Origin: Candidatus Omnitrophota bacterium
GTDB taxonomy: Bacteria; Omnitrophota; Gorgyraeia; Duberdicusellales; 4484-171
Assembly: GCA_021735655.1 (NCBI GenBank)
Contig: JAIPGM010000002.1
Span: 160,001-224,000, forward strand
Length of the DNA: 64,000 nt
Direction of reading: 5' to 3'
Part shown: piece after piece, positions 1 through 64,000 of the stretch
Layout of the letters: each line of letters opens with the position of its first letter
Numbering within the stretch: the stretch's first letter is position 1
Notes under the pieces: generated by a model
Databases searched by the model: none
What the model was told of the DNA's origin: nothing
Seen by the model: only the letters and a program-made list of their open reading frames with translations
Position numbers and translations under genes: made by a program

Positions 1-2
1 AA

Positions 3-182
3 CCGTTATTAGTTATCCGAGGTTTTGTGATTAAGCGTATTGATTCCGACGCCCCACTCGGTGAGCCTATCGCCGGGACACCTTTTTTTAAAATACCGGA
101 AGTTACCGGAGATGAGCGTAATTTAGAGGTAGAGCTGATTTTATCTTCTTTCTCAGAACTTTCACCCGATGGGGGGATATAG
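3..182 (+). CDS. C-terminal fragment of an upstream ORF (partial, unknown function)
   Basis: Frame 3 is open from the window edge to TAG at 180-182 (..ELSPDGGI*). No homology is recognisable by eye. It lies directly upstream of the PilX-like gene. Confidence 0.3.
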   Translation, partial: PLLVIRGFVIKRIDSDAPLGEPIAGTPFFKIPEVTGDERNLEVELILSSFSELSPDGGI

Positions 183-249
183 ATGATAGAGTGGCGTTAA
201 TTTTAAATTTTTTCATACCTGCCTTTTTGGTTTACATTTTCCTAGAAAG

Positions 250-3200
250 ATGAAATTAAAAACAAGCAAAACCCAAACTTTACTTTATGTCGGGTTTGTT
301 CTTTTGGCTGTTGCTATGATTACGACAATAGTCATAACCGGTACAATAAGCAGCATAAAAACCGCCAATCAACAGGGCAAGGGGGCTGAAGCTTATCAAT
401 TGGCTATGGCTGGTATTGAACGAGCTAAGACCGAATTAACTGCTAATTGGGATACTTGGACTATGGATACTCTTTTGGATGAGGATCCACATCGCGGAGA
501 TACAACTGGTTTAGATGAAACCGAAGCTCTCGGAGAAGGACAATATTGGGTTCGGGTTTTAGACACTGTTCCGGCTGATCCTGATAAGTTATGGATTATT
601 TCTCATGGCTGGGTGGATGATGCCCATCGGATTATTGAGGTCGAGTTCCAACGGCCTACGGTAGCTGCGCTTGATCCGAGCTTGGTTGCTCACTACCCCT
701 TTGAAGGCGATGCAACTGACTTAAGCATTTATGAAAATCACGGAATTGAAGCTGGAAATATTGCCTATGGCGTTGGTAAATTTGGCCGAGCTAAAAGATT
801 TGACGGAAACGGTGACTATGTTGATTGCGGCACTGATCCAAGTTTGGACTTAGGGGGTTCTTTTACCATTAGCGCTTGGGTTAATCCTACTGTTTTAGAA
901 AGTTATGCTGGCATTGTTAGTAAAGATTCTAATAGATGGTCTCCCTACAGTTATATGGCTGTAACTCATGGTTCCTATATGGGTATTTTTGATAATGCCG
1001 CCTGGCGGTTCTCTGCCCCAGGGGTGATCAGCGCCAACACTTGGCATCATCTTGTTTGGGTTCATCAATCTGGTACGGTCACACTTTATGTAGACCGAGC
1101 ACTTGTCGGCACAAGTCTTATGCTTGACACTGACGACCCCAATGATAATACTTATATCGGTAGTTGGTATTCAGGACACACGGCTTATGATTTTAATGGT
1201 TATATCGATGAAGTTAAGATTTGGAACCGGGCGCTGAATATAGCTGAGATTGAGGCAGAAAACCGGCGCACAGACCCGATCGCCCACTACCCCTTTGAAG
1301 GTAATGCCTTTGATGCTAGTGGTAATGGAAATAACGGAACCGAAGGCGGAGACATTGCCTATTCTACCGGTAAAATTGACCAGGCTAAAAATTTTGATGG
1401 TAGCGGAGATTATGCCTTAATACCGGCAACAAGCAATTTTGATCTTCAAGATATGACTATTTCTTGTTGGACCTATTCTGATAATTATGATGCTAATATG
1501 TTTATGTTTGAAAAAACTACCAATGACAGCGTTAATACTCAGTATTCGTTATTTTTTAATGGTGGTGGAAGCAGTAGTCAAATTTATTTTCGTACCTACG
1601 GCCTTTCTGCCGTAAATCTTGTAGCTACCGATCATGCTAACGGTCCAGTAGATGGTCAATACAATCATATTGCTGCTACCTATACTTCGGCAACTGGCAC
1701 AAAGAAGATATATTGTAATGGTAACGAAATAGCCACGGTTAGCGGCCTTAGCGGAACAATCAATACAAATCCGGCTGGTACGTCTTGGATTGGAGCTTAT
1801 GGCGGTGGAGCAGGATATCCTTTTAATGGCCAAATTGACGATCTTAAAATTTGGAACCGAGCATTGACTGCCGATGAAGTTAGGGCCGAATTTATCGAAG
1901 GAAATGATGGTTTGGTCGCTTACTATCCTTTTGAGGGGAATGCCAATGATCTAAGCGGCATCGGAAATCACGGAACTCAATTTGGAAACGTTTCTTATGG
2001 CACTGGAAAGTTCGGTCGAGCTAAATTTTTTGACGGAAGCGGTGATTATGTTGATTGCGGCAGCGATTCAAGTCTTGATTTTAGTAACGCTTTTACGATT
2101 AGCGCCTGGATTAATCCAACTACCTTAAAAAACTATGCTGGTGTTGTTTCTAAAGATTCTAATCGATGGTCACCTTATAGTTATATGGCGGTTTCTCATG
2201 GTTCCGGGTATATGGGGATTTATAGTGGTGGTTGGCTGTGGGCTGCAGCTAGTCCCGGATTAATTCAAGTTAATAACTGGTCTCATCTTACCTGGGTTTA
2301 TCAGAATAACCTAATTTATTTTTATATTGATGGGGCACCGGTAGGCACAAGTGCTATGGCCTACACCGATGACCCCAATGATAATACTTATATCGGTAGT
2401 TGGTATTCCGGTGGTACTGGTTATGATTTTAGGGGTTACATCGATGAAGTTAAGATTTGGAACAAGGCTCTAAGTGCTGATGAAATTGCCGAGAATTATC
2501 GTGGTGGGGTGACTGCCCAATCAATAAGGCAGGGCTTAGTCGCTGACTATCCTTTTGAAAATAATAGCTGGGCTGATTTAAGCGGTTTAGGAAATGATGG
2601 TACAGCTCAAGGAGGTGCTTCTTTTGTCGCTGATGGACAAGTCGGCCAGGCTGCTAGTTTTGATGGTATTAATGATCGTGTAATTGTTGATGATGACCCG
2701 TCCATATCTGGATTAAATGCGGTGACAGTTTCAGCCTGGATTAGGGCTCAAGATTTTGGTGTCGGCGGTGATTATAATTTTGTTGCTACTAAATCTAATT
2801 GGGATGACAATCGGGAGTATAGGATAAGAATTGAGAATGGAAATACCCTTGTCTGGCATATAAGTAATGATGGTAATGATCCAGGAGGTGCAGAGAATTC
2901 GATCCCGGTCGCTGGAAACCTAAACCTTAATCAATGGCACCATCTAGTCGGAACTTATAGTGATACGGATTCTTTATGTAGACTTTATGTTGATGGTAGT
3001 CTTAAAGACACTGACACCTGTGAAGCTGGAGGTATTTTTAATGGTACGGCCAATCTTGCTATTGGTGGCTCCGGCGATAATGGGGCCAGCGGGAATCAAG
3101 ATGACTTCCATGGTCGAGTCGATGAAGTTAAGATTTGGAACCGAGCTTTAGGGGTAGATGAAATTGAATGGCTTTATGCTAATGAGGTTGGAAATAACGG

Positions 3201-5061
3201 CTTAGTTGCTTATTATCCTCTTGAAAATAGCCTCGCTGATCTAAGCGGTAACGGAAATACCGCAACTACCAATGGCCTTAGCTTTACTTCTGGCAAATTC
3301 GGCCGGGGGGCCAGCTTTGACGGAAATGATTACATGCAAGTTCTTTCTTCAGCAAGCCTACCTTGGGGCGGGGCGTTACGGACTAACTATTCAATTGCTT
3401 ATTGGTTTAAGACTAGTGATCCGTATTCTGGTTTGCATGGTGTATATTCATTAGCTGCCGGAAGTAACGGGCATGATCGGCATCTTTATCTTTGGGCTGG
3501 TAATACTTATCAAAGAGTTTGGAGCAATCAGGTTATCAATACCCTAGGGGAGAATTATGCTGATAGTAAGTGGCACCATGTTGTTCAGTGGCTTAAATCT
3601 GGTGTTGCCCAAAGGACTTATATTGATGGCAAAGCAGTAGCTGCCGGATCAAAACATACCTCAGATTTCACCTGGCCGGATCGAATTTGGTTTGGTCATT
3701 CGGCTGACCGGGGTTATTTTACCGGGCTTCTTGATGATATCCGAATTTACAATCGGCCTTTATTCGATTTTGAAATTAAAAACTTAGCTAGCGGTTTAGT
3801 CGCCTATTACCCTTTTGAGGGCAATGCAACTGATGCTAGCGGGAATGGAAATCATGGAACTGAAGAAGGTGGCGTTTCTTATAGTGAAGCTGAGCCTGAT
3901 CGGGCTGCTGTTTTTGATGGTAGTAATGATTGCGTCAGCGTGAACAGTTTTGGTAATTTTGAAACAATGACCGTGTCAGCTATGGTTTACCGAACCGGCG
4001 CTACCAGCGCCCGAGAAAGCATAGTTTCCTACAAGGAAGGAGCTGGAGTAAATCAAGGTTTTGTGCTTTGTCTGAATGAAAACGGCTCTAGTCAATATCC
4101 ACGAATTTATGTTCAGGTCAATGGTGTTTGGCGAGCAGTCGAGCAGACCGTAGCGATCCCTCTGAATACTTGGGTCCATTTGGCAGCTTCTTATGATGGT
4201 ACAACCATAAGACTTTATCGAGACGGTGTTCAAGTTGCCTCTGGTAACTATGCCGGGAGTATGACTAATGATGGCTCACAGATGATCGGTATTGGTGCCC
4301 GGGCAAGTTTAAATACATATTGGTTTCCTGGGCAGATTGATGAGGTTAAAATTTGGAGCAGTGCTTTGGGTGCTGATGATATTAAAACTGAATATATTGA
4401 AGCAAATAATGGTCTAGTTGCTTACTACCCATTTGAGGGTGATGCGACTGATTTGAGTGGCTTGGGAAATCATGGAGTTGAAAGTGGGAATATTGCTTAT
4501 CTTCCCGGTAAATTCAGCCAGGCTAAGAATTTTGACGGAAACAATGATTATGTTAATTGTGGTAGTGATTTAAGCCTTGATTTAGGCGATTCTTTTACGA
4601 TTAGTGCTTGGATTAATCCCACGGTTTTAAAAAATTATGCTGGCATTGTTAGTAAAGATTCTAATCGAGGGGCACCCTACAGCTATCTGGCTGTTTCTCA
4701 TGGTTTAGGGTATATGGGTATTTATAATAATGCTGTCTGGCAGTGGTCTCATCCAGGATTAATTAGTACTGGTAAATGGCAGAATGTTATTTGGTTGCAT
4801 AAAAATGGTCAGCTTGGCTTTTTTGTCGATGGGGTATTATTTAATGTGATTTCGATGACTTATCCCGATGATCCTAGCGACAATACTTACATCGGCAGTT
4901 GGTCTCCCAGTTATGATTTTAATGGTTTAATTGATGACGTTAAAATTTGGAATCGAGCTATTTCCGATAAAGAAATCGGTGAGATAGTGGTGGATCCTTC
5001 ATCAGTTTCTACGCCGGCAGAAGGCCTTAAACCAGTATCTGGTACTTGGGGGGAAAGGTAA
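250..5061 (+). CDS. Giant secreted/pilus-associated protein: PilX_N-like minor-pilin N-terminal domain fused to 7 tandem LamG (Laminin_G_3 / concanavalin A-like lectin) repeats
   Basis: ORF of 1603 aa. The N-terminus has a hydrophobic helix followed by AEAYQLAMAGIERAKTEL, which resembles the PilX_N motif (..AFYAAEAGLE..). Seven ~200-aa repeats follow, each starting LVAYYPFEGNA.D.SG.GNHG and ending ..DEVKIWNRAL...EI, the classic Laminin_G_3 signature. Confidence 0.8.
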   Translation: MKLKTSKTQTLLYVGFVLLAVAMITTIVITGTISSIKTANQQGKGAEAYQLAMAGIERAKTELTANWDTWTMDTLLDEDPHRGDTTGLDETEALGEGQYWVRVLDTVPADPDKLWIISHGWVDDAHRIIEVEFQRPTVAALDPSLVAHYPFEGDATDLSIYENHGIEAGNIAYGVGKFGRAKRFDGNGDYVDCGTDPSLDLGGSFTISAWVNPTVLESYAGIVSKDSNRWSPYSYMAVTHGSYMGIFDNAAWRFSAPGVISANTWHHLVWVHQSGTVTLYVDRALVGTSLMLDTDDPNDNTYIGSWYSGHTAYDFNGYIDEVKIWNRALNIAEIEAENRRTDPIAHYPFEGNAFDASGNGNNGTEGGDIAYSTGKIDQAKNFDGSGDYALIPATSNFDLQDMTISCWTYSDNYDANMFMFEKTTNDSVNTQYSLFFNGGGSSSQIYFRTYGLSAVNLVATDHANGPVDGQYNHIAATYTSATGTKKIYCNGNEIATVSGLSGTINTNPAGTSWIGAYGGGAGYPFNGQIDDLKIWNRALTADEVRAEFIEGNDGLVAYYPFEGNANDLSGIGNHGTQFGNVSYGTGKFGRAKFFDGSGDYVDCGSDSSLDFSNAFTISAWINPTTLKNYAGVVSKDSNRWSPYSYMAVSHGSGYMGIYSGGWLWAAASPGLIQVNNWSHLTWVYQNNLIYFYIDGAPVGTSAMAYTDDPNDNTYIGSWYSGGTGYDFRGYIDEVKIWNKALSADEIAENYRGGVTAQSIRQGLVADYPFENNSWADLSGLGNDGTAQGGASFVADGQVGQAASFDGINDRVIVDDDPSISGLNAVTVSAWIRAQDFGVGGDYNFVATKSNWDDNREYRIRIENGNTLVWHISNDGNDPGGAENSIPVAGNLNLNQWHHLVGTYSDTDSLCRLYVDGSLKDTDTCEAGGIFNGTANLAIGGSGDNGASGNQDDFHGRVDEVKIWNRALGVDEIEWLYANEVGNNGLVAYYPLENSLADLSGNGNTATTNGLSFTSGKFGRGASFDGNDYMQVLSSASLPWGGALRTNYSIAYWFKTSDPYSGLHGVYSLAAGSNGHDRHLYLWAGNTYQRVWSNQVINTLGENYADSKWHHVVQWLKSGVAQRTYIDGKAVAAGSKHTSDFTWPDRIWFGHSADRGYFTGLLDDIRIYNRPLFDFEIKNLASGLVAYYPFEGNATDASGNGNHGTEEGGVSYSEAEPDRAAVFDGSNDCVSVNSFGNFETMTVSAMVYRTGATSARESIVSYKEGAGVNQGFVLCLNENGSSQYPRIYVQVNGVWRAVEQTVAIPLNTWVHLAASYDGTTIRLYRDGVQVASGNYAGSMTNDGSQMIGIGARASLNTYWFPGQIDEVKIWSSALGADDIKTEYIEANNGLVAYYPFEGDATDLSGLGNHGVESGNIAYLPGKFSQAKNFDGNNDYVNCGSDLSLDLGDSFTISAWINPTVLKNYAGIVSKDSNRGAPYSYLAVSHGLGYMGIYNNAVWQWSHPGLISTGKWQNVIWLHKNGQLGFFVDGVLFNVISMTYPDDPSDNTYIGSWSPSYDFNGLIDDVKIWNRAISDKEIGEIVVDPSSVSTPAEGLKPVSGTWGER

Positions 5062-5156
5062 GTTAAGCTAGTTTTATAAATTTCGGTTGTAAATTACTCC
5101 TGCCTATTATATAATCCCTTTGATTAGGTACAGGTTCTATTTTTTTAACTTTAAAT

Positions 5157-7784
5157 ATGGAAATTTCTTCACGCTACAACCACAAGGAAATTGAGCCAAA
5201 AATTCTAAAAAAATGGCTCGAGAGCACACTATTTAAGGCGACTAAGTCTAAACAGCCGGCCTATTCAATAGTCATTCCGCCACCGAATGTTACCGGAATT
5301 CTGCACATGGGCCATGCTTTAAATAACACTATTCAGGATATTCTAATTCGCTATAAGCGAATGCAGGGGTATCAGGCGCTCTGGATGCCAGGCACTGATC
5401 ATGCTGGAATTGCTACTCAGAATGTAGTTGAAAAAAAATTAGCTAAACAAGGGCTAAAAAAAGAAGATATTGGCCGAGAAGAGTTTTTAAAGCAGCTTTG
5501 GGCCTGGAGAGATCAATACGGTTCAACGATTATTGATCAGCTTAAAAAGCTTGGTTCTAGTTGTGATTGGTCAAGAACCCGGTTTACTATGGATGAAGGT
5601 TATTCTAAAGCCGTAACTCGAGTTTTTGTTGAGCTTTGGAAGAAGAAGCTAATTTATCAAGGTGATTATATTATAAACTGGTGTCCGCGCTGTAAAACCG
5701 CACTCAGTGATGAAGAAGCTCCTCATCAGCAACGAGAAGGATCTTTGTATTATATAAAATATCCGATCAAAGGATCTGATGATTTTGTAGTTGTGGCTAC
5801 AACTCGTCCGGAGACTATGCTTGGAGATACCGCGGTTGCGATAAATCCTAAAGATAAAAGATATAAGTCGATTTTAGGTCAAACCATAATTCTTCCTTTG
5901 ACTGGTCGGGAAATTAAGGTAATCAGCGATGAATTTGTTGATCCGGGGTTTGGAACTGGAGCAGTCAAGGTAACCCCGGCCCATGATCCTAATGATTTTG
6001 AGATTGGTCAACGACATAAATTACCTTCAGTTTTAGTTATGAGCCCTGATGGATCGATGAATGAAAATGCTGCTGGTTATCAGGGTATGGACCGATTTGA
6101 GGCCAGAGAAGCGATATTACAGGAGTTAACTAAGCAAAAATTACTTGAAAAAACCGAGCCTCATTCTTATTCGGTCGGCCAATGTTATCGTTGTGATACT
6201 TTAGTTGAGCCATATTTGTCGCGTCAGTGGTTTGTTAAGATGAAACCTTTAGCCAAGCCAGCAATTAAGGCAGTCAAAAATGGTGAAATTAAATTCCACC
6301 CTTCTAGATGGACTAAAGTATACCTTAATTGGATGGAAAATATTCGTGATTGGTGTATCTCACGGCAAATTTGGTGGGGCCATAGGATTCCGATTTATTA
6401 TTGTCGAGATTGCCAGAAGGAAGTGATCGCTGCCGAAGTAAAGCCAAAAAAATGTCGTCAGTGTGGATCAACGAATTTATGGCAAGATGAGAATGTTCTT
6501 GATACTTGGTTTTCATCCTGGCTTTGGCCGTTTGCTACTTTTGGCTGGCCGGAAAAATCGTCAAAAAAAGAATTAGACTATTTTTATCCGACTGATGTTT
6601 TAGTTACCGCGCCGGAAATAATTTTTTTCTGGGTAGCTCGGATGATTATGGCCGGGTTTGAATTCACCGGCAAAAAGCCGTTTAGTGATGTTTTTATTCA
6701 CGGAACGGTTAGAGACAAGACTGGAAAAAAGATGTCTAAGTCTTTAGGTAATACTATTGATCCTTTAGGGGTTATTGATAATTTTGGCGCCGATGCTTTG
6801 CGCTTTTCTATAACTCTTTGTGCTGCAAGTGGTTCCGATGTTTATCTTTCTGATGAAAAATTTTTGGTTGGTCGAAATTTTTGTAATAAAATTTGGAATT
6901 CGGTTCGATTTATTTTCTTAAAAATTGAACAGGCAAATTTTAAAATTGATGATTTAGAAAATGTCGAAAAGGCAGCAGTTGATAAATGGATATTAGATAA
7001 ATTATCTGAGGCGATCGATGAAATTTCTGCTAGTTTAGATAAGTATCGCTTAAATGATGCCGCTAAAAAGATATATGATTTTTTTTGGCATGATTTTTGT
7101 GATTGGTATATCGAAATAATAAAAGATGACTTTAACTTAACCCGGGCAAAAGTTTCTCTAAAAGTATTGCTTTCGGCAATGAAGCTGCTTCATCCGATTA
7201 TGCCTTTTATAACTGAAGAGGTGTTCAGTTTAATTAAGCAAAATACTAACCTTAGTTTAGATGAGAGCATAGTGGTTTCTAGCTGGTCTAAACCGGATAA
7301 GAAAATCAGCCAAAAAGAAATTATTGAAATTCAGACTTTGGTCGCAACGATTAAGGAAATAAGAAATATCAAGGCGATTTTAGGTATCACTACTAAAAAA
7401 ACAGTTTTAGAGGCGAGGGCTAGTGATAATCGACTTTCTTTTTTGAAGGAAAACCAAGCTTGGTTAAAGCGGTTAACTTTTTCAGAAAGCATTGAATTCA
7501 AGAATGCTGCTGGTGCGGAAAAATTATCGCGAGTTCTTTATGATTCTGGTTTGTGGGAGATTAATTTAGCAGTTAAGGATATTGAGAAGTCAAACTTTGT
7601 CGCTGCACTTAGTAAGAAAATTGAGTCAAAGACAGTGGTTTTAACTAAGATTCAAAAAAGACTTGCTAGTGAGCAATTTAGAAAAAATGCACCACTCGAT
7701 AAAGTTCAGGAGGCAGAAACAGCAGTTACAGATTTATTAACTGAGGTTAACCGAATTAAGGATTTAAAAAATGCTTTTAACTAA
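5157..7784 (+). CDS. valS: Valine--tRNA ligase
   Basis: 875 aa. Class I aaRS HMGH motif (LHMGHALN) and KMSKS (KMSKSLGN). Editing-domain and anticodon-binding regions are typical of ValRS. Confidence 0.93.
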   Translation: MEISSRYNHKEIEPKILKKWLESTLFKATKSKQPAYSIVIPPPNVTGILHMGHALNNTIQDILIRYKRMQGYQALWMPGTDHAGIATQNVVEKKLAKQGLKKEDIGREEFLKQLWAWRDQYGSTIIDQLKKLGSSCDWSRTRFTMDEGYSKAVTRVFVELWKKKLIYQGDYIINWCPRCKTALSDEEAPHQQREGSLYYIKYPIKGSDDFVVVATTRPETMLGDTAVAINPKDKRYKSILGQTIILPLTGREIKVISDEFVDPGFGTGAVKVTPAHDPNDFEIGQRHKLPSVLVMSPDGSMNENAAGYQGMDRFEAREAILQELTKQKLLEKTEPHSYSVGQCYRCDTLVEPYLSRQWFVKMKPLAKPAIKAVKNGEIKFHPSRWTKVYLNWMENIRDWCISRQIWWGHRIPIYYCRDCQKEVIAAEVKPKKCRQCGSTNLWQDENVLDTWFSSWLWPFATFGWPEKSSKKELDYFYPTDVLVTAPEIIFFWVARMIMAGFEFTGKKPFSDVFIHGTVRDKTGKKMSKSLGNTIDPLGVIDNFGADALRFSITLCAASGSDVYLSDEKFLVGRNFCNKIWNSVRFIFLKIEQANFKIDDLENVEKAAVDKWILDKLSEAIDEISASLDKYRLNDAAKKIYDFFWHDFCDWYIEIIKDDFNLTRAKVSLKVLLSAMKLLHPIMPFITEEVFSLIKQNTNLSLDESIVVSSWSKPDKKISQKEIIEIQTLVATIKEIRNIKAILGITTKKTVLEARASDNRLSFLKENQAWLKRLTFSESIEFKNAAGAEKLSRVLYDSGLWEINLAVKDIEKSNFVAALSKKIESKTVVLTKIQKRLASEQFRKNAPLDKVQEAETAVTDLLTEVNRIKDLKNAFN

Positions 7785-8637
7785 AGAAATCAGAAAGACT
7801 ATTGTTTTGGCTTTAAATGAAGATTCGGCGAGAAGAGATATTACTACTAGCTTAGCGATTCCAAAAGCCACTAGGATTAAGGTGGAGATCATTGCTAAAG
7901 AAAAGGGTTTACTCTGCGGCATCGAGGTAGCAAAAGCAGTTTTTAAGCAGATTAATAAAAAAGTAATTTTTAAAGCACTAAAGAAGGACGGTGCGACTTT
8001 AAAGCCTGGACAAAGAGTTGCAATAATTGCCGCCAGAGCTAGGGATATTTTAGCTGCTGAGAGAGTAGCTTTAAACTTCCTTTCGTTTTTATCGGCTGTA
8101 GCAACTAACACTGAAAAATTTGTTCATCAATCAAAGGGTAATAAAGCGATAATTATGGATACCCGTAAAACCATACCTAACTTGCGCCAGTTGCAAAGAT
8201 ATGCAGTTTTAGTAGGTGGAGGCCGCAATCATCGTAGTTGTTTATCGGGAGCGGTTTTAATTAAAGATAATCACTTAAGAATTGGCCGATATCTAAATAA
8301 GGGTAAATTAGACGATAAAAAGATTGCTAAGTTAGTTAAAAATTTTAGAAAGAAATCTTCTGGCAAAATTGAAATTGAAATTGAAGAATTATCTGAATTC
8401 CGCCAGGTTGCTCAAGCTAAGCCGGATATTATTATGCTTGATAACTTCTCTTTAGCTGATTTAAAAAAAGCGGTAAGTATGCGCAATGAAAGTTTCCCGA
8501 GACTAAAGCTAGAGGCTTCAGGCGGAATAACCTTAAAGAATGTCCGGGCGGTTGCTCGTAGCGGAGTAGACCGGATATCTATTGGTTGCCTAACGCACTC
8601 CCTAAAATCTATCGATTTCTCATTAGAAGTAATATAG
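7771..8637 (+). CDS. nadC: Nicotinate-nucleotide (quinolinate) pyrophosphorylase
   Basis: 288 aa with the NadC/QAPRTase fold pattern (..AARARDILAAERVALNFLSFLSAVAT.., LVGGGRNHR, IKDNHL, EASGGI). Its start overlaps the end of valS. Confidence 0.8.
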   Translation: MLLTKEIRKTIVLALNEDSARRDITTSLAIPKATRIKVEIIAKEKGLLCGIEVAKAVFKQINKKVIFKALKKDGATLKPGQRVAIIAARARDILAAERVALNFLSFLSAVATNTEKFVHQSKGNKAIIMDTRKTIPNLRQLQRYAVLVGGGRNHRSCLSGAVLIKDNHLRIGRYLNKGKLDDKKIAKLVKNFRKKSSGKIEIEIEELSEFRQVAQAKPDIIMLDNFSLADLKKAVSMRNESFPRLKLEASGGITLKNVRAVARSGVDRISIGCLTHSLKSIDFSLEVI

Positions 8638-8642
8638 TTTAG

Positions 8643-10625
8643 ATGGACCGATTTAAGCTGGTCAGTAAATTCAAGCCTACCGGAGATCAACCTCAGGCAA
8701 TAAAGAAGCTCATTCAGCGGATAAAGTCTGAGAAGCGTTTTTCTACTCTTTTGGGTGTAACCGGATCAGGGAAAACCTTTACTTTGGCTTGTGCAATCGA
8801 GAAGTTGAATCGTCCGGTTTTAGTGATTTCTCACAATAAAACCCTAGCTAGTCAGCTTTATGCTGAGTTTCGCGAGTTTTTTCCTCAAAATGCGGTTGAA
8901 TATTTTGTTAGTTATTACGATTATTATCAACCGGAAAGCTATATTCCTCAAACTGATACCTATATTGAAAAGGATGCATCAATTAATGATCGTCTTGATC
9001 GCTTAAGGCTTTCATCGACAAGTTCACTTATTGCTCGCCAAGATGTTATAGTAGTCGCATCGGTATCTTGCATTTATAACTTAGGTTCTCCAGAAGATTA
9101 TCAGAATTTAACGTTAAATTTAGTCTCGGGTCAGGCTTTACAAACTGAAAGTGTTATTAAGCAGCTTACCGAGCTTCAGTATGAGCGCAATGACTTTGAT
9201 TTTCAAAGAGGAACCTTTCGCTTGAAAGGTGATACTTTAGATATTTTCCCATCTTACAAGGAGCGGCCACTGCGAGTAGAGTTTTTTAATCAGGAGTTAG
9301 AGAAAATTTATGAGTTTGATCAGGCCAGTGGAAAAAAGATTAGCGACTTGGAGAGAGTAAGTATCTATCCGGCAAAACATTTTATCATCGAGAAGGATAA
9401 AATTGAGGCAGCTTCAAGAACGATTTCTTTAGAGCTTGAGGATCGTTGCGATTTTTTTAAAAAAGAAGGAAAACTCCTTGAAGCTCAGCGTTTGAGGCAG
9501 CGAACTCTTTTTGATCTTGAAATGTTGAATGAGTGCGGATATTGTCATGGCATTGAAAACTATTCTCGCCATTTAACTGGTCGCCCGACTGGATCAAGGC
9601 CATTTTGTCTTTTAGACTACTTTTCTAAAGACTTTATTACTATTATTGATGAAAGCCATGTGACTGTACCTCAGGTACGGGGAATGTATGAGGGCGATAA
9701 GTCGCGAAAAAAAACCTTAGTTAACTATGGCTTTAGGTTGCCGTCTTGCTTAGACAACCGGCCGCTTCGTTTTGATGAGTTTACCAAATTAATTAACAAA
9801 GCAGTTCATGTTTCCGCAACTCCGGCAGAGTATGAATTAAAACTTTCTGACTACAAGGTTGTCGAACAAATTATTAGACCCACTGGGCTACCTGACCCGG
9901 AAATAGAAGTTCGCCCAAGTGAAAATCAAATCGAAGATATAATCGCGGAAGTTAAAAACCGGATTAAGAGCAAAGAACGAACCTTGATTACTACTTTGAC
10001 TAAACGGATGGCTGAGGAACTTTCACGATATTTGGCTGATGAAGGATTAAAAGTCAGCTATGTCCATTCAGAGGTCAATACTTTTGAGAGGACAAAGATT
10101 TTGAAAGATCTCCGGATGAAAAAAATTGACCTTTTGGTTGGAGTAAATCTTTTACGGGAAGGGTTAGACTTACCGGAAGTATCTTTAGTGATAATCCTTG
10201 ATGCTGACAAAGAAGGATTCTTGCGTTCAGCAACGTCATTAATCCAGGTGGCCGGAAGATGCGCCCGCAATATTAACGGACACGTTATCATGTATGCAGA
10301 TAGGGTTACTAAATCAATGCAGAAAGCAATCAATGAAAGTTCGCGTCGCCGGAAGGTGCAACTTGAGCATAATCGAATCAATAATATTACCCCTAGGAGT
10401 ATTCAGAAGGCAATCAATGAAGGTATTGAAATATACTTAAAAGAAGCGAATAAGCTTAATCAGCGACTTGATCTTAAAGAAGAAGTTGGTAGCTTACATG
10501 AAGTTATTGGCCAGCTTGAAAAGGAGATGTTTTTGGCGGCTAAGCATTTACATTTTGAAAAAGCCGCTAGTTTACGTGATAAAATAGAAGAGCTGCGCAA
10601 AGTTATTGCCAAAAAGGTTAAATAG
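8643..10625 (+). CDS. uvrB: Excinuclease ABC subunit B
   Basis: 660 aa. N-terminus FKLVSKFKPTGDQPQAI, Walker A GVTGSGKT, helicase motifs, and a C-terminal UvrB/UvrC interaction helix (EKAASLRDKIEELR). Confidence 0.95.
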   Translation: MDRFKLVSKFKPTGDQPQAIKKLIQRIKSEKRFSTLLGVTGSGKTFTLACAIEKLNRPVLVISHNKTLASQLYAEFREFFPQNAVEYFVSYYDYYQPESYIPQTDTYIEKDASINDRLDRLRLSSTSSLIARQDVIVVASVSCIYNLGSPEDYQNLTLNLVSGQALQTESVIKQLTELQYERNDFDFQRGTFRLKGDTLDIFPSYKERPLRVEFFNQELEKIYEFDQASGKKISDLERVSIYPAKHFIIEKDKIEAASRTISLELEDRCDFFKKEGKLLEAQRLRQRTLFDLEMLNECGYCHGIENYSRHLTGRPTGSRPFCLLDYFSKDFITIIDESHVTVPQVRGMYEGDKSRKKTLVNYGFRLPSCLDNRPLRFDEFTKLINKAVHVSATPAEYELKLSDYKVVEQIIRPTGLPDPEIEVRPSENQIEDIIAEVKNRIKSKERTLITTLTKRMAEELSRYLADEGLKVSYVHSEVNTFERTKILKDLRMKKIDLLVGVNLLREGLDLPEVSLVIILDADKEGFLRSATSLIQVAGRCARNINGHVIMYADRVTKSMQKAINESSRRRKVQLEHNRINNITPRSIQKAINEGIEIYLKEANKLNQRLDLKEEVGSLHEVIGQLEKEMFLAAKHLHFEKAASLRDKIEELRKVIAKKVK

Positions 10626-10643
10626 TCTATAATTATTTAAGTT

Positions 10644-11369
10644 ATGATTGTAGTTGACGTTGGAAACACTAGTATAAGTTTATTTCAGTTCAAAGGAAAA
10701 AAAATTACCAAAATTGTATCTTTGTCTACTCGCCAAGTTACTAAAAAGGCAGTTAAGGACGCTTTGGTTAATTTCTCTTCGGGGCCGATTTTGCTTTGTT
10801 CGGTCGTGCCTAAGGTGAGCAAGTTGTTTCAATCTTTGAATCGGAAGGTCTACCTCATCGGCAAGGAAATTAAAGTTCCTATCGGTTGTAAATATAAACG
10901 TAGTGATGTTGGTTCAGATCGATTAGTCGCCGCTTTAGCAGCTAAAAATTTATTTCCTAAGGTGAGGATAGTGCTTGATTTTGGCACAGCGATTACTTTT
11001 GATTTTTTATCGGTTAAGGGTGATTATCAAGGGGGGATTATTTTGCCTGGAGCCGGCTCAACTCTTTCGGTATTTTCTAGCTGCGCCCTTCTTCCCAAGA
11101 AAATAAAGATAACTAAAACAAAACGAATTATACCTAAAGATACCGCCGAAAGCATAAGCAAGGGGTTGACTGAAGGGTTTTCAGTGATGATTAATTCTTT
11201 AGTTAAAAAATATTGTAAGCTTTTAAAAATTCCTCGTTCAGCAACTATTGTTGTTACCGGAGGCGAAGCTGCTTGGGTTAAGTCTAAGCTCGACTTCAGT
11301 TATTCCTATGAGCCATACCTAGTGGCAAAAGGTCTTCAAAGTTTGGCTGCCCAATATCTTTCCCAGTAA
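10644..11369 (+). CDS. coaX: Type III pantothenate kinase
   Basis: 241 aa. N-terminal VVDVGNTS motif, DFGTAITFD, and an ASKHA-fold pattern like CoaX. Confidence 0.8.
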   Translation: MIVVDVGNTSISLFQFKGKKITKIVSLSTRQVTKKAVKDALVNFSSGPILLCSVVPKVSKLFQSLNRKVYLIGKEIKVPIGCKYKRSDVGSDRLVAALAAKNLFPKVRIVLDFGTAITFDFLSVKGDYQGGIILPGAGSTLSVFSSCALLPKKIKITKTKRIIPKDTAESISKGLTEGFSVMINSLVKKYCKLLKIPRSATIVVTGGEAAWVKSKLDFSYSYEPYLVAKGLQSLAAQYLSQ

Positions 11370-11387
11370 AAAAATTTAAAAATTTTC

Positions 11388-11415
11388 TTGACAAGGTTGT
11401 CTACTTAAGTATAAT
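11388..11415 (+). promoter_or_regulatory. Sigma-70-type promoter of groESL (TTGACA-16 nt-TATAAT)
   Basis: TTGACA at 11388-11393 and TATAAT at 11410-11415. It sits immediately 5' of the CIRCE element and about 95 nt upstream of groES. Confidence 0.6.
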
Positions 11416-11441
11416 TAGCACTCTTGGGTAGAGATTGCTAA
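11415..11441 (+). promoter_or_regulatory. CIRCE inverted repeat (HrcA operator)
   Basis: TTAGCACTC-N9-GATTGCTAA has one mismatch to the consensus TTAGCACTC-N9-GAGTGCTAA. It is positioned right at the -10 of the groES promoter. Confidence 0.8.
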
Positions 11442-11510
11442 GTTAGTTAATTGCAGTTTTTTCGTTATTTTAGTCAAAAAAGGTTAGGTTTAATTAAAGG
11501 AGGTGCTTAG

Positions 11511-13452
<1,942 letters not shown>

Positions 13453-13474
13453 TTTTATCAAAATTTGACCATAA

Positions 13475-13510
13475 AATCCCCGTCTTCCTAAAAGAGACGG
13501 GGATTTTTTT
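13475..13510 (+). terminator. Rho-independent terminator after groEL
   Basis: GC stem ATCCCCGTCT / AGACGGGGAT followed by TTTTTTT. Confidence 0.8.
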
Positions 13511-13568
13511 ATGGATTTTTACTTTCGATAGTGTTATAATAAACAATAGTTTTAAAAATTTATAATTT

Positions 13569-14921
13569 ATGCGAGAAGCACCTTTTTCTTTAAGCACAGT
13601 TGGCGCCGACAATCTCGAGTTGGGTTTATTTCGTTACTCACTCCTGCCGCGTGAGGGATTTGTTGCTGCAAATAGCACGCTTTTTGGAATGTTGGGCTAT
13701 CTTAGTCGAAAGTATTTCTTACAGGAAAAGATAGATAAATTGTTTTTTGATTCTAAGGATTGTGAGATTTTTTTTGAAATATTAAATCGTAATCAAAAGA
13801 TTAAATTTTTCGAGGTTCCGTTTAAGAAAAAGGATGGGAGTCGAATCTGGGTGGCGATAACTGCTTCTTATATCTTTTCTAAGGATAAAACGAAATGCCT
13901 AGAAGGGATAATTCAAGATATCTCTTATCAAAAGCGAATGCAAGACCGGTTAATTTTGGAGAAGGATTTTCTCCAGGCGTTATTTGATAATATTCCGGAT
14001 GCTGTTTATTTCAAAGATCGAAGCAACCGGATAATTAAAGTTAATAAGTTTTATGTTGACGGTACTGGACTTAACGAAAAGGAGATAGTTGGAAAGACTG
14101 ACTTTCATTTTTTTCCTTATAGCCAGGCTAAAGAAATGTTTGAAGACGACAATCATGTTTTAAATACCGGAAAGCCAATAGTTGGCAAAATTGAGAAGAC
14201 TAAACTTCCCGATGGTAGTTGGAATCAAGTGATTACGACTAAAATTCCGATGCACGATAGGGGTGGTAAAATCATTGGTAGTATCGGTACCACTCGTGAC
14301 ATGACCGCTCATGGTAATCTGGAAGAGAATCGTCTTTCAATGGCCATAAATGCACTCGAAATTTTAGGAAAGGCTCTAGAAATGCGAGATCCTTATACTT
14401 TTAGTCACACCCGACATGTTGCTAAGATAGGCGCTGAGATTGCTAAAGCTTTAGGCTGGGACGATAATCAAATTTTAGCTATGAAGTTAGCTGGAGAGCT
14501 TCATGACTTAGGAAAGATAAGTATCCCTTTGGATATTTTAAATAAACCCGGGGTTTTAAGCAGTTTAGAATATAGTTTAATAAAGGAGCACACTACTAAT
14601 TGTTATAATTTAATAAAAGATGTAGATTTTCCGTTTCCTTTGGCTGAAATTATTTATCAGCACCATGAACGAATTGATGGTTCTGGCTACCCGCGTCAAC
14701 TAAGCGGTGATAAAATTATGACTGAAGCCCGTATTTTAGCGGTTAGTGATGTCTTGGAGGCCATGACTCATCATCGTCCGTATCGGGCTGCTCTTGGCTT
14801 AAAAGATGCCTGCAGTGAGCTGTCAGACAACAAAGGTACTAAATATGACCCAGTGATCGTCGAAGTGTTATTGAGTCTAGTTAAGGATAGCGGCGACAAA
14901 GAGTTTTGGCTGGGAAATTAA
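13569..14921 (+). CDS. PAS-PAS sensor fused to an HD-GYP domain (putative c-di-GMP phosphodiesterase)
   Basis: 450 aa. Two PAS-like segments, then an HD domain (HTRHVAKIG..ELHDLGK) with the exact HD-GYP signature HHERIDGSGYP. Confidence 0.75.
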   Translation: MREAPFSLSTVGADNLELGLFRYSLLPREGFVAANSTLFGMLGYLSRKYFLQEKIDKLFFDSKDCEIFFEILNRNQKIKFFEVPFKKKDGSRIWVAITASYIFSKDKTKCLEGIIQDISYQKRMQDRLILEKDFLQALFDNIPDAVYFKDRSNRIIKVNKFYVDGTGLNEKEIVGKTDFHFFPYSQAKEMFEDDNHVLNTGKPIVGKIEKTKLPDGSWNQVITTKIPMHDRGGKIIGSIGTTRDMTAHGNLEENRLSMAINALEILGKALEMRDPYTFSHTRHVAKIGAEIAKALGWDDNQILAMKLAGELHDLGKISIPLDILNKPGVLSSLEYSLIKEHTTNCYNLIKDVDFPFPLAEIIYQHHERIDGSGYPRQLSGDKIMTEARILAVSDVLEAMTHHRPYRAALGLKDACSELSDNKGTKYDPVIVEVLLSLVKDSGDKEFWLGN

Positions 14922-14981
14922 GACAATGAATCTATCTGCTAGCTAATCCGCTCGTGAATTTATTAAGATTAGATAATTTGT

Positions 14982-15010
14982 TTGCATAGTTTTAGGTTTT
15001 GTGTTATAAA
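14982..15010 (+). promoter_or_regulatory. Candidate promoter of the PFOR gene (TTGCAT-17 nt-TATAAA)
   Basis: Hexamer spacing read by eye about 55 nt upstream of the PFOR start. Consensus-like but not validated. Confidence 0.35.
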
Positions 15011-15065
15011 ATATATTCCTTTTATTATTACTTAAAAAAGCACTAAAATTGAGGAGGATACCATA

Positions 15066-18000
15066 ATGAAGCGTCGAAAAATTCCCATAGATGGAAATAC
15101 CGCAGCAGCTCATGTTGCTCATGCTACCAATGAAGTTATTGCGATTTATCCGATAACCCCTTCCTCTGGTGTTGGGGAGATGGCTGACGAAAAGTCAGCT
15201 AAAGGCGAGACTAATATTTGGGGTCAGATACCAGTAGTCTCAGAACTTCAATCAGAAGGTGGAGCTTCTGGGGCCGTTCACGGAGCACTTTCAGCCGGCA
15301 GCCTTACAACTACTTTTACCGCATCTCAGGGCTTGTTGTTAATGGTTCCGAATATGTTTAAGATCGCCGGCGAGTTAACGCCAACCGTTTTTTATGTAAC
15401 TGCTCGCACTGTAGCAACTCATGCGCTTTCGATATTTTGTGACCATTCTGATGTTATGGCGGCACGTTCTACGGGCTTTGGAATTTTATTTGCAAACAGC
15501 GTTCAGGAAGTTATGGATTTAGCTTTGATTGCCCAGAGTTCAACTCTAAAAACTCGAGTTCCCTTGCTGATGGTTTATGATGGTTTTCGTACTTCTCATG
15601 AAATTCAAAAGGTAGAGGAGCTAGCTAAAGAAGATATGTTAGCTTTAATTGATTTTGGAGATATTACTGCTCATCGCAGACGAGCGCTTACCCCAGATTG
15701 TCCGACCATAAAAGGTACATCACAGAATCCTGATGTTTTTTTTCAAGAAAGAGAAACTGTAAATGCTTTTTATGAAAATGCACCGGATATTGTTCAAACG
15801 GCAATGGATAAATTTTCTAAGCAAGTTGGCAGGAGTTATAGTCTTTTTGAGTATGTTGGAGCGCCCGATGCCGAAAGAATCGTTGTGATTATGGGTTCTG
15901 GCGCTGAAACCGTTCATGAGACTGTTGATTATCTAACTAAACAGGGCGAAAAGGTAGGCCTGGTTAAGGTTAGACTTTATCGTCCATTCTCGGTTGATGC
16001 TTTTGTTGATAGTTTTCCTAAGACTACTAAAGCAATAGCTGTTTTAGACAGAACTAAAGAGCCGGGGGCAATTGGTGAGCCACTTTATCTAGATGTGCGT
16101 TCAGCTATCGGTGAAGCTTTGGAGAATAAAGTTGCCCCTTTTAAAGAGTGGCCTAAAATCATTGGTGGCCGGTATGGTTTAGGTTCGAAAGAATTTACCC
16201 CTTGCATGGTTAAGGCAGTTTTTGATAATTTAGCTAAGAGTGAAGTTAAAAACCATTTTACCGTCGGCATTGAAGACGATTTAACCAACCACAGTTTAGA
16301 GACTAATAGTTGTTTTTCATCTGAGAATACGCAAAACTTTAGAGGTGTTTTTTACGGTCTCGGTTCTGACGGAACCGTTGGTGCTAATAAGAATTCAATT
16401 AAAATAATTGGTGAATTGACTGATAATTATGTTCAGGCTTATTTTGTTTATGATTCAAAGAAGGCTGGAGCTCGCACCGCTTCTCATCTTCGTTTTGGAA
16501 AAGATCCAATCCGTAGCACCTACCTTATTCAGCAGGCGAACTTTGTCGCTTGTCATAATTTTTCTTTTGTCGAGAAGTTTGACTTGCTTTCAGTTGCTGA
16601 GGAAGGCGCAACCTTTCTTTTGATTAGTCCTTACGGTAAGGATCAAGTTTGGGATCGTCTTCCAATCGAAGTCCAGAAGGAAATAATTCAAAAGAAACTT
16701 AAATTTTATGTGATTAATGCAACTAAACTTGCTGAAAGTTTGGGCTTAGGGGCAAGAATTAACACGATTATGCAGACAGCCTTTTTTACAATCAGTAATA
16801 TTTTACCGATTGATCAGGCAATAACAGCCATAAAAGATGCGATTAAGAAAACTTACGGCAGTAAGGGTGATAAAGTGGTACAGATGAATATGGCTGCGGT
16901 TGATAAAGCGGCTGGGGCTATTGAAGAGGTGTTGGTGCCTAGTGAGGCTACTAGTAAAATTTCTATACCTTTGGTTGTCCCTGATAATTCGCCAGAGTTT
17001 GTGAAAAAAGTAACTGCTAAAATTATTGAAGGCAAGGGCGATGAATTACCGGTGTCGGCCTTCCCTAATGACGGAACTTACCCGACTGCGACCACTCAAG
17101 TTGAAAAACGTAATATTGCCACTCAGATTCCTGAGTGGGATCCATTAGTTTGCATTCAGTGCGGACAGTGTTGTTTGATGTGTCCGCACGGAGTTATCCG
17201 AATGAAGATATATAATAAGGACCAATTGACTAAGGCTCCAGCTGAATTTAAGCATACTCAGGCCAAAGGTAAGGATTTGGAAAGTAAGGCCTTTACGCTT
17301 CAAGTTGCCCCTGAGGATTGCACTGGTTGTGGAGTCTGCGTTAATAGTTGTCCGGTGTTCAAAAAGGATGATAATAGTAAGCCTACCGACAAAAAGGCAA
17401 TTAATATGGTTGCTCAAATTCCAGTACGTGAGCGTGAACGGAAAAGCTTCGAGTATTTTCTCTCTTTGCCGGATATGAAGATTGAGGATTTACCGATCCC
17501 AATCAGCACTGTTAAAGGTTCTCAACTCATGCGACCGTTATTTGAATTTTCCGGTGCTTGTGCTGGATGTGGAGAAACCGCTTATGTTAAATTGATGACT
17601 CAGCTTTTCGGAGATCGAGCCTTAATCGCCAACGCGACAGGGTGTTCGTCTATTTACGGTGGTAACTTGCCGACCACTCCTTATTGTGTTAATAGTGATC
17701 AACGTGGTCCAGCTTGGTCTAATTCTCTTTTTGAGGATAATGCTGAGTTTGGCTTCGGTATGCGTTTGAGTTTGGATCAGATTAATGATCGGGCCAAGCA
17801 GTTACTTAAAGAATTACTTAGCAAGAAAGCCCTAGGGGATAATTCTACCTTAGCTAATGAAATACTTAATGGCAATCAGGATACTCATCAGGATATCGAA
17901 AATCAACGCTTAAGAGTGGCAAAGCTTAAAGATGTTTTGAAGAAACTTTCTAATGATAAGCTGGCTCAAGAGTTATTGTCATTTGCTGATCAACTGGTTA

Positions 18001-18665
18001 AAAAATCGGTATGGATTTTAGGTGGTGACGGGTGGGCTTATGATATTGGTTACGGTGGTCTGGATCACGTTTTGGCTTCAGGTAAAAATATTAATGTTTT
18101 AGTTTTGGACACTGGGGTTTATTCAAATACCGGCGGCCAGATGTCTAAAGCGACTCCGATGGGCGCGATAGCTAAATTTGCTGCCGCTGGTAAGCCATTA
18201 CCGCGCAAAGATTTAGCAATGCTTGCTATGAGTTACGGTAATGTGTACGTTGCTCGTATTGCCATGGGTGCAAATTCAGCTCAGACCCTCAAAGCATTTT
18301 TAGAAGCTGAAAGCTATCCTGGCCCCTCAATAATTATTGCTTATTCTCAATGCATTGCTCACGGTATCAATATGACTAAAGGTGTGGATGCACAAAAAAA
18401 GGCTGTTGCTTCTGGTGATTGGCCTTTGGTAAGATTTAATCCTCAGTTATTAAAAGAGAAGAAAAATCCTTTGCAGCTTGACAGCAAGTCGCCGAGCATA
18501 CCTTTAGAAGAATATATCTACAGTGAAAATAGATTTAAAGCTTTAAAAACTGCAGCGCCGGAAAGAGCAGAGATGCTATTGAAGTTGTCACAGGAAGAAA
18601 TTATTAGAAGATTTAAGATTTATGAATATCTATCAAAGATGGATTGTTGCAATTCGGACGAATAA
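15066..18665 (+). CDS. nifJ: Pyruvate:ferredoxin (flavodoxin) oxidoreductase, homodimeric single-chain type
   Basis: 1199 aa. TPP-binding and ferredoxin-like domain with two CxxCxxCxxxCP motifs (CIQCGQCCLMCP; CTGCGVCVNSCP). Strong RBS GAGGAGG. Confidence 0.93.
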   Translation: MKRRKIPIDGNTAAAHVAHATNEVIAIYPITPSSGVGEMADEKSAKGETNIWGQIPVVSELQSEGGASGAVHGALSAGSLTTTFTASQGLLLMVPNMFKIAGELTPTVFYVTARTVATHALSIFCDHSDVMAARSTGFGILFANSVQEVMDLALIAQSSTLKTRVPLLMVYDGFRTSHEIQKVEELAKEDMLALIDFGDITAHRRRALTPDCPTIKGTSQNPDVFFQERETVNAFYENAPDIVQTAMDKFSKQVGRSYSLFEYVGAPDAERIVVIMGSGAETVHETVDYLTKQGEKVGLVKVRLYRPFSVDAFVDSFPKTTKAIAVLDRTKEPGAIGEPLYLDVRSAIGEALENKVAPFKEWPKIIGGRYGLGSKEFTPCMVKAVFDNLAKSEVKNHFTVGIEDDLTNHSLETNSCFSSENTQNFRGVFYGLGSDGTVGANKNSIKIIGELTDNYVQAYFVYDSKKAGARTASHLRFGKDPIRSTYLIQQANFVACHNFSFVEKFDLLSVAEEGATFLLISPYGKDQVWDRLPIEVQKEIIQKKLKFYVINATKLAESLGLGARINTIMQTAFFTISNILPIDQAITAIKDAIKKTYGSKGDKVVQMNMAAVDKAAGAIEEVLVPSEATSKISIPLVVPDNSPEFVKKVTAKIIEGKGDELPVSAFPNDGTYPTATTQVEKRNIATQIPEWDPLVCIQCGQCCLMCPHGVIRMKIYNKDQLTKAPAEFKHTQAKGKDLESKAFTLQVAPEDCTGCGVCVNSCPVFKKDDNSKPTDKKAINMVAQIPVRERERKSFEYFLSLPDMKIEDLPIPISTVKGSQLMRPLFEFSGACAGCGETAYVKLMTQLFGDRALIANATGCSSIYGGNLPTTPYCVNSDQRGPAWSNSLFEDNAEFGFGMRLSLDQINDRAKQLLKELLSKKALGDNSTLANEILNGNQDTHQDIENQRLRVAKLKDVLKKLSNDKLAQELLSFADQLVKKSVWILGGDGWAYDIGYGGLDHVLASGKNINVLVLDTGVYSNTGGQMSKATPMGAIAKFAAAGKPLPRKDLAMLAMSYGNVYVARIAMGANSAQTLKAFLEAESYPGPSIIIAYSQCIAHGINMTKGVDAQKKAVASGDWPLVRFNPQLLKEKKNPLQLDSKSPSIPLEEYIYSENRFKALKTAAPERAEMLLKLSQEEIIRRFKIYEYLSKMDCCNSDE

Positions 18666-18676
18666 AGGAGGGAGTA

Positions 18677-18862
18677 ATGGCAAAGGTTAAAGTTGATGAG
18701 AATGCTTGTGTTGGATGTGGGCTATGCGTTAATATGTGTGAGGCTGTGTTTGAATTAGATGGTAACGGTATGGCCAAGGTAAAAACAGATGAATGTGGAA
18801 GTTGTGATTTGCATGATATTGCTTCGCAATGTCCGGTTAACGCAATCGTAATAGAAAGCTAA
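18677..18862 (+). CDS. Small ferredoxin (single-domain Fe-S protein)
   Basis: Start trimmed to the ATG preceded by AAGGAGGG. The 61-aa product has CVGCGLCVNMC and C-terminal Cys ligands. It immediately follows PFOR. Confidence 0.7.
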   Translation: MAKVKVDENACVGCGLCVNMCEAVFELDGNGMAKVKTDECGSCDLHDIASQCPVNAIVIES

Positions 18863-18896
18863 GCGTTAGCTAGAGATTAACTTTAGAAGTTTATAG

Positions 18897-18942
18897 TTGC
18901 CTCGTTTGAAATATTAAATTTTTCAGGCGAGGCAATTTTTTA
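18897..18942. terminator. Bidirectional Rho-independent terminator between the convergent ferredoxin and ppiD-like genes
   Basis: TTGCCTCG ... CGAGGCAA hairpin flanked by a T-run on the + strand and an A-rich run on the other side. Confidence 0.65.
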
Positions 18943-18950
18943 TTTGCGTC

Positions 18951-20363
18951 TTAGCGAAGCGGGTTTAGGTTTAAATTAGCTTCTTGCTTTACTCTTTGAA
19001 GAAATTGTATTCGTTTTGAAAATGCTTTATTTTTTGCAAGTAGTTCTCGGTAGGTATCTTTCTTTTTTTGAAAGTCTGCATCATTGATTTCAGTCAATTC
19101 TTTTAGTTGAACGATATAAATTGCCTTTTCTCGAATAAATAACCTAGGTTCAACTTCACCATTTTTGAGTGAGAATATAGAATTACTTATTTCCGGATCG
19201 AGTCCAAGACCCTCAATGTAATCATAAAATTTAAATGGCTCAGGTTCTTTATATGTAATATTTTCTTGGCCGGCCAATTTCTTTAGATTTTTTAAGCTTT
19301 GATTGTTTATTTTGTCTAAAAGTTCTTGAGAAAAGCTTTTAGCTTGCTTTTTTGCTTCTTCAAGAATTAGTTTTTCCTTAACTTCTGATTCAATTTCTGA
19401 AAGGACTGGAATAAAAGCTGATTCTTGGTCAGTTTTTTCAATGAGTAAAATACCTTTTTCGGTTTCTAGCGGGGGGCCTAAGGTATTTTTGTCTAATGAA
19501 AAAGCTACTTCGGTAATTTTATATTGCCAGCCGATGTCTTCGATTGGATCGGAGAGTTTGATTAATCCGGTCTCTTTAATTTTTAGGGAAAATTTACTGG
19601 CTAGTTCGGCCAAGGTCCTTATTTCTTTGAGGTTGTTAATGATAGCTGAAATTTTCGGATTATCGTTTTCGATTAACACATAAGCTATATTTATTTTTGC
19701 TTCTTTTTCGAATAAGGCTTTATTTTCTTCATAGAATGTCTCAATTTCGCTAGGCGCTATCCCAATATCAACTTTAAATTTATTGTAATTAATAGCTAAG
19801 TAGGCTATGGTTGCTTTTTGTGTATCGCGCAGATATAGTTCTTTTATTTCTTCAGGTTTCACTTCGACAGTAGCGTGTTCTTGAAATAACTTATCAATTT
19901 TAATGAAAGAGCGGATGTGCTCTTCAAACATACGAGCATTTAGGTTTAAATTGTAGCGTCGAGAAATTGCTTGTAGGAAATTTTGATATGTTTCTTGATT
20001 GAATCTTTTTTGACCAAAGATGTTGTTTATTACGTAATTTTTAACTTCTTCGTTGGTAACTTTAATTTTTTCTTGATTGGCCTTCCAAATTAGAGTTAAA
20101 AAGTCTAAGCCGATGCGCTCAAAATCAAGTGGAGTGAGCGATTGAGAATCGCCTCCGGAAAGTAGTGCTTGTAGCTTAGCCATTCGGATGGCTTCTTGCA
20201 GCTCGGAGATAGTTATTTTTTCACCACCGATTTTACCAAGTATATTTTTATCTCTTCCCGAAAGGTAAAAGCCGGCCCCTGAAAGGCCGAAAGCAGCAAT
20301 GATTACGATTGCCAATATCCAAATTATACGTTTTGTATGGTGGCTGCGAAAGTTATTAAGCAT
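18951..20363 (-). CDS. Periplasmic folding chaperone, PpiD/SurA-N family (membrane-anchored)
   Basis: 470 aa. One N-terminal TM helix (IIWILAIVIIAAFGLSGAGFYL) then a SurA_N-like chaperone region. I could not confirm a rotamase domain by eye. Confidence 0.5.
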   Translation of the reverse strand: MLNNFRSHHTKRIIWILAIVIIAAFGLSGAGFYLSGRDKNILGKIGGEKITISELQEAIRMAKLQALLSGGDSQSLTPLDFERIGLDFLTLIWKANQEKIKVTNEEVKNYVINNIFGQKRFNQETYQNFLQAISRRYNLNLNARMFEEHIRSFIKIDKLFQEHATVEVKPEEIKELYLRDTQKATIAYLAINYNKFKVDIGIAPSEIETFYEENKALFEKEAKINIAYVLIENDNPKISAIINNLKEIRTLAELASKFSLKIKETGLIKLSDPIEDIGWQYKITEVAFSLDKNTLGPPLETEKGILLIEKTDQESAFIPVLSEIESEVKEKLILEEAKKQAKSFSQELLDKINNQSLKNLKKLAGQENITYKEPEPFKFYDYIEGLGLDPEISNSIFSLKNGEVEPRLFIREKAIYIVQLKELTEINDADFQKKKDTYRELLAKNKAFSKRIQFLQRVKQEANLNLNPLR

Positions 20364-20541
20364 AGAAGTATAGTAACGGGTATTAAAAATTTTTCAAGTA
20401 ATTTTTTAATCAAGCTTGCAGAGTCGAGCTATTTATGGTATGTATAAAGCGGTATGAGTTATCTTTGCTATTTTCGATCTAGACGAGATTAACTTAATCT
20501 ATATAATTTTTTTTTAAAAAATTAACGTTTTATTGAAAATT

Positions 20542-20899
20542 GGGGGTGAACAGGCTTCGACGTAATGGCTAGATGATCGGTTGCATGTCGCGAGGGTAAG
20601 TCTCCCGCGTTAACGGAGCTTACAAAACACAAACGCAACACCTTACGTTGCAACATCTCCTGTTGGCTTAGGCTAAGGAGGGCACCGATATTTTTTGCCT
20701 CAGGAATTATTGGTGCACACTTATGGGGCTAGAATTAGGCTCTTTTGCTTTGAGGGTTTAGTTTGAAACTAATAAAGCTGCTTTTTGGAAGATCCCGCCT
20801 TTTGGAGCTTTCAAGACTAAGATAAATATAAGGCTAAACATGTAGTAACTTTTCGTTGAACCTTTGCGGACCGGGGTTCGATTCCCCGCACCTCCACCA
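20542..20899 (+). ncRNA. ssrA: Transfer-messenger RNA (tmRNA, SsrA)
   Basis: The 5' GGGGGUG pairs with the 3' CACCUCC acceptor strand, including the conserved G3:U70 pair, and ends ..ACCA. The 3' T-arm GGACCGGGGUUCGAUUCCCCG matches the canonical tmRNA tRNA-like domain. Length is about 358 nt. Confidence 0.88.
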
Positions 20900-21041
20900 A
20901 GATAAAGATTTTTTTAAAAGCTTAGTTTAAATCCTACCTTTATAATTTTTTATTTTTAGGTTTAAAGATATTTTTGCAAACTGAAATTTGCTGTGATAAA
21001 ATAGGTCGCGTAGTTAAAATAGTATAAAGAGGAGGTGTTCT

Positions 21042-21356
21042 GTGGCAAAGCAAAACGATACTTTAAAATATATGAAAGAAGAAGTTTGGCCAAAGACAAA
21101 GAAGGAAGTCGAAAGGGGGATAAAGGAAGCAAAAAAAATACTCAACAAGAGTGAAAAATATCTTAAAACTGTCTCTGAAAAGGGGGTTAAGCAAACTAAA
21201 AAAGTTTCCTTAGCTATAAAGAAAGAGAAATTGTATTATGATTTAGGCAAAACTGTTGCTTGCGTCAAGCTTGAGAATTGGTCAAGCAATAAAAAGATTG
21301 AAGCTATTCTTGGAGAAATTAAAGCTTTAGATAGAAAAACTGCTAGAATTAAATAG
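21042..21356 (+). CDS. Hypothetical lysine-rich coiled-coil protein
   Basis: 104 aa, GTG start 7 nt after AAGAGGAGG. No recognisable domain. Confidence 0.45.
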   Translation: MAKQNDTLKYMKEEVWPKTKKEVERGIKEAKKILNKSEKYLKTVSEKGVKQTKKVSLAIKKEKLYYDLGKTVACVKLENWSSNKKIEAILGEIKALDRKTARIK

Positions 21357-21412
21357 CTATCAGCATAATGAATAAATAAATGTAGTTCTACGTCAAAGGG
21401 AGGTTTCGGATC

Positions 21413-21730
21413 ATGGAAGTCACAATTACAACTAATAATTTTGAGAAAGAGGTGCTTAATTCTGCTACGCCGGTTTTACTGGATTTTTGGGCTCCTTGGT
21501 GCGGGCCGTGCAAGATGATTGCTCCCTACTTGGAGGAACTGGCGAAAGAATACTCAGGTAAATTAAAGGTTTGTAAACTAAATGTTGATGAGGCTCCGGC
21601 CTTAGCAACAAAATATTCGATTATGAGCATACCAGCGCTTCTTCTTTTTAAGGGTGGTAAAATAATGGAGAAGCGAGTAGGGGCGATGAGCAAAAAAGAT
21701 CTTGAAAAAATTAGTCAAGCCTATTTGTAA
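21413..21730 (+). CDS. trxA: Thioredoxin
   Basis: 105 aa with the WCGPC active site (WAPWCGPCK). Confidence 0.93.
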   Translation: MEVTITTNNFEKEVLNSATPVLLDFWAPWCGPCKMIAPYLEELAKEYSGKLKVCKLNVDEAPALATKYSIMSIPALLLFKGGKIMEKRVGAMSKKDLEKISQAYL

Positions 21731-21821
21731 TTTTTTTCCTATCCTTGATGAAGCTCAAGCCAATGGCCTAAAGGTTGAGCAAAATCCGCCTAAACAGTAT
21801 AGAAATTTACCTAAATAATGC

Positions 21822-21850
21822 TTGCGAATAAATCGATATCTTGCTATAAT
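21822..21850 (+). promoter_or_regulatory. Candidate promoter for tRNA(CAU) (TTGCGA-17 nt-TATAAT)
   Basis: Hexamers lie 15 nt upstream of the mature tRNA 5' end. Confidence 0.45.
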
Positions 21851-21865
21851 TTTACGACTTTTTGC

Positions 21866-21939
21866 GGGCCCGTAGCTCAGTTGGTTAGAGCAGCCGACTC
21901 ATAATCTGCTGGTCCGGGGTTCGAGTCCCTGCGGGCCCA
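21866..21939 (+). tRNA. tRNA with anticodon CAU, likely tRNA-Ile2 (lysidine, AUA-reading) or elongator tRNA-Met
   Basis: Cloverleaf read by eye: acceptor GGGCCCG/CGGGCCC, D-arm GCTC-AGTTGGTTA-GAGC, anticodon loop CTCATAA, T-arm CGGGG-TTCGAGT-CCCTG. The 3' CCA is not encoded. Confidence 0.85.
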
Positions 21940-21978
21940 TTATTAGGAACGAGGATAGCCGAGAAGGCAAATATCTTT

Positions 21979-22701
21979 ATGAATTTAAAAGAAGAAATTA
22001 GAAAATTAGTGGATTTACAGGAAATCGATTTAGAGATTCATCGTTTAAAAAAAGAAAAAGATATAATAAAACCGGCCTTTTTAAAAGAAATAAAAGATGC
22101 TTTTGAAGAGAGTAAAAAGAATCTTGTCGAATTTGAGGAACAGCTAAAGAATTCACAACTTCAAAAGAAGGATCGAGAGGTAGAGCTTGCTTCCAAAGAA
22201 GAAAGCCTGAGAAAGTCACAAGGCCAGCTTCTTCAGCTAAAAACTAACAAAGAGTATCACGCTAAGCTTACTGAGATTGGTTCTTGTAAGGCTGACATTT
22301 CGGTTGCTGAAGAAGAAGTAATAAAAATTCTTGACGAAATAGAGTCAAAAAAAGATAAACTGGACCAAGCTAAAAAAGTCCTAGCTGAAGAAGAATCTAA
22401 ATTTAAACAAAACGAGAAAAAAATAATCGAGGAAATCAAGGAAGTGGAAACTGAACTCCTCACTTTAGAAAATAAACGCAGAGTTATTGTTAATGAGATC
22501 GATAAAAATATTGTAAGTCGCTATGAGAGTTTGCTTAAAACCCGTAATGGTTCGGCTATCGTTGCGGTTAAAAGTAACAGTTGCAGTGCTTGTTACCTCT
22601 CACTTACTCATCAAAAAGTTAATGCGATAAAAATGTATGAAGATTTAGTTTCTTGTGAGAGTTGTGTAAGGTTACTGTACTTGCCCGAGGATATATTTTA
22701 A
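21979..22701 (+). CDS. Coiled-coil protein with C-terminal C4 zinc ribbon (COG1579 / DUF164 family)
   Basis: 240 aa, long heptad-rich region, C-terminal CSACYLSL...CESC zinc-ribbon pattern. Confidence 0.7.
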   Translation: MNLKEEIRKLVDLQEIDLEIHRLKKEKDIIKPAFLKEIKDAFEESKKNLVEFEEQLKNSQLQKKDREVELASKEESLRKSQGQLLQLKTNKEYHAKLTEIGSCKADISVAEEEVIKILDEIESKKDKLDQAKKVLAEEESKFKQNEKKIIEEIKEVETELLTLENKRRVIVNEIDKNIVSRYESLLKTRNGSAIVAVKSNSCSACYLSLTHQKVNAIKMYEDLVSCESCVRLLYLPEDIF

Positions 22702-23094
22702 ATGATAGTTTATGTTGATGGCGCTTCAGTTGGCAATCCCGGAAAAAGTGGGATTGGTTATTTAATCTATAAGGATGGCAAGTGTATAAAAAAAGAAAGT
22801 ATTTATTTGGGTATCCAGTCAAACAATTTTGCTGAATACATGGCTTTAATTTTTTCTTTGACTGATCTTGTTGATATGAAGGCGAGTGAAGTCCAGGTAT
22901 TTTCAGATAGTAAATTAGTTTGCGAGCAAATCAAGGGTAATTTTAAAGTAAAGAATCAGAATATTTATTCGCTCTATGTTTTAGCTAAAAATTTAATCGA
23001 AAAACTTGATAAATTTACGATTACTCACATTGATAGAGAAAAAAACCATGAGGCCGATAAGCTAGCAAAGAAAGCAACCGGATTTTTGGTATGA
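22702..23094 (+). CDS. rnhA: Ribonuclease HI
   Basis: 130 aa. N-terminal DGAS(V)GNPG, E in AEYMAL, HxxREKNxxADxLA at the C-terminus (RNase H catalytic DEDD pattern). Its ATG directly abuts the TAA of the upstream gene. Confidence 0.75.
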   Translation: MIVYVDGASVGNPGKSGIGYLIYKDGKCIKKESIYLGIQSNNFAEYMALIFSLTDLVDMKASEVQVFSDSKLVCEQIKGNFKVKNQNIYSLYVLAKNLIEKLDKFTITHIDREKNHEADKLAKKATGFLV

Positions 23095-23109
23095 TTGTAA
23101 AAAAGGTTT

Positions 23110-23167
23110 GTCCGGCCGCCTGTATATCGGGAAAATTTCTACGATATTTTCCCGAAGCGGCTCGGAC
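23110..23167 (+). promoter_or_regulatory. Nested stem-loop between rnhA and yebC (possible weak terminator or regulatory RNA structure)
   Basis: Outer stem GTCCGGCCGC / GCGGCTCGGAC, inner stem TCGGGAAAAT / ATTTTCCCGA. Only a weak U-tract follows. Confidence 0.4.
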
Positions 23168-23178
23168 ATAATTCGTTA

Positions 23179-23197
23179 TTGACATCTTTGATGTCAA
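23179..23197. promoter_or_regulatory. Perfect 8-3-8 palindrome TTGACATC-TTT-GATGTCAA upstream of yebC (candidate operator or -35 element)
   Basis: Perfect inverted repeat ending about 22 nt upstream of the yebC start and about 10 nt before the RBS. Confidence 0.4.
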
Positions 23198-23218
23198 TAA
23201 CTCATTTAGGAGGTAATA

Positions 23219-23974
23219 ATGAGTGGTCATTCAAAATGGGCGAGTATAAAACATAAAAAAGGTGCTGCCGATGCAAAAAGGGGCCGCCTTTTTACTAAAT
23301 TCATAAGAGAAATTACAGTTGCCGCTAAAGCCGGCGGTGGAAGCGTTGATACTAATCCAAGATTGCGAACCGCAATTGGTAGGGCTCAGGCTGCCAATAT
23401 GCCTAAGGATAATATCGAGAAGGCAATTAAAAAGGGTACTGGTGAATTACCGGGTGTAACTTATGAAAGCTGTACTTTTGAAGGTTACGGTCCAGGCGGT
23501 GTGGCCATAATTGTTGATACACTTACCGACAACAAAAACCGAACTTCAGCCGAGGTGCGAAATATTTTTACTAAACGTGGTGCGAATATGGCTGGGGCTG
23601 GTAGTGTAGCTTGGATTTTTACGGCTAAAGGTTATGCTGAAATCGACAAAAGCGTAACCACTGAAGATGAACTATTTTCGATATGTATCGACGCCGGCGC
23701 AGAAGATATCAAGGCTGGCGATAAAAGCTTTGAGGTTTTTTGTGACCCTAAGGATTTCGAAAATGTAAAGGCTGCTCTCGAGGCTAAGAATATTAATATC
23801 GATACAGCTGATTTGACTAAGGTGCCTAACTCTACAGTAAAAATTGGCGGGCCGGAGGCTAAACAGCTTCTTTCCTTGATTGAAACTTTGGAGGACCACG
23901 ACGATGTCCAGAAAGTCTATGCTAATTTTGATATTCCCGATGAAGTTTTAGAGAAGATAGCTCAGGAGATTTAG
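23219..23974 (+). CDS. yebC: YebC/PmpR family DNA-binding transcriptional regulator
   Basis: 251 aa. N-terminus MSGHSKWASIKHKKG is characteristic. Confidence 0.9.
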   Translation: MSGHSKWASIKHKKGAADAKRGRLFTKFIREITVAAKAGGGSVDTNPRLRTAIGRAQAANMPKDNIEKAIKKGTGELPGVTYESCTFEGYGPGGVAIIVDTLTDNKNRTSAEVRNIFTKRGANMAGAGSVAWIFTAKGYAEIDKSVTTEDELFSICIDAGAEDIKAGDKSFEVFCDPKDFENVKAALEAKNINIDTADLTKVPNSTVKIGGPEAKQLLSLIETLEDHDDVQKVYANFDIPDEVLEKIAQEI

Positions 23975-23975
23975 G

Positions 23976-24482
23976 TTGATAGTCTTGGGCGTTGATGTGG
24001 GCTTGCGAGTTTGTGGATATGTTCTTTGTCAAGTTAAAGGCCTAGAGGTTGAATTGCTAAAGGAAGGTCAGATAAAGCCTAACCCCAAAGAAGCCTTGCC
24101 GGATAAATTAGGTTATATTTATCGAGAGCTGTTTAAAGAAGCAACTCAACACAAACCAAAAGCAATAGTAGTTGAAAAGCTCTATTCTCATTACCGACAT
24201 CCAACTACCTTAGGAGTTTTAGCCCAGGTACGGGGTATAGTAGCTCTTTTTGCTAATCAAGAGGGCTTAGGTTTTTTTGAATATTCACCAACACGAGCCC
24301 GAAAAGCATTCTTAGGTAAGGGGAACGCTAACTCACGGCAAGTACGAAAGATGGCTGAAAACATTACCGGAAAAAACTTTATCTCCGACCATACTGCTGA
24401 TGCTTTTTCTTTGGTGGTTGCGTTTTCTCATGCTCAGAAGTTAGAGAGTCTCGTTAACGGTTCACGTCTTAAGTCAAGCTAG
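23976..24482 (+). CDS. ruvC: Holliday junction resolvase RuvC
   Basis: 168 aa, N-terminal LGVDVGL.. RNase H-like fold with catalytic acidic residues. Confidence 0.85.
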   Translation: MIVLGVDVGLRVCGYVLCQVKGLEVELLKEGQIKPNPKEALPDKLGYIYRELFKEATQHKPKAIVVEKLYSHYRHPTTLGVLAQVRGIVALFANQEGLGFFEYSPTRARKAFLGKGNANSRQVRKMAENITGKNFISDHTADAFSLVVAFSHAQKLESLVNGSRLKSS

Positions 24483-24489
24483 AATACTT

Positions 24490-25101
24490 ATGATTTATAA
24501 GATCAGAGGCCAATTAATAAAGAAAGAAGATAATAGGGCTATTATTGATGTTAGCGGTATTTTTTATGAAATAAATATACCGAAAACCGTATTTAATCGT
24601 CTTAAGCCAGATGAAAATAATTTTGTAGAGTTGATTACCTATCAGTACTTAACTATTGATGGCAATCGTGGCATTCCGGCTATGGTTGGGTTTATTGATG
24701 AATTAGAAAAAGATTTTTTCGAAAAGTTTATTAGTGTTTCTGGAGTGGGCCCTAAGGCAGCCCTTCGTGCCCTTGATCAGCCGATATCAACCATTGCTCA
24801 GGCAATTGAAAAAGGAGATTTAACTTTTCTGGTTGGGTTGGTAGGTATTGGGAACCAACGGGCTAAGCAGATAGTTGCTCATCTTCAAGGTAAGGTTGGT
24901 CGGTTTGCTTTAATTCGCGATGAAGGGCAGGCTAGCGGACCAGAGAAAAATGAAGTTGTTGAAGAGGCTAAGCAGATACTAAGGCGTTTACAATACAGCA
25001 ATAAAGAAGTAGAAGCAATGATCAAAAAAGCAATTGAAGCTAAACCTTCAATTGACAGCAGCGAAGAGCTGCTTAATGAAATCTATCGCCAAAAGAAATA
25101 A
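24490..25101 (+). CDS. ruvA: Holliday junction branch-migration protein RuvA
   Basis: 203 aa. OB-fold N-terminus, HhH motifs (VSGVGPKAALRAL; VGIGNQRAKQIV), C-terminal RuvB-interaction domain. Confidence 0.9.
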   Translation: MIYKIRGQLIKKEDNRAIIDVSGIFYEINIPKTVFNRLKPDENNFVELITYQYLTIDGNRGIPAMVGFIDELEKDFFEKFISVSGVGPKAALRALDQPISTIAQAIEKGDLTFLVGLVGIGNQRAKQIVAHLQGKVGRFALIRDEGQASGPEKNEVVEEAKQILRRLQYSNKEVEAMIKKAIEAKPSIDSSEELLNEIYRQKK

Positions 25102-25105
25102 ACTT

Positions 25106-25714
25106 ATGGATAAGCAGAAAGTAAAATCAATTATTGAGTCTTTGCTTTTTATTAATGAACGGCCAATCGAAATGAATGAGTTACTTCAAGTAGTTGAGGC
25201 AACCAAGAAAGAGGTCGAATTGGCCTTAGATGAACTTAAAGAAGAGTATGCTCAGCGTCAGAGTGGCATATGTATTGTTAAGGTTGCTGGAGGCTATCAG
25301 ATGTGTTCTTGTCCGGAGAATGAAACTTGGGTTAAAAAAATGTACCAGGAGCGGACAAAGCAAAAACTTTCAGTGGCTTCCTTGGAAACTCTAGCCATTA
25401 TTGCTTATAAGCAGCCAATTACTCGTGTTGAAGTTGAGGCTATTCGTGGAGTTAATGTTGATGGTGTAGCCAAGAAGCTTACCGATAGCGGATTAATTAA
25501 AATTGGCGGTCGCAAAGATGTGGTTGGCAGGCCCTTTCTTTATATTACTACTCGGAAATTTTTAGAATACTTTGGAATTAACAGTTTAAAAGATCTACCG
25601 AAATTAGAAGATTTTGTTGCCTTAGCCGGTAAAGATACGGCAATTGTTGAAGATAAGGAAAAAGTTGAAAGTAATAACGAGGTTTCAGAGCCGATAGTCG
25701 ATCCTGCAAATTAA
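25106..25714 (+). CDS. scpB: SMC-Scp complex subunit ScpB
   Basis: Start trimmed to MDKQK just after the ruvA stop. [10 protein letters not shown] and winged-helix repeats (GGYQM..) are typical of ScpB. Confidence 0.75.
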
Positions 25715-25728
25715 AGGAGAAAAGAGAA

Positions 25729-26865
25729 ATGAAAAGTTATTTTGCATCTGAATCAGTGACCGAGGGGCACCCGGATAAAGTTTGCGATCAAATATCCGAT
25801 ACGGTATTGGATGCGGTTTTATCTAACGATCCTAATGGTAGAGTTGCTTGCGAAGCATTAGTAACTAGAGGATTTGTAATGGTAGCCGGAGAAATTACCA
25901 CTGACTGTTATGTCGGCGTTCCAAAGTTAGTTAGAAATTTACTAAAAGATATTGGTTATGATGATCCAGCGGTAGGCTTTGATTATGAGAGTTGCGGGGT
26001 AGTAACTGCAATTCAGGAACAGTCACCAGATATTGCCTTAGGGGTTGATACCGGCGGTGCCGGCGATCAAGGGTTAATGTTTGGGTTTGCAAATTCTGAA
26101 ACACCAGAGTTAATGCCGTTACCGATTATGCTCTCGCATAAGTTGGTGCGGAGACTTTCAGAGTTACGTAAAGACGGACTTCTGCGTTACTTACGACCAG
26201 ATGGAAAGTCTCAAGTTTCAATAGAGTATGATAAAGGTGTACCTAAAAGAGTAGATGCTATTGTTATTGGTGCGCATCACACTAAGGATGTAAAAACTGA
26301 AGACCTTAGAGCTGATATTAAAAAGCTAGTAATTGACCACATAGTTCCTAAAGATATGATTGATAATGACTCAAAGATTTTTATTAATGGTACTGGTAGG
26401 TTTGAAGTTGGCGGTCCAGTTTCTGATACTGGTGTTACTGGCCGAAAAATTATCGTTGACACTTATGGTGGGTTTGCCCGTCATGGCGGAGGTGCTTTTT
26501 CAGGAAAGGATCCGACGAAAGTAGATAGATCTGCTTCTTATATGTCTCGATATATTGCTAAAAATATTGTTAAGGCTGGCATTGCTTCGGCATGTGAAGT
26601 TCAGCTTTCTTATTGTATCGGTATTGCTGAGCCGGTATCGGTAAATGTAAATACTTTCGGAACCTCACAGGTTGATGATAAGAAAATTGCCAAGGGAGTT
26701 AGAGAGGTATTCAAGCTTACTCCGGGTGGGATTATTGATGAGTTAAAGCTGCTTCGACCAATTTACACTAAAACTGCCGCTTACGGTCATTTTGGAAGAG
26801 AGGGAGAGGGTTTTACTTGGGAAAACACCGATAGAGTTGACGATCTAAAGCGGGTGGTAAAATGA
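25729..26865 (+). CDS. metK: S-adenosylmethionine synthase
   Basis: 378 aa with [28 protein letters not shown] and [10 protein letters not shown] motifs. Confidence 0.93.
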
Positions 26866-28127
26866 ACTACGATGTAAAGGATAAAAAATTAGCCTCCGAA
26901 GGTAAGAAAAGAATTGAATGGGCTATTCAAAGAATGCCGGTTTTAGAACAAATACGCCGACGGTTTTCTAAAGAGAAAACTCTTAAAGGTTTAACTATTG
27001 GTGCTTGCCTGCATATAACTACCGAGACTGCGGCTTTAGCAGTTACCCTAAAGGCTGCCGGAGCTCGAGCTTTGTTTTGCGCCTCGAATCCTTTATCGAC
27101 CCAGGATGATACCGCGGCTTCCTTGGTTTTTGATTATGGAATAGAGGTATTTGCAATTAACGCCGAAGATACAAAGACTTATTATAGCCATATTAATTCA
27201 GTCTTAGCGGCTAAACCTCAGATTACTCTTGATGACGGGGCAGATTTAGTTTCAACGATTCATAAACGGGCGGCTAGCTCTAAAAAAATAGACTACTTGC
27301 CTTGGGCAAGTACCGAAGAGACGACCACCGGGGTAATTCGTTTAAAGGCCTTGGAGAAAGAGGGTCGGTTGCTTTATCCAGTGGTTGCCGTTAATGATGC
27401 CTATACTAAACATTTATTTGATAATCGTTACGGAACTGGACAATCAACCATTGACGGGATAATTCGAGCCACTAACAAATTAATTGCTGGGACAACTCTA
27501 GTTGTTTGTGGCTATGGTTGGTGTGGAAAAGGTGCTGCCCAACGTGCTCGTGGTTTGGGAGCAAGAGTGGTTGTTTGTGAGGTAGACCACCTAAAGGCGC
27601 TTGAAGCAGTTATGGATGGTTTTTCAGTGATGCCGATGAAAGAAGCTGCAAAGATTGGCAATATATTTATTACGGTAACTGGAGATATAAATGTTATTGC
27701 TCGCGATCATTTTCCTTTAATGCAAGATGCGACTTTAGTTTGTAATTCTGGTCATTTTGATGTGGAGATTGAGATTAAAGCTCTTGCTAAAATGGCAGTT
27801 AAGCAAAGAGAAGCCAAACCTTTAGTGCGCGAATTTACCCTTAAAAATGGAAAGCGAATCTATCTTTTGGGAGAAGGTCGGCTAGTAAACCTTGCTTGTG
27901 CCGAAGGACATCCGGCTGAAGTTATGGACTTAAGTTTTGCGAACCAGGCTTTAAGCTGTGAATTTATCGCAAAAAATAAAGGTAAACTTAAAAAACAAGT
28001 TTATAAAGTTCCTGATAGAATAGATTTAAAAGTTGCTGAGCTTAAATTAAAGTCAATGGGCATAAAAATTGATAAGTTGACTAAAGAACAAAAAGCCTAT
28101 TTGAGTGCTTGGCAAGAAGGAACCTAA
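26862..28127 (+). CDS. ahcY: Adenosylhomocysteinase
   Basis: 421 aa with a Rossmann NAD-binding GYGWCGKG motif and typical AHCY pattern. Its start overlaps the metK stop. Confidence 0.85.
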
Positions 28128-28141
28128 AGCAGGAGGCACTT

Positions 28142-29797
28142 ATGCGCTATCTGGTTGGTTTTATTCTGTTTTCGTTTGTTTTGATTCCGGTGGGGTTTTG
28201 TCAGCAAGTAGTTAATTCTGAAATTACTGAAGTGGTTACTTTTTCCGACCAAGCCCTAGTTACTCGTCAAGCTGAAACTAATGTTATTAAAGGGTTAAAC
28301 GAGCTGCAAATTGACGTTGACGCTTATCAGGTAGATTCGGATTCAATTCAGTTGAGTATTTACGGAAAAGGGGAGATTAACAGTGTTCAGCTTAGGCAAA
28401 TTTATTTAAAAATCGAGCCTCAGGAAAAAGTAAATATTTTAACCAAAAAGCTTGAAGATTTAAATGATAAAAAATTATCCTGGCTTAAGGAAAGTGATGT
28501 TCTAGGCAAGCAAGAGAAGTTTTTAAACTCATTGATTGATTTTGCTCAAACCCAAGTTCCGGAAGACATAAAAACAAGCTTTCCTAATTCTAAGGATTTA
28601 AAAGAGGCGCTTAGCTTTTTATCTGATGGTTATAGTGAAATTAATCAGCGGGCGATAGTTTTGGCTCAAGAGTTAAGGGAGTTAGAAAAAGAGATAAAGG
28701 TTGTTGAAAAAGAATTAGCTTCTTTGCGTCGGCCAAATCAAAAAACCAAGAAAGTTATTGAAGTTGCGTTTAATAGTCTCGTAAATCAAAAAATAACTAT
28801 TGATGCAACCTATCTAGTTCAAGGTGCCTACTGGCAGCCATTTTATAAGGTAAATGTGCCGCTTGAGTTAAAAAAGATAAACTTAACGATGTTTTCACAA
28901 ATTATACAGAAGACCGGCGAAGATTGGAAAGATGTAAAGTTGGCAATTTCGAATGTTATGCCGCTTAAAGGATCTGATATTCCTTCATTAGGCAGTTGGT
29001 TACTTGATCTAACGTCCTATAAGAAGCAGGATGTGCTTAGTCTAGCAAGGACAACTAATTTTCAATTTGAGGGACTTGCAGAGAAAGGTTTTGCTGGCGA
29101 TGAAATGGGTGCCGCTCCTTATGAAAGAGAAGAGGAAGCTAAATTTGTTCAAGCGGTTCAAAAAGAGCTGCCACTTTCTTTTGAGTATCAGCTTCCGCAA
29201 AAGGTTTCGATTGATTCACAGAACAAAGAAACTACTTTGCCGCTTTTTTCAAAAACGCTTAAGGGTGATTTTTTTCATTATTCTGTACCCAAAGTTTCTT
29301 CTTTAGTTTTTCTGACCAGTCGTATTACTCCTGACAAGGAGCTCTTGCCGGGATTGTTAAATGTTTATTTTGCCGGAAGATTTGTTGGAAAGACTCAATT
29401 GGCTGAGAAAAAAGCCGGAGAGAAATTTGATATTAATCTTGGGGCAGACCGTCAGGTAATCGTAAAGCGCGAAAAGTTAAAGGATAAAATCCAAGAAACT
29501 TTTTTTAAAAAAATTCAGCGACAAACAATCATCCGTAACCTAGCCTTTAAAATAACTGTCGAAAACAGAAAAGATAAGGCAGTTAAGCTGCATTTAGTTG
29601 ATGCAATCCCAGTATCAAAGACTGATCGGATAGAAGTAAAGGATATTAAGATTTCACTTAAGCCAAATAAAGAAAACTATCAAGATCAAGAAGGGCTTAA
29701 ATTGTGGATTATTGATCTTAAACCGGGCGAGAAAAAGGATATTGATATAGATTTTACCGTGACTTATCCTAAGGATGCCCCAGTTAGTGGATTATGA
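28142..29797 (+). CDS. Secreted DUF4139-family protein (mucoidy-inhibitor MuiA-like), function unknown
   Basis: Start trimmed to the ATG after AGGAGG. Signal peptide MRYLVGFILFSFVLIPVGFC, then a coiled-coil segment and a C-terminal beta-rich domain. The family assignment is from memory and tentative. Confidence 0.5.
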   Translation: MRYLVGFILFSFVLIPVGFCQQVVNSEITEVVTFSDQALVTRQAETNVIKGLNELQIDVDAYQVDSDSIQLSIYGKGEINSVQLRQIYLKIEPQEKVNILTKKLEDLNDKKLSWLKESDVLGKQEKFLNSLIDFAQTQVPEDIKTSFPNSKDLKEALSFLSDGYSEINQRAIVLAQELRELEKEIKVVEKELASLRRPNQKTKKVIEVAFNSLVNQKITIDATYLVQGAYWQPFYKVNVPLELKKINLTMFSQIIQKTGEDWKDVKLAISNVMPLKGSDIPSLGSWLLDLTSYKKQDVLSLARTTNFQFEGLAEKGFAGDEMGAAPYEREEEAKFVQAVQKELPLSFEYQLPQKVSIDSQNKETTLPLFSKTLKGDFFHYSVPKVSSLVFLTSRITPDKELLPGLLNVYFAGRFVGKTQLAEKKAGEKFDINLGADRQVIVKREKLKDKIQETFFKKIQRQTIIRNLAFKITVENRKDKAVKLHLVDAIPVSKTDRIEVKDIKISLKPNKENYQDQEGLKLWIIDLKPGEKKDIDIDFTVTYPKDAPVSGL

Positions 29798-30747
29798 AAC
29801 GAATAGCCGTATTAACTAGAGATTGTGCCGGAGTAAATGCCGCCCTCAGGTCTTTAGTGCGCAGTGCAGCCGCTAAAAATGTAGAGGTTATTGGTGTTAT
29901 GCGTGGTTATGAGGGTTTAATTGAAGGCGATATTAAGCTTCTTGATCGTCGGTCGGTTTCCGGGATCATTAATCGCGGTGGAACAATTCTTAAGACTGCT
30001 CGTTCTAAACGTTTTAAAACTATCTCTGGACAACGTCAGGCAGCTCGAACCCTAAAAGATCATGATATCGAGGGATTGATTGTTATTGGTGGAAATGGTT
30101 CATTAACCGGAGCCCATATTCTTGCCAGCCGCCATTCTATACCAGTCATTGGTATCCCGGCAACCATTGATAATGATGTTAATGGTGTGACTATGACAAT
30201 TGGTTCTGACACGGCAACCAATGTTGCCTTAGAGGCATTGGATAAGGTACGTGATACAGCGACGTCCCTAGAGCGAATATTTGTGGTTGAGGTTATGGGT
30301 AGAGACTGTGGTTATATTGCTTTGAGAGTTGCTTTAGCTGCTGGTTGCGAAGAGGCAATACTTCCGGAATTGAAATTTAACATAAAAAATATTTGTGAAA
30401 ATATAGTTGAAGGTAATATTCGCGGAAAGCGCAGCTGGATAATTATTGTGGCTGAAGGGAAAGCAAAAGCTTCTAAAATTGCTTCTGAGATCACTAAGAT
30501 AACTAGTCTTGAAACCAGAGAAGTTGTGCTTGGTCATGTCCAGCGGGGAGGTTCTCCTACAGCATTTGACCGAATGCTTGCTGCTCGCTATGGGCATTAT
30601 GCAGTTGAGGTTTTATTAAAAGGAAAAACCGACCGTTGCGTAGCCTTAAAGGATGAACAACTAATAACTATTCCTTTAGCTAAGGCGATTAAGAAAAAAG
30701 ATATAGAAGTGGAAAAATATTACAAATTAATTAAAATTCTTACATAA
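29794..30747 (+). CDS. pfkA: ATP-dependent 6-phosphofructokinase
   Basis: 317 aa with RIAVLTRDCAGVNAA, GGNGSLTGA and PATIDND motifs. Confidence 0.88.
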   Translation: MKRIAVLTRDCAGVNAALRSLVRSAAAKNVEVIGVMRGYEGLIEGDIKLLDRRSVSGIINRGGTILKTARSKRFKTISGQRQAARTLKDHDIEGLIVIGGNGSLTGAHILASRHSIPVIGIPATIDNDVNGVTMTIGSDTATNVALEALDKVRDTATSLERIFVVEVMGRDCGYIALRVALAAGCEEAILPELKFNIKNICENIVEGNIRGKRSWIIIVAEGKAKASKIASEITKITSLETREVVLGHVQRGGSPTAFDRMLAARYGHYAVEVLLKGKTDRCVALKDEQLITIPLAKAIKKKDIEVEKYYKLIKILT

Positions 30748-30820
30748 TTTTAATGAGATTGTAATTTTTATTATTGAGTGAGAAAAATTAGATAGTCGAA
30801 TTATCCTTAAGGAGGTTAAA

Positions 30821-32224
30821 ATGATTTACAAAAGCGAGGCAGAGTTACTTAGTAATAATGGCATTAAAGAGGAAGATGGTCGCATCGAAATCGTAGATGA
30901 AGCAAAGTTTCGCGATAGTGGAATTGATAGTCTTTTAGATACTATTATTTTAAGTAATGATGCGCACCTACGAAGGCTTTCATATTGGGTAGTTTATAGT
31001 GCTGGTCTCAGATTGGGGGTAGTTCCTTCTTCAATTCAGGGGCTCTATAACGCGATGGGACAGAAAAAAGTAAGTGGTTTTACGGTTCCGGCGATGAATA
31101 TTCGGACCCTTACCTTTGATTTGGCTCGGGCAGTTTTCCGTGCAGCTAATAAAATTAACGCGGGAGCTTTTATTTTTGAGATTGCTAAAAGTGAAATTGG
31201 TTACACTGACCAAAGACCATTAGAATACACAGCAGTGATCACCTTAGCGGCACTTAAAGAAAATTATCAGGGGCCAATTTTTATTCAGGGTGACCATTTT
31301 CAACTTAAGGCAGCTAATTACTTAAAAGATCCAAAAAAGGAAATTTCTCAGTTAAAAGAGTTACTTGAGGAAGCAATTGGTGGTCATTTTTACAATATTG
31401 ATATTGATTCATCAACTTTGGTTGATTTAGAAAAAGATAATCTGGATGAGCAACAGAAAAATAATTATGAAGTTTGTTCTGAAATTACCCATCGCATAAG
31501 ACAATTACAACCAGAAGGAGTTGAAGTTTCGATTGGCGGTGAGATTGGAGAAGTTGGCGGAAAAAATTCAACCTCTGAGGAGCTTAATGCTTTTATGCAA
31601 GGATATGTAAAATCTGTTGGCGATAAGCTTGGCATATCTAAAATAAGTATTCAGACCGGAACCAGCCATGGAGGGGTGGTGCTACCTGACGGTTCGATTG
31701 CTAAAGTCAGTATTGATTTCGATACTTTGGCTAAACTTTCTGAGATAGCTAGAGAAAAGTATGGTTTAGCCGGAGCTGTCCAGCACGGAGCTTCAACCTT
31801 ACCTAATGAGGCTTTTCATCGGTTTCCCGAAGTTGGCTGCGCCGAGATTCATTTGGCAACTCAATTTCAAAATATGGTTTATGACTATTTACCACTTCCT
31901 TTAAAGGAAAAGATTTATACTTGGTTACACGATAATTGTTCTGGTGAAAAAAAGCCGGACTGGACCGAAGATCAGTTTATCTATAAAACACGTAAGAAAG
32001 CTTTCGGCCCTTTTAAAACGCAAATCCACTCTTTACCGGGAGAGCTAAAAGACAAGATATCTTCAGTGCTCGAGGAAGAGTTTACTTTTCTTTTTGAGCA
32101 ACTAAAGATAAAAGGTACCAAGGAGCATGTCGATAATTACGTTAAAGTGGTGAGCTTCGATAAAGAAAAAGATTATTTTTTAGCCGAAGAAAAAGATTTA
32201 GGTGAACTAGAAGGGGCTGACTAA
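30821..32224 (+). CDS. Divergent class II fructose-bisphosphate aldolase-like protein
   Basis: 467 aa. Segments align by eye to E. coli FbaA: VPAMN~LPAVN, IQGDHF~LHTDH, SIGGEIGEVGG~IELGCTGGEEDG, TGTSHGG~FGNVHG, AVQHGAS~FVFHGGSG. Adjacent to pfkA. Confidence 0.55.
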   Translation: MIYKSEAELLSNNGIKEEDGRIEIVDEAKFRDSGIDSLLDTIILSNDAHLRRLSYWVVYSAGLRLGVVPSSIQGLYNAMGQKKVSGFTVPAMNIRTLTFDLARAVFRAANKINAGAFIFEIAKSEIGYTDQRPLEYTAVITLAALKENYQGPIFIQGDHFQLKAANYLKDPKKEISQLKELLEEAIGGHFYNIDIDSSTLVDLEKDNLDEQQKNNYEVCSEITHRIRQLQPEGVEVSIGGEIGEVGGKNSTSEELNAFMQGYVKSVGDKLGISKISIQTGTSHGGVVLPDGSIAKVSIDFDTLAKLSEIAREKYGLAGAVQHGASTLPNEAFHRFPEVGCAEIHLATQFQNMVYDYLPLPLKEKIYTWLHDNCSGEKKPDWTEDQFIYKTRKKAFGPFKTQIHSLPGELKDKISSVLEEEFTFLFEQLKIKGTKEHVDNYVKVVSFDKEKDYFLAEEKDLGELEGAD

Positions 32225-32242
32225 TTAAAATGGAGGCAACTA

Positions 32243-33901
32243 ATGCGTTCAGATAAAATAAAAAAAGGTATTGAAAGAATGCCTAACCGGGCATTGCTTT
32301 ACGGAACTGGTGTTCATTCGAGCCATCTGAGTCGGCCTTTTATTGCAATTGCATCAAGCTTTAGCGATTTAATACCTGGTCATATTAACATGCGTACTTT
32401 AGAGCGTTACATTGAACGGGGTATCGAGAATGCTGGTGGAGCCCCTTTCATTTTCGGCGTTCCAGGAATCTGTGACGGTATTGCTATGGGTCATGAAGGA
32501 ATGAAACAATCGCTACCTTCTCGAGAATTAATTTCTGACATTATTGAAAGTATGGCTTCCGCCTATGCCTTAGATGGACTAGTTCTTCTTACCAACTGTG
32601 ATAAAATTACTCCGGGTATGATTATGGGTTCCTTAAGGATGAACATACCTACGATTGTAGTTACAGCTGGGCCAATGCTTTCGGGAAATTTTAAAAATCA
32701 ACGACTTTCTTTAGTTCGTGATACCTTCGAGGCGGTTGGGCGCTATAAGGCCGGTAAGATTGGCGATAGCGAACAAAAAAAATTAGAAATTGAAGCTTGT
32801 CCGTCTTGTGGTTCTTGCCAAGGGCTTTATACGGCAAATACTATGGCTTGCCTTACTGAGACCATTGGACTCTCACTTACCGGCTGCGCAACTGCCCCCG
32901 CAGTTTTAAATAAAAAGATACGCATTGCCTACGAAAGTGGACAAAAAATTGTAGAGTTAGTTAAACAGGATATAAAGCCTCGTGATATTGTAAATAAAAA
33001 GTCTCTTGAAAATGCAATTAGGGTTGATGTGGCTTTGGGAGGGTCAACCAACACAGTTTTACATCTTATGGCCATTGCTAATGAGGCTAAGGTGAAGCTA
33101 ACCTTGAATGATTTTGATCGGATAAGCCTTGATACACCTCACATTACCAATTTACGGCCTGCTGGCGACCATTTTATGGAGGATTTGGATAGAGCTGGAG
33201 GCATACCAGCAGTTTTAAAACGTCTAACGAATAAACTGAATCAAAATCCAACAGTTTCTTTAAAACCAGTTAAAGAAATTGCTAAGAACGCAGTTGTTTA
33301 TGACCATGATGTGATTCGATCACTAGATAAGTCCTATCATAAGGAAGGTGGTATTGCTATTCTTTTTGGTAACTTAGCGCCTGAAGGAGCAGTAGTTAAA
33401 CAGTCAGCCGTAGATCCAGAGATGCTAAAATTTTCCGGCAAGGCTCATATTTTTGACTCTGAAGAAGAAGCAATGGCAGCTATCTTAAACAAAAAAATTA
33501 AAAAAGGACAAGTTGTAGTTATCCGCTATGAAGGTCCTAGCGGTGGTCCTGGCATGCGTGAAATGCTTTCACCTACCTCAGCTATAGTCGGATTAAATCT
33601 CCATAAGCATGTGGCTTTGATTACTGATGGGCGTTTTTCCGGAGGAACCCGAGGTCCTTGCATTGGTCATATTTCTCCCGAGGCAGCTCAAGGTGGTTTA
33701 TTGGCCTATTTAAAAGATGGTGATTTAATCACGATCGATATAGCTAAGCGAAAAATAGAAGTTAAGCTTTCAGAGAGTGAAATAAAAATTAGAAAAAAAG
33801 TAATGAAAATTAAGGCTCCCAAGGCTAGCAAAGGGTATTTAAGTCGCTATGCTAGGCTGGTAAGCTCGGCTTCTGACGGAGCGGTGCTTAAGGAGTCTTA
33901 A
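32243..33901 (+). CDS. ilvD: IlvD/Edd-family dehydratase (dihydroxy-acid dehydratase-like)
   Basis: 552 aa with the [11 protein letters not shown] Fe-S/Mg motif and C-terminal SGG pattern. Dihydroxy-acid versus sugar-acid substrate cannot be decided. Confidence 0.7.
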
Positions 33902-33983
33902 AAGGTTGATGTCTGGGCCTCAGTTGACATAAATGCGAAACCTATTGACAGGGGTATGACTCTTTGTTATTATTAAAATTACT

Positions 33984-35054
33984 ATGAATAAAGCAATGAA
34001 ACTGATTAATTCAATAGTGAAAAAGGCTCAGGATCTATTAGGTACTTTTTCTAGCGATATTGGTATAGATTTAGGTACAGCTACGACCCTAGTTTATGTA
34101 CGTGGTGAAGGAATTGTTTTGTGTGAGCCTTCAGTTGTTGCTATTTATAAGGATACGGGAGTGCCCTTAGCTGTTGGCGATGAAGCTAAGCGTATGCTTG
34201 GGAAAACTCCTGGAAGTATTGTTGCTATCCGACCGATGAAGGATGGCGTTATTGCTGACTTCGGTGTGACCGAAGAGATGCTGCGTTATTTTATTAAAAA
34301 AGCTTATCCGCGTAAATTTATTATTGGACCAAGAATCGTTGTTGCTGTTCCTTCGGGGATTACTGAAGTAGAGCAGCGAGCAGTTAAGGATTCTGCTCAT
34401 CGAGCCGGAGCGCGAGAGGTAATACCGGTTGAAGAGCCAATTGCTGCTGCCATTGGTGTGGGCTTACCGATCGCTGAACCTCAAGGCAACATGATAATTG
34501 ATATCGGAGGCGGAACTACCGAGATTGCTGTTATTTCGCTGGGCGGAATAGTTTTCGCTCGTTCAATTCGCATTGGCGGCGATGAGATGGATGCAGCGAT
34601 AATTGAACATATGAAGAAAAATTATAATTTAATGATTGGTGAGCGAACAGCTGAAGAGATAAAGATTAAGGTTGGTTCAGCATGGCCAATCGAAGAGGAA
34701 ATGACGATTGAGGTCAGAGGACGTGATCTTATTACCGGTCTTCCTAAATTTATCAAGGCCCATTCGGATGAAATTCGTAAAGCCTTGGAGTCTCCGCTAA
34801 GAGAGATTTTAGAAGCAACGAAAGTTACCTTAGAGCGTACACCTCCGGAATTAGCAGCTGATCTTATTGAAAGAGGAATTGTTCTTTGCGGCGGCGGAGC
34901 ATTGTTAAGGGGGATGGATAAGTTAATTTCTGAAGAAACCGGCTTGGCTTGTTTTGTGGCCGACGATCCTTTAACCGCAGTAGCCTTAGGTACTGGAAAA
35001 ATCCTAGAAGAACCAAAATTTCTAAAGAAGCTTTCCCTTGTATCTTCCTTCTAA
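33984..35054 (+). CDS. mreB: Rod shape-determining actin homologue MreB
   Basis: 356 aa. [17 protein letters not shown] and actin-fold motifs. Confidence 0.92.
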
Positions 35055-35763
35055 ATTAAAAGTTAAGTCTTTTGTTCTAATTTTCATATCTCTTTTTCTG
35101 CTTTTTTTTACCTTTCGTGGTTTCGTCCGTTACTTAATTTTTTTTAGTGCTAACCAATTTTTGCATTATCCAACAAGGAATAAGCAGCATTTAGTTGAAC
35201 TTAAACAAAAAAATTTAGAATTAATTTTAAAACTAGCTAGATATGAGTCTCTTTACCAAGAGAACCAAAATTTAAAGAAAGCGCTAAATTTTAAAACTAA
35301 TACTCAATATCACTTGATTGGTGCAGAAGTTTTAGCATTTTCTCCTTCAGCTTGGCAGCGATTGATAGTTGTTAATGTTGGTGAGGATCAAGGCGTCACA
35401 AAGGGTCTTTTCGCTATTGATCAGGACGGCAATCTTTTAGGGAGGATTGTTGAGGCCGATAAAAAATTTGCCTACCTAATGTTGGTTGGTGATCCTGACT
35501 TTACCGCATCGGTATTTATTGGTCAAGGTGCCCTAGGACTTTTAAAGGGAGGAGTAACCGGAGCTCAGGTTCTCTATGTTGAAGACAGCGATAATATAAA
35601 ATTAGGGGATAAGGTTTGGCTCAAAGTTGCTCAGTTATCTTCAGCAATAGAAATTGGTAAAGTAAAAAGCCTAAGCAAAACTGATGATAGTTTATTTTGG
35701 AATGTTGGAGTAGAAATGTTTCAAGAAGATGTAACTTTCAATCAAATATATATCGTCAAATGA
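35038..35763 (+). CDS. mreC: Rod shape-determining protein MreC
   Basis: 241 aa. N-terminal TM, coiled coil ([20 protein letters not shown]) and C-terminal beta domain. Follows mreB. Confidence 0.75.
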
Positions 35764-36230
35764 TTAAACCCTCCCTAAGAGCTTTCATTATTATTTCAGT
35801 TTTTTTCCTTTTGGACTTAATAAAGCCTTTTGGTTATTTTTTATCGGTTGAATTCATTTTTTTGGGGCTTATTATCATTGCGCTTAATGAATCGCTAGCA
35901 ATAGCCTTGGTTGCTAGTTTTTTGTCAGCGTGCTTTCGCAATTTTTTTATTCTCAATGGATCTGCGGTTACTTTATTTGAATTTTTGTTTATCTGTTTAC
36001 TTATTCAATATATACGCTCGCGCCGTATTTTTTTAGCTAAGCCACAACAACTATTTATTGTTAAAGGGGTCATTGTGTTTTTGAGCCTTTGTGTACATAT
36101 TTTAGTTAATTCAGTGCAATTGGGATTGTTTATTTCGTTTTTTTCATTCCAGTTCCTCATTCAATCAATTTGCGTTTATTATTTTATTGATTATTTACTT
36201 AACCAAAAAGCGCTCCCAGCTTATCATTAG
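35760..36230 (+). CDS. mreD: Rod shape-determining protein MreD (polytopic membrane protein)
   Basis: Start trimmed to MIKPSL overlapping the mreC stop. About 156 aa, 4-5 predicted TM helices, position between mreC and mrdA. Confidence 0.55.
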   Translation: MIKPSLRAFIIISVFFLLDLIKPFGYFLSVEFIFLGLIIIALNESLAIALVASFLSACFRNFFILNGSAVTLFEFLFICLLIQYIRSRRIFLAKPQQLFIVKGVIVFLSLCVHILVNSVQLGLFISFFSFQFLIQSICVYYFIDYLLNQKALPAYH

Positions 36231-36295
36231 GGTATGTTTAAATGAGCTAACTCCATAACTTTTTATTTTTTAAAAAGTTAGGTTACTTTTTAACT

Positions 36296-38023
36296 ATGTT
36301 AAGAAAATTTTTTCAGAAAATCAACAATCTTTTTTCCCTTTCAACCTTAGAAAAAGTATATTTTATAGGTTTTTGCGTATTGCTCGGAACCTTAAGTTGG
36401 TACCAGCTCTTTCGTGGCGAGTATTATTTTCAACGCGCAAAAAATAATTATCTTAAAGTGCTTCCTTTGTCGTCTATGCGCGGGGAAATTTTGGATCGAA
36501 ATGGAATTTCTATTGCATATGATCGGGCTGAATTTAACCTAGGTGTGATTCCTTATCAGGTTAAAACGATTAAGGACTCATTATTTCAAGAATTAAGTGA
36601 CTATTCAAGCTTAAGTGTCGGATCTTTAAATAAAAATTATCGTAGAAACTTAAGTAGTTTTTTTAGTCCAGTAGATATAATTACTAATGTTGATAAGACT
36701 AAAGCCTTGGAATTGAATGAAAAATTTAGCGATTCTTTAGTTATTACTACTCGGCCACAGCGTTATTATTCTAACCCTTACGCTTTTGCTCATATTTTAG
36801 GTTATGTTAAACAGGCCAAATCATTTTACGAACAGTTAAAAAGTTATGGCTATAGTCCGATGGAACGTGTTGGTTTCGGTGGCATTGAGCAGTTCTATGA
36901 TACTTACCTTAAGGGTTCCGACGGTGGAGAGCTTGTTGAGGTTGATTCTCATGGAAGAATTATGGGTTATTTGGGTCAACAACGCCCACAAAAAGGTAAA
37001 GATATCTATCTAACTGTCGACAGTCTTGTCCAGCAAGCTGCTTATGAATCGTTGGGCGATAGACCTGGTGCTGTTATTTTAATGAATGCCGACAATGGTG
37101 AATTGATTTCTCTTTGTTCGAGGCCGGCTTTTAATCCTAATAGTTTTATAGAGGGCAAAAATACCAGCAGCTTTTTGAATAATTCGAAAAGCCCCTTGCT
37201 TAATCGAGCTCTTCAGGCTAAGTATCCAATGGGCTCGACCTTTAAGCCAATTGTTGCAGTTGCTGCCTTAGAAGAGGATAAATCTAAATCCTCAACAACT
37301 TTTGATTGCAATGGAGAATTACGCCTAGGGATTGCAAAATTTAGATGTTCACATGTGCATGGACGACAGAATCTTTTTGAAGCGATAGCCCACTCTTGCA
37401 ATGTTTATTTTTACAATTTAGGGCTTAAAATTGGACCAGATGCACTTTCAAGATGGGCTCGAAAGTTTGGCCTTGATTCCCTAACCGATGTAGATTTACC
37501 TTTTGAGGCTAGGGGTTTTGTGCCTGATGTGCGTTGGAAACAAAAAAAACTTAAAAGTAATTGGTTTGCCGGTGATACGGTTAATTTTTCGATTGGTCAG
37601 GGTTTCATGACCGCGACACCTTTGGCGACTATGCGAGCGATGAATGTTTTTGCCAGTAAAGGGTATTTAGTTAAACCTCAACTAATTAAAAAAATCGACT
37701 CAGTTGAGTCTGGAGCAATAGATAAGACTTATCTTGGTATTTCCGAAAGAACTCTTGAAAAAGTAAGTCAAGGTTTGCGTGAAACAATACTGAGAGAAGA
37801 CGGAACAGCTAGGATTCTTAATCGTTTAAACCTCAAGTTCAGCGGTAAAACCGGAACTGCTCAAAATTCCGGTAGACCCCACGGTTGGTTTATTGGTTTT
37901 TTTTCCTATCAAGAGAAAACTTATACTATTTGCGTATTACTTGAACATGGCGGATCTAGTTATGAAGCGGTAAAGATAGCCTATTACTTTGTTAAAAAAA
38001 TAACCGAAAACAAGATTTTATGA
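36296..38023 (+). CDS. mrdA: Peptidoglycan D,D-transpeptidase PBP2
   Basis: 575 aa. N-terminal TM, dimerisation domain, transpeptidase motifs STFK (MGSTFKP), SxN (SCN), KTGT (SGKTGTA). Confidence 0.88.
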   Translation: MLRKFFQKINNLFSLSTLEKVYFIGFCVLLGTLSWYQLFRGEYYFQRAKNNYLKVLPLSSMRGEILDRNGISIAYDRAEFNLGVIPYQVKTIKDSLFQELSDYSSLSVGSLNKNYRRNLSSFFSPVDIITNVDKTKALELNEKFSDSLVITTRPQRYYSNPYAFAHILGYVKQAKSFYEQLKSYGYSPMERVGFGGIEQFYDTYLKGSDGGELVEVDSHGRIMGYLGQQRPQKGKDIYLTVDSLVQQAAYESLGDRPGAVILMNADNGELISLCSRPAFNPNSFIEGKNTSSFLNNSKSPLLNRALQAKYPMGSTFKPIVAVAALEEDKSKSSTTFDCNGELRLGIAKFRCSHVHGRQNLFEAIAHSCNVYFYNLGLKIGPDALSRWARKFGLDSLTDVDLPFEARGFVPDVRWKQKKLKSNWFAGDTVNFSIGQGFMTATPLATMRAMNVFASKGYLVKPQLIKKIDSVESGAIDKTYLGISERTLEKVSQGLRETILREDGTARILNRLNLKFSGKTGTAQNSGRPHGWFIGFFSYQEKTYTICVLLEHGGSSYEAVKIAYYFVKKITENKIL

Positions 38024-39117
38024 GATCTCATTCATTAAGAGCAACAGTAGTTAATCTTAAAGGGCTAAAAACAGTTGCTATTTGCTTACTAATTTTTAAT
38101 GCTTTAAGTTTAATTTCAATATATAGTAGCTTGCATCAGGCGGGAGAGTTTGTAGGTCAGCAAATCCTTTATCGACAGTTACTTTGGATAGCAGTATCTT
38201 GGCTTGCCTTGCTAATTTTTGCTAATATTAATTACCGTATTTATTTCGATTTAGCTCATTTAATTTATGGGTTTAACTTGTTATTACTTTTTTGGGTGTT
38301 ATTTTTTGGCAAAAAAGTAATGGGAGCCCAACGTTGGATTGAAATTTTTGGGTTTACCTTTCAGCCTTCCGAGTTATCAAAAATAGCGACTATTATTATT
38401 TTAGCGAAGTTTTTTTCTTCACGTCAGGAATCGATTCATGCTTTTTTGCTGCCGTTGGGTTTTACTGCTTTTAATGCCCTGGTTATACTTATTCAACCAG
38501 ATTTAGGCACAGCTTTAATTATTGTTTTTCTTTTTCTCGCTTTAGGATTATTTTCACGAATTCCTAAGCGGTACTTTTTTGGTTTAATTGCTATTGGTCT
38601 TTTAATATCGCCATTTTTAATTGGTTCATTAAAGGATTATCAAAAGCGGCGTTTGCTTGTATTTATGAATTCGGATCTTGACCCTTTAGGTGCTGGCTAC
38701 ACAATTATTCAGTCAAAGATTGCAGTTGGCTCTGGTAAGTTTACTGGTCGGGGATTTCTTTCCGGAACTCAAAATCAATTTAATTTTCTTCCTGAACGCC
38801 ATACCGATTTTATATTTACGGTTATTGCTGAAGAGTGGGGTTTTTTTGGCTCACTTTTTTTAATTATTCTTTATTGGTTAATTTTAAGTAAAGTTCTTCA
38901 ACGGGCCAAAGAAACTCAAGATCAATTTGCTTGTTTTTTGTGCTTGGGGATAAGTTTACTTTTTTTCCTGCATATATTTATTAATATCGGTATGACTTTA
39001 GGTATTTTACCGGTAGTAGGGCTGCCGCTTATTTTTTTAAGCTATGGAGGAAGCAGCTTGTTGGTTTCCTTTATCCTTTTAGGTATTTTTTTCAACATTT
39101 CCCGAAGTCGTAAATAA
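38020..39117 (+). CDS. rodA: Peptidoglycan glycosyltransferase RodA (SEDS family)
   Basis: 365 aa, about 10 TM helices, FtsW/RodA/SpoVE pattern. Overlaps the mrdA stop. Confidence 0.88.
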   Translation: MRSHSLRATVVNLKGLKTVAICLLIFNALSLISIYSSLHQAGEFVGQQILYRQLLWIAVSWLALLIFANINYRIYFDLAHLIYGFNLLLLFWVLFFGKKVMGAQRWIEIFGFTFQPSELSKIATIIILAKFFSSRQESIHAFLLPLGFTAFNALVILIQPDLGTALIIVFLFLALGLFSRIPKRYFFGLIAIGLLISPFLIGSLKDYQKRRLLVFMNSDLDPLGAGYTIIQSKIAVGSGKFTGRGFLSGTQNQFNFLPERHTDFIFTVIAEEWGFFGSLFLIILYWLILSKVLQRAKETQDQFACFLCLGISLLFFLHIFINIGMTLGILPVVGLPLIFLSYGGSSLLVSFILLGIFFNISRSRK

Positions 39118-39159
39118 TTCCCAAAAATAGTTATTCTAATTGTGTCAAAGTAACTTAAT

Positions 39160-40791
39160 ATGAATTTTGCAAATTTTCGGAAACCTCAGCGTTACATCGG
39201 CAATGAATGGAATGTCATAAAAAAATCACCTTCAGGAAAAATTTCTTTTTGCCTCTGTTATCCTGATTTGTATGAGCTTGGGATGAGCAATTTAGGCATG
39301 CACATCGTCTATGGCTTGCTTAACCAACACCCTGATTTATTTTGTGAACGTACTTTTATGCCGGCTGAAGATTTATCAACTTATCTTCGCGAAAAAAATA
39401 AACCTTTATTTTCACTTGAAACAAAAAAACCCCTAAATGAATTTGAAATTATTGGTTTTCATCTTGGTTGTGAGCTTAATTTCACCAATGTTTTGCATAT
39501 TTTAACTCTCGGATTAATACCAGCTAAAGCCAAAGATCGTAAACAACAAATCGTTGTTGGCGGCGGGGTTGCTAACCCTGAACCATTATCTGAATTCATC
39601 GATGTTTTTTATTTGGGTGAATTTGAGGAGGTTGCTGATGATTTCGTTAAGGTAATAAGAAAATACAAAGATAAAGAATCGCGTTTAAGGGCTTTGGCTG
39701 AAATTGAAGGGTTTTATGTGCCTAAATTCTACGAAGTTAACTTTGTCGATGGTGGATATGATTTTCGACGAAAATACGAATATGCTCGGCTTCCTTTGAA
39801 ACGAGTTTACGTAAAGGATTTAGATCGTGCCTTTGTTCCTCAAAGTTGGCTGACTCCTCACACCGAAATCATTCATGATCGTATCCCGATAGAAATTGCC
39901 AGAGGTTGCCCTAATCGTTGCAGTTTTTGCCAAGCTCAAGCACTTTATGCTCCCTATCGTGAGCGAAAAATAGCAACTATCCAAAATATATTAAAAGTAG
40001 CCTATGAGAAAAGTGGCTATGAGAATTTTTCATTCCTTGGGCTTTCGGCTTCTGACTATTCCCAAATTGAGGAGCTTATTGATTTATGCTCTGATTATTG
40101 TCAGAATCGTCGAATTGGTTTGTCTTTGCCGTCTTTACGGGCTAGTGACATTGTCGGACGCCTTTATAGAAAACTATCGAAACTTAAAAAAGCTTCATTA
40201 ACTATTGCTATTGAAGCGGCACGAGCCCCCTTGAGGGAAAGTCTTAATAAAAGAATCGGTACCAAAATTTTGTTTGAGGCAGCAAAAATACTTAAAAGTG
40301 TAGGCGCTAAGTCGATAAAGATTTACTTTATGTATGGTTTTCCTCAAGAAAACGAAGAAGACCTGTTGGCTATTGGTGAATTTTTAAAATCTTTATCAAG
40401 AAGTAGTCATATTAAATTAAATGTAAGCATCAATGCTTTTATACCTAAGCCTTTTTCTTTAGCTGAGGGATTTTTGATGCAAAGTGAAACGGTCTTAAAC
40501 AAAAAACGAGAAGTAATTATTAAAAATCTTCCCCAGCGATCGCGAGTGAGTGTTACTTTTTCTTCCATCCAGCGTAGCATTTTCGAAGCTATTGTTTCAG
40601 GCAGTGATCGGGAATTTGGTAAAGTTATTTATCGCGCTTACTCTAAGGGGGTTTGCTTTGATGGCAATAGAGAGAATTTTTCCTGGCCGACATGGCAAGA
40701 GTCGATGGTTCAAGAAAAAGTTGACCCTAAGGATTACCTTAACCGACAAGCTAAAAATTTTCCTTGGTCGTTCATTAATTCCAAACCATAA
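39160..40791 (+). CDS. Radical SAM protein, TIGR03960-like (B12-binding-like N-domain plus radical SAM core)
   Basis: 543 aa. Radical-SAM cluster motif CPNRCSFC (CxxxCxxC) near residue 250, N-terminal Rossmann-like segment. The family is typically paired with DUF2344. Confidence 0.7.
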   Translation: MNFANFRKPQRYIGNEWNVIKKSPSGKISFCLCYPDLYELGMSNLGMHIVYGLLNQHPDLFCERTFMPAEDLSTYLREKNKPLFSLETKKPLNEFEIIGFHLGCELNFTNVLHILTLGLIPAKAKDRKQQIVVGGGVANPEPLSEFIDVFYLGEFEEVADDFVKVIRKYKDKESRLRALAEIEGFYVPKFYEVNFVDGGYDFRRKYEYARLPLKRVYVKDLDRAFVPQSWLTPHTEIIHDRIPIEIARGCPNRCSFCQAQALYAPYRERKIATIQNILKVAYEKSGYENFSFLGLSASDYSQIEELIDLCSDYCQNRRIGLSLPSLRASDIVGRLYRKLSKLKKASLTIAIEAARAPLRESLNKRIGTKILFEAAKILKSVGAKSIKIYFMYGFPQENEEDLLAIGEFLKSLSRSSHIKLNVSINAFIPKPFSLAEGFLMQSETVLNKKREVIIKNLPQRSRVSVTFSSIQRSIFEAIVSGSDREFGKVIYRAYSKGVCFDGNRENFSWPTWQESMVQEKVDPKDYLNRQAKNFPWSFINSKP

Positions 40792-40794
40792 GTT

Positions 40795-41091
40795 ATGATT
40801 AATAAAAAGTTTCCCTTAGAAGTAATTTTAGAAAAGAGTCAGGAAATGATTTATTTTTCGCAGTTAGACTTAATTCATCTCCTGGAGCGAGCTTTGAGGA
40901 GGACTAGATTACCACTTTATTTCACTCAAGGCTTTAGTCCAAGAGTTAAGATAAGTTTTAAAAGTGGTTTAAAACTAGGTTTAGCCGGTAGAATAACAAC
41001 CATTTTTTATTTCACTGAAGACATTCCTTTTGTAGTTTTAAAAGAGAATCTCCAGCCACAGTTACCTCAAGGATTAGTAATAATAAAATAA
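40795..41091 (+). CDS. DUF2344-like (radical-SAM-linked, TIGR03936-type) short protein
   Basis: 98 aa. SQLDLIHLLERALRRTRLPLYFTQGFSPRVKISF matches the DUF2344 N-terminal signature (..HLDL..ERA.RRA.LP...EGFHPRPKISF). Only the N-terminal half appears present. Confidence 0.5.
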   Translation: MINKKFPLEVILEKSQEMIYFSQLDLIHLLERALRRTRLPLYFTQGFSPRVKISFKSGLKLGLAGRITTIFYFTEDIPFVVLKENLQPQLPQGLVIIK

Positions 41092-41095
41092 GGAT

Positions 41096-41560
41096 CTAGC
41101 GAACAAGGAAAGTGCTTTTGATACTTGTAGCCTTAAAAAATTCCTTAGTGAAATTTTTAGCTAATTCGTGGTCATACTTTTTGCAGGAAAAAATATTAAT
41201 ATAGGACTTTTGCCAATGTTCGGAAAAATGCCCGGTAATTGAGCTAGTTTCGATAAATTGTAGCAAGGAATAGCCTTTGGTGAAGGGTTTATCTAGACCA
41301 AAATAAGGCAGCTGAGCTTTACCGTACTTCTTCATTTTAATCAACTTACATAAGGTATTAACATATTCGGTAAGCTTCTTTTTTGAACTCATGATTGATA
41401 AGTCACATCCTGAAAGATCGAGGATTAATTCGTAACCAAAGATTGGTTTTTTAATTTTGGAGGAAGAAAGAGTAGTGTCGTTGGTCGAAAGGGGCCTGCT
41501 GGCAAGGCCAACCCCAGAGTAATTTTCTTGACTGCTAATCAGGTAGTGTTTGGTTCCCAT
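41096..41560 (-). CDS. Pyruvoyl-dependent AdoMetDC-fold protein (SpeH/SpeD-like proenzyme); possibly a neofunctionalised ornithine/arginine decarboxylase
   Basis: 154 aa. LLQFIETSSITGHFSEH...YINIFSCKKYD aligns with Bacillus SpeD [29 protein letters not shown], giving an E-S autoprocessing site at ETSS. Downstream and co-oriented with CASDC/CASDH. Confidence 0.65.
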   Translation of the reverse strand: MGTKHYLISSQENYSGVGLASRPLSTNDTTLSSSKIKKPIFGYELILDLSGCDLSIMSSKKKLTEYVNTLCKLIKMKKYGKAQLPYFGLDKPFTKGYSLLQFIETSSITGHFSEHWQKSYINIFSCKKYDHELAKNFTKEFFKATSIKSTFLVR

Positions 41561-41757
41561 CCCCTTTAAGTATTTCTTTTTGATATAACATAAAAACTAA
41601 ACGCCTTAGTGAACTATCTTTTTATATCATAAATTTTATCGCTTGGCAAGATTTTTTTTCACTTTTTTTAATGAGACTTACCCAGAACCAGAACGAAGTT
41701 CAGTTCTGGGTTTAGTCGAATTAATCCCGAGGAGCGAAGCGACGAGGGATAACCGTT

Positions 41758-42990
41758 TTATTCCGCTTTAACCGGGCTTTCTTCTCGTATCTTTGTTGGC
41801 AATCCAATCTTGTTTAACAAATCAATAAATGGATCAGGGTTTAACTCTTCGACATTTACCATTGTTTTTATATCCCAAATGCCTTGAGCAATCAGCATGG
41901 CCGTGGCAACTGGGGGGACTCCAGCAGTGTAGGAAATAGCTTGAGACTCAACTTCCTTATAACATTCGGCGTGGTCACAGTTGTTATAAATAAAAATTTC
42001 CTTGTCTTTGCCGTCTTTTTTTCCTTTAATTAGATTTCCGATACAGGTTTTTCCGGTGTAGTTAGGTGCAAGTGATAAGGGATCTGGCAAAACGGCCTTT
42101 AATACTTTTAATGGCACCACTTCGACTCCTTCTGCGGTTGTGACCGGTTTCACTGAGGTTAAACCCAATCTAGTGAGGACAGTAAAGATATTGATATAAT
42201 GGTCGCTAAAACCCATCCAGAAGCGGATACTATTAGCATCGATATTCTTTGACAATGAATGGATTTCGTCGTGACCGCTTAAGTAAATAGTTTGTTTTCC
42301 AACTTCCGGAAAATCATAGGTTTTTTTAACTGAGTGGACAGGTAGACATTCCCATTTTCGGTCAATCCAGGTCCAGACTTTTATAAATTCACGAAGGTTT
42401 ATCTCCGGATCAAAGTTGGTAGCAAAATATTTTCCGTGGTCTCCGGCATTAACATCCATCATATCAATAGTGTCGATTGTGTCAAAGTGGTGCTTTACAG
42501 CATAGGCGCAGTAGGCGTTGACCACTCCTGGATCAAAGCCTGCTCCGAGGATTGCGGTGATTTGTTTTTCCGAGCATTCATCCTTTCGTTTCCATTCATA
42601 ATTAGCGTACCAAGGTGGATTCTCGCAAACCTTATTTGGATCTTCATATATGGCAGTGTCTATATAGGATACGCCAGCCTGGATGCAAGATTCAAGCAGT
42701 GCTTTATTTATATAGGTGGTGGCAAGGTTAATTATTATTTCTGAATTAGTTTCTTTAATTAGTTTTACCGTAGCCGAAACATCATAGGCATCTATTTGAC
42801 GAGAGTGAAGTTTTTTGCTTTTATCTTTTAGGCTATTTTTTCTTTTAATGCTTTCTATGATTTTTTCACACTTATCTTGTGTGCGAGATGCAATACAAAT
42901 ATCACCTAAAATATCGTTATTTTGAGCGCACTTATGCGCAGCTACATGGGCAACTCCACCAGCACCGACAATCATTACGTTTTTTTTCAT
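41758..42990 (-). CDS. Carboxynorspermidine/carboxyspermidine dehydrogenase (saccharopine dehydrogenase family)
   Basis: 410 aa. N-terminal Rossmann VMIVGAGGVAHVAAHKCAQ.., and LGAGFDPGVVNAYCAYA..NAGDHG..ATNFDPEINLRE aligns closely to Vibrio CANSDH. Confidence 0.85.
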   Translation of the reverse strand: MKKNVMIVGAGGVAHVAAHKCAQNNDILGDICIASRTQDKCEKIIESIKRKNSLKDKSKKLHSRQIDAYDVSATVKLIKETNSEIIINLATTYINKALLESCIQAGVSYIDTAIYEDPNKVCENPPWYANYEWKRKDECSEKQITAILGAGFDPGVVNAYCAYAVKHHFDTIDTIDMMDVNAGDHGKYFATNFDPEINLREFIKVWTWIDRKWECLPVHSVKKTYDFPEVGKQTIYLSGHDEIHSLSKNIDANSIRFWMGFSDHYINIFTVLTRLGLTSVKPVTTAEGVEVVPLKVLKAVLPDPLSLAPNYTGKTCIGNLIKGKKDGKDKEIFIYNNCDHAECYKEVESQAISYTAGVPPVATAMLIAQGIWDIKTMVNVEELNPDPFIDLLNKIGLPTKIREESPVKAE

Positions 42991-43026
42991 CGTAGTATTC
43001 TCCTTGTTTATTGCTTTATTTTTAAG

Positions 43027-44130
43027 CTATGACAGATTGTTTAAAAAGTCTTTATATTCAAAATGACGAACGACCTTTAAACCCCCGGTTTTCTTTTTTA
43101 TGACGATTGATGGCATTGGTAATCCATTAAACCAGTTTTTTTTAACCATGGTATATCCGGCAACATCATTAATTTTAATTATGCTGCCTATCTTTAATCG
43201 AGATTTAAATTTATAGGTTCCAAATATATCTCCGGCTAAACAGGAGCGACCAGCAATCATATATTCAAATTGTCCCTTAGCGGAAGTTTTAATTTTAGCC
43301 TCGGTTCGATAAACTAAAAGATCCAATAAATGCGCTTCGATTGAGGAGTCGACAATGGCAATATTTAGCTTGTTATGGACTATATCCAGTACGCTGGTTA
43401 TTAGTTCGGCTGACTGAGTGATAACCGCTTCTCCAGGTTCCAAATAAATTTGGACCGCAAATTTATCGCTAAAGTTCTTTAGTAATCTCGAAAATTTATC
43501 TACCGGATAACCGGGCTTGGTAAAGTATATTCCGCCGCCTAAGCTTACCCAGCTTACTTTATGCAATAAATCTCGGTAGTTTCGGGCGATAATATTTAGA
43601 TTGTTAGAAAAATTTTTAAAATTATCATTTTCGCAGTTAAAATGAAACATGAGGCCGCTTATTAAATGAACTACGTTTTGAACAGCTTTTTTGTCAACCA
43701 CACCAAGACGTGAGTACTTACGAGCCGGATTGGCTAAATCAAAGTGTGAATAACTGATTTCGGGGTTAATTCTTAAACCAATTTTTAAACCAGAGGTGTT
43801 CCCATGGAATTTTTTTAGTTGCCCGATTGAATTAAAAATAATCTTATCGGCATAGCGACGAATAGTTTTTATTTCCTTTTCAGAGAAAGCAACACTGTAA
43901 ATTTGGACTTCTTTTTGAAACTTTTCGTATCCTAGGCGAGCTTCGTGGAGAGAGCTGCTGGTCGTACCATCAAGGTATTTTTTCATTAAACCAAAGACGC
44001 TCCAGGTAGAAAAACACTTTAAAGCTAAAACGAACTTTGCTCCAGAAGATTTTTTAATCCGTTCGATTAGCTTGAGGTTTTTTAATAATTTATCCTCGTG
44101 AATTAAATAATAAGGGGTTGCTAGTTTCAT
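43027..44130 (-). CDS. nspC: Carboxynorspermidine/carboxyspermidine decarboxylase (PLP, alanine-racemase fold)
   Basis: 367 aa. MKLATPYYLIHEDKLLKNL..SGAKFVLALKCFSTWSVFGLM..DGTTSSSLHEARLG..ADKIIFNSIGQL is near-collinear with Vibrio NspC. Confidence 0.85.
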   Translation of the reverse strand: MKLATPYYLIHEDKLLKNLKLIERIKKSSGAKFVLALKCFSTWSVFGLMKKYLDGTTSSSLHEARLGYEKFQKEVQIYSVAFSEKEIKTIRRYADKIIFNSIGQLKKFHGNTSGLKIGLRINPEISYSHFDLANPARKYSRLGVVDKKAVQNVVHLISGLMFHFNCENDNFKNFSNNLNIIARNYRDLLHKVSWVSLGGGIYFTKPGYPVDKFSRLLKNFSDKFAVQIYLEPGEAVITQSAELITSVLDIVHNKLNIAIVDSSIEAHLLDLLVYRTEAKIKTSAKGQFEYMIAGRSCLAGDIFGTYKFKSRLKIGSIIKINDVAGYTMVKKNWFNGLPMPSIVIKKKTGGLKVVRHFEYKDFLNNLS

Positions 44131-44254
44131 ATTTTATTTAAATTTGGTCTATATTAACAATATTTAATTATTCTGGCAAGCCTTTTATTGAACTTTCCTT
44201 TTTGCTTGTTAACCGAGACAATTTCTGTTAAAATCGATTACTAATTTGAATATT

Positions 44255-44327
44255 GCCGAGATAGCTCAGTTGGCAGAGCAGGGGCTTCGTAAGTCTCAGG
44301 TCGAGAGTTCGAATCTCTCTCTCGGCT
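44255..44327 (+). tRNA. tRNA-Thr (anticodon CGU)
   Basis: Cloverleaf read by eye: acceptor GCCGAGA/TCTCGGC, D-arm GCTC-AGTTGGCA-GAGC, anticodon loop TTCGTAA, T-arm GAGAG-TTCGAAT-CTCTC. No encoded CCA. Confidence 0.85.
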
Positions 44328-44349
44328 TAGAATAAGGAAGATCACTTTA

Positions 44350-45597
44350 ATGCGGTACTTAAAAATACTCAAGAAACGGAATTTTTTCCTTCTTTGGTTT
44401 GGCCAAATAATTTCTCAATTTGGCGATCGGCTCACTCAGATTGCTCTGGTTGGTTTAGTATCGGCGGCTTCAAAATCTTCGGCCCAGTTGGCGGTTGTAA
44501 TGAGCATGGCGATTGTGCCAGTTTTTATTATTTCACCAATATCTGGTGTGTATATTGACCGTTGGGATAAGCGTAAAACACTCTACCTTTGCGATTCAAT
44601 AAGGGTTATTCTTATGTTGTTAATACCGTTTGTTTTCCTTAAATCGCATTCACTTATTCCGATATATGCTTTAATTTTCCTTTCTTTTAGTGCTGGTCGG
44701 TTTTTCATTCCGGCTAAGATGGCCTTCTTACCCCGAGTGGTTGAAAAAAAAGATATATTTATGGCTAACTCATTAATATCTAATACCGCAACCATTGCTG
44801 CCGTATTAGGAATTGGTTTGGGTGGGGTATTGGTCGAAAGATATGGGCTAGTCGTTGGCTTTAATCTCGACGCGGCAACTTTTTTTATTTCGGGTATGTC
44901 AATTTTTTTAATTTCGGTTCAAGGCAAAGGTGAGTTCTTAGCTAAAGACATTTTAGATATTGGAAAAAATGTTGTCGCTAGCGTAAAGAAATCATTTTTG
45001 TATGAATTAAAAGAAGGGATTGGCTATATTTTTAAATCAAAAGAAACAAAGTACGCTTTTAAAATATTTTTCTTTCTTTTTTCATATATCGGAGCTTTGT
45101 ACGTCGTGTTCATTCGATTTATTCAAAATACCTTATCTTCAGTTACCAAGGATGTAGGCTTTGCTGCAGTTGGTTTAGGGGCAGGAATTTTTTTGGGAAC
45201 CTTAGCTTATGGTCGAATTGCCCATAAGTTTTCAATTAAAAAAGTTATTAACTGGTCAGTATTGCTTTCATCTTTTTTTATTGTATTTTTTGCAGTATTC
45301 TTAAGGGGATATCCCTATACTATTTGTTTAATTTTGCTGGCTTTCGGGCTAGGAATTATGATTTCTCCGGCTTTTGTTGGGGTCAATGCTTTAATTCATC
45401 GAGAGAGTGACGAGAATCTGCTAGGCAGAATTTTTAGCGGCTTAGAGTTTACTTCCCATTTAGGATTTTTAGTTGCAATGCTTTGTGCTTCAATACTAGC
45501 TGATATTATGACTCCCTTTACAATTGTAGTTTCGGTCGGTATAATCGGATCATTTTTTTCCTTATGTTTTATTTTTTGTGATGATTACAGTAGCTGA
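44350..45597 (+). CDS. MFS transporter
   Basis: 415 aa, 12 predicted TM helices, MFS motif-A-like GDRLTQIA / DRWDKRK loop. Confidence 0.7.
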   Translation: MRYLKILKKRNFFLLWFGQIISQFGDRLTQIALVGLVSAASKSSAQLAVVMSMAIVPVFIISPISGVYIDRWDKRKTLYLCDSIRVILMLLIPFVFLKSHSLIPIYALIFLSFSAGRFFIPAKMAFLPRVVEKKDIFMANSLISNTATIAAVLGIGLGGVLVERYGLVVGFNLDAATFFISGMSIFLISVQGKGEFLAKDILDIGKNVVASVKKSFLYELKEGIGYIFKSKETKYAFKIFFFLFSYIGALYVVFIRFIQNTLSSVTKDVGFAAVGLGAGIFLGTLAYGRIAHKFSIKKVINWSVLLSSFFIVFFAVFLRGYPYTICLILLAFGLGIMISPAFVGVNALIHRESDENLLGRIFSGLEFTSHLGFLVAMLCASILADIMTPFTIVVSVGIIGSFFSLCFIFCDDYSS

Positions 45598-46867
45598 ATG
45601 TAAAAAACCTCAGTCTAAGCTTCGAAGCGAAAAATTTTTGACTCCAAAGAAGCTCTATCTACCACTTTCTCAACATACCGGAAAACCTTCCAGTTGTTGT
45701 GTTAAGGTTGGTGATTTTATTGAAGAGTCGCAAGTAATCGCCAATCAAGATGGCTACATCTCTTCCTATTTGCATGCCCCAGCTAGTGGCAAGGTAATAG
45801 CAATTAATGCTTGGAACAATCCGGTTTTAGGGAGATCTGAAGCAATTATTTTAGAACCACAAGGAGTTAGTAAAAAATATTTACCGAGAGAGGGCATTGA
45901 GAACCTTACTAAGGAAAAGCTTATTGAAATTATTGCTGCTAGCGGTATCGTTGGCATGGGTGGAGCAGCCTTTCCTACTCAAGTTAAACTCAAAAGTCCC
46001 AAACCGATCGACACCTTAATTATTAACGGCTGTGAATGCGAACCTTATCTCACTACCGATCATCGTTTAATGGTTGAGAATTTAAAAGAAATCTTTCTCG
46101 GTATCGAAATTATTTGCCGGATAATTAAACCCAAAGTGGTAATTTTTGCTGTCGAAGAAAACAAATCGGATGCAATAAAGCAGATAAATCTATTAATACA
46201 TACGAAGAAGTTTTCCTTGCTAGCAGCTCGCACAGCGGTTTTGCCTTCTTATTATCCCCAGGGCGGCGAAAAGCAATTAATTTACAGTACTACTAGACGT
46301 AAGGTTCCTGGCGGAAAGTTGCCTTTGGATCTTGGCTGTTTGGTGCATAATGTTGCAACCTGTTTTGCTATTTACGAAGCAGTTTATTATAGTAAGCCCT
46401 TAATCGAGCGTTTAGTGAGTTTTTGTGGCGAGGCCTTGACTGCCCCAAAAAACATTTGGGTTAAAATCGGAACTTCACTCAAAGAACTGTTTGACCAAAA
46501 AATTATAGAATTTAGAACTGAACCGGAGAAGATAATTTCCGGAGGCCCAATGATGGGGACGAGTTTGGACAGTTTGGATTACCCAATCCTTAAATCAACT
46601 GGAGGGTTTTTGTTTCTAACTAAAGGGCCAAAAGAACTGACAGAAGGTTCTTGTTTGCGTTGTGCGCGTTGTGTCGACGCTTGTCCGATGGAACTTTTAC
46701 CTTTAGAGTACTATAAACGAGCAAAAAAAGGCGAGTATCAGGATTTAAGCACTTTTAATATAAATGATTGCATTGAATGCGGTTGCTGTGCTTTTAGCTG
46801 TCCGGCTAAAATTCCGCTTGTGCATTATATAAAAGCAGGAAAACGTTATGCCCCTAAAAATAAGTAG
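45578..46867 (+). CDS. rnfC: Rnf complex subunit C (NADH-binding, Fe-S)
   Basis: 429 aa. RnfC barrel-sandwich N-terminus, SGIVGMGGAAFPT, and two 4Fe-4S motifs CLRCARCVDACP / CIECGCCAFSCP. Confidence 0.85.
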   Translation: MMITVAECKKPQSKLRSEKFLTPKKLYLPLSQHTGKPSSCCVKVGDFIEESQVIANQDGYISSYLHAPASGKVIAINAWNNPVLGRSEAIILEPQGVSKKYLPREGIENLTKEKLIEIIAASGIVGMGGAAFPTQVKLKSPKPIDTLIINGCECEPYLTTDHRLMVENLKEIFLGIEIICRIIKPKVVIFAVEENKSDAIKQINLLIHTKKFSLLAARTAVLPSYYPQGGEKQLIYSTTRRKVPGGKLPLDLGCLVHNVATCFAIYEAVYYSKPLIERLVSFCGEALTAPKNIWVKIGTSLKELFDQKIIEFRTEPEKIISGGPMMGTSLDSLDYPILKSTGGFLFLTKGPKELTEGSCLRCARCVDACPMELLPLEYYKRAKKGEYQDLSTFNINDCIECGCCAFSCPAKIPLVHYIKAGKRYAPKNK

Positions 46868-47798
46868 TTCACCACATTTTTTATCAAAAGTCGATACTCA
46901 GCATTTAATGACTCAAGTGCTTGTAGGCTTAATCCCGGTAATTTGCGCTTCAGTATACTTTTTCGGCCTAAGGGCAGGATTGCTTATTTTGAACTGTATG
47001 GTGACCGCAATAGCCACTGAGGCGGTTATTCTATACTTACGTAAGAAAGCTTTAGCGATAACTGATGGTAGTGCCGCAGTTACTGGGTTGCTTTTAGCCT
47101 TGATTTTGCCTCCGACGACTAAGTGGTATGCCGCTACTATGGGTTCAGTTTTTGCAATTTTTATTGGAAAACATATTTTCGGTGGCCTAGGTGCTAATAT
47201 ATTTAATCCGGCCTTAATTGCCAGGGCCTTTTTGATGGCTGCTTACCCTAAAATGCTGACCACTTTTAGCGCGCCGATTCGTTGGTTAATTGTGAAGCCT
47301 CAACAATGGGATTCTATAAGTCAAGCTACACCTTTAGTATTAAAAAAATTTAGTCAGGAAATTACACCTAATCTTGATTTATTTATTGGCAATATTTCCG
47401 GCAGCCTCGGTGAGACATCAGCTATTTGCATAATTATTGGCGGATTGTATCTTTTGATTCGAAAAATTGCTGATTGGCGAATTCCTTTGTCGCTGATTGT
47501 GACTGTGGTCATAATTTCAGAGATTGGTTTTATTTTAAGGCCAACTAACGCCGACGTGTTGTTTCATCTTTTTAGTGGAGGGTTGTTGTTGGGGGCGCTG
47601 TTTATGGCTACCGATCCAGCTACGACCCCGATTACTAAAAAAGGACGATATATTTTCGGTATAGCTTGTGGTGCATTGATTATGGTAATTCGCTATTTTG
47701 GTGGTTTACCGGAGGCGGTCATGTATTCGATTCTTTTCATGAATGCCTTGACGCCTTTAATTAATCGCTATACGCTCCCAAAGGCATTTGGAAGATGA
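46848..47798 (+). CDS. rnfD: Rnf complex subunit D
   Basis: 316 aa polytopic NqrB/RnfD-family membrane protein with FMN-attachment-like SGxxxT region (ATDPATTP). Confidence 0.85.
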   Translation: MPLKISSSPHFLSKVDTQHLMTQVLVGLIPVICASVYFFGLRAGLLILNCMVTAIATEAVILYLRKKALAITDGSAAVTGLLLALILPPTTKWYAATMGSVFAIFIGKHIFGGLGANIFNPALIARAFLMAAYPKMLTTFSAPIRWLIVKPQQWDSISQATPLVLKKFSQEITPNLDLFIGNISGSLGETSAICIIIGGLYLLIRKIADWRIPLSLIVTVVIISEIGFILRPTNADVLFHLFSGGLLLGALFMATDPATTPITKKGRYIFGIACGALIMVIRYFGGLPEAVMYSILFMNALTPLINRYTLPKAFGR

Positions 47799-48397
47799 AA
47801 GAAATAATTAAAATTATTGTAGTTTTAACTTTAGTCTGCATTATTTGTGCGTTTTTTTTAGCTTTAGTTCAAGGCTTAGCTGAGAAAAAAATTGAGTTTA
47901 ATGCTGCTAAAAGAATAAAGGACGCGATATCTAATCTTGCTCCTGGTTATTCAGATATTGAAGAAATTGTTGTAGAGGAAGATGTCATTTATAAGTTAAA
48001 AGATAAATCAGGAAAGTCAATCGGCTATGCTTTCTCAGCTCAAGGCCAAGGCTACCAGGGAAAGATAAAAATCTTAGCGGTAGCCAACCCTTCCTTGAAT
48101 CGCCTTGAGGGAATTGAAATAGTCGACTCTTTAGAGACTCCTGGTTTAGGAGCAAAGATACAGGAAGAACCTTTTAGTGGTCAGTTTAAGGGACTTAATT
48201 TAGGCGAATCAATCCAGTGTGTTAAGGGTGCTTCGACTGATGACGATAAGGTCCCGGCTGTTAGTCAAGCGACAAAAGTCTACTCAAAGAGTCAAATTGA
48301 AGCAATTACTGGAGCAACCGTTTCCTCAAGGGCAGTGGTTAATATCTTAAATGAACGTATTAAAATATTACATAAGCAGTTAAAGAAAGATAACTAG
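47795..48397 (+). CDS. rnfG: Rnf complex subunit G (FMN-binding)
   Basis: 200 aa. N-terminal TM plus FMN_bind domain with the covalent-FMN motif SGATVSS. Confidence 0.8.
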   Translation: MKEIIKIIVVLTLVCIICAFFLALVQGLAEKKIEFNAAKRIKDAISNLAPGYSDIEEIVVEEDVIYKLKDKSGKSIGYAFSAQGQGYQGKIKILAVANPSLNRLEGIEIVDSLETPGLGAKIQEEPFSGQFKGLNLGESIQCVKGASTDDDKVPAVSQATKVYSKSQIEAITGATVSSRAVVNILNERIKILHKQLKKDN

Positions 48398-48410
48398 GGT
48401 TTGTTAGAAA

Positions 48411-48992
48411 ATGAAAAAAGAATTTATTAAAGGCCTTTGGAAAGAGCATCCGGTATTTCGTCAACTTCTTGGTATGTGCCCGACCTTAGCCGTAACTACT
48501 TCGGCGATTAACGGTCTTTCTATGGGGCTGGCGGTAATTTTTGTTTTGTTTTTTTCATCCTTAGTGGTTGCTTTGATTAAAAAATTAATTCCCCATCAAG
48601 TAAGAATTGCTGTTTATACTGTGATTATTGCTACCTTTGTTACTATCGTTGATCTGTTCTTCAAGGCTCAATTTCCTGAGATTAGTCGTGCTCTCGGGCC
48701 TTATATTCCTTTAATTATTGTTAACTGCATTATTTTAGGAAGGTGTGAAGCCTTTGCTTCAAAGCACTCAGTTTCATCATCTTTATTTGATGCTTTGGGG
48801 ATGGGTTTAGGCTTTACTTGGGGGGTATTTTTGCTCGGTTCAATTCGAGAGCTATTTGGTGCCGGAACAATTCTCGGATTTCGTTTATTTCCTTTAAGCT
48901 ATAATCCGTTGATCGTAATGATTCTTCCGGCTGGAGCATTTCTAGTCCTAGGTTTTTTAGTCGCAACAATGAATAAATTAGAACAAAAATGA
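48411..48992 (+). CDS. rnfE: Rnf complex subunit E
   Basis: 193 aa RnfE/NqrD-family membrane protein (LGMCPTLAVT.., NCIILGR). Confidence 0.85.
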   Translation: MKKEFIKGLWKEHPVFRQLLGMCPTLAVTTSAINGLSMGLAVIFVLFFSSLVVALIKKLIPHQVRIAVYTVIIATFVTIVDLFFKAQFPEISRALGPYIPLIIVNCIILGRCEAFASKHSVSSSLFDALGMGLGFTWGVFLLGSIRELFGAGTILGFRLFPLSYNPLIVMILPAGAFLVLGFLVATMNKLEQK

Positions 48993-49573
48993 ACGAATTA
49001 TTATTAATTTTTATTTCAGCGATTTTAGTCAACAATTTGGTGCTTTCTTACTTTCTCGGAATTTGTCCTTTCTTGGGCGTTTCAGGAAAGGTTGAATCAG
49101 CCTTTGGGATGGGGTTGGCGGTTACTTTTGTGATGGTTTTGGCAACTAGCATTAGTTGGTTAATTTATCATTTAGTTTTAGTAAAGTTTGGATTGCTTTT
49201 TTTGCAATACGTAATCTTTATCTTAGTGATCGCATCTTTAGTTCAGATGGTCGAAATGTTTATTCGCAAATTTTCAAATTCGCTTTATCAAGCTCTAGGT
49301 ATATATTTACCATTAATCACCACTAATTGTGCCATTTTGGGTGCGGCTCTTTTTATGGTAACTAGAAACTACTCATTTTTAGAATCAGTAGTTTTTGGAT
49401 TTTCTGGTGGTTTGGGTTTTTCTTTAGTTCTTTTGGTTATGGCTGGAATTCGCCAAGAACTTGATTATGCTGATATTCCTGAGGTATTTAAAGGTGCACC
49501 AATAACTTTAATTATTGCTGGTTTACTAGCATTAATTTTTATGGGATTTTCTGGTTTGTTTAGCAGTATATAA
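48989..49573 (+). CDS. rnfA: Rnf complex subunit A
   Basis: 194 aa RnfA/NqrE-family membrane protein (LGICPFLGVS.., NCAILG). Confidence 0.85.
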   Translation: MNELLLIFISAILVNNLVLSYFLGICPFLGVSGKVESAFGMGLAVTFVMVLATSISWLIYHLVLVKFGLLFLQYVIFILVIASLVQMVEMFIRKFSNSLYQALGIYLPLITTNCAILGAALFMVTRNYSFLESVVFGFSGGLGFSLVLLVMAGIRQELDYADIPEVFKGAPITLIIAGLLALIFMGFSGLFSSI

Positions 49574-49574
49574 A

Positions 49575-50378
49575 ATGATTATTAGCGCAGTGGTAACTTT
49601 AGGTTTGGTTGGTTTTCTTTTTGCGTTACTTTTAGCTTTTTTGAGTAAAAAGTTACAGGTTGAAGAAGACCCAAAAGTTAAAACGGTTCTTGAGATCGTT
49701 CCTGGCTTGAACTGCGGAGCTTGTGGCTTTTCCGGTTGTCGCCCATTTGCTGAAGCAGTAGCTAGAGAATCTAAAATTTTTAATGGTTGTCTTCCTGGTG
49801 GTCAGGAAATTAACGATAAGATATCACAAATTCTCGGCATTACCGGTTGTTCGGGATTAAAAAGTCAGGTTGTTATCTGTTGTTGTGGTGCTGATGAGAC
49901 TGCGAAAAAAATATCAACCAAATATATTGGGCCGCAAACCTGCCAAGCAGCCCAGATTACTGGTGGGGCCTTAGATTGCCGATATGGATGTTTTGGTTTT
50001 GGTGATTGTTTAGGAATTTGTCCGGTCGGCGCCTTAACTTTGGATAAAAAGAAAATTAAGGTTGATATTGCTAAATGCATTGGTTGTGGCCAATGTGTTG
50101 AGATTTGTCCGCGCAATCTATTTAAAATAACTCCCTTGCCTGAAATTACTGGTTTTTATTCGGTTGCTTGCAGCAATAAGGAGAAAGCAATGAATGTAAA
50201 GAAGGTTTGCGCTCAAGGGTGTATTGCTTGCACAATTTGCACTCGAGTGCCTGAATCACCTTACTACATGAAAGATAATCTTTCTTATATTGATTATTCC
50301 AAATCAAACAACACTGAACCGCTTCAGGCAGGAATGGACAAATGCCCAACTAAATGTATAGTAAAACTTGATGGATAA
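49575..50378 (+). CDS. rnfB: Rnf complex subunit B (polyferredoxin)
   Basis: 267 aa. N-terminal TM, then NCGACGFSGC and several CxxCxxCxxxCP ferredoxin motifs. Confidence 0.8.
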   Translation: MIISAVVTLGLVGFLFALLLAFLSKKLQVEEDPKVKTVLEIVPGLNCGACGFSGCRPFAEAVARESKIFNGCLPGGQEINDKISQILGITGCSGLKSQVVICCCGADETAKKISTKYIGPQTCQAAQITGGALDCRYGCFGFGDCLGICPVGALTLDKKKIKVDIAKCIGCGQCVEICPRNLFKITPLPEITGFYSVACSNKEKAMNVKKVCAQGCIACTICTRVPESPYYMKDNLSYIDYSKSNNTEPLQAGMDKCPTKCIVKLDG

Positions 50379-50763
50379 AGAAGTCGTCAGGGTTGAAAAA
50401 GTTATTGGGGATAAAGTAAGAGTTCAATTTGAAAGAAAAGTTAGTTGCTCTTGTTGTCGTTTAGAATCCGTTTGCGCTCAGAGAAAGGGAAATTTTGATA
50501 TTGAGCGAAGAGGTTTTTCTTTAAAGGCGGGCGATAAAGTAGAGGTTGCTATTGATGGAAATAAAGGGCTACTTGCTGTGGTTTTAACTTTTTTCTTTCC
50601 GGCAGCCGTATTTATGGCTAGCGTAATCATTTTTCAAGACAAAGGCGAGCTGATAAGTTTTTTTATTGCTTTGGTGATTGTCTGCTTATATTATTTAATC
50701 CTTAAACTGATAGTCAAAAGATTTAAAAACAAATTTGAGTTAAAAATTTTAAAAAAGCTATGA
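50368..50763 (+). CDS. rseC: RseC/MucC-family (SoxR-reducing system) membrane protein
   Basis: 131 aa. N-terminal CSCCRLESVC cysteine cluster plus two C-terminal TM helices. Sits at the 3' end of the rnf operon. Confidence 0.6.
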   Translation: MMDKEVVRVEKVIGDKVRVQFERKVSCSCCRLESVCAQRKGNFDIERRGFSLKAGDKVEVAIDGNKGLLAVVLTFFFPAAVFMASVIIFQDKGELISFFIALVIVCLYYLILKLIVKRFKNKFELKILKKL

Positions 50764-51359
50764 ATATAGCAATATTAGCCTCTGGTAATGGCAGTAATTT
50801 TGAAGCAATTGCTAAAGCGATAAGGCGCGGCCAGATTAGGGCAGAAGTGAAACTTTTAATTACTGATAAGCCACAAGCCTTTGCTCGATTCAGAGCGAAG
50901 AAGTTAAAAATAAAAGATATTTTTATTAATCCTGATAATTATCCATCGAGACTTCTGTTTGATAAAAAACTAGTAGAGGTTTTAAAGATTGATAAAATTG
51001 ATTTAGTAGTTTTGGCCGGATATATGAGAATTCTCTCACCGTACTTTGTAAAAAAATATAAAAATAAAATTTTAAATATTCATCCTTCTCTACTTCCGCG
51101 TTTTAAGGGTGTTAACGCTATCGCTCGAGCTTTTAACCATGGATCTAAATTAACTGGGGTTACTGTACATTTTGTGGATAGTAAAGTTGATCATGGACCA
51201 GTAATTCTACAAAGTTCAATTTTAATAAAAAAAAGCATGAAGCTAAAAAGCTTAGAGAAAGAAATTCATAAACTGGAACATAAGTTATACCCCTTAGCGA
51301 TTAAGTTGTTTGCTGAAAAAAAGTTAAAAGTAAGGGGGAGGAAAGTTGCGATTAACTAA
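50760..51359 (+). CDS. purN: Phosphoribosylglycinamide formyltransferase
   Basis: 199 aa. ILASGNGSN, the folate-binding NIHPSLLP motif, HxxD catalytic pattern. Confidence 0.82.
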   Translation: MNIAILASGNGSNFEAIAKAIRRGQIRAEVKLLITDKPQAFARFRAKKLKIKDIFINPDNYPSRLLFDKKLVEVLKIDKIDLVVLAGYMRILSPYFVKKYKNKILNIHPSLLPRFKGVNAIARAFNHGSKLTGVTVHFVDSKVDHGPVILQSSILIKKSMKLKSLEKEIHKLEHKLYPLAIKLFAEKKLKVRGRKVAIN

Positions 51360-51780
51360 GCTTGTTATCTTGGTTTTTGGTTTATTCTTGTTGTTAGGGG
51401 CTGGAGAGTCAGGCCAAATAGTTAAGGCCACGGTCAATAAGAATAAGGTCTCAACAGGAGAATTGTTAATTTATACTGTAACTATTGAGGGTATTTTTAA
51501 AGATCCTCAAGTAACCCCACCAGAATTTAAGGACTTTAAAGTTAGTTCGCAAAGCAATTCGCAAAACTACTATTTTTCTGGATCCGGAACTAAAATAAAC
51601 ATAACGTTAATTTATACATTACTTGCTCTCAAGGCTGGTAATTTTAGTCTTGGCCCAACAGTCATTAAAGATGAGGGGGAAGAGTACAAAAGTAACGTTG
51701 TTGATATTGCTGTAGAGGGTAAGCCTTTTAAGGAAAAAAAGAAAATCCTACCGTATATTGATGAAGGCCTAGAAATTTAA
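51346..51780 (+). CDS. Small secreted hypothetical protein
   Basis: 144 aa. N-terminal signal-like TM (LVILVFGLFLLLGAG) and a beta-rich body. No confident family. Confidence 0.4.
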   Translation: MRLTKLVILVFGLFLLLGAGESGQIVKATVNKNKVSTGELLIYTVTIEGIFKDPQVTPPEFKDFKVSSQSNSQNYYFSGSGTKINITLIYTLLALKAGNFSLGPTVIKDEGEEYKSNVVDIAVEGKPFKEKKKILPYIDEGLEI

Positions 51781-53828
51781 GGAATTCTACGTATATTTTC
51801 CTCGGCCTTTCGGGCATTAAGATAATCCCCATACTCATAAAATAAGTCATGAGCTTTTAGGAAATTTTCTTTAGCTTTTTGGTTTTCTCCTAAAGCGGAG
51901 TAGGTTCTGCCCATGCCGAAGTATACCTGCGGAGAATCAGGTTTTATTATTAAAGCTTTACGGAAGTGCTGAATTGCTTTTTTGTATTGAACTAAGTTGG
52001 TATAAGTTTCCCCTAGGCTATAATGTATTTGAAAGTTGTCAGGGTCAAGGCGCAATGCCTTCTCAAGGTAGTTTAGGGCTTTTTGTTGTTCTGAGGCGTT
52101 TTTATTTTTTAGGCCTAGTTCATTATGGGCCTTAGACAGGCTAACATATATATCGGGAGATTCCGGAATTGAAGCAAGGACTTTTTCATATTTAGTAATT
52201 GCTCTTTCGTATTGACCTAAAGTTAAATAAGTATTCGCTAATCCGAGTTCCGCTGAGATAGAGGTTGGGTCTAATCTTAGGGCCTTTTCGAAATTATCTA
52301 TTGCCTTTTGAGAATCGCCTAAAAGTCTATAGACATCGCCCAAAGATAAATAGGTTAGAAAATAATCATCTTTTAGTTTTTGTGACCTTAGAAGATACTG
52401 TAATGCTTTTTGATATTGGCCAAGCCTTAGGTACACACTTCCAATGCTGCGGTAAATCTCTGGGTCTTTAGAATTTTTGGCTTCGGCATTTTCAATTGCT
52501 CGTTCAAGATATTGCAATGCTTCTTCAGGAATTCCTAAATCAGCGTAAATCTTGCTTAAAGCCTCGATGATGCCCGGGTAGTCAGGCTGTGCGAGAAAGA
52601 CCTGTTTGAATTCTTCAAGAGCTTCCTTGGGCCTATCAAGAATGCGGTAACATTCACCTAAAGGAAAATGAATTGTTGGGTTTCTAGGATCCAGTTTTAG
52701 CGCATAATTAAAAGCAGCCAGGGCTTGTTTGTGGCGACCCAAATTCATGTAGGTTTCACCGAGCAGCACTTGTGCGTAGATATAACCTGGTGAAATTTCA
52801 AGAGTTTTTCTACAGAAGGCTATTACTTTGTCGAAATTTTTGTTTTCACCTTGAGAATACCGATAGGCTTGACTTAGATAAAAGTTTGCTTTATAGAGTT
52901 TAAATAGTGTTTTATTACTGTCAGCTTCGGGTGGGTACAAGAAAACTTTGTTAACTTCACCAGTTGATGATTTGAATAAAACTGTTTTTGTTTTTTTATT
53001 AAAGTTATCGTTTATTGTAGCGCGTTTGATTTGGATAAAAGAAGAGTAGTTTTCGACTATTTCTCTAGTTATTCTTTCAACTTCTTTATCGGGCGTTGGG
53101 ATATCCGGACTATACTTTTTAATTCGGACATTAAAATCGACTATTATCCGAGAGCTTTGGTAGCGAACATCAATATCGTTAACTTCAAAGTTATCGTTTA
53201 AGCTCGGGGCCAAAAAGGTTCTAGAAATTCTTTCTTGAATTAGCATAGGAATAAACTCAGCTAAGCCAACATTATATTTGCGGAGGTAACGACCACGATC
53301 ATCTTCTAGTATGTTTTTATCGATAAAGGGAGTTTGAAAAGAAATAATTCGTTTTTCAAATTCATAGGCGGATATGTTAGTCGCTAAACCATAAGTGGCT
53401 AAGGTTAGTCTTATCTGATCAGGAATAAATATCAGTTCGTATTGGTTCATCCTGATTAAATTTATTCCTTTTAGACGTTGGATATCGGATTTAACAAAAC
53501 AATAAAATATTGGCGGAGCATCCATATTGAGAAGGGCTCGTTGTATTGATTGAGAAATTTTTCTGACAGTTTCAGACAAGTCTTCATCAACTTTTCCTTC
53601 TTCGTTTACTTTAAATTTGCCAGCTTCATCAAAAAATTCAACCGGGGCATAAACCCAAAGAGTCTCTCCAACCAGCCAAGTGCTTACTTCGATTTTATGC
53701 TCTTCCCTACAGATTTTTTTTATTATTTCGGCAATATCTTTACGTGAATAGGTTGGTGGGACAGAACAGGAAATTAGTAGAAGAGCGCAAAAACTAAGCA
53801 GGAGGTTTTTGAGAGGTATTTTTTGCAT
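51777..53828 (-). CDS. TPR-repeat lipoprotein (N-terminal unknown domain plus ~9 TPR units)
   Basis: 683 aa. Signal peptide with lipobox LLISC. The C-terminal half is a series of 34-aa TPR units (..A..Y.LG..Y...G....A...F..AL.L.P..). Its start overlaps the 3' end of the tandem ftsH by 35 nt. Confidence 0.75.
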   Translation of the reverse strand: MQKIPLKNLLLSFCALLLISCSVPPTYSRKDIAEIIKKICREEHKIEVSTWLVGETLWVYAPVEFFDEAGKFKVNEEGKVDEDLSETVRKISQSIQRALLNMDAPPIFYCFVKSDIQRLKGINLIRMNQYELIFIPDQIRLTLATYGLATNISAYEFEKRIISFQTPFIDKNILEDDRGRYLRKYNVGLAEFIPMLIQERISRTFLAPSLNDNFEVNDIDVRYQSSRIIVDFNVRIKKYSPDIPTPDKEVERITREIVENYSSFIQIKRATINDNFNKKTKTVLFKSSTGEVNKVFLYPPEADSNKTLFKLYKANFYLSQAYRYSQGENKNFDKVIAFCRKTLEISPGYIYAQVLLGETYMNLGRHKQALAAFNYALKLDPRNPTIHFPLGECYRILDRPKEALEEFKQVFLAQPDYPGIIEALSKIYADLGIPEEALQYLERAIENAEAKNSKDPEIYRSIGSVYLRLGQYQKALQYLLRSQKLKDDYFLTYLSLGDVYRLLGDSQKAIDNFEKALRLDPTSISAELGLANTYLTLGQYERAITKYEKVLASIPESPDIYVSLSKAHNELGLKNKNASEQQKALNYLEKALRLDPDNFQIHYSLGETYTNLVQYKKAIQHFRKALIIKPDSPQVYFGMGRTYSALGENQKAKENFLKAHDLFYEYGDYLNARKAEENIRRIP

Positions 53829-56800
53829 ACTTTTTAAAAATTAGTTCTAGTTCAGATTGGGTAAGCTCTTCTTTTTTTAACAATTCACTTGTTAAATGTT
53901 CGAATAAATCTTTTTCTTTTTCTAATAAAGCAACGGTTGATTTAAGGCAATCCTGAAGTAATTCTTGAGTTTCCATATCTAACTTTGATTTCATTTCTTC
54001 AGACAGTAGATTGTTTTCGTTTTGTTCAAATAAAAAGTCACCAATGTATCCTGAACGACCCATGCCCCAACGCCAAACCATTGATCTAGCATACCACATC
54101 GAAGTTTTAAAATCCTGAGAAACACCATTGGTAGTGCTGGCAGTAATTTTCTCAGCAGCATATCCACCAAGAAAAATCTTGATAGTGGACAATAGTTCTT
54201 CCTTGGTGCCGGCGGAACGATCTCCTTTGGTAGCATACCAAGCTACACCTAAAGTTTTGTCTCTTGGAATAATAGATAACTTAAAGGGGAAATTTCCTTT
54301 TCCAAAAAAATACTCAGCTAAACAATGTCCGGCTTCATGGTAGGCGGTGGCCTTAAGCTCCTCGGGGGTTAATTTTAATTTCTTTTTTAAGCCTAATTCT
54401 ATTCTTTCTCGAGCTTCATCGAGCTCTTTCATACCCAGAATAGTTTTTTTCATTTTAGCAGTTAGAAGAGTGCCTTCTTTAATTAAATTAGCTATATCAG
54501 CCGGGGAATAACCCGGAGTAATACCGGCAAACATTTCAGGGTCAATCTCATCTTTGTTATACTTAGTTTTAGAAAGATAAAACTGAAATAACTGCTTTCT
54601 TTCGTCAAAGGTTGGTAAAGAAACATGGAGTTTTCGATCAAACCTTCCCGGCCTAAGAACCGCTTTATCCAAGTTACTTTCATCGGTATTGGTAGCGCCA
54701 ATAATAACAATATTATATTCAGCATCCTTTTCCTTTAAACCGTCCATTTCAACTAAAAATTGGTTTAAAGTTTGATTATGTTCTTGAGTACCGCCGAAAC
54801 CTTTGTCCATAGCCCTTTTGGCGCATAAAGCATCAATTTCATCAATAAAAATTATACAGCCACCTTTGGCTAATGCTTGCTCTCTAGCTTCCCTGAACAT
54901 TTGGCGCACTCGGCTTGCGCCCACACCGACAAACATTTCTACGAATTCTGAACCAGCCTTAGCGATAAAAGGGATCCCTGCCTCATTAGCGATAGCAGAG
55001 GCAAGATAAGTTTTTCCGCATCCAGGAGGGCCAAGCATTAACAAACCCTTAATAATTTGTCCACCCATTTGTTTTAGGTTGGCTCGGTCTTTTATTAAGC
55101 TGACAATTTCTTTGGCTTCGTCTTTTGCGCCTTCCATACCAATGATATCATCCCAACCTATAGAATCTTTTTTTGACTTTTTCATTCCTTCCATTATATA
55201 AGTAAGCCTAGTTTTCCCATGTTTTTTGAAGGTTTCTTCTATTTGATCGTAATCTAACTCTTCTTCTTTTAATAAACGGTTAGCAATTTCATCTAAAATT
55301 ACTTTTTCTCGACGTAATATTTCATTGACTTCATCCAAACATTTATTAATGATATCTTCTTTGTCTCTTTCAGAAATTTGCGAAGGGAAGCCATGTTCTT
55401 GAGTTATACCTCCTGGGCCCGAAGTCCCCATGCCCCACTGATCTACCATTTTCATCGCTAGATTGTTTGCTTGTTTAAGATCTTTCCCTACTCCGGAAGA
55501 TACCGAACCAAAGCGAATTTTTTCAGCAGCATAACCACCAAGAAAACTCTTTATTTGACCTAAAAGATATTCTTTATCCGGGATGTGGCGTTCTTCTTTG
55601 TCCCTTGTCCAGGTAACCCCTCCGGCTGAACGTCTAGGAATAATACTAGCCTTAAAAACATCTTGAGTTGGCACTAAAAAGTAAGTAGCCAGTGTGTGTC
55701 CGGCTTCATGGTAGGCGGCAATTTTTTTATCTTGGAGAGATAACACATATTCAGCTTTTATCCCGATATCGATTCTTTCTTTTGCGTCATGGATGTCGGA
55801 CAAATCAACTTGATTTTTTTTCTTACGGGTAGCAATTAGAGAAGATTCACGAACAATGTTTGCTATGTCAGCTGGGCTATTGCCAACTGTAAAACGAGCT
55901 AACTTAGCAAAATCAATTTTTTCCTTATTGTAGGAAATCTTGGTGAAATAGTATTGTAAAAGATCTTCACGTTCTTTTAACCCGGGGAGCCCAACATAAA
56001 CTTTGCGGTCGAATCGTCCGGGACGCATTAGGGCGCTATCAAGTTCACTCTCGGGAACATTTGTCGCCGCGATTATTACGATATTGTCTTTGGCAGTATC
56101 TAACCCGTCCAATTCAGTTAAAAGCTGATTAACGGTAGCATTATAATCTTGACCGGCACGGCCGCCTCCGGAACTTTCTATTCTCGGTCGGGCGAAAGTA
56201 TCAATTTCATCGATAAAAATTATACAACCACCATCTATTTCAGCGGAGATTCTGGCTTCCTTAAATAGGCTTTTTACTCGATTGGCGCCAACCCCGACAA
56301 ACATACCTTGGAATTCACTACCGGCAACGTGAAGAAAGGGGAGTTTCGTTTCAGTAGCGATAGCTTTAGCCAGATAAGTCTTTCCGCATCCAGGAGGGCC
56401 AATCATTAAAACACCTTTAATAATTTTTCCGCCAACCCGGTCTAAATTAGTATGGTCATTTATGAGCTGAATTACTTCCCAGACTTCCTTCTTTATGTTT
56501 TCCATCCCAATAACGTCAGACCATCTGACATTCACTGATTGCGGTTTTACTTTTTTTGATTTTAATTTATCAAGACCTCCCCCCCAAAGAAAGTATACAA
56601 ATATACTTGTCGTTATTGCACCGGATACAGTACCGACAATTAGCATAAAAAAGATTTGCAGAGGAATACCGGCAAGCATTGATTTACGAAAAAAAGAATC
56701 TAACTGGAAGAAGGTTCGAAGGCCAACAGTGGTTAAAGCAATTATGCTTAGAATTAGGAGAATAGCTACACTTATTATCGTAACTTTTATCCAGTGTAGT

Positions 56801-56871
56801 TTTATATACTTTGTTAATCGTTGATTTGAGCTATTTGCCATGGATTCGCCTCCCGAGATTAAGAATACCAT
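53794..56871 (-). CDS. ftsH: Tandem-duplicated FtsH-like AAA+ zinc metalloprotease (TM-AAA-M41-AAA-M41 in one polypeptide)
   Basis: 1025 aa with two N-terminal TM helices. Module 1 has Walker A GPPGCGKT, Walker B IIFIDEID, pore loop MFVGVG, SRH RPGRFDR and HEAGH. Module 2 has the same complete motif set ([34 protein letters not shown]). Confidence 0.85.
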
Positions 56872-56977
56872 ATATTTTTATTATTGTCTACTTCTTAGAT
56901 GTTGCCAACACCTATTTTAATAAGGTTTCCCTGCTCTGTAAGCGATTACATCTATATTCATATATATAAAAAATAGC

Positions 56978-57005
56978 TTGCTAAAACAACCGAATAAGCT
57001 ATAAT
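56978..57005 (+). promoter_or_regulatory. Candidate promoter of hflKC (TTGCTA-16 nt-TATAAT), implying a very short or absent leader
   Basis: The -10 ends 8 nt before the hflK ATG at 57013. No Shine-Dalgarno is evident. Confidence 0.35.
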
Positions 57006-57012
57006 CTATTTT

Positions 57013-58026
57013 ATGGAATTTCAAAGTCGACAGCCCGATGAAATCTTTCAAAATTTAAAACAAAAATTTAGTGGCCAGAGGCCGAAAGGTTTTTGGTTTC
57101 CTTTACTAATTGGTATTGCTATCTTGTCTATATTTTTAAACGGGGCCGGACTTTCTCCCAATCCTTTTTATACTATTCAGCCAGACGAAGTTGGTGTTGT
57201 TTTACGTTTTGGAAAATTCATCAAGGCCACTAATCCTGGTCTTCATTTTAAGTATCCTTTAATTGAAAGAGTTATCCCAGTTAAGGTTGAGAAAGTTTAC
57301 ACTGAAGAGTTTGGCTTTAGAACTCAATCCCCAGGGGTAAGAACTGTCTATAGCCCGAAGTCGTTTGATGATGAGTCGTTAATGCTTACCGGAGATTTAA
57401 ATGTATTAGATTTAGAATGGATTGTTCAATATAAAATAAGTGACCCTTTCGGTGCTTTGTTTAATATACGAAAATTGGTTAAGGCTATACGTGATGTTTC
57501 TGAGTCAGTAGTTCGAAGATTAGTCGGCGATCATTCTTTTAACGAAGTTCTTACTACCGAACGAATAGAGATAAATAATCAAATTCAAGATGAGATGCAA
57601 GAAATTCTTGATTCTTACAACTGTGGAATTCAAATCGTTAAGGTAAAATTACAAGATGTTAACCCGCCTGACCCGGTTAAACCAGCCTTTAATGAAGTAA
57701 ACCAGGCAAAGCAGGAGCGAGAGAAGTTGAAGAACCAGGCTTGGGAAGTTTATAACCAAAAAATACCACAAGCCAAGGGCGAAGCTCTTAAGTTATTTCA
57801 AGAAGCTGAGGGTTACGCTACCGAGAAGGTTAATTGGGCAAAGGGTGATGCGGAGCGTTTCTTGCTGCTTTATAAAGAATACACCAAAGCTAAAGATGTC
57901 ACCTTGAAACGACTGTACTTAGAAAACATGAGTCAAATTCTTAAAAAAGCTGGTAAAAAATACATTCTTGATCCTAAAGAAAAGGGGATTCTTCCCTTAC
58001 TAAAGCTAGAGAGTCAAAATGAATAA
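57013..58026 (+). CDS. hflK: FtsH protease modulator HflK (SPFH/band-7)
   Basis: 337 aa. N-terminal TM, SPFH domain (VVLRFGKF..), C-terminal coiled coil. Confidence 0.8.
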   Translation: MEFQSRQPDEIFQNLKQKFSGQRPKGFWFPLLIGIAILSIFLNGAGLSPNPFYTIQPDEVGVVLRFGKFIKATNPGLHFKYPLIERVIPVKVEKVYTEEFGFRTQSPGVRTVYSPKSFDDESLMLTGDLNVLDLEWIVQYKISDPFGALFNIRKLVKAIRDVSESVVRRLVGDHSFNEVLTTERIEINNQIQDEMQEILDSYNCGIQIVKVKLQDVNPPDPVKPAFNEVNQAKQEREKLKNQAWEVYNQKIPQAKGEALKLFQEAEGYATEKVNWAKGDAERFLLLYKEYTKAKDVTLKRLYLENMSQILKKAGKKYILDPKEKGILPLLKLESQNE

Positions 58027-58966
58027 GAAGTTTGGTTTAATTCCTTTAATAATTATTTTTGTAGTTATTTTGCTAGGCAATCCTTTTTATGTCATAACTG
58101 AAGGCCAACAGGCAGTGATTACTTTATTAGGTAAACCAAAGCGTATAGTTATTGAGTCAGGATTAAAGTTAAAGGTTCCTTTTCTTGAGAAAGTAAATAA
58201 ATTTGAAAAGCGAATATTAGAGTGGGATGGTTACCCTAACGAGATACCAACTAAAGATAAACGTTACATTTGGATTGATACTACTGCTCGTTGGAGAATA
58301 GTCGATGCTTTGAAATTTTTTAAAGCCGCTTCCTCAGAACGTGGTGCCCAAACCATACTCGACGGGATTATTGATGCAGCGGTCAGAGATGCGATTACCG
58401 CTCAGAAATCAACTGAAGTTGTGCGGTCTTCGAACAGGTTACTGGAAAGTCTAAAAACTGCTAAAACCGAAGAAGGCTTTGTTGATGAGAGCGCCTTGGA
58501 TGCAACTGAGATTGGTCGAGACAAAATTCGTGAAGAGATAGTTGAAAAAGCAAGGGGAGACTTAGGCTCTCGCTATGGAATCGAGCTAATTGATGTCAGA
58601 ATTAAACGAATTAATTATATCGAAAAAGTTCAACAGGATGTCTACGAGCGAATGATTGCTGAACGTAAACGAGCCGCTGAGCAATATCGTTCTGAAGGAA
58701 GAGGGATTAGGGCTGATGTTGAAGGGCGTACCGAAAAAGAGCTTAAGTCGATTCTTTCAGAAGCTTATAAGAAGGCTCAAACCATTAAAGGTGAAGCTGA
58801 TGCCGAGTCTACAAAGATTTATGCTGATGCTTATGGGAAAGATCCTGAATTCTTCGCATTTTTAAAAACTCTCGAAACTTACAATGATACCGTTGATAAA
58901 AATACGATAATTATCCTAACTACTGAAGGGGAGTATTATAAGTATTTGAATGCAATCAATCCTTAA
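58019..58966 (+). CDS. hflC: FtsH protease modulator HflC (SPFH/band-7)
   Basis: 315 aa. N-terminal TM, SPFH domain (QQAVITLLGKP..). Overlaps the hflK stop. Confidence 0.8.
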   Translation: MNKKFGLIPLIIIFVVILLGNPFYVITEGQQAVITLLGKPKRIVIESGLKLKVPFLEKVNKFEKRILEWDGYPNEIPTKDKRYIWIDTTARWRIVDALKFFKAASSERGAQTILDGIIDAAVRDAITAQKSTEVVRSSNRLLESLKTAKTEEGFVDESALDATEIGRDKIREEIVEKARGDLGSRYGIELIDVRIKRINYIEKVQQDVYERMIAERKRAAEQYRSEGRGIRADVEGRTEKELKSILSEAYKKAQTIKGEADAESTKIYADAYGKDPEFFAFLKTLETYNDTVDKNTIIILTTEGEYYKYLNAINP

Positions 58967-58993
58967 AGTCCTTCTGCTTATTTTCCCACACAA

Positions 58994-59845
58994 ATGAATA
59001 CTGCAACTTTATTAATATCTTGTCCCGATCAAAAAGGCATAACCGCAAGTATTACCGATTTTATTTATCGGCATCAAGGAAATATTGAACATGCCGATCA
59101 ACATATCGATTTTCAATCTAATATCTTTTTCATGCGGATCGAATGGTCTTTGGATAATTTTGAAATTCCCAAAGATAAAATTAAAGAATCATTCAATTCT
59201 CTAGCTGATAAGTTCAGAATGAACTTTTCGCTTCATTTTAGTTCTAAAATTCCCCGAATGGCAATTTTTGTCTCAAAGCAAACCCATTGTCTCTACGATT
59301 TACTGCTTAAATACAAACAGGGGCACTTGCGTTGCGAGATACCTTTAATAATTAGTAATCATTCCGAAGTTAAAGAAATTGCTAAAAGTTTTAACCTGAA
59401 GTTTTTCTATTCAGTTAAGAATCAAAAAAATAAAGTAGCTTCTGAAAATAAAGAGCTGACCTTACTAGCTAAGGAAAAAGTAGATTTTCTTGTCTTAGCC
59501 AGATACGGACAAATTTTTACCAAAGAGTTTGTTGAAAATTTCCCTAGTCGAATTATAAATATCCATCATTCTTTTTTACCGGCCTTTATTGGCTCAGATC
59601 CTTATCGTCAGGCTTATTCTCGGGGAGTTAAAATTATTGGAGCAACTAGTCATTACGTAACTGAAGCTCTTGATGCTGGGCCGATTATTGATCAGGACAT
59701 TACTAGGGTTAGTCACCGCGACTGCTTAGAAGATTTGAAGCGGGAAGGCCAAGATTTAGAGCGCACAGTCCTAAGTCGGGCAGTTCGTTGGCACCTTGAG
59801 CACAAAATCTTAGTTTATGCTAATAAAACTGTTGTTTTTGATTAA
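58994..59845 (+). CDS. purU: Formyltetrahydrofolate deformylase
   Basis: 283 aa. N-terminal ACT domain and C-terminal formyl-transferase domain (NIHHSFLPAF, HxxD). Confidence 0.8.
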   Translation: MNTATLLISCPDQKGITASITDFIYRHQGNIEHADQHIDFQSNIFFMRIEWSLDNFEIPKDKIKESFNSLADKFRMNFSLHFSSKIPRMAIFVSKQTHCLYDLLLKYKQGHLRCEIPLIISNHSEVKEIAKSFNLKFFYSVKNQKNKVASENKELTLLAKEKVDFLVLARYGQIFTKEFVENFPSRIINIHHSFLPAFIGSDPYRQAYSRGVKIIGATSHYVTEALDAGPIIDQDITRVSHRDCLEDLKREGQDLERTVLSRAVRWHLEHKILVYANKTVVFD

Positions 59846-59886
59846 ATATTGCAATATTTTTAATATATGTTAAAATAACCATCTTT

Positions 59887-59926
59887 GTAAGCGCAGAAAA
59901 TAACCGCGCTTACACCTCTTTTTTAA
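59887..59926 (+). terminator. Rho-independent terminator after purU
   Basis: GTAAGCGC-loop-GCGCTTAC hairpin followed by CCTCTTTTTT. Confidence 0.75.
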
Positions 59927-59954
59927 ATTTTACAATATTCAAGGGAGGAGCGTA

Positions 59955-61238
59955 ATGAAAAAAATACTTAAGTTTACTGCTATCATTGTCTTATTGTTGT
60001 TTGTTTTTGGCTGTTCTGGTCAAAAACCTAAAGACGGCACAGTGGTCGTTTGGCATTGGATGACCGACAGAAAAGATGCTTTTTTAGAGTTAGCTAAAAA
60101 GTATCAGGCTGAAACCGGCGTAACTGTTGAATTTAAACTGCTATTTCCTCCGGAAACCTATTCAATGAAGGTTACTGCCGGAGCCCGAGCAAAAACCCTA
60201 CCTGATATTTTTGGTATTTTAGGTGAGAAAAAAACAGTTGGTTCGTTCATTCGGGCAAAGCATATATCTGATCTTACTTCCGATATGACTGCTGATTCAA
60301 AAACATGGCAGAAACGTTTTTACCCTCAAACTTTAGATGTAGTTGTATTTAAGAAAAACAATTATTCTGGTGTCAAACCGGGAATATACGGTGTCCCAAT
60401 AGATACTACGGTTATGCAGTTTGTTTATAACAAATCACTTCTTAATGATTTAGGCTTGCCAGGACCTCCGGAAACTTTTGAGGATTTTATCAACTATGCA
60501 AATCGAGTAAAAGAAAAAGAAAAAACTTTCGGTTTTGTTTGTGGCTGGGGTGAAGGCTGGTTGCTTAATGCTTTAGCGACTGAATGGGCAATAAACCTTA
60601 TGGGGGAAAAGAAGTTTTTAAGTACCCTTGAAGGGAGTGTTTCTTATACTGACCCTGACTGGATAAAGGTTTTTTCATTATTCGAGACCTTGCGTAACTC
60701 CGGCATTCTTTCACCGAATATCGCGACTATGACCAACAAAGAGTCAGAGAATGCTTTTTCTAAAGGCAAAGCTTTGTTTTCTTTTAATGGTAGTTGGTCA
60801 ATGAATGTTTATGCACAACTTAATCCCGAACTTAATTATGGCTTTTTTTCACTTCCCAAGGTTTCGAAAAATTATCCGGTAAAGGTTTGGGGAGGTTCAG
60901 GAACCTCGTTTATGGTTAATGACCGTTCTCCTAATAAGGACAAAGCCATTGAATTTCTTAAATGGTTAACCAAAAAGGAACAACAGATCTTTTTGATTAA
61001 GGAAACTAACAATCTGCCGGCGATTAAAGGCTGTGAAGATCAGATGTCAGAAAGGCTTAAAAAACTTACTTTAAATTTAAATAACCTTACTCATCCTGAT
61101 GTTTGGCCGGGCAATGAGGATTCAAGGGTAATTGAATCTTTGAATCGTGGCCTGCAGCAAATAGTCATGGGCCTCAAAAAACCTCAAGAGGTTGCTAAAG
61201 AGGTGCAGGAAAAGAAAGACAAAATTGTAAAAAGATGA
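59955..61238 (+). CDS. ABC transporter substrate-binding lipoprotein (family 1, carbohydrate-type)
   Basis: 427 aa. Lipoprotein signal LLLFVFGCSG, MalE/UgpB-like fold pattern. RBS AGGGAGGAG. Confidence 0.7.
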   Translation: MKKILKFTAIIVLLLFVFGCSGQKPKDGTVVVWHWMTDRKDAFLELAKKYQAETGVTVEFKLLFPPETYSMKVTAGARAKTLPDIFGILGEKKTVGSFIRAKHISDLTSDMTADSKTWQKRFYPQTLDVVVFKKNNYSGVKPGIYGVPIDTTVMQFVYNKSLLNDLGLPGPPETFEDFINYANRVKEKEKTFGFVCGWGEGWLLNALATEWAINLMGEKKFLSTLEGSVSYTDPDWIKVFSLFETLRNSGILSPNIATMTNKESENAFSKGKALFSFNGSWSMNVYAQLNPELNYGFFSLPKVSKNYPVKVWGGSGTSFMVNDRSPNKDKAIEFLKWLTKKEQQIFLIKETNNLPAIKGCEDQMSERLKKLTLNLNNLTHPDVWPGNEDSRVIESLNRGLQQIVMGLKKPQEVAKEVQEKKDKIVKR

Positions 61239-62149
61239 ATTCTTCGGTAAAAGAGAATAGCGTAAATTTTTCATTCATTTTTCCAGCCCTTTTTATTTTT
61301 TCGGTTTTTTATATCTACCCCTTCTTTTACAGTTTCATTTTAAGTTTAACTAATTATGATCTGATTGGAGATTTTAACTTAAAAGAATACTATATCGGCT
61401 TTGGTAATTTTCAAGACGCCTTAACCGACAAAGACTGGTGGAGTTCGATGTATAACGGAGGCTTCATCACCTTTTGGGCTTTGACTTTTCAAAATATTTT
61501 AGCATTTGCTTTAGCTCTTGCTGTCGATAAGGTAGTACGGTTAAAGAAATTTTATCGAGTCGTATTTTTTATTTTGCCGGTTCTTTCAGAAATTATAATC
61601 GGTTTATTAATGAAACAACTTTTGATTGGTGAGCCTATCGGCAGGGATGTGTTTAATCATATTTTAACTAACCTCCATTTGGGATTTTTAGCTCAGGATT
61701 GGATTGGCGGAGAGAATGTACGTCTGGTTACGGCCTTAGTCCATTGCTGGAAAGGCTTTGGGTGGGCGTTTGTTATATTTTTTGCTGGTTTACAAACTAT
61801 TCCTGAACAACTATACGAGGCAGCAAAAATTGACGGCGCTGGAGCCTGGCAGCAATTTCGTAAAATTACCGTCCCTTTGCTTATGCCCGTCATTACTCTA
61901 ATTATTGTTCTTACAATATTAGGCACTATGCAGGCCTTTGCTATGATCTTAGCTTTAAATGCCGGGGCTGGAGGCCAAACGACGGTGCCGGTTATGATTA
62001 TTTTTTCTCATATTGGCGGAGCCAGTAAGCTGGCCGGGCTAGCCTGCGCCGAGGGTCTTATTCTAGGGGTGATGCTGGTTATAGTTTCATTTACTATGTT
62101 TTTTGTTTCCAAAAAAGTAAAGGAAAAATATGGTGTATTACCGAGCTAA
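61235..62149 (+). CDS. Sugar ABC transporter permease (MalF/UgpA-type)
   Basis: 304 aa, 6 TM helices, EAA-loop region (YEAAKIDGAGAWQQFRKITVP). Confidence 0.8.
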   Translation: MNSSVKENSVNFSFIFPALFIFSVFYIYPFFYSFILSLTNYDLIGDFNLKEYYIGFGNFQDALTDKDWWSSMYNGGFITFWALTFQNILAFALALAVDKVVRLKKFYRVVFFILPVLSEIIIGLLMKQLLIGEPIGRDVFNHILTNLHLGFLAQDWIGGENVRLVTALVHCWKGFGWAFVIFFAGLQTIPEQLYEAAKIDGAGAWQQFRKITVPLLMPVITLIIVLTILGTMQAFAMILALNAGAGGQTTVPVMIIFSHIGGASKLAGLACAEGLILGVMLVIVSFTMFFVSKKVKEKYGVLPS

Positions 62150-62969
62150 GAAAATAGTCACTTTAATTATTTTACATACATTTCTTTTTAGTGTTGCCTT
62201 GAGTTGTATTTTTCCTTTTTTCTGGATGATTAACGTATCCTTAAAAACTCAAAGCCAATATGATGCTGACTCAGGCTTAAAAATTTCTAGTTCTTTAAAT
62301 TGGGACAACTATTACAAAGTAATAGTTGAAGGTGAATTTTGGCGTTATATTGTTAACAGTGTTATTTATACGTTCTCTACGGTTATTTTTATTGTTCTTG
62401 TATCTTCTTTAGCCGCCTATGGATTTTCCCGTCTTCATTTTCCCGGTAAGAATATTATCTTTTTTATGTTTTTGGCGGCGATGATGATACCGCTTCCAGC
62501 CGGTTTTGTTCCAGTGTATGCACTCTTGCAACAACTAGGTCTCTTAAATCGAACCGGATATGTTTTAGCTATGACAAATATCGGTCTTTCTTTCAGTATC
62601 TACCTTTTAAAAACTTTTTTTGACCAATTGCCGCGCGATCTTGAGGATGCAGCCAGAATGGACGGTTGCACCAAGTTTCAAATTTATTGGCATGTTGGTT
62701 TGCCTTTAGTTGCTCCAGCTCTTGGCGTAGTTGTTATTTTCAACGCTTTAAATGTTTGGAATGAGTTTGTTTTAGCTAAACTTATATTTACTGACGAACA
62801 ATTTATGCCCCTTCAAGCTGGATTAATGGAATTTACTGGGAAAATGGTAACCCAACACACTCTGATCATGGCCGCTTTAACCATAGCGGCTCTTCCGATA
62901 ATTCTATTGTATATTAAGATGCAAAAGCAATTTATTAAAGGGCTTACTGCCGGAGCAGTGGTAGGATAA
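62130..62969 (+). CDS. Sugar ABC transporter permease (MalG/UgpE-type)
   Basis: 279 aa, 6 TM helices, EAA loop (LEDAARMDGCTKFQIYWHVGLP). Confidence 0.8.
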   Translation: MVYYRAKKIVTLIILHTFLFSVALSCIFPFFWMINVSLKTQSQYDADSGLKISSSLNWDNYYKVIVEGEFWRYIVNSVIYTFSTVIFIVLVSSLAAYGFSRLHFPGKNIIFFMFLAAMMIPLPAGFVPVYALLQQLGLLNRTGYVLAMTNIGLSFSIYLLKTFFDQLPRDLEDAARMDGCTKFQIYWHVGLPLVAPALGVVVIFNALNVWNEFVLAKLIFTDEQFMPLQAGLMEFTGKMVTQHTLIMAALTIAALPIILLYIKMQKQFIKGLTAGAVVG

Positions 62970-64000
62970 TGAAAACTATAGTTAAAAATTTAATTTTACT
63001 TTTATTTCTATCTAACCTCTTAATAGTTGAAAGTTACTCTCAAGAAACTGCGAAACTTGAGAAGTCCAAACATGTTAATAGTGCTTGGTCTCTACGCGGT
63101 CAGAAAAAATACGAACAAGCCTACGAAGAAGTAGACGCTTGCATTGCTAACCTGACTGATAATGCTAATCGCCTAGCGAAAGCTTTAACTGGGCCAACCG
63201 ATGAAGTTAAAAAATCTAGCTATCAAAATATGAATGATATTGCTGAATGTTACTTTATTAGAGCTGAAATATTTCGTGATCAGACAAAGTATGAGGAAGC
63301 TAGTAAAGCTTTCAGCGTCATTATTGAAAAATATCCTTACGCTCAGTGCTTTGACCCCCGGGGCTGGTTTTGGTCTCCGGCCAATGCAGCAAAAGACGCT
63401 ATAAAGGAAATAGCTAATGTTAAACTAGAAGAAAAAATTACCATCGAACCAGAGGTTCCAATCAGTCTTTACGACCCCGGGTTGGAATTCCCGGTTGATT
63501 ACTTAAAATATGGTGAATTTAAAGGTGAGGGAACTGAAGATTACGAATATATTACTAGTGACCCAATAGGCCTATCTAAAGCTGTTGGTGAGGGAATTTA
63601 TCCAAACACTAGTTCGATTAAATTTGATCCAGGATTCATTGCGATCAAGAAAACACTTTCTAGTATTGACCACTGGAAGATCTTAAATAGCCGAAACTTA
63701 AAATTAGCTTTTTATAAGTGGAATATGGCTCCTGAGCCTCAGGGAGTGAAGCAATTTCATTTAGCGGAAATTTTAGAAAGAAGTGGCCTGGTTGAATCGG
63801 CGATAAAAGCTTACTATGCTGCATTGGTTCATTTTCCAAAAAGTTATGGCTGGACTTATTGGCATACACCTTGGTATGTATCTAAGGTGGCACTTTACCG
63901 AATAAAATATTTACTTAAAAAAAATCCCGAACTCAATCTTGCTCTCGAAGGAGCTGAAGTTAAAATAATTAACGGCTACGATAACGATATTCGTAATGAT
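62969..64000 (+). CDS. Secreted hypothetical protein (partial, runs off the window end)
   Basis: The ATG at 62969 overlaps the permease stop. The frame stays open to the end of the window (>340 aa). N-terminal signal peptide MKTIVKNLILLLFLSNLLIV. This ORF is missing from the supplied track, and no family is recognisable. Confidence 0.5.
   Translation, partial: MKTIVKNLILLLFLSNLLIVESYSQETAKLEKSKHVNSAWSLRGQKKYEQAYEEVDACIANLTDNANRLAKALTGPTDEVKKSSYQNMNDIAECYFIRAEIFRDQTKYEEASKAFSVIIEKYPYAQCFDPRGWFWSPANAAKDAIKEIANVKLEEKITIEPEVPISLYDPGLEFPVDYLKYGEFKGEGTEDYEYITSDPIGLSKAVGEGIYPNTSSIKFDPGFIAIKKTLSSIDHWKILNSRNLKLAFYKWNMAPEPQGVKQFHLAEILERSGLVESAIKAYYAALVHFPKSYGWTYWHTPWYVSKVALYRIKYLLKKNPELNLALEGAEVKIINGYDNDIRND

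Follow-up and report, generated by a model that had tools for sequence, protein, structure and literature searches.

A candidate pilus-tip adhesin of Omnitrophota: a probable PilX/GspK-class minor pilin with seven inserted LamG domains

Near the start of a 64,000-nucleotide stretch of a Candidatus Omnitrophota genome (contig JAIPGM010000002.1; hereafter the window) lies a gene whose probable product is a minor pilin of the PilX/PilK/GspK class, placed at the filament tip of a type IVa pilus-like machine and carrying a lectin array as adhesin. An earlier note on this DNA had read the gene as a candidate pilus-tip adhesin, and this reading is supported by the domain content of the protein, its family membership, the pilin fold of a homolog and the operon context of its relatives. 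Omnitrophota are uncultivated, mostly ultra-small and suspected of living on other cells or at their expense. Type IVa pili are reported to be near-universal among them and have been proposed for host attachment (PMC10066038). Type IV pili are their leading candidate attachment organelle (PMC10066038), and no adhesin has been assigned to these pili so far.

As the earlier note had it, the gene is one intact frame on the forward strand, running uninterrupted from an ATG start (Table 1). The globular head of its N-terminal pilin module begins with an acidic loop, followed by the strands YWVRVLD, LWIISHGWV and AHRIIEVEFQR, which correspond to strands 88-98, 105-116 and 119-132 in the AF2 model of the relative P0009; the alpha-beta 'lollipop' fold of a pilin was seen in a homolog. 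Of the features that had been singled out from the sequence beforehand, namely the strands YWVRV, ISHGW and IIEVEF and the AEAYQLAMAGIERAKTEL motif, all were found, and no other columns of the family alignment are more conserved.

Table 1. Positions of the features in the window, with the residues of the 1603-aa protein
Feature	Position (strand)	Residues	Basis or remark
C-terminal 59 codons of a PilO/GspM-like gene, last assembly gene of the upstream operon	3..182 (+)		runs off the window start
Complete ORF, 1603 aa and stop	250..5061 (+)		K-class (PilX/GspK-like) minor pilin, seven LamG domains inserted
Putative class III leader peptide MKLKTSKT	250..273 (+)	1-8	register by alignment with relatives
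N-terminal helix; Tyr, not Glu, at +5	274..447 (+)		P0009 AF2 helix 2-62; nearly invariant columns; hydrophobic 8-37
Globular pilin head	448..660 (+)	~67-137	short-member profile to HMM position 120/139
LamG repeat 1, type A	676..1269 (+)	143-340	Laminin_G_3, motif positions
LamG repeat 2	1270..1902 (+)	341-551	Laminin_G_3, motifs; 27-38% identity to other repeats
LamG repeat 3, type A	1903..2529 (+)	552-760	Laminin_G_3, motifs, repeat comparison
LamG repeat 4	2530..3192 (+)	761-981	Laminin_G_3, motifs, repeat comparison
LamG repeat 5, most divergent	3193..3786 (+)	982-1179	Laminin_G_3, motifs, repeat comparison
LamG repeat 6	3787..4404 (+)	1180-1385	module type kept across family members
LamG repeat 7, type A	4405..5004 (+)	1386-1585	Laminin_G_3, motifs, repeat comparison
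Linker and conserved terminal strand, ...EGLKPVSGTWGER	5005..5058 (+)	1586-1603	shared [PSG]G[ST]WxE ending

The class of the pilin module is indicated by its relatives. The Pfam scan of residues 1-147 matched no family even at E <= 10, and the PilX_N model (PF14341), which the earlier note had expected to match the N-domain, gave no direct match either. The NCBIfam scan of the same residues returned nothing usable, a profile search of PDB sequences yielded chance matches only (E ~1), and with the N-domain as sole query a word-indexed homolog search found nothing. An exhaustive representative search together with a profile search recovered a family of about 55 sequences, almost entirely from Omnitrophota; all members bearing a taxon name belong there (4 of 44 are named in the profile search, and three loci are named). 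A profile of the short members, from the build of which the window sequence was left out, matches residues 5-135 of the window protein with E = 3.5e-16. PilX_N is matched by 23 of the 45 aligned family sequences at E <= 1 (best 2.6e-6) and by half of the short relatives; P0030 has a precomputed PF14341 match. The curated GspK model (NF037980) matches P0009 weakly, with 17 bits and E = 0.0032 at a cut-off of 130; the window protein shows no match to this model and has no GspK alpha-domain. A 1437-aa repeat protein, P0010, was rejected as a relative, only the YW..NGW hairpin at residues 94-133 being matched. Taken from sequence comparison, this evidence supports the assignment of the 1603-aa protein to the minor pilins of the PilX/GspK class. 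Of the proposal that the first ~135 residues form a complete PilX-family pilin, the class therefore stands, indirectly, by family and by operon slot; completeness does not, because the last strand is located at residues ~1590-1603. Current Pfam and NCBIfam pilin models do not recognise the N-domain family, and such proteins therefore escape surveys of modular pilins.

This last strand, KPVSGTWGER, reveals how the protein is built. The ending [PSG]G[ST]WxE closes all complete members of the family, short or long, and any cargo is located upstream of it; the motif was seen in the long members P0002 and P0004-P0007 and in nearly all short ones, where it comes directly after the head domain. As the conserved ending follows the cargo in all complete members, the LamG array is an insertion. 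The seven repeats do sit on a pilin module, as proposed, but not in the form of a C-terminal fusion. Different cargo occupies this one site across the members, namely one, four or seven LamG domains, an NHL propeller or a Cys-rich module. When the terminal strand was appended to the N-domain, the family-HMM score rose from 71.0 to 76.8 bits; among the controls, 200 internal 16-mers reached at most 74.7 bits and 200 shuffles at most 76.1 bits. The P0009 model shows beta-strands at the corresponding residues, with a pLDDT of ~96; the model of P0002 is of moderate confidence only (pLDDT 75). The terminal strand is thus predicted to fold back to the pilin module and to complete its head. Reading of the C-terminus by eye and the Pfam output revealed no sortase, T9SS or PEP-CTERM sorting signal, and the family alignment accounts for the C-terminal motif.

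Concerning the genomic context, the machinery was read directly in the relatives; the window itself shows the PilO-like tail and conserved downstream synteny. The operons of the relatives are ordered secretin, PilB/GspE-like ATPase, pilins, H-, I- and J-like prepilins, family member, platform protein, PilM and PilO-like protein. Hereby the family member takes the fourth minor-pilin slot, after H/I/J, in five loci (L003, L005, L007, L008 and L009). The partial ORF at the window start had been suspected to belong to the pilin cluster. It is real and part of the pilus cluster, being the end of the PilO-like gene: its product aligns at 56% identity (E = 3e-20) with a 235-aa protein of L005, over residues 172-230 of the latter. 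This L005 protein comes after PilM_2 and has a weak T2SSM_b match (E = 0.04). The window gene is an extra copy located past the PilO-like gene and outside the canonical minor-pilin slot. A copy at this post-operon position was seen only in the window genome and in L005, both of which have the same gene order (PilO-like, family paralogs, ValS, NadC, UvrB, CoaX, GroES/EL, PAS-HD, PFOR). A PilY1-type gene is absent from all operons of relatives that were examined, and neither PilT nor PilD was seen in the loci examined.

Scored against curated models, the machine resembles a type IVa pilus about as well as a type II secretion system (T2SS), all matches staying below the curated cut-off. The operon might therefore encode a T2SS-like machine with a short periplasmic pseudopilus, of which the 1603-aa protein would be the GspK-like cap, its LamG domains lying in the periplasm or the secretin vestibule or being released; the array would then, for example, grip glycosylated cargo and not act as a surface adhesin. 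The platform protein is best recognised as GspF (290 bits versus 257 for PilC) and the major-pilin candidate as GspG, GspK may be the nearest match in fold, the retraction ATPase is missing from the loci examined, and ATPase and secretin are nearly tied between both system types. Even so, we regard such a machine as unlikely, since ATPase and secretin score slightly better as PilB and PilQ, the actin-like protein is PilM and not GspL, and a seven-domain array of ~160 kDa fits poorly beneath a closed secretin. Moreover, variable adhesin-type cargo such as lectins and propellers is a hallmark of pilus-tip adhesins (PMC8179133), and published Omnitrophota surveys class these loci as type IVa pili, which one species expresses (PMC10066038).

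The N-terminus resembles that of a pilin in part. A short basic leader, MKLKTSKT, precedes the hydrophobic stretch QTLLYVGFVLLAVAMITTIVITG, and residues 8-37 form the only hydrophobic segment of the protein. The earlier note was right that the G|FTLIE motif is absent: the sequence reads K-T|Q-T-L-L-Y-V, and neither the N_methyl model (PF07963) nor TIGR02532 for the prepilin motif G|F-x-x-x-E gives a match. The prepilin-peptidase site is predicted at T8|Q9, a register based on alignment with relatives reading K-G|Q (e.g. P0012, P0013, P0019-P0023) and on the neighbouring operon pilins, which align as K-L-[GS]|[FVI]-[ST]-L-[IT]-E and agree in their leader register. At -1 the relatives carry G, A, S or T, and their +5 residue is hydrophobic. 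In textbook systems, Thr in place of Gly at -1 blocks the prepilin peptidase; cap pilins of the K class are expected to lack Glu5.

From these deviations one could read the N-terminal helix as an uncleaved signal anchor. The protein would then be a pilin-derived, bitopic inner-membrane protein with periplasmic LamG domains that does not assemble into a filament. Thr at -1, Tyr at +5, the absent N_methyl match and the position of the gene outside the canonical minor-pilin slot favour this, but relatives within that slot share the K-[STAG]|Q-x-L-x-[YFL] N-terminus, and the adjacent bona fide prepilins have Ser at -1 as well. In addition, pilin head and terminal strand are still conserved, with 59% identity to P0002, a paralog in the canonical slot. 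This conservation argues against a signal anchor, as it would be unexpected were assembly contacts dispensable, and we give such an anchor little credence.

The claim of seven LamG repeats was confirmed by the Pfam scan of the 1603-aa protein, in which Laminin_G_3 (PF13385) matches seven stretches with E = 3e-168 and 553.8 bits, well above the gathering score of 27.6. The repeat borders described in the earlier note recur seven times: the start motif Y[Y]P[FL]E is located at residues 149, 347, 558, 767, 988, 1186 and 1392, and the end motif D[DE][VLI][KR]I[WY][NS] at residues 325, 535, 737, 963, 1167, 1369 and 1567. Among themselves the repeats share 27-67% identity, repeat 1 being closest to repeats 3 (67%) and 7 (63%). 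Repeat 2 has a further Pfam match, the N-terminal lectin domain of sialidases, and repeat 4 has weaker extra matches to Pentaxin, Laminin_G_2 and Toxin_R_bind_N. Repeat 6 shows 75% identity to residues 559-760 of P0004 and 71% to residues 614-811 of P0008, and its identity to P0004 exceeds that of the N-domain (54%); this conservation between members points to purifying selection. Fold neighbours of the predicted LamG domain of P0002 include CBM40, clostridial Hc-N and the lectin modules of PilC. The TafC family (NF052521) was rejected, since the match is confined to the LamG portion of its model (positions 192-356), giving 219.8 bits summed over the seven repeats at a cut-off of 410; TafC is a Tat-exported archaeal subunit of haloarchaeal Tat-fimbriae (PMC11821415). 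That the gene is a degenerating or functionless duplicate at the operon end, its unused repeats grown by slippage, is very improbable: it is an extra copy, post-operon only in the window genome and L005, and its G+C content is slightly above its surroundings (0.43 versus ~0.38), but the 4.8-kb frame is uninterrupted, the N- and C-terminal motifs are kept, the repeats are old and distinct and so not fresh slippage products, and repeat 6 bears the mark of selection.

The 1603-aa protein is best read as an alternative tip adhesin subunit, in which the known "modular minor pilin" theme is varied. The machine would be the type IV filament system of the operon that ends immediately before the window. 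With its short basic leader and hydrophobic alpha-1 helix, the protein would come to lie in the inner membrane, where the prepilin peptidase is predicted to cut behind Thr8. Without Glu5, like cap subunits, it may take the apex of an H-I-J-K priming complex and be pushed out through the secretin by the growing filament. The pilin head would be split, the strands up to AHRIIEVEFQR being followed by ~1450 residues with the seven LamG domains and then by the terminal strand, which would return onto the head. Because the head is split, the array would be anchored at either end and stick out from the pilus tip as a loop. Exposed at the surface, as we infer, it could serve as an adhesin whose ligands would probably be glycans, borne by a partner cell or a surface. 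As relatives carry different cargo at the same insertion site, the protein probably belongs to a set of interchangeable tip subunits.

The family hereby provides concrete candidate adhesins, and host or substrate specificity can be approached through its variable cargo. If our reading is true, it adds a third way to arm a filament tip, besides appended modular pilins and plug-docked PilY1, and a very long tip adhesin in bacteria presumed to live in attachment to other cells. The engineered PilK-plug fusion reported in 2026 would then have a precedent in nature, and the family suggests an insertion site for the display of large cargo on pili.

Among known systems, the nearest class are the K-class cap minor pilins GspK/XcpX, PilX of P. 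aeruginosa and PilK of Neisseria. In contrast to GspK and PilX, the window protein lacks a direct PilX_N or GspK HMM match as well as the GspK alpha-domain, and its head is minimal (~75 residues), with a seven-lectin insert of ~1450 aa ahead of the last strand. The modular minor pilins of Streptococcus sanguinis, PilC (pilin and concanavalin/LamG lectin) and PilB (pilin and vWA), follow the same concept. Their module is appended C-terminally via a short linker behind a canonical class III signal (IPR012902) in a monoderm, whereas the window carrier is K-class without the IPR012902 signature, its cargo is inserted and its host is a diderm with secretin. The protein hence falls outside the definition of modular pilins by Raynaud et al. 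2021 (IPR012902 module and appended C-terminal module), and with 1603 aa it is larger than the largest example of 860 aa in the 2021 survey (PMC8179133). A weak match is ComZ, a competence pilin of Thermus thermophilus, in which a beta-solenoid is inserted in the pilin fold; its cargo is a DNA-binding solenoid and it comes from another phylum.

Diderm type IVa pili hold PilC/PilY1, a separate protein, on their cap pilin via a donated C-terminal beta-strand; there, too, a large variable lectin-like adhesin is presented on the K subunit (bioRxiv 10.64898/2026.09.18.752573). Unlike PilC/PilY1, the window protein lacks an IPR008707/PF05567 beta-propeller as well as a Sec signal, its N-terminus is pilin-like, and in the family adhesin and pilin share a single chain, the conserved terminal strand standing behind the cargo within the K-like subunit. 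By analogy, we hypothesize that the terminal strand is equivalent to the PilC/PilY1 'plug'. Tentatively, and with more doubt than for the tip adhesin as such, the family could be a natural single-chain PilK-adhesin-plug arrangement, in which the cap pilin keeps the final strand and makes PilY1 unnecessary. If this is true, LamG arrays, NHL propellers and Cys-rich modules would be interchangeable cassettes loaded between head and strand, and genomes with several paralogs, such as that of the window and L005, would switch or mix tip specificities via the priming K subunit.

The gene of the 1603-aa protein is a single unbroken open reading frame. The quoted repeat borders were found seven times, the proposed Pfam search matched seven Laminin_G_3 stretches (E = 3e-168), and residues 8-37 form the single hydrophobic segment; the earlier note's description is therefore correct. 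Weaker overlapping Pfam matches belong to jelly-roll lectin families (sialidase N-terminal domain, pentaxin, Laminin_G_2, clostridial toxin receptor-binding N-domain). The repeats are no recent copies: repeats 1, 3 and 7 group together, with 60-67% identity in amino acids and ~71% in DNA, and repeats 2, 4, 5 and 6 show 27-42% identity to all others.

Concerning the N-terminal domain, taken before for a PilX-family minor pilin, residues 1-147 have no Pfam match, even at E <= 10. The sole NCBIfam match is ComGE (E = 0.044), and a word-indexed homolog search with the domain found nothing. Exhaustive phmmer against 1.84 billion cluster representatives returned only 12 proteins, namely the window protein, ten relatives and one spurious repeat protein. 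The latter, P0010 (1437 aa), repeats a ~160-aa unit about ten times, with 'QYWIVINGWDNT' in every copy, and its match (E = 1.5e-5) is to the hairpin of the pilin head (YWVRV...ISHGW); it was rejected as a relative, the resemblance probably being convergence of a beta-hairpin motif. A profile from the phmmer matches led to 44 proteins of 121-193 aa, the four with a named taxon all being Candidatus Omnitrophota. One of these short members has a precomputed PilX_N match and two are called PilX by JGI. Scanned singly, 23 of the 45 aligned sequences match PilX_N (PF14341; best 2.6e-6), and an HMM of the 44 short members, with the window protein left out, matches its residues 5-135 (E = 3.5e-16 if a database size of one million sequences is assumed). 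The PilX assignment is supported indirectly, through the family. Structure prediction, likewise proposed before, was run on the homolog P0009 (150 aa, 44% identity to the N-domain; 45-sequence alignment). The model (pLDDT 94.1, pTM 0.81) is a pilin lollipop, with a helix at 2-62 followed by an antiparallel sheet. MAGs of Nitrospirota, Elusimicrobiota and Deferribacteres encode more distant relatives of the N-domain (L010-L018, L023-L030; 27-42% identity across its helix and initial strands), so the AxxLAxAGxE cap-pilin type reaches past Omnitrophota.

At the predicted cleavage site (slash), prepilins adjoining family members in operons read K-L-[GS]/[FVI]-[ST]-L-[IT]-E, and family members in the same register K-[GSTA]/Q-x-L-[LI]-[YFL]-V, many short members having Gly at -1. 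In the window protein, position -1 is Thr and position +5 is Tyr. GspK/PilX-type cap subunits characteristically lack Glu5. How often adjacent bona fide pilins have Ser, Thr or Ala at -1 suggests that these residues may be tolerated there.

Downstream of the LamG gene the 64-kb window holds housekeeping genes only, and pilus genes must therefore lie upstream, outside the window. The first encode a class I aminoacyl-tRNA synthetase (ValS-like in relatives), NadC, UvrB, CoaX, GroES/EL, a PAS-HD protein and PFOR; RuvC/A, MetK, AhcY, glycolysis genes, MreB/C, PBP2, RodA, the Rnf complex and an FtsH-like protein follow farther on. The relatives' contigs carry a conserved operon. It starts with a secretin, an ATPase with an MshE-type c-di-GMP-binding N-domain and one or two pilins, after which some of the operons have a three-gene ABC transporter embedded, continues with H-like, I-like and J-like (PilW-like) prepilins and ends with the family member, a platform protein, a ~550-aa PilM-domain protein and a ~190-240-aa PilO/GspM-like protein. 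On four contigs (L001, L007, L008, L021) the operon runs directly into ValS-NadC-UvrB, as in the window. The 379-kb contig L005 (JGI 3300009311) is syntenic with the window across the window's full length. On it, the stretch from the PilO-like gene to ValS holds two family paralogs, of 322 and 1344 aa, and a further 384-aa member occupies the canonical slot after the J-like prepilin. The partial ORF upstream of the LamG gene, suspected to belong to the same pilin cluster, is the tail of a PilO-like gene: it shares 56% identity (E = 3e-20) with the C-terminal end of the L005 PilO-like protein. This match and the L005 synteny identify the 1603-aa gene as an extra K-class paralog added at the pilus operon's end. 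No terminator is predicted in the 67 bp before it and a promoter-like site lies before ValS; co-transcription with the pilus operon is plausible.

Features of the window and of relatives' loci
Feature	Location	Strand	Remarks
Partial ORF	window 3-182		PilO-like tail
LamG gene	window 250-5061	+	
PFOR	window 15066-18665		
DUF4139/DUF4140 protein, 562 aa	window 28109-29797	+	amid central-metabolism genes (AhcY, PfkA)
Complete Rnf-type operon (RnfC, D, G, E, A, B-like), then RseC/MucC-like gene	window 45578-50378	+	
FtsH-like protein, 1024 aa	window 53794-56871	-	AAA, M41 at 375-545, second AAA at 609-750
ABC ATPase, ABC-2 permease, ~300-aa protein	L001:5601-8007, L007:4914-7251, L008:4106-6533, L009:231-2571		between first pilins and H/I/J/K set
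Conserved 52-aa ORF	L003:7852-8010, L004:6981-7139		directly 3' of pilus ATPase gene, 5' of first prepilin gene
Enlarged minor pilins	L005:1684-2970, L005:3013-4164, L007:8296-9348, L008:7039-8421, L008:8441-9985		same operons as family members

The three-gene ABC module is conserved inside the pilus operon, and its ~300-aa protein has no Pfam match. The 52-aa ORF might encode a very short pilin-like or regulatory peptide. In the window, the FtsH-like protein has the unusual order of an AAA module on either side of the M41 peptidase domain. The Rnf operon and PFOR suggest anaerobic, ferredoxin-based energy metabolism. The + strand carries nearly all window genes. Apart from slightly negative values at 52-56 kb, GC skew is positive across the window; it is strong up to 36 kb, where 4-kb windows give about 0.15-0.20, and weaker beyond. 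G+C is ~0.38 for the whole window and 0.43 for the first 4 kb, mostly the LamG gene.

The LamG array is not a C-terminal fusion, as had been assumed, but is inserted before a terminal strand common to short and long members. Every complete family member ends in a conserved motif: ...KPVSGTWGER (window protein, P0004), ...VIPGTWRER (P0002), ...EPGSWREE (L007) and ...QSGSWRKP (P0005) in long members, and ...WSWREI, immediately following the head domain, in short ones. In P0008 it (IIPGTYREV) lies six residues before the C-terminus. On the window N-domain, the short-member HMM alignment stops at position 120 of 139; with the protein's last 16 residues added it reaches 138 and the score rises from 71.0 to 76.8 bits, above 200 internal 16-mers (max 74.7) and 200 shuffled tails (max 76.1). 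The equivalent residues of the P0009 model (137-142, 148-149) are strands with pLDDT ~96. P0002 (384 aa) has a single LamG insert; in its model (pLDDT 75 on average) the C-terminal 14 residues are strands (pLDDT 83), and the linker ahead of them is poorly predicted. On the simplest reading, the cargo occupies the loop that joins the last two strands of the pilin head. Insertion of domains in a minor-pilin sheet has precedents in GspK and ComZ (PMC8179133).

The cargo at this common site varies: one LamG domain in P0002, four in P0004, seven in the window protein, NHL-type propeller repeats in P0005, the 445-aa L007 and the 322-aa L005 members, NHL repeats with four LamG domains and Cys-rich linkers in P0008, a Cys-rich segment with one LamG domain in P0006, and an unrecognised domain in P0007. 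Repeat 6 of the window protein is 75% identical to a P0004 module and 71% to a P0008 module, whereas the pilin modules of the window protein and P0004 share 54%; this suggests that particular binding modules are under selection and that members exchange modules. Scans of genome and metagenome collections gave only about ten insert-bearing loci, all Omnitrophota where named, and the subfamily appears narrow. The enlarged minor pilins of the same operons comprise a 428-aa J-like (PilW-like) pilin with a C-terminal LamG domain, a 383-aa paralog whose C-terminal domain is Cys-rich, a J-like pilin of 514 aa and several I-like ones of 350-460 aa. The whole tip complex, beyond the K subunit alone, may be decorated.

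Beyond what is directly supported (domain content, family membership, the homolog's pilin fold, K-slot synteny in relatives and the conserved terminal strand), the window protein would be cleaved after Thr8, incorporated at the apex of an H-I-J-K priming complex and passed through the secretin. Its seven lectin-like domains would then be displayed in a loop anchored at either end, a string of roughly 30 nm if ~4-5 nm per domain is assumed. Model scores do not tell a true type IVa pilus from a type II secretion-like system here: the ATPase scores 632 bits with PilB and 602 with GspE, the platform protein 257 with PilC and 290 with GspF, and the secretin 249 with PilQ and 239 with GspD, all under curated cut-offs. 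Such Omnitrophota loci have been treated as type IVa pili, with expression reported in one species (PMC10066038).

For a host-dependent candidate phylum, these findings supply candidate pilus adhesins, and they reveal a pilin family that current models miss. Once refined, the earlier interpretation is essentially right, and the LamG-bearing pilin is a variation on a known theme, not a new kind of system. Modular minor pilins, defined by the IPR012902 signature and a C-terminal module, are widespread and comprise >1,200 proteins from both monoderms and diderms, with 860 aa for the largest one cited (PMC8179133); PilC of S. sanguinis, a pilin with a concanavalin-like lectin module, binds glycans (PMC9934059). 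In contrast, the Omnitrophota family is without that signature and its cargo is inserted. In diderm type IVa pili the tip adhesin PilC/PilY1 is a separate protein, whereas the Omnitrophota operons examined contain no PilY1-type gene. [quoted passage not shown] The Omnitrophota K-like pilin has its own conserved end strand with the cargo just before it; that it is a natural one-chain equivalent of the PilK-adhesin-plug arrangement is an attractive idea, with less than even odds.

What the first reader, a model, noticed from the sequence alone, without database searches (positions are those of the whole stretch)
41096..44130. Polyamine operon: carboxyspermidine pathway (CASDC, CASDH) plus a SpeD-fold pyruvoyl protein that may be a neofunctionalised ornithine/arginine decarboxylase
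CASDH and CASDC make (nor)spermidine from a diamine and aspartate semialdehyde without decarboxylated SAM, so a genuine AdoMetDC in the same operon would be redundant. The 154-aa SpeD-like protein keeps the E-S autoprocessing site (ETSS) and the FSEH / FSC core of class 1 AdoMetDC but is otherwise divergent. Published work from the Michael laboratory showed that some bacterial and archaeal AdoMetDC homologues have become pyruvoyl-dependent L-ornithine or L-arginine decarboxylases, often found next to CASDH/CASDC. Here it could supply the putrescine or agmatine precursor. This window would then encode a compact three-gene route from amino acid to spermidine. No speE, speA, speC or agmatinase gene is visible in the 64 kb.
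Basis: partly seen in the sequence, partly recalled or inferred. Interest (0 to 1): 0.7.

Follow-up and report, generated by a model that had tools for sequence, protein, structure and literature searches.

The report
Pyruvoyl ornithine decarboxylase beside carboxyspermidine genes
An Omnitrophota genome carries, next to the two carboxyspermidine-pathway genes, a small SpeD-fold gene whose sequence signature marks it as a pyruvoyl-dependent ornithine decarboxylase rather than a SAM decarboxylase, a gene arrangement already described in 2023, so this is a new example of a known kind.

Summary
Three minus-strand ORFs at 41096-44130 encode CASDC, CASDH and a 154-aa class 1b AdoMetDC-fold protein. 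It is identical to NCBI MCF7907639.1, annotated as "S-adenosylmethionine decarboxylase", from a Candidatus Omnitrophota MAG.

The small protein is very probably not an AdoMetDC.
- It scores 16 bits against the AdoMetDC equivalog model, whose cut-off is 76.
- It has T105|S106-S107 where AdoMetDCs have E|S-H.
- It lacks the W-P-E proline.
- It has the Gln/Thr/Phe/Tyr residues that Li et al. (JBC 2023) give as diagnostic for SpeDC, the pyruvoyl L-ornithine decarboxylases.

In my trees it groups with two assayed SpeDC domains and away from validated AdoMetDCs. Relatives of the same Omnitrophota subfamily lie next to CASDC-CASDH (six loci) or in a speD-speE-speD2 operon (one locus), and never near agmatine-processing genes.

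The likely route is ornithine to putrescine to carboxyspermidine to spermidine. That paper already describes SpeDC in Omnitrophota and a speDC-casdc-casdh cluster.

Two details may be new. The gene has its own conserved promoter-like element. It also has a disordered N-terminal extension, seen only where the gene is linked to CASDC-CASDH. Substrate specificity is untested.

The parts
43027..44130 (-). CASDC: PLP-dependent carboxy(nor)spermidine decarboxylase, 367 aa
   Evidence: TIGR01047 nspC 442.2 bits, above the 409.05 cut-off. PDB 3MT1 433 bits, 3N29 277 bits. The sequence keeps the alanine-racemase-fold motifs LALK38CF, SLGGGI, EPGEA and SCLAGD; assigning these to PLP binding and the active site rests on my own knowledge of the fold.
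41758..42990 (-). CASDH: carboxy(nor)spermidine dehydrogenase/synthase, 410 aa; starts 36 bp after the CASDC stop
   Evidence: Pfam Sacchrp_dh_NADP and Sacchrp_dh_C. NF043000 503 bits, below the equivalog cut-off of 800. PDB 8DEB 'carboxyspermidine dehydrogenase' 339 bits, 4INA 364 bits. N-terminal GAGGVA dinucleotide-binding motif.
41096..41560 (-). SpeDC-type SpeD homologue, 154 aa proenzyme: predicted pyruvoyl-dependent L-ornithine decarboxylase. Predicted beta chain residues 1-105, alpha chain 106-154.
   Evidence: Pfam AdoMet_dc 51 bits. TIGR03330 only 16.4 bits against a 75.65 cut-off. AlphaFold2 mean pLDDT 84; Foldseek best hits are T. maritima AdoMetDC 1TLU (TM 0.86, rmsd 1.7 A) and 1VR7. 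Motif QFIETSSITGHFSEHWQKSYINIFSC against assayed SpeDC QLIETSL(I/V)SGHFAN..Y.D.FSC and AdoMetDC VVI(S/A)ESH...H.WPE..A.D.FTC. Trees.
41243..41245 (-). Codon of Ser106, the predicted self-cleavage and pyruvoyl-forming serine (T105|S106); H111 and C126 follow
   Evidence: Ungapped alignment to T. maritima S63/H68/C83. Codon position read.
41453..41560 (-). N-terminal extension (codons 1-36), Ser/Thr-rich and predicted disordered, with the conserved start M-x-T-K-x-Y and the motif (A/S)GVxLAxxP
   Evidence: pLDDT below 50. There is no ATG/GTG/TTG between codon 1 and the conserved FGYEL start of the fold. Differences from L004 are spread evenly over codon positions, 12/11/11, against 15/5/46 in the core. 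An in-frame extension occurs in all 6 CASDC/CASDH-linked loci and in none of 4 unlinked loci.
41621..41649 (-). Promoter-like element directly upstream of the speDC-type gene: TTGCCA, 17 nt, TATAAA preceded by TG
   Evidence: Read. The same element (TTGCAA/TTGCCA ... TGTGnTATAAA) is conserved in six otherwise divergent loci (alignment A3). The consensus scan does not report it because the second hexamer ends in A.
41675..41754 (-). Two stable stem-loops directly after the CASDH stop codon, with no U-tract
   Evidence: RNA fold -28.7 kcal/mol, z = -4.2, 0 of 200 shuffles as good. Unique in the window. Absent from the 107-bp spacer of the close relative L004. No canonical terminator found. Only a sub-threshold Rfam hit on the other strand.
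44151..44179 (-). Promoter-like element upstream of CASDC: TTGCCA, 17 nt, TAATAT with TG
   Evidence: 9 of 12 matches, TG present. Sequence. It ends 21 nt before the CASDC ATG.

Best explanation
The three genes encode a SAM-independent route from L-ornithine to spermidine.

The 154-aa protein is a SpeDC-type enzyme, that is, a class 1b AdoMetDC-fold proenzyme. It is predicted to cleave itself between T105 and S106, turning S106 into a covalently bound pyruvoyl group. With H111 and C126 it would then decarboxylate L-ornithine to putrescine. CASDH would condense putrescine with aspartate beta-semialdehyde and reduce the product to carboxyspermidine (NADPH is the cofactor reported for characterised CASDH). 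The PLP-dependent CASDC would decarboxylate that to spermidine.

CASDC and CASDH are probably co-transcribed from a promoter-like site at 44179-44151. The decarboxylase gene follows two hairpins and has its own conserved promoter-like element.

Shown here: gene identities, the fold, the catalytic triad, the SpeDC signature, clade placement, and conserved gene contexts.
Inferred: self-cleavage, ornithine as substrate, putrescine as the CASDH substrate, and the transcript structure.
For: (1) The protein is not an AdoMetDC by the curated model: TIGR03330 gives 16.4 bits against a 75.65 cut-off. A genuine SpeD from a related genome scores 126.8.

(2) The fold and triad are intact. Foldseek gives TM 0.86 to T. 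maritima AdoMetDC. S106, H111 and C126 align without gaps to S63, H68 and C83.

(3) The SpeDC signature of Li et al. 2023 (Gln, Thr, Phe, Tyr; loss of the AdoMetDC proline; PMC10407285) is present as Q101, T105, F112, Y120 and E114. The same residues occur in the two assayed ODC domains (OLB16, D. phosphitoxidans) read from Fig. S5 of that paper.

(4) Trees. In the smaller tree, the query family plus the general SpeDC clade form a split in 100 of 100 replicates, excluding all validated AdoMetDCs. With 150 representative clusters added, the query and the assayed ODC domains separate from the AdoMetDC-type references in 199 of 200 replicates if phage phiN3 is ignored.

(5) Context. The same subfamily lies next to CASDC-CASDH in the window and in L002, L003, L004/5, L007 and L015. 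In L016 it is the third gene of speD-speE-speD2, beside an equivalog-grade AdoMetDC and spermidine synthase. These are the two spermidine contexts that the paper reports for assayed speDC genes.

(6) No arginase-fold or agmatine deiminase genes occur in the 64-kb window or within 6-10 kb in the ten related loci whose annotated gene tables I read.

(7) An Omnitrophota SpeDC (Ca. Velamenicoccus archaeovorus LiM) and a speDC-casdc-casdh cluster (Ca. Electrothrix aarhusiensis) have been assayed as ornithine-specific.
Against: No assay exists for this protein or for any member of its Omnitrophota subfamily that I could identify. I could not retrieve the sequence of the assayed Omnitrophota enzyme WP_128700171, so its relation to this subfamily is unknown.

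The subfamily is only about 31% identical to the assayed OLB16 domain. In my trees it is a sister or separate lineage within the radiation, not nested beside an assayed protein.

Clade membership does not fully fix the substrate. The SpeDC clade contains the arginine-specific pelagiphage HTVC201P enzyme, and one phage enzyme (UCP01) uses both substrates.

The validated AdoMetDC of phage phiN3 shares Q, F and Y, differing at D-S-H. It lowers support for the ODC/AdoMetDC split to 113 of 200 replicates.

The positions of the four diagnostic residues are inferred from alignments, because the WebLogo figure is not readable with these tools.

The rest of the genome could not be searched for speE, speB, aguA/B or ornithine-supplying genes.
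Confidence: 0.77

Rival explanations
1. The protein is a pyruvoyl arginine decarboxylase (SpeDA-like). The agmatine it makes feeds the CASDH/CASDC homologues acting as carboxyaminopropylagmatine dehydrogenase and decarboxylase (the CAPA pathway of Synechocystis, PMC10599626). A ureohydrolase elsewhere in the genome would finish the route to spermidine.
For: ADC activity has arisen several times from this fold, and one ADC sits inside the SpeDC clade. The window CASDH scores almost equally against a solved CASDH (8DEB, 339 bits) and against 8H4Z (333 bits), labelled only 'saccharopine dehydrogenase', whose substrate I could not establish. The diamine substrate of the CASDH is therefore not fixed by sequence. 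The rest of the genome is unseen.
Against: The protein has the Thr/Gln/Phe/Tyr signature that the authors say separates ODCs from ADCs. No arginase-fold gene or aguA/aguB lies in the 64 kb or near the gene in ten related loci. The assayed speDA genes were found with speB or aguA/B, mostly in speY clusters.
Confidence: 0.08
2. The Omnitrophota subfamily has a third substrate. One example is L-2,4-diaminobutyrate, giving 1,3-diaminopropane and hence norspermidine through CASDH/CASDC. Another is L-lysine, giving cadaverine.
For: The subfamily forms its own lineage, with S after the pyruvoyl Ser, F-S-E-x-W and Y-I-N where the assayed domains have L, F-A-N and Y-x-D. CASDH and CASDC are the same enzymes that make norspermidine in Vibrio (family names). 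No assayed member of the subfamily was identified.
Against: These variant residues are common and occur mixed within the wider SpeDC-signature radiation: S 30 against L 29, and N 27 against D 63, among the 90 full-signature sequences of the 171 in that alignment. They also occur in SpeD-SpeDC fusion proteins. In L016 the subfamily is paired with speD-speE, which needs putrescine. No assayed homologue accepted lysine. No diaminobutyrate aminotransferase gene is in the window.
Confidence: 0.07
3. It is a genuine but divergent S-adenosylmethionine decarboxylase, as annotated in NCBI, working with a spermidine synthase encoded elsewhere.
For: NCBI and JGI name it S-adenosylmethionine decarboxylase. 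Phage phiN3 shows that an AdoMetDC can carry Q, F and Y at the signature positions. metK lies in the window at 25729-26865.
Against: It falls far below the equivalog cut-off. It has T-S-S rather than E/D-S-H, and no W-P-E. In L016 a subfamily member sits beside a true SpeD and SpeE, which would make it redundant. All assayed proteins with this signature lacked AdoMetDC activity. No speE is in the window.
Confidence: 0.04
4. It is an inactive or regulatory SpeD-fold protein, like the degraded C-terminal domain of the Victivallis fusion or a trypanosome prozyme.
For: Degraded SpeDC domains exist.
Against: Ser, His, Cys and the conserved glycines are invariant in 30 subfamily members. The core shows strong third-position bias in its differences from L004, 15/5/46, which indicates purifying selection on a complete active site.
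Confidence: 0.03

Closest known systems
Ca. Electrothrix aarhusiensis speDC-casdc-casdh cluster (SpeDC RWX43081; Li et al., JBC 2023, PMC10407285)
   Same: A SpeD homologue with ornithine-only decarboxylase activity lies directly adjacent to CASDC and CASDH. This gives a SAM-independent ornithine-to-spermidine route with no speE, speA/C or speB.
   Different: [quoted passage not shown] Here it is the last gene, after two hairpins and its own promoter-like element. The phylum differs (Thermodesulfobacteriota against Omnitrophota). The window protein has a 36-aa disordered N-terminal extension. I did not have the RWX43081 sequence to compare.
Ca. Velamenicoccus archaeovorus LiM SpeDC (WP_128700171), assayed Omnitrophota pyruvoyl ODC
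   Same: Same phylum, and a single SpeD homologue that failed to complement speD and used only L-ornithine.
   Different: Identity to the window protein and membership of the same subfamily are therefore unknown.
SpeDC domains of the SpeD-SpeDC fusion proteins of Ca. Omnitrophica OLB16 (KXK35843) and Desulfotignum phosphitoxidans (WP_006968726)
   Same: End-to-end alignment. Invariant Q..IETS...GHF.......Y...FSC..YD. Pyruvoyl Ser preceded by Thr.
   Different: About 31% identity to the OLB16 domain. Those domains are fused to a real AdoMetDC and work with SpeE. They have L, not S, after the pyruvoyl Ser, F-A-N rather than F-S-E, and Y-x-D rather than Y-I-N.
Thermotoga maritima AdoMetDC (class 1b SpeD; PDB 1TLU, 1VR7)
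   Same: Same fold (TM 0.86, rmsd 1.7 A) and the same Ser/His/Cys self-processing and catalytic triad.
   Different: 18% identity. E-S-H and W-P-E are replaced by T-S-S and F-S-E. The curated AdoMetDC model is failed. The predicted substrate is ornithine, not SAM.
PLP-dependent ornithine decarboxylases (SpeC/SpeF, alanine-racemase-fold ODC)
   Same: Same predicted reaction and the same place in the pathway (established knowledge of polyamine biosynthesis).
   Different: Unrelated folds and cofactor. [quoted passage not shown]

Membership tests
SpeDC (pyruvoyl-dependent L-ornithine decarboxylase derived from class 1b AdoMetDC; Li et al. 2023) | Class 1b AdoMetDC fold | tested here: met
   Pfam PF02675 51 bits. 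AlphaFold2 core pLDDT above 93. Foldseek top hits are T. maritima and Aquifex AdoMetDC, TM 0.75-0.86.
SpeDC | Self-processing and catalytic Ser, His and Cys (T. maritima S63, H68, C83) | tested here: met
   S106, H111 and C126 align without gaps. They are invariant in 30 subfamily members.
SpeDC | Four diagnostic residues Gln, Thr, Phe, Tyr in the central region | tested here: met
   Q101, T105, F112 and Y120 are identical to the two assayed SpeDC domains and differ from all validated AdoMetDCs at Thr. Caveat: the positions are inferred from alignment, since the paper's WebLogo could not be read.
SpeDC | Falls in the single SpeDC clade, apart from bona fide SpeD | tested here: met
   NJ trees give 100 of 100 and 199 of 200 when phiN3 is excluded, but 113 of 200 when it is included. 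Only two assayed ODC anchors were available, and no maximum-likelihood tree with the full published set was made.
SpeDC | Genome context: clustered with casdh/casdc, speD/speE or hss; no speB or aguA/B | tested here: met
   Window, six loci with CASDC-CASDH and one with speD-speE. Absence of agmatine genes was checked only for 64 kb and the locus flanks, not whole genomes.
SpeDC | Decarboxylates L-ornithine, not SAM, arginine or lysine; self-cleaves to alpha and beta chains | not testable with these tools
   Needs expression, SDS-PAGE and enzyme assays.
Bona fide AdoMetDC (SpeD, NCBIfam TIGR03330) | Score at or above the curated equivalog cut-off | tested here: not met
   16.4 bits against 75.65. 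The control SpeD from L016 scores 126.8.
Bona fide AdoMetDC (SpeD) | E-S-H processing motif and the conserved proline of H-x-W-P-E | tested here: not met
   T-S-S and H-F-S-E; position H+3 is Glu.
Bona fide AdoMetDC (SpeD) | Obligatory partner spermidine synthase (SpeE) | tested here: inconclusive
   None in the 64-kb window. The rest of the 322,746-bp contig (the length on record for this protein) and the rest of the genome could not be read.
SpeDA (pyruvoyl L-arginine decarboxylase derived from AdoMetDC) | Partner genes that convert agmatine (speB or aguA/aguB), usually with speY | tested here: not met
   Absent from the window and from all related loci examined. Whole genome not testable.
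CASDC / CANSDC (NCBIfam TIGR01047 nspC) | Equivalog score and alanine-racemase-fold PLP motifs | tested here: met
   442 bits, above 409. 433 bits to 3MT1. The Lys38, GGG, EPGE and CLAGD motifs are present.
CASDH / CANSDH (NCBIfam NF043000) | Equivalog score; saccharopine-dehydrogenase N and C domains; similarity to solved CASDH | tested here: inconclusive
   Both Pfam domains are present, with 339-364 bits to 8DEB and 4INA. However, 503 bits is below the 800-bit equivalog cut-off. Putrescine, agmatine or diaminopropane preference cannot be read from the sequence.

The most novel reading that the evidence does not exclude
The Omnitrophota subfamily may be more than another SpeDC. The N-terminal extension is conserved at its tip and disordered elsewhere. 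It was seen only where the gene follows CASDC-CASDH (6 of 6 linked loci, 0 of 4 unlinked). It could be a docking or regulatory element that couples the decarboxylase to the carboxyspermidine enzymes, or that senses polyamines. Alternatively or in addition, the subfamily might have a substrate other than ornithine, for example 2,4-diaminobutyrate, which would make this a pyruvoyl route to norspermidine.
Probability: 0.12. Interest if true: 0.55.

Novelty: new member of a known kind. Interest (0 to 1): 0.27.

Why it matters
The result corrects an annotation. This protein, and at least about 1,260 90%-identity clusters of Omnitrophota relatives, are labelled S-adenosylmethionine decarboxylase in public databases, but they most likely make putrescine.

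It supports the published picture that Omnitrophota build polyamines with small pyruvoyl enzymes. It shows that one subfamily is attached to either of the two alternative spermidine modules: CASDH/CASDC in six loci and SpeD/SpeE in one.

It does not open a new question. Two modest leads are the extension linked to CASDC-CASDH and the gene's separate promoter-like element.

Tried and rejected
Exact look-ups of the window's SpeD-like and CASDH proteins to read more of the source contig found nothing on record. I therefore could not check the rest of the genome for speE, speB or arginine-pathway genes.

I tried four times to obtain the assayed Omnitrophota enzyme WP_128700171: the genome-contig scan (only three close loci), a profile search, and single-sequence searches from two branches of the family. 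No listed hit was named Velamenicoccus.

A single-sequence search of the PDB found nothing. A profile search reached T. maritima AdoMetDC only at E = 0.3, so the fold was established through AlphaFold2 and Foldseek instead. No SpeDC structure turned up in the solved-structure libraries.

Searches of GenBank phages for assayed phage ODC anchors returned only AdoMetDC-type or uncharacterised homologues. The supplement of the PNAS 2023 paper holds no sequences.

I considered a riboswitch or known RNA in the 197-bp CASDH-speDC spacer. There is only a sub-threshold GA-cis hit on the opposite strand, and the hairpin sequences are unique in the window, so I rejected a repeat-element reading.

I considered the downstream ABC transporter (59955-62969) as a polyamine importer. 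Its binding protein resembles carbohydrate binders, weakly, so I rejected that.

I looked for residues that separate putrescine-using CASDH from agmatine-using CAPADH in PMC10599626 and found no usable signature.


Full report
**Observation.** The interval 41096-44130 holds exactly three minus-strand ORFs.
- The first (44130..43027, 367 aa) passes the NCBIfam equivalog for carboxynorspermidine decarboxylase (TIGR01047, 442 bits, cut-off 409). It matches the solved enzymes 3MT1 and 3N29 at 433 and 277 bits.
- The second (42990..41758, 410 aa) starts 36 bp downstream. It has both saccharopine-dehydrogenase domains. It scores 503 bits against carboxynorspermidine synthase, below that model's strict cut-off of 800, and 339-364 bits against solved CASDH-type structures.
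- The third (41560..41096, 154 aa) hits Pfam AdoMet_dc at 51 bits.

Pfam scans of essentially all other ORFs of at least 100 aa in the window found no spermidine synthase, no other basic-amino-acid decarboxylase and no arginase-fold protein.

The 154-aa sequence is identical to NCBI MCF7907639.1, 'S-adenosylmethionine decarboxylase [Candidatus Omnitrophota bacterium]'. The window therefore comes from an Omnitrophota MAG.

**What the small protein is.** It has the class 1b AdoMetDC fold. An AlphaFold2 model (mean pLDDT 84, core above 93) superposes on T. maritima AdoMetDC with TM 0.86 and rmsd 1.7 A at 18% identity.

The central region aligns without gaps to T. maritima. S106, H111 and C126 fall on the processing and catalytic residues S63, H68 and C83.

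It is not a standard AdoMetDC.
- It scores 16.4 bits against the curated equivalog model, whose cut-off is 75.65. A real SpeD from a related genome scores 126.8.
- Validated AdoMetDCs read (V/I)(S/A)-E-S-H...H-x-W-P-E...A-x-D-x-F-T-C. The references were T. maritima, three SpeD1 domains of fusion proteins, and phages S-PM2 and P2559S.
- The window protein reads Q-F-I-E-T-S-S-I-T-G-H-F-S-E-H-W...Y-I-N-I-F-S-C.

**Comparison with the published neofunctionalised enzymes.** Li, Liang, Phillips and Michael (JBC 2023, PMC10407285) assayed many 'anomalous' SpeD homologues. They defined SpeDA (arginine) and SpeDC (ornithine) enzymes. They state that SpeDC proteins form one clade, recognisable by four diagnostic residues (Gln, Thr, Phe, Tyr), and that bona fide AdoMetDCs keep a proline that the others lack.

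Their supplementary Figure S5 gave me, through OCR, the sequences of two assayed ODC domains (Ca. Omnitrophica OLB16 and Desulfotignum phosphitoxidans) and three assayed AdoMetDC domains.
- The window protein aligns end to end with the ODC domains, about 31% identical to the OLB16 domain. It shares Q..IETS...GHF.......Y...FSC..YD.
- At the signature columns it reads Q/T/F/Y with Glu in place of the proline, as the ODC domains do.

**Trees.** I built a neighbour-joining tree of the window protein, 15 subfamily members, 20 general SpeDC-profile hits and the anchors.
- The Omnitrophota subfamily is monophyletic (100 of 100 replicates).
- The general SpeDC group, which contains both assayed ODC domains, is monophyletic (100 of 100).
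- The two together are separated from all AdoMetDC references (100 of 100).

An exhaustive search of 1.84 billion cluster representatives found 1,085 related clusters. The subfamily collapses to two clusters at 50% identity, followed by a continuum of relatives at 59-35% identity.

With 150 of these representative clusters added:
- The query and the assayed ODC domains share a 126-member clade that contains no validated AdoMetDC.
- The split from the AdoMetDC-type references appears in 199 of 200 replicates when phage phiN3 is left out, but in only 113 of 200 when it is included.

PhiN3's enzyme is a validated AdoMetDC (PMC9992855). It shares Q, F and Y but has D-S-H at the processing site. 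Thr at -1 and a non-His residue at +1 are therefore the informative positions, and the window protein has the SpeDC state at both.

The subfamily's own peculiarities are Ser after the pyruvoyl Ser, F-S-E-x-W and Y-I-N. These are common states that occur mixed across the wider signature-bearing radiation, and they also occur in SpeD-SpeDC fusion proteins. They do not mark a separate kind.

**Gene context in relatives.** The Omnitrophota subfamily is large: at least 1,261 clusters at 90% identity, and every named hit is from Omnitrophota.
- The CASDC-CASDH-SpeD-like order recurs in L002, L003, L004/5, L007 and L015. In each case it lies between an MFS/rnf block and a DUF2344/radical-SAM/rodA block.
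- In L006 (closed genome CP070807.1), L008/9 and L017 the gene stands alone.
- In L016 it is the third gene of speD-speE-speD2. It sits beside an AdoMetDC with I-S-E-S-H...H-T-W-P-E that passes the equivalog cut-off, and a spermidine synthase that passes its own cut-off.

That last layout is one that Li et al. validated as AdoMetDC plus spermidine synthase plus ODC. Their discussion says speDC genes are found with speD/speE, casdh/casdc or hss, whereas speDA genes mostly accompany speY; the assayed speDA genomes also carry speB or aguA/B.

No arginase-fold or agmatine deiminase gene appears in any of the ten loci whose annotated gene tables I read, or in the window. One subfamily attached to both alternative spermidine modules is best explained by a function that both modules need, which is putrescine supply.

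**Mechanism proposed.** The proenzyme cleaves itself between T105 and S106, and S106 becomes the pyruvoyl group of a 49-residue alpha chain. The enzyme decarboxylates L-ornithine to putrescine. CASDH couples putrescine to aspartate beta-semialdehyde to give carboxyspermidine. CASDC removes the carboxyl group to give spermidine.

The identities, fold, triad, signature and contexts are shown. Self-cleavage, the substrate and the CASDH substrate are inferred. I put this at about 0.77.

Rivals:
- An arginine decarboxylase feeding a carboxyaminopropylagmatine route (0.08). No ureohydrolase is in sight and the signature is wrong for it, but the CASDH substrate is not readable from sequence.
- A different substrate such as diaminobutyrate (0.07).
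- A true AdoMetDC (0.04).
- An inactive protein (0.03).

**Transcription.** CASDC has a promoter-like site 21 nt upstream of its start: TTGCCA, 17 nt, TG-n-TAATAT.

Directly after the CASDH stop there are two stable hairpins (-28.7 kcal/mol, z = -4.2). They have no U-tract and are missing from the shorter spacer of the close relative L004.

Further downstream there is a second promoter-like element: TTGCCA, 17 nt, TATAAA with TG. It is conserved in six divergent loci. The decarboxylase gene therefore probably has its own promoter, and 'operon' is not established for all three genes.

**N-terminal extension.** Residues 1-36 precede the fold and are predicted disordered. There is no canonical start codon between codon 1 and the conserved FGYEL.

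Differences from L004 in this part are spread evenly over codon positions (12/11/11), against 15/5/46 in the core. Most of the extension is therefore weakly constrained. Its first residues (M-x-T-K-x-Y) and an (A/S)GVxLAxEP motif do recur.

An in-frame open extension is present in all six CASDC/CASDH-linked loci. In L015 the gene caller had missed it. It is absent from all four unlinked loci. I have no tested explanation for this correlation.

**Novelty.** Li et al. already report assayed SpeDC enzymes from Omnitrophota (Ca. Velamenicoccus archaeovorus LiM and the OLB16 fusion). They also report a speDC-casdc-casdh cluster in Ca. Electrothrix aarhusiensis, and they estimate at least 1,000 SpeDC homologues. 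My profile search found at least 7,938.

This locus is therefore a new member of a known kind. Its practical value is a corrected annotation for a large, mislabelled Omnitrophota family. The extension and the separate promoter-like element are minor leads.

The main gap is that I could not obtain the LiM sequence or any assayed member of this exact subfamily, and could not read the rest of the genome.

Noticed in passing
window 41453-41560 (-); L002 7779-8000, L003 4857-5072, L004 10001-10105, L007 8001-8132, L015 5779-6000: The disordered N-terminal extension of the SpeD-like protein, with its conserved tip M-x-T-K-x-Y and an AGVxLAxEP motif, occurs in all six loci where the gene follows CASDC-CASDH. 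It occurs in none of the four loci where it does not. In L015 the extension was not included in the called gene.
   Followed up: partly
window 41621-41649 (-) and 41675-41754 (-): The CASDH-speDC spacer has a promoter-like element (TTGCCA, 17 nt, TG-n-TATAAA) conserved in six loci. It also has two stable hairpins (z = -4.2) that the close relative L004 lacks. There is a sub-threshold Rfam GA-cis hit on the opposite strand at 41668-41758.
   Followed up: partly
L016 4795-6366 (GCA_043815545.1, JBDRIX010000015.1): An Omnitrophota speD-speE-speD2 operon. It has an equivalog-grade AdoMetDC and spermidine synthase, followed (with a 14-nt overlap) by a member of the window's subfamily that is 68% identical over the core.
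   Followed up: yes
L010 180-596 (Sinorhizobium phage phiN3 SpeD, YP_009212407.1): This experimentally validated AdoMetDC carries three of the four 'ODC-diagnostic' residues (Gln, Phe, Tyr) but has D-S-H at the processing site. It is the reference that destabilises the ODC/AdoMetDC split in trees.
   Followed up: partly
L014 986-3321 (Microcystis phage MaAM05): The phage carries speH_2 (AdoMetDC-like, 62% identical to T. maritima), speH_1 (a second, divergent SpeD homologue with E-S-H but no W-P-E), speE and speB in a row. This layout suggests an uncharacterised phage SpeDA arginine decarboxylase.
   Followed up: no
window 44255-44327 (+): tRNA-Thr (anticodon CGT) lies between the CASDC promoter region and the divergently oriented MFS transporter gene.
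   Followed up: yes
window 44350-45597 (+) and 45578-50378 (+): An MFS_3/EntS-like transporter gene overlaps the start of rnfC by 20 nt and so appears to be the first gene of the rnf operon. The MFS-rnf block lies next to the polyamine genes in L004, L007 and L015 as well.
   Followed up: no
window 53794-56871 (-): A 1025-aa FtsH-like ORF with two AAA stretches and two peptidase M41 stretches. It looks like a tandem-duplicated or fused FtsH, which is much longer than the usual single-module protein.
   Followed up: no
window 250-5061 (+): A 1603-aa protein with seven Laminin_G_3 (concanavalin-like lectin) repeats; function not examined.
   Followed up: no
window 40795-41091 (+): The TIGR03936/DUF2344 radical-SAM-associated protein is only 98 aa and covers just the first half of the family model (positions 6-92 of 209). 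It is similarly short (87-103 aa) in the related Omnitrophota loci.
   Followed up: no
window 43027-44130 (-): The cluster includes a PLP-dependent CASDC, although the literature (PMC10407285, citing a phylum survey) says PLP biosynthesis is missing or incomplete across Omnitrophota. This implies PLP salvage or uptake.
   Followed up: no

Follow-up and report, generated by a model that had tools for sequence, protein, structure and literature searches.

A tandem FtsH without a periplasmic domain and its partner lipoprotein from a previously undescribed family in Omnitrophota

The membrane protease FtsH is universal and often essential. In E. coli, each FtsH chain consists of one AAA-M41 module, two TM helices and a periplasmic alpha+beta domain of about 70 aa that is touched by HflK, and the hflKC genes do not lie beside ftsH. 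LapB (YciM), a TPR protein functionally linked to FtsH, has an N-terminal TM helix, cytoplasmic TPRs and a rubredoxin-like C-terminal domain. The chloroplast, cyanobacterial and mitochondrial FtsH proteases (type A/type B; m-AAA Yta10/Yta12, AFG3L2/paraplegin) form rings of two diverged paralogues, which are separate polypeptides with their own membrane anchors. In the E. coli enzyme, HflK contacts the FtsH periplasmic domain at residues 62-64 (PMC12048511), and how this domain and HflKC control substrate access is still debated (PMC13097134, PMC12048511).

The locus described here lies in a 64,000-nt stretch of DNA from a Candidatus Omnitrophota bacterium (the window), and its features are listed in Table 1. 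Its FtsH resembles that of E. coli as an AAA+/M41 zinc protease on two TM helices with hflK and hflC orthologues alongside, but differs in having two AAA-M41 modules, no periplasmic domain and a separate lipoprotein gene in the operon. The original prediction had described four ORFs (lipoprotein, tandem ftsH, hflK and hflC), a lipoprotein start 35 nt inside the ftsH 3' end, an FtsH without a periplasmic domain, and a periplasm-facing lipoprotein with an uncharacterised N-terminal domain, all of which are borne out by the results below.

Table 1. Positions of the features of the ftsH locus, counted from the first nucleotide of the window.
Feature	Position	Strand	Description
Lipoprotein gene	51777..53828	-	683 aa + stop
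C-terminal TPR array	51780..52892	-	about aa 313-683, roughly 10 repeats; lineage-specific extension
Novel N-terminal domain, FtsH-linked lipoprotein family	52929..53768	-	mature aa 21-300
Lipoprotein signal peptide	53769..53828	-	aa 1-20; lipobox L-I-S-C, Cys21
35-nt ftsH/lipoprotein overlap	53794..53828	-	lipoprotein ATG within ftsH codons for ...FKKYAK...
Tandem ftsH	53794..56841	-	1015 aa + stop: TM hairpin, AAA-M41, AAA-M41
Second AAA-M41 module	53797..55176	-	about aa 556-1015; no TM segment ahead of it
First AAA-M41 module	55207..56544	-	about aa 100-545; HEAGH intact
FtsH N-terminal membrane hairpin	56584..56841	-	aa 1-86; hydropathy scan and AF2
Divergent ftsH/hflK spacer	56842..57012		171 nt
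hflK	57013..58026	+	337 aa; one N-terminal TM (aa 24-49); TIGR01933 288.5 vs cut-off 159.4
hflC	58019..58966	+	315 aa; one N-terminal TM (aa 1-29); TIGR01932 280.6 vs cut-off 134.4

The ftsH ORF in full spans 53794..56871 (-) with an alternative upstream ATG at 56871; translation likely begins at 56841, where an ATG (MANSS...) follows a GGGAGG. A protein of 1015 aa from an NCBI MAG of Candidatus Omnitrophica (P0003), annotated as 'AAA family ATPase', is 100% identical to the window FtsH and has the same start. Pfam searches showed two AAA (PF00004) and two M41 (PF01434) domains in the chain, and the TIGR01241 score of 858 bits exceeds the cut-off of 600. The AAA+ module and the M41 domain with HExxH that define the FtsH family are thus each present twice, in place of the usual one module per chain. 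The Walker A motif GPPGCGKT is located at aa 148 and 604, the pore loop MFVG at aa 180 and 636, the Walker B motif IIFIDEID at aa 207 and 663, the second region of homology at aa 273 and 730, with RPGRFD occurring twice, and the zinc-peptidase motif HEAGH at aa 378 and 835. Judged by these motifs, all ATPase and zinc-protease motifs are kept and both modules look intact and competent for catalysis. The two halves share 48% protein identity and only patchy DNA similarity.

Frameshift errors can fuse tandem gene pairs, but no result here supports a sequencing or assembly error that joined two adjacent ftsH genes, and such an artefact has next to no probability. The 1015-aa ORF is uninterrupted, the second module lacks a TM hairpin of its own, and the same layout is found in 56 independent cluster representatives of about 1000-1025 aa from NCBI, JGI, ENA and Logan assemblies. 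An artefact was rejected on the divergence of the halves and on the repetition of the layout in more than 50 independent representatives. The tandem FtsH is widespread in Omnitrophota, where it is annotated only as 'AAA family ATPase', an uninformative label in the MAGs that is corrected here. No relevant publication on a tandem or fused FtsH, or on FtsH in Omnitrophota/Omnitrophica, was found in the literature searches. In a sister clade, the HExxH of the first module has degenerated to YEAGH or YEAGR, a parallel to the inactive FtsHi proteins, which have lost the zinc site. In a crude NJ tree, the C-terminal modules of all the tandems group as one clade; the tree is midpoint-rooted and only indicative because the loci used yielded no canonical FtsH outgroup.

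In contrast to the hetero-hexameric FtsH proteases, the window protein carries its two diverged modules in one chain on a single hairpin. Such a chain would fix a 1:1 ratio of the modules, and also their alternating order if three chains form one ring. More than one AAA module per polypeptide is also found in type II AAA+ proteins (p97/Cdc48, NSF, ClpB) and in engineered single-chain ClpX. However, the D1 and D2 modules of type II proteins are stacked as two rings, whereas each AAA module of the tandem FtsH has its own protease domain, so that modules side by side in one ring would be expected. The covalent ClpX rings are laboratory constructs, whereas the tandem FtsH is a natural fusion. The AF2 model of the tandem chain has a pTM of only 0.51, and thus the model does not fix how the two modules lie relative to each other.

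The hydropathy scan placed the TM segments of FtsH at about aa 18-40 and 58-85, and the AF2 model shows helices at 4-46 and 49-86. The periplasmic tip that joins the TM helices has only about 15 residues; the two TM helices of a canonical FtsH are therefore present, whereas the folded periplasmic domain is absent. The domain is likewise absent from the FtsH proteins of 11 related loci. The tip of the window FtsH carries the sequence LDSFFRK. A tip motif, (L/M)ESF(Y/F)(K/R)K, recurs in most of 12 related loci; L039, a tandem locus with a degenerate protease, deviates from it.

The 20 N-terminal residues of the 683-aa protein and the cysteine that follows fit a lipobox, and practically all full-length family members have a lipobox-type cysteine. 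These features suggest that the protein is exported and lipid-anchored, facing the periplasm. A database protein (P0189) of equal length and identical Pfam scores appears to be the same protein. The first 310 residues have no sequence match in Pfam, NCBIfam or the PDB. They belong to a previously undescribed lipoprotein family of 768 cluster representatives, whose named members come from Omnitrophota only. The family is characterised by the lipobox cysteine, the TLWVY(L/A)P and EF..QI..R..KF motifs, a run of alpha-beta-beta modules spanning about 270-300 aa, and a gene directly 3' of an ftsH without a periplasmic domain. The window lipoprotein shows these hallmarks and matches the family profile (A3) at 2e-54. 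Hydrophobic positions (TLWVY, F, Y) dominate the invariant residues of the N-terminal domain, alongside a single D and a single R. The domain has a confident AF2 model (pLDDT 89.4, pTM 0.87), an alpha/beta scaffold of non-enzymatic appearance.

The ftsH-lipoprotein pairing was traced from FtsH homologues (L006, L007, L035, L037, L039/40, L043, L044) and from lipoprotein homologues (L001, L005, L041, L042, ERZ1426817, L045-L052). The genome-contig search with the single tandem protein contributed L006 and L007, its 27 remote AAA matches in Bacteroidota, Spirochaetes and Clostridia being left out, and the metagenome-contig search with an alignment (A1) reaches only close relatives. Upstream DNA is readable at 19 loci, and at every one of them the gene of a family member immediately follows an ftsH without a periplasmic domain on the same strand, usually overlapping it. 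The 35-nt overlap of the window recurs identically in L001, L005, L006, L035, L045, L046, L047, L049 and L050, ten loci in total, and is embedded in conserved codons of the FtsH C terminus. No GGAGG-type SD is found upstream of the lipoprotein ATG. The wider neighbourhoods of the pair differ, with rnf/purN, smpB, accA/padR, enolase/divIC or chemotaxis genes nearby. The FtsH forms paired with a family lipoprotein have one, two, three or four AAA modules; since the single, triple-AAA and quadruple-AAA forms share this partner, pairing with the lipoprotein does not require the tandem fusion. The synteny of TPR lipoprotein, tandem ftsH and hflKC, which the original prediction had proposed to check in related genomes, thus holds for the ftsH-lipoprotein pair, whereas hflKC adjoins it in only 5 of the 19 loci, and the TPR tail and the tandem fusion are each limited to some lineages.

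The TPR array was not retained as the conserved partner of FtsH. The Pfam TPR matches in the window lipoprotein begin only at about aa 313, and most family members have 260-320 aa and no TPR, indicating that the array is a lineage-specific add-on. Long members make up 13 of the 150 listed representatives, and TPRs were found in all ten long members scanned. From these comparisons of sequence and gene order, the conserved partner is the N-terminal lipoprotein domain of ~280 aa. For the TPR tail itself, the best functional analogy may be the E. coli NlpI-Prc pair, in which a TPR lipoprotein serves as the adaptor of a periplasmic protease. NlpI shares the lipobox and the TPR array; however, Prc is a soluble periplasmic protease and NlpI has no counterpart of the 280-aa N-terminal domain.

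The analogy with LapB/YciM, in which the TPR protein would be an adaptor presenting LpxC, an enzyme of LPS synthesis, to FtsH, fails on topology and on model scores. It draws on the position of the TPR gene beside ftsH and on weak matches to the LapB NCBIfam models, but NF008756, NF008757 and NF008755 score only 46-66 bits against cut-offs of 363-474. The window TPRs follow a lipobox and hence should be periplasmic, on the opposite side of the membrane from LpxC and the LapB TPRs. The protein has a lipobox signal peptide instead of a TM anchor, its C terminus lacks the rubredoxin-like Cys motif, and most of its orthologues have no TPR at all, the conserved partner domain being of another kind. 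Membership in LapB was rejected on the signal peptide, the missing Cys cluster and the scores, and a LapB-like role is very improbable. The pair is conserved outside this genome and the TPRs are predicted to be periplasmic; the original prediction had named an unconserved pair, or cytoplasmic TPRs with no link to FtsH, as the outcomes that would speak against it.

A role of the lipoprotein as a periplasmic component of the protease, as had been proposed, is plausible because the pair is conserved, the lipoprotein faces the periplasm and FtsH lacks a periplasmic domain, although the domain concerned is the N-terminal one and not the TPR array. The lipoprotein probably supplies the missing outward-facing part of FtsH. 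Whether the locus encodes a two-gene Omnitrophota-type FtsH protease, with the lipoprotein as periplasmic subunit and three tandem chains as a pseudo-hexamer, we consider an even call. In such a protease, the fixed overlap would couple the synthesis of the two proteins, and the lipoprotein, once exported and anchored on the periplasmic side, would dock on the short conserved tip of the FtsH hairpin. It could then take over tasks of the periplasmic domain such as ring stabilisation, HflKC-type contacts and envelope-substrate access. Three tandem chains would form a trimer of dimers in which the diverged modules alternate and which is anchored by only three hairpins. FtsH of T. thermophilus forms a crystal hexamer with three-fold symmetry, in which the subunit states alternate (PMC9020784), an arrangement that would be compatible with a trimer of tandem chains. 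In the lineage of the window, the roughly 10 TPRs gained may recruit an additional partner or substrate in the periplasm or the outer membrane. That the lipoprotein acts as a substrate adaptor or a stress sensor, as had also been suggested, is purely inferential.

Several observations count against a subunit role or would fit an independent envelope protein, for example an outer-membrane or peptidoglycan scaffold like other TPR, BON and RBM lipoproteins, that is merely co-transcribed with ftsH for co-regulation. The docking surface offered by FtsH is very small, only about 15 residues per hairpin. The residue at +2 after the lipid cysteine is Ser in the window protein and mostly S, T or G, rarely D, in the family; by the E. 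coli Lol rules, which may not transfer to this phylum, such residues predict outer-membrane sorting. No similarity in fold between the N-terminal domain and the periplasmic domain of FtsH was detected. Comparison of the AF2 model of the N-terminal domain with PDB folds gave no match, and its four-module arrangement as a whole is absent from the PDB. The closest sub-domain folds are the BON and RBM modules of envelope lipoproteins, with only 70-100 residues aligned; the BON-domain and ring-building-motif lipoproteins compared are DolP, OsmY, PrgK/EscJ, FliF and SpoIIIAH. Foldseek gave nothing significant and Pfam no BON match. TPR lipoproteins often act in envelope assembly, and matches to PilW, Tgl, PorW and BamD-like models are present, all of them below cut-offs. 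FtsH and lipoprotein identities correlate only weakly in a mirror-tree test (r = 0.30, Mantel p about 0.02), which was not counted as interaction evidence. However, the adjacency has outlasted repeated rearrangement of its surroundings, every member with readable context adjoins this type of FtsH, and the start codon is locked in the ftsH frame by a fixed overlap typical of subunits of one complex. An independent protein is thus an unlikely explanation, if one with a real share of the probability.

Somewhat less likely again is that the lipoprotein, or its unexported precursor, is a client, an inhibitor or a regulated substrate of FtsH, for example a sensor whose degradation reports stress in the envelope or in lipoprotein export. 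FtsH degrades membrane proteins from their cytoplasmic ends (PMC13097134), and the gene overlap predicts tight co-expression of the pair. One subfamily has a conserved C-terminal ...RKPAF tail that could be a degron or a docking tag. However, the window protein lacks this tail, the mature lipoprotein offers FtsH no segment in the cytoplasm to pull on, and a fold kept over the whole family points to a role of the protein in its folded state.

Extending the subunit reading across the family gives a more tentative picture, to which we would lend clearly less weight than to the two-gene protease. FtsH may have been rebuilt in Omnitrophota as a split machine, its periplasmic domain transferred to a translationally coupled lipoprotein of new fold and its motor multiplied within the chain, giving AAA-M41, (AAA-M41)x2, AAA3-M41 and AAA4-M41 at one and the same genomic position. 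In its tandem form, the protease would then be a natural covalent trimer of dimers with specialised modules, one protease site having been lost in the sister clade. The lipoprotein with its TPR extension would stretch in the direction of the outer membrane and link the state of the envelope to proteolysis in the cytoplasm. A lineage in which the periplasmic domain is missing and a lipoprotein is obligatorily linked instead is a natural separation-of-function experiment. The fused FtsH and its three- and four-AAA relatives offer a genetically fixed subunit order, otherwise engineered by AAA+ researchers, which is useful for studying how subunits are coordinated and what inactive protomers do. 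Several hundred 'hypothetical' lipoproteins also receive a first functional context.

The hflK and hflC genes are transcribed divergently from ftsH as predicted, but the shared region spans 171 nt rather than about 140 nt, since the ATG at 56841 is the likely ftsH start. Promoter-like hexamers are present in the spacer at 56908..56880 (-) and 56978..57005 (+), although their regional count, like the promoter and terminator scans, is not above shuffles; no Rfam elements were found in the 50-60 kb part of the window. The adjacency of hflKC to the pair is confined to the lineage of the window itself. The HflK contact site of E. coli FtsH has no counterpart in the window FtsH, even though hflKC adjoins it; HflK and HflC presumably enclose the complex or modulate it, as their E. 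coli counterparts do. Both proteins were identified by their equivalog scores, their N-terminal TM segments and their arrangement as an adjacent pair, in which hflC overlaps hflK by 8 nt.

The gene layout of the original prediction, with ftsH, a TPR lipoprotein gene and a divergent hflK-hflC pair, is present in the window. Directly upstream of the lipoprotein gene, on the same strand, is an ORF in which AAA and peptidase-M41 each match twice; with 858 bits it clears the 600-bit cut-off of TIGR01241, the equivalog model for FtsH. Its stop codon sits 35 nt inside the lipoprotein ORF, the overlap described originally. The most likely start of ftsH is the ATG at 56841 (MANSS...), with GGGAGG in front of it; the divergent ftsH-hflK spacer is therefore 171 nt, not ~140 nt as first proposed. 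The 1015-aa product has the same length and sequence as a Candidatus Omnitrophica MAG protein labelled only 'AAA family ATPase'.

Features of the FtsH locus and its surroundings in the window
Feature	Coordinates	Strand	Remarks
Very large ORF	250-5061	+	1603 aa
Very large ORF	15066-18665	+	1199 aa
rnf operon tail (rnfG/E/A/B-like), then RseC/MucC-family membrane protein	47795-50763	+	PF04246; directly upstream of purN
purN-like	50760-51359	+	formyltransferase gene
Small secreted BatD-domain protein	51346-51780	+	144 aa; PF13584; convergent with lipoprotein gene
Lipoprotein ORF	51777-53828	-	683 aa
Lineage-specific insertions in lipoprotein	53400-53470	-	aa ~120-150
hflK	57013-58026	+	divergent, upstream of ftsH; above equivalog cut-off
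hflC	58019-58966	+	divergent, upstream of ftsH; above equivalog cut-off
purU-like, with ACT domain	58994-59845	+	formyltransferase gene

That the tandem FtsH is an assembly artefact is scarcely credible, because its halves are 48% identical as protein and merely patchily similar as DNA; judged from its sequence, it is an old duplication. Walker A GPPGCGKT, Walker B IIFIDEID, the pore-loop MFVG, the RPGRFD arginine fingers and HEAGH are all kept in each half, and the presence of two predicted intact modules per chain is established. By its catalytic modules the protease is placed in the FtsH family, and it departs from canonical bacterial FtsH in two features, having no periplasmic domain and two modules in each chain instead of one. 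The PDB chains of this kind are single-module FtsH, AFG3L2 and YME1 only. Hydrophobic segments occur only at the N-terminus (~18-40 and ~58-85), joined by a tip of ~15 residues, and form one long helical hairpin in the AF2 model, whose tandem-chain pTM of 0.51 leaves the inter-module geometry uncertain. The protein therefore has no periplasmic domain, as originally claimed, and no membrane anchor before the second module.

A search of a large protein database showed the tandem layout in 55 of the 56 cluster representatives listed (~950-1060 aa); the remaining one has three Walker A motifs. Named representatives are nearly all from Omnitrophota, the two other MAG labels being Aureabacteria and Deltaproteobacteria. 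Both HExxH motifs are kept in 20 representatives, which make up the window's clade (at least 54% identity). Most others form a sister clade (46-50% identity) with the first HExxH changed to YEAGH or YEAGR. In this clade (database proteins P0035-P0099; e.g. 8001-11054 of the related locus L039), the first M41 module lacks the first zinc-binding His and the AAA motifs are intact, a built-in pseudo-protease module that recalls the inactive FtsHi of plants. The closest systems in working are the hetero-hexameric FtsH of organelles and cyanobacteria, including inactive FtsHi, whereas here both subunit types lie in one chain. The tandem C-terminal modules form one clade in a crude NJ tree, which suggests a single old fusion. 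The same search returned short single-module forms (~558-567 aa) and forms that combine a single HExxH with three (~1100 aa) or four (~1367 aa) copies of Walker A. Two Omnitrophota contigs encode such FtsH-like proteins, of 1101 aa with three Walker A motifs (L044, 5001-8306) and of 1369 aa with four (L043, 5001-9110), each with one HExxH. Both genes occupy the syntenic slot of the window ftsH, with enolase/divIC upstream and purN downstream, and a lipoprotein-family member follows each. Chains with four AAA modules would not evenly fill one hexameric ring. A literature search brought up no description of FtsH in tandem or multi-AAA form, nor of this lipoprotein family.

The N-terminus of the window lipoprotein has a positively charged n-region followed by a hydrophobic core and an L-I-S-C lipobox whose Cys comes after the first 20 residues, in agreement with its prediction as a lipoprotein. 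Pfam and NCBIfam return TPR repeats only, from ~residue 313, and no match over the first ~310 residues, the domain already noted as uncharacterised. With residues 21-326 as the query, the search gave two lipoproteins that stand alone (269-274 aa, no TPRs); on the contigs of both, a single-module ftsH (557-558 aa) shares exactly 35 nt with the lipoprotein gene. A profile built from 36 members and searched against 1.84 billion proteins gave 768 family representatives (50%-identity clusters) at E <= 1e-3 and 609 at E <= 1e-10. Most members have 260-320 aa, essentially all full-length ones carry the lipobox cysteine, and all named ones are 'hypothetical protein' from Omnitrophota. No sequence relatives of the family were found in Pfam, NCBIfam or the PDB. 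The AF2 model of the window mature domain is confident (pLDDT 89.4, pTM 0.87) and consists of four helix-strand-strand units, and Foldseek against the PDB returned nothing at E <= 1e-3. The invariant residues of the family are TLWVY, two Phe, one Tyr, one Asp and one Arg; being mostly hydrophobic, they suggest a scaffold more than an enzyme. Compared with most members, the window protein has two insertions (RLKGINLIRMNQYELIF... and ...ATYGLATN...), of which L006 has only the second. One subfamily (P0123-P0154 in the family alignment) has a conserved motif, ...(T)RKPAF, at its extreme C-terminus that the window protein lacks, and pairs with the degenerate-protease tandem FtsH where contexts were read or contig-matched; the motif may serve as a tag for docking or as a degron.

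Only a minority of family members have the TPR tail: 13 of 150 listed representatives are long, and all 10 long ones tested carry TPRs. A candidate tail at L045, where a lipoprotein ORF of at least 433 aa runs off the contig end beside a single-module FtsH, suggests that the tail can accompany single-module FtsH too. The tail is presumably most like NlpI, a TPR lipoprotein acting as a protease adaptor. The LapB/YciM analogy drawn earlier, by which the protein would be an LpxC adaptor, is contradicted by the topology, the missing rubredoxin domain and the model scores, and is very improbable.

Gene contexts were found from FtsH homologues (L006, L007, L035, L037, L039/L040, L043, L044) and from lipoprotein homologues (L041, L042, ERZ1426817, L045-L052). 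In 19 of 19 loci with readable upstream DNA, the gene immediately after a periplasmic-domain-less ftsH, on the same strand, encodes a family member. This adjacency holds amid different surroundings (rnf-rseC-purN-batD, smpB, accA/padR, enolase/divIC, chemoreceptor cluster) and for FtsH with one to four AAA modules; at the AAA3 locus the protein encoded downstream matches the family profile at 1e-39, and at the AAA4 locus at 2e-34. The hflKC adjacency is confined to the window's own lineage (window, L001, L006, L035, L052), and L037 and L039 have the tandem fusion without TPR tail or hflKC. Of the TPR-lipoprotein, tandem-ftsH and hflKC synteny, the ftsH-lipoprotein pair is conserved beyond the window genome, whereas the TPR tail, hflKC and the fusion are lineage-specific. 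At 13 loci the lipoprotein gene starts within the conserved codons for the FtsH C-terminal sequence ...(E)IFKK(Y/H)(G/A)K..., with the same 35-nt overlap in 10 of them. The conserved position and repeated overlap show, at the sequence level, co-transcription and a constrained overlap. No GGAGG-like element lies upstream of the lipoprotein start, whereas ftsH has one; it is reasonable to suppose that translation of the two genes is coupled.

It is thereby established that the partner is a lipoprotein of a new family, facing the periplasm and strictly linked to this FtsH. In E. coli, the FtsH periplasmic domain is an alpha+beta domain that forms a hexameric cap (PMC13097134), and HflK touches it at residues 62-64 (PMC12048511). 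FtsH hexamers can take three-fold symmetric states with alternating subunits (PMC9020784). From these facts, the FtsH without periplasmic domain, the linked lipoprotein and the two intact modules, we infer that the lipoprotein would be a trans-encoded periplasmic subunit of the FtsH protease. Its probable docking site is the hairpin tip; the tip motif (L/M)ESF(Y/F)(K/R)K is found again in most of the 12 loci that were compared. Three tandem chains would form a pseudo-hexamer, the TPR tail of the window lineage may recruit an extra periplasmic partner or substrate, and HflKC may modulate the FtsH-lipoprotein assembly. The chance that this combined reading is correct is about even. Its weak points are the small docking surface at the hairpin tip, +2 residues that would direct the lipoprotein to the outer membrane by E. 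coli rules, a weak FtsH-lipoprotein mirror-tree signal, the uncertain inter-module geometry of the AF2 model, and a comparison that revealed no fold similarity to the FtsH periplasmic domain. It is unlikely that the lipoprotein is a functionally independent envelope protein merely co-expressed with ftsH, and a little less likely still that it is a client, sensor or inhibitor of FtsH.

Formyltransferase genes flank the FtsH locus, and this bracketing is kept in several related contigs, even without hflKC. The 3' ends of the BatD-domain and lipoprotein genes overlap by 4 nt, and the same neighbour is found in L001, L005 and L037. The rnf tail-RseC-purN synteny is kept in L001, L006 and L035. Across the window (1-64000), the GC skew is positive in nearly all 2-kb bins and the + strand holds almost all genes; the minus-strand blocks, of which the ftsH-lipoprotein pair is one, are few. 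At 54-56 kb the skew falls to -0.13.

Follow-up and report, generated by a model that had tools for sequence, protein, structure and literature searches.

We identified a gene encoding one membrane protein that holds two complete FtsH-type ATPase–protease units in series. It lies in a 64,000-nucleotide stretch of DNA from a Candidatus Omnitrophota bacterium (hereafter the window), and the tandem fusion that it represents is ancient, conserved and previously undescribed. The best joint explanation, to which we would give an even chance, is a real conserved tandem FtsH-like protease that arose by one old duplication, has both units active and forms an alternating ring of three chains.

Gene and domain organization

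The gene occupies a single unbroken ORF on the minus strand (positions 53794..56871), 1025 aa in its longest form. The original prediction took this length as that of the protein. The continuous ORF was upheld, but the start was not: because GGGAGG sits 7 nt ahead of the second ATG, the probable product is 1015 aa, in agreement with the NCBI protein MCF7907653.1 (residues 11–1025 of the ORF). The features are as follows, with residues in the 1025-aa numbering.

53794..56841, minus strand: tandem FtsH-like coding sequence, probable start ATG at 56841, 1015 aa (MCF7907653.1)
56849..56854, minus strand: Shine–Dalgarno-like GGGAGG, read from the sequence, 7 nt 5′ of the second ATG (56841)
56584..56793, minus strand: N-terminal transmembrane helical hairpin, residues about 27–96 (hydropathy, AlphaFold2)
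55756..56547, minus strand: module 1 AAA+ ATPase, residues 109–372; intact motifs are Walker A, Walker B, MFVG, sensor-1 TN and RPGRFDR
55204..55755, minus strand: module 1 M41 protease domain (M41-1), residues 373–556; HEAGH at 55696–55710, Asp ligand present
55156..55227, minus strand: inter-module tether, 24 residues, from the invariant Phe ending the last M41-1 helix to the invariant Trp opening AAA2
54385..55179, minus strand: module 2 AAA+ ATPase, residues 565–829; motifs all intact
53812..54384, minus strand: module 2 M41 protease domain (M41-2), residues 830–1020; HEAGH at 54325–54339

The domain order is a TM hairpin followed by AAA–M41–AAA–M41. As expected, the Pfam search returned two stretches each of AAA (PF00004), AAA_lid_3 and Peptidase_M41, and the TIGR01241 FtsH_fam profile also matched two stretches. 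Each module had been predicted to carry a full set of ATPase and zinc-protease motifs, and every named motif was found twice: GPPGCGKT (Walker A) at 158 and 614, IIFIDEID (Walker B) at 217 and 673, the pore loop MFVG at 190 and 646, RPGRFDR at 283 and 740, HEAGH at 388 and 845, and GGYAAE, with its Glu, at 445 and 902. Both modules also keep the Asp that is the third zinc ligand in solved structures (the ligands in YME1 are His, His and Asp), within GKDL in module 1 and SQDF in module 2, which correspond to 'SNDI' of E. coli. The hinge glycine is likewise present in both. Superposing each module of the predicted model on solved FtsH, AFG3L2 and YME1 protomers gave TM scores of 0.74–0.81.

A two-TM membrane anchor, as in FtsH, is present at the N-terminus. 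Hydropathy places the hydrophobic segments at about 27–50 and 64–96, with a loop of about 13 residues or fewer, and AlphaFold2 places helices at 5–46 and 49–86 (1015-aa numbering) with a 2-residue turn between them, that is, a hairpin. FtsH_ext (PF06480) was not detected in the Pfam search, and with this very short loop no periplasmic domain lies between the two helices, in agreement with the earlier claim that there is almost none. Hydropathy revealed no hydrophobic segment ahead of module 2.

The TIGR01241 score of the whole protein (858 bits, cut-off 600) is the sum over two stretches; as single units, the modules scored 425 and 439 bits, a single-module relative 463 and E. coli FtsH 892. 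Both modules, and nearly all of the single-module, 3×AAA and 4×AAA relatives described below, contain DGL where E. coli has the inter-subunit signalling motif DGF, which is reported to be strictly conserved among YME1 homologues. Judged from its sequence, the tandem protein is a member of a divergent FtsH-like clade.

Conservation and origin of the fusion

Another 57 full-length homologues (46–70% identity), nearly all of them carrying an Omnitrophota label, have the tandem layout, and the family set thus comprised 58 full-length proteins (46–100% identity, window protein included). In all relatives the N-terminal region is about 95–100 aa long and lacks a periplasmic domain. Walker A/B, the aromatic pore loop, sensor-1 and the SRH arginine fingers are invariant or near-invariant in both modules across the 58 sequences; every member has the ATPase motifs intact in module 1, and five have lost its pore-loop aromatic residue.

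The two modules of the window protein share 48% protein identity across 458 residues. Their DNA similarity is close to nil, amounting to a 248-nt stretch at 71% identity and two short patches. An identical ORF is present on an independent Logan contig, and 11 contigs carry an orthologue with 64% identity. The original prediction that the fusion is old and is no assembly artefact is supported by the DNA divergence of the modules, the independent assembly and the layout common to 58 proteins. In a neighbor-joining tree, the 58 module-1 sequences formed one clade and the 58 module-2 sequences another (bootstrap 61 and 78), with no intermixing, indicating a single ancient duplication. AAA-domain identity between clades was higher for module 2 (0.645) than for module 1 (0.558).

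Other Omnitrophota have single-module, 3×AAA–M41 or 4×AAA–M41 versions at the same locus, the latter two with three or four AAA domains followed by a single terminal M41. AAA–AAA–M41 proteins form 36 clusters elsewhere. One single-module gene (locus L039) shares synteny with the tandem locus (partner lipoprotein gene, BatD, purN-like, RseC and RnfB-like). The single-module orthologue at this position resembles an ordinary, though short, FtsH. We propose that the tandem gene arose by one old internal duplication of the cytoplasmic part of such a 'short' FtsH-like gene, and that the ancestral type, with no periplasmic domain and with DGL for DGF, survives as the single-module gene at this locus in other Omnitrophota.

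Genomic context

Three neighboring genes are relevant to the tandem gene:

51777..53828, minus strand: partner lipoprotein gene, its start overlapping the ftsH-like stop by 35 nt; lipobox LLISC
57013..58026, plus strand: hflK, divergent from the tandem gene; TIGR01933 288.5 bits (cut-off 159.4)
58019..58966, plus strand: hflC; TIGR01932 280.6 bits (cut-off 134.4)

The N-terminal domain of the partner lipoprotein, about 270 aa long, is conserved and is here fused to C-terminal TPR repeats (profile matches); no Pfam family matched this N-terminal domain. All 11 Omnitrophota loci compared have a partner homologue immediately downstream, whatever the architecture of the FtsH-like gene, and the partner and tandem genes are predicted to be co-transcribed. 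The periplasmic lipoprotein and, here, HflK/HflC probably provide the regulation from the membrane and periplasmic sides that is given by the periplasmic domain in canonical FtsH.

Zinc sites of the two modules

HExxH of module 2 is kept in all 58 proteins. In module 1 it is kept in 23, all of which belong to the subclade of the window protein (n = 24), where module 1 retains every catalytic residue except in P0014 (HEAGK). In the sister subclade (34 of the 58), module 1 has YEAGH or YEAGR, the first zinc-binding His being lost; this feature of FtsHi-type pseudo-proteases (loss of HExxH with the folds kept) is absent from the window protein. Overall, the module 1 zinc site is lost in 35 of 58. 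The M41-1 domain itself is retained throughout and is conserved as much as M41-2, within-clade identity after zinc-site loss being 0.70 for M41-1 and 0.66 for M41-2. M41-1 thus stays under strong purifying selection despite zinc-site loss, which fits a domain still needed for closing a six-membered ring.

Since residues for ATP hydrolysis, gripping and zinc-proteolysis are all kept in the window's subclade, we infer that both modules pull on and cut substrate there. In the sister subclade, module 1 would be a pseudo-protease and the proposed ring would retain three active sites.

Assembly of the tandem protein

The assembly that we consider most likely, and plausible, is the one first suggested, an alternating ring made of a trimer of fused pairs that would resemble a hard-wired Yta10/Yta12. 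Three chains would form one FtsH-like double ring in which modules 1 and 2 alternate, with a 3+3 ATPase ring over a 3+3 protease ring and three hairpins anchoring the assembly in the membrane. The tether would climb along the outer face of the complex, like the C-terminal extension of AFG3L2. A trimer of pairs derived by tandem duplication of a homohexamer subunit should require no new interface. In addition, the FtsH heterohexamers found in nature combine their subunits 1:1, and in one crystal form of FtsH open and closed ATPase domains alternate with threefold symmetry (PMC9020784); both observations count toward the alternating ring.

Tether length varies only between 21 and 27 residues across the family, and AlphaFold2 predicts one short low-confidence helix within it. 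The comparable path in AFG3L2 takes roughly 30 residues, so an in-plane link is possible but tight, nearly taut. The narrow range possibly counts toward the alternating ring, although it proves nothing. The AlphaFold2 monomer model (pTM 0.52) does not settle how the modules are placed with respect to each other and favors no inter-module arrangement. Compared with p97 D1–D2 by Foldseek (p97/NVL chains), it gave a TM score of about 0.3 and an rmsd of about 15 Å, with no superposition, and this absence of p97-like geometry was counted toward the alternating ring. On the other side, three chains would contribute just 6 TM helices in place of the canonical 12.

A two-storey hexamer is a serious alternative, which we regard as possible but clearly the less probable of the two. 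Six coaxial chains would form, from the membrane, successive rings of TM hairpins, AAA1, M41-1, AAA2 and M41-2; the canonical 12 TM helices would be preserved. The upper storey would extract membrane substrates, and the lower would take either the polypeptide passed through the first chamber or soluble substrates entering from the side; for the sister subclade, the protease ring of the upper storey would be an inert collar. What keeps this alternative serious is the same-locus Omnitrophota proteins with three or four AAA domains before a single terminal M41. These, like the AAA–AAA–M41 proteins, cannot make planar rings with a complete M41 ring, and the AlphaFold2 model of a 3×AAA protein fits D1–D2 protomers of p97, Cdc48 and NVL (TM 0.72–0.78, rmsd 4.5–5.5 Å). 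On these grounds, stacking is clearly used in this Omnitrophota lineage, and it counts against the alternating ring, although the 3×AAA result may reflect training bias toward the p97 fold and says nothing direct on the tandem protein. The invariable HExxH of the terminal M41 (58/58) would suit a substrate ending in the last chamber, and a short tether would suffice for a ring beneath, since the base of the protease ring is where the M41 core terminates; however, the tether is always at least 21 residues, longer than a direct stack should need. Moreover, docking of an AAA ring beneath an M41 ring is without precedent and would obstruct substrate access to AAA2, and M41-1 as a mere spacer should have been deleted (as in AAA–AAA–M41) or relaxed, whereas it is kept in 58/58 and conserved.

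Compared with the alternating ring of active units, a regulatory paralogue with asymmetric modules seems improbable. Module 2 would then be the sole working protease–unfoldase and module 1 mainly an ATPase for membrane tethering, substrate selection or gating. The protein would be accessory to a putative canonical FtsH encoded elsewhere, perhaps in mixed or higher-order assemblies instead of a single well-defined ring. Such a role would agree with module scores of 425–439 bits against the 600-bit FtsH equivalog cut-off, with the missing zinc site (35/58) and pore-loop aromatic residue (5/58) of module 1, and with the more conserved AAA domain of module 2 (0.645 vs 0.558). However, the catalytic residues of module 1 are complete in the window protein and its 24-member subclade except P0014, its ATPase motifs are intact in 58/58, the classical FtsH modulators hflK/hflC adjoin the tandem gene, and the same-locus single-module orthologue looks like an ordinary short FtsH.

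Finally, although the sequence comes from a metagenome-assembled genome, an artefact (two neighboring ftsH genes merged through faulty assembly or sequencing, or a recent tandem duplication that the assembly collapsed or expanded) is effectively refuted by the frame, which is continuous across the module junction as first reported, the limited DNA identity of the modules, the identical ORF on the Logan contig, the fused layout in 57 other proteins from NCBI, JGI, ENA and Logan at identities down to 46%, the lack of a TM segment of module 2's own and the conserved junction length.

Comparison with known systems

No tandem FtsH was described in the literature searched, including a 2022 review on FtsH evolution, in line with the initial statement that no characterised example was known. 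Canonical bacterial FtsH (E. coli, T. maritima, T. thermophilus, A. aeolicus) shares with the tandem protein the N-terminal TM helix pair, a classical-clade AAA+ domain with Walker A/B, aromatic pore loop and SRH arginine fingers, the hinge glycine, and an M41 domain with HExxH and the Asp ligand. The modules match solved protomers at a TM score of about 0.8 and about 36–40% identity, and hflK/hflC are neighbors of the tandem gene. However, canonical FtsH has one AAA and one M41 per chain in a homohexamer, whereas the tandem protein has two of each, lacks a periplasmic domain, has DGL instead of DGF and scores 425–439 bits per unit against 892 for E. coli FtsH (TIGR01241, cut-off 600). It also has a dedicated downstream lipoprotein gene, which E. 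coli ftsH does not.

Two diverged units in 1:1 ratio are also found in the yeast m-AAA protease Yta10/Yta12, in human AFG3L2/SPG7 and in type A/type B FtsH of cyanobacteria and chloroplasts (PMC9020784). In the tandem protein the modules are 48% identical and the stoichiometry is fixed by fusion. Hetero-hexameric FtsH complexes consist of separate polypeptides with their own membrane anchors and alternate in the ring, whereas the tandem protein is one chain with a single hairpin, for which alternation is a proposal only. Its duplication is independent of these complexes and specific to an Omnitrophota lineage.

Chloroplast Ycf2–FtsHi pseudo-proteases resemble module 1 of the sister subclade, in which the first zinc His is absent while the ATPase is intact and the M41 fold conserved. 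FtsHi subunits work beside one active FtsH12, which parallels the inactive and active units of that subclade; there, however, the units are covalently joined and bacterial, with no import motor, and the window protein retains both of its HEAGH sites.

Type II AAA+ proteins (p97/Cdc48, NVL, NSF, ClpB) also have two AAA+ modules per polypeptide, and the 3×AAA relatives are predicted to stack consecutive AAA domains as in p97 D1–D2. In the tandem protein, by contrast, a full M41 domain separates the AAA modules and the model departs from D1–D2 geometry.

Covalently linked AAA+ rings have been engineered in the laboratory with designed linkers, as in single-chain ClpX pseudohexamers, where tethering of neighboring subunits makes ring positions non-equivalent and individually mutable. 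If its modules lie in plane, the tandem protein also tethers neighboring ring subunits, and would be a natural, anciently fixed equivalent of such rings, protease domains included.

Architecture of the tandem protein

The window contains a single unbroken open reading frame (ORF) of 1025 aa that carries two FtsH-like modules behind a short membrane anchor:

53794–56871 (−), FtsH-like ORF, TM hairpin followed by AAA–M41–AAA–M41

Pfam assigned AAA, AAA_lid_3 and Peptidase_M41 twice each to this ORF, and the NCBI FtsH model TIGR01241 matched it in two stretches. The two hits each for AAA and Peptidase_M41 are what the original prediction of two full modules in one chain had led us to expect, and a motif scan located every catalytic motif twice.

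Catalytic motifs of the tandem protein (1025-aa numbering; module 1, module 2)
Walker A: residues 158, 614
Pore loop MFVG: residues 190, 646
Walker B: residues 217, 673
RPGRFDR: residues 283, 740
HEAGH: residues 388, 845
GGYAAE: residues 445, 902

Both modules also contain the Asp that is the third zinc ligand in solved structures, as well as the hinge glycine in the linker between ATPase and protease. No second FtsH-like gene was detected within the 64-kb window. At the N-terminus, hydrophobic segments at approximately residues 27–50 and 64–96 are separated by a very short loop and were modeled by AlphaFold2 as a helical hairpin. The periplasmic domain (FtsH_ext) was not found in the ORF by Pfam, in agreement with the earlier view that almost no periplasmic portion is present.

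Although the longest ORF starts at 56871, a strong GGGAGG sequence occurs in this start region (56839–56871), 7 nt ahead of the second ATG (56841); the true product is therefore probably 1015 aa long, with the first ten codons not translated. The same shorter product is annotated by NCBI as MCF7907653.1 in a Candidatus Omnitrophota MAG.

Origin and divergence of the tandem family

An assembly artefact or a recent duplication is hardly credible as the source of this gene. DNA identity between the modules was limited to a 248-nt stretch (71%) and two short patches, the identical 1025-aa ORF was present on an independent Logan assembly contig, and 57 homologs conserve the layout. An ortholog with 64% identity was recovered on 11 contigs from several samples. 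Among the best 120 database homologs, 59 had the AAA–M41–AAA–M41 layout (60 including the added window ORF), and 58 full-length sequences, the window protein included, could be aligned end to end with 46–100% identity. The original prediction had proposed an old fusion of diverged modules and suggested looking for it in relatives; the protein identity of only 48% between modules 1 and 2 (over 458 residues), their low DNA similarity and their separation in the tree all bear this out.

In this tree, the 58 proteins were split into modules and analyzed together with single-module relatives by neighbor joining with bootstrap, using E. coli FtsH as outgroup. The first modules of all 58 proteins formed one clade and the second modules another (bootstrap 61 and 78), and the two never intermixed, which indicates one duplication that preceded diversification of the tandem family. 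For the order in which first modules, second modules and single-module sequences branched, no grouping received a bootstrap value above 13%. A branch of length 0.78 separated the whole tandem/single-module group from the distant E. coli FtsH. Individual modules scored 425–439 bits against TIGR01241 and a single-module relative 463 bits, compared to 892 bits for E. coli FtsH. Since the module scores fall under the 600-bit cut-off of this model, the tandem family is best described as a divergent FtsH-like clade, and these scores probably explain why NCBI labels its members "AAA family ATPase".

A further difference was seen in the inter-subunit signaling motif. DGF was described in the YME1 paper as "strictly conserved" in FtsH/YME1 homologs and proteasomal ATPases, whereas an alignment of homologous AAA domains revealed DGL throughout the Omnitrophota FtsH-like clade. 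In the window protein, this motif was found at two sites:

56130–56144, ELDGL, module 1
54765–54779, EMDGL, module 2

Related architectures at one locus

We compared 11 Omnitrophota loci, which included single-module forms (L003 and L039), tandem forms (the window, L002, L031, L033, L035, L037 and L038) and forms with 3×AAA–M41 (L040) and 4×AAA–M41 (L041) organization. Coordinates of representative genes on their contigs are as follows:

L039, 6001–7695, single module
L040, 6001–9306, 3×AAA–M41
L041, 6001–10110, 4×AAA–M41

Walker motifs and arginine fingers were kept in almost all extra AAA domains of the multi-AAA forms, and the pore loops were degenerate in the second AAA of the 4×AAA–M41 form. 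The single-module gene of L039 is found in the gene order of the window (partner, BatD, purN-like, RseC, RnfB-like). Because the architectures share the locus, the partner gene and, in L039, the gene order, the single, tandem, 3× and 4× forms are positional orthologs remodeled in place.

To gauge how rare the two-M41 layout is, an exhaustive HMMER search was carried out against 1.84 billion cluster representatives, and layouts were counted among the best 150. Only four of these were of the two-M41 type: an Omnitrophota representative (P0052), a fragment (P0143), a truncated AAA–M41–AAA sequence (P0190) and a 1428-aa protein (P0145) in which two complete FtsH units each bring a TM/N-terminal region and HEAGH of their own. 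The Ala-rich N-terminus of P0145 suggests a eukaryotic/organellar source or a fused gene model. AAA–AAA–M41 was represented by 36 clusters and AAA–AAA–AAA–M41 by 8 (9 with P0077), some multi-AAA clusters starting with a canonical FtsH N-terminus in which the TM segments lie a periplasmic domain's length apart (P0141, P0144, P0151, P0156 and P0158). Five AAA domains and no M41 were seen in four proteins of 1400–2100 aa (P0139–P0285 set). A 1217-aa homolog (P0028) had the odd layout AAA–M41–M41–AAA–M41. The best representatives of canonical length were named Anaplasmataceae and Bacteroidaceae and are uninformative for Omnitrophota. In addition, a genome-collection scan, whose patterns were over-specific and did not return the window's own genome, yielded two Omnitrophota loci plus unrelated Bacteroidota and other phyla.

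Genomic neighborhood

The tandem gene is flanked by the following genes:

49575–51780 (+), RnfB-like Fe–S protein, RseC/MucC, purN-like formyltransferase and BatD-domain protein
51777–53828 (−), partner lipoprotein, directly downstream and overlapping the tandem stop codon
57013–58966 (+), hflK and hflC, divergent and immediately upstream
58994–61238 (+), purU-like ACT-formyltransferase and ABC sugar-binding protein

The order of the outer flanking genes (49575–51780 and 58994–61238) was common to the window and related Omnitrophota contigs. The hflK and hflC genes (TIGR01933, 288 bits; TIGR01932, 281 bits) divergently adjoin an FtsH-like gene that lacks a periplasmic domain; in E. coli, this domain has been implicated in FtsH–HflKC contacts. 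The adjacency is not a family-wide trait, being kept only in close relatives (L031/L032).

The partner lipoprotein contains a conserved N-terminal domain of approximately 270 aa with motifs such as G-D/E-T-L-W-V-Y-x-P, followed by TPR repeats in the window and L031. No Pfam or NCBIfam family matched this domain, and a profile search with it returned only 13 more proteins, all annotated as hypothetical. In each of the 11 distinct Omnitrophota loci, with every architecture, a homolog directly follows the FtsH-like gene; two of these loci had no part in building the search profile.

Partner lipoprotein homologs in related loci
L002: 4162–6210
L003: 7544–8446
L033: 11095–11928
L035: 11057–11959
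L037: 9095–9982
L039: 7640–8548
L040: 9311–10285
L041: 10110–11183

Asymmetry between the modules

ATPase motifs were intact in both modules of all 58 sequences. HExxH was likewise present in every module 2, but in module 1 of only 23 proteins. This distribution followed two subclades. The subclade to which the window protein belongs comprises 24 sequences that share 54% identity or more with it; their module 1 has HExGH, the sole exception being P0014 (HEAGK). In the other (34 sequences, 46–50% identical), Tyr uniformly takes the place of the first zinc-binding His in module 1 at position 378 (1015-aa numbering), giving YEAGH, YEAGR and similar sequences (e.g., P0033–P0094), and in several members the second His is missing as well. 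Within this zinc-site-deficient subclade, identity was 0.70 for M41-1, the protease domain of module 1, versus 0.66 for M41-2, so that M41-1 is not the faster-evolving domain. Given this matching conservation, the inactivated M41-1 evidently keeps a structural role.

In the same subclade, the tandem gene was immediately downstream of smpB in all three distinct loci examined (four contigs):

L035/L036, 7496–7948, smpB
L037, 5545–5997, smpB
L038, 5548–5991, smpB

SmpB is the tmRNA partner, and SsrA-tagged proteins are degraded by E. coli FtsH; a functional link between smpB and the tandem gene is thus conceivable.

Models of assembly

AlphaFold2 modeling of the tandem protein with the 58-sequence alignment gave confident domains (mean pLDDT 80.9), and each module superposed on FtsH, AFG3L2 and YME1 protomers with TM scores of 0.74–0.81. 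The relative placement of the modules was not fixed by this model because its pTM was 0.52. Superposition on the D1–D2 chains of p97 and NVL was poor (TM ~0.3, rmsd ~15 Å), and a model in which AAA1 stacks directly on AAA2 as in p97 was rejected for this protein.

The tether between the modules, measured from the invariant Phe that ends M41-1 to the invariant Trp that opens AAA2, is 21–27 residues long in all 58 proteins (24 in the window protein). The M41 core of solved AFG3L2 terminates at the bottom of the protease ring, after which approximately 30 residues run up the outside of the complex to the ATPase face nearest the membrane, beside the N-terminal helix. Compared to this path, an in-plane tether to the neighboring ring position is possible, though it would be nearly taut. 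Natural FtsH heterohexamers have 1:1 stoichiometry, and in one FtsH crystal form the ATPase ring is a "trimer of dimers" with threefold symmetry (PMC9020784). A single ring in which three tandem pairs alternate is a reasonable candidate, which we consider to have about an even chance of being correct. We lean to it because the tether length is conserved and the inactivated M41-1 is retained under selection, neither of which is decisive.

A two-storey hexamer is less probable but a serious alternative, and behavior of the multi-AAA relatives counts in its favor and against the single ring. Modeled with AlphaFold2, the 3×AAA–M41 relative (P0041, L040) superposed on D1–D2 protomers of p97, Cdc48 and NVL (TM 0.72–0.78, rmsd 4.5–5.5 Å). 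The multi-AAA sisters are therefore likely to be stacked towers, the 3×AAA form being predicted as a multi-storey AAA assembly over a single protease ring; to our knowledge, no such tower is known for FtsH. If the tandem protein were a two-storey tower, its two successive protease chambers would be equally unprecedented. Asymmetric or accessory arrangements are less probable still.

Taken as a whole, the tandem protein may be a natural single-chain "heterodimer", three chains of which would close a ring with alternating, non-equivalent ATPase/protease positions. It would have a pseudo-protease in the sister clade, would belong to a phylum-specific series at one locus, made up of one- and two-module forms and of AAA towers with three or four storeys above one protease, and would always be accompanied by a dedicated periplasmic lipoprotein replacing the lost periplasmic domain. 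We hold this composite picture tentatively, at somewhat less than an even chance.

Implications and relation to known FtsH systems

The window protein is an FtsH-like AAA+/M41 protease that is conserved in an uncultured phylum and undescribed in the literature searched. The original prediction was aware of no characterized tandem FtsH; accordingly, fused or tandem FtsH was not described in that literature, which included a 2022 review on FtsH evolution, and no PDB chain contained one. The protein belongs to a wider, equally undescribed diversification of FtsH architecture. Bacterial FtsH is usually seen as architecturally invariant; the tandem protein and its 3×AAA and 4×AAA relatives at the same locus show that it was remodeled repeatedly in Omnitrophota. 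The periplasmic domain is absent, yet hflKC and a conserved lipoprotein gene adjoin the tandem gene, which raises a testable question about regulation of FtsH from outside the cytoplasm.

Division of labor among the six positions of AAA+ rings is usually probed with engineered, covalently linked subunits. A long-fixed natural fusion provides a comparative data set on which ring positions must stay active, with both protease sites intact in one clade and one site dead in the other. Module 1 of the 34-member subclade resembles FtsHi in being a pseudo-protease, which is here covalently joined to an active module 2.
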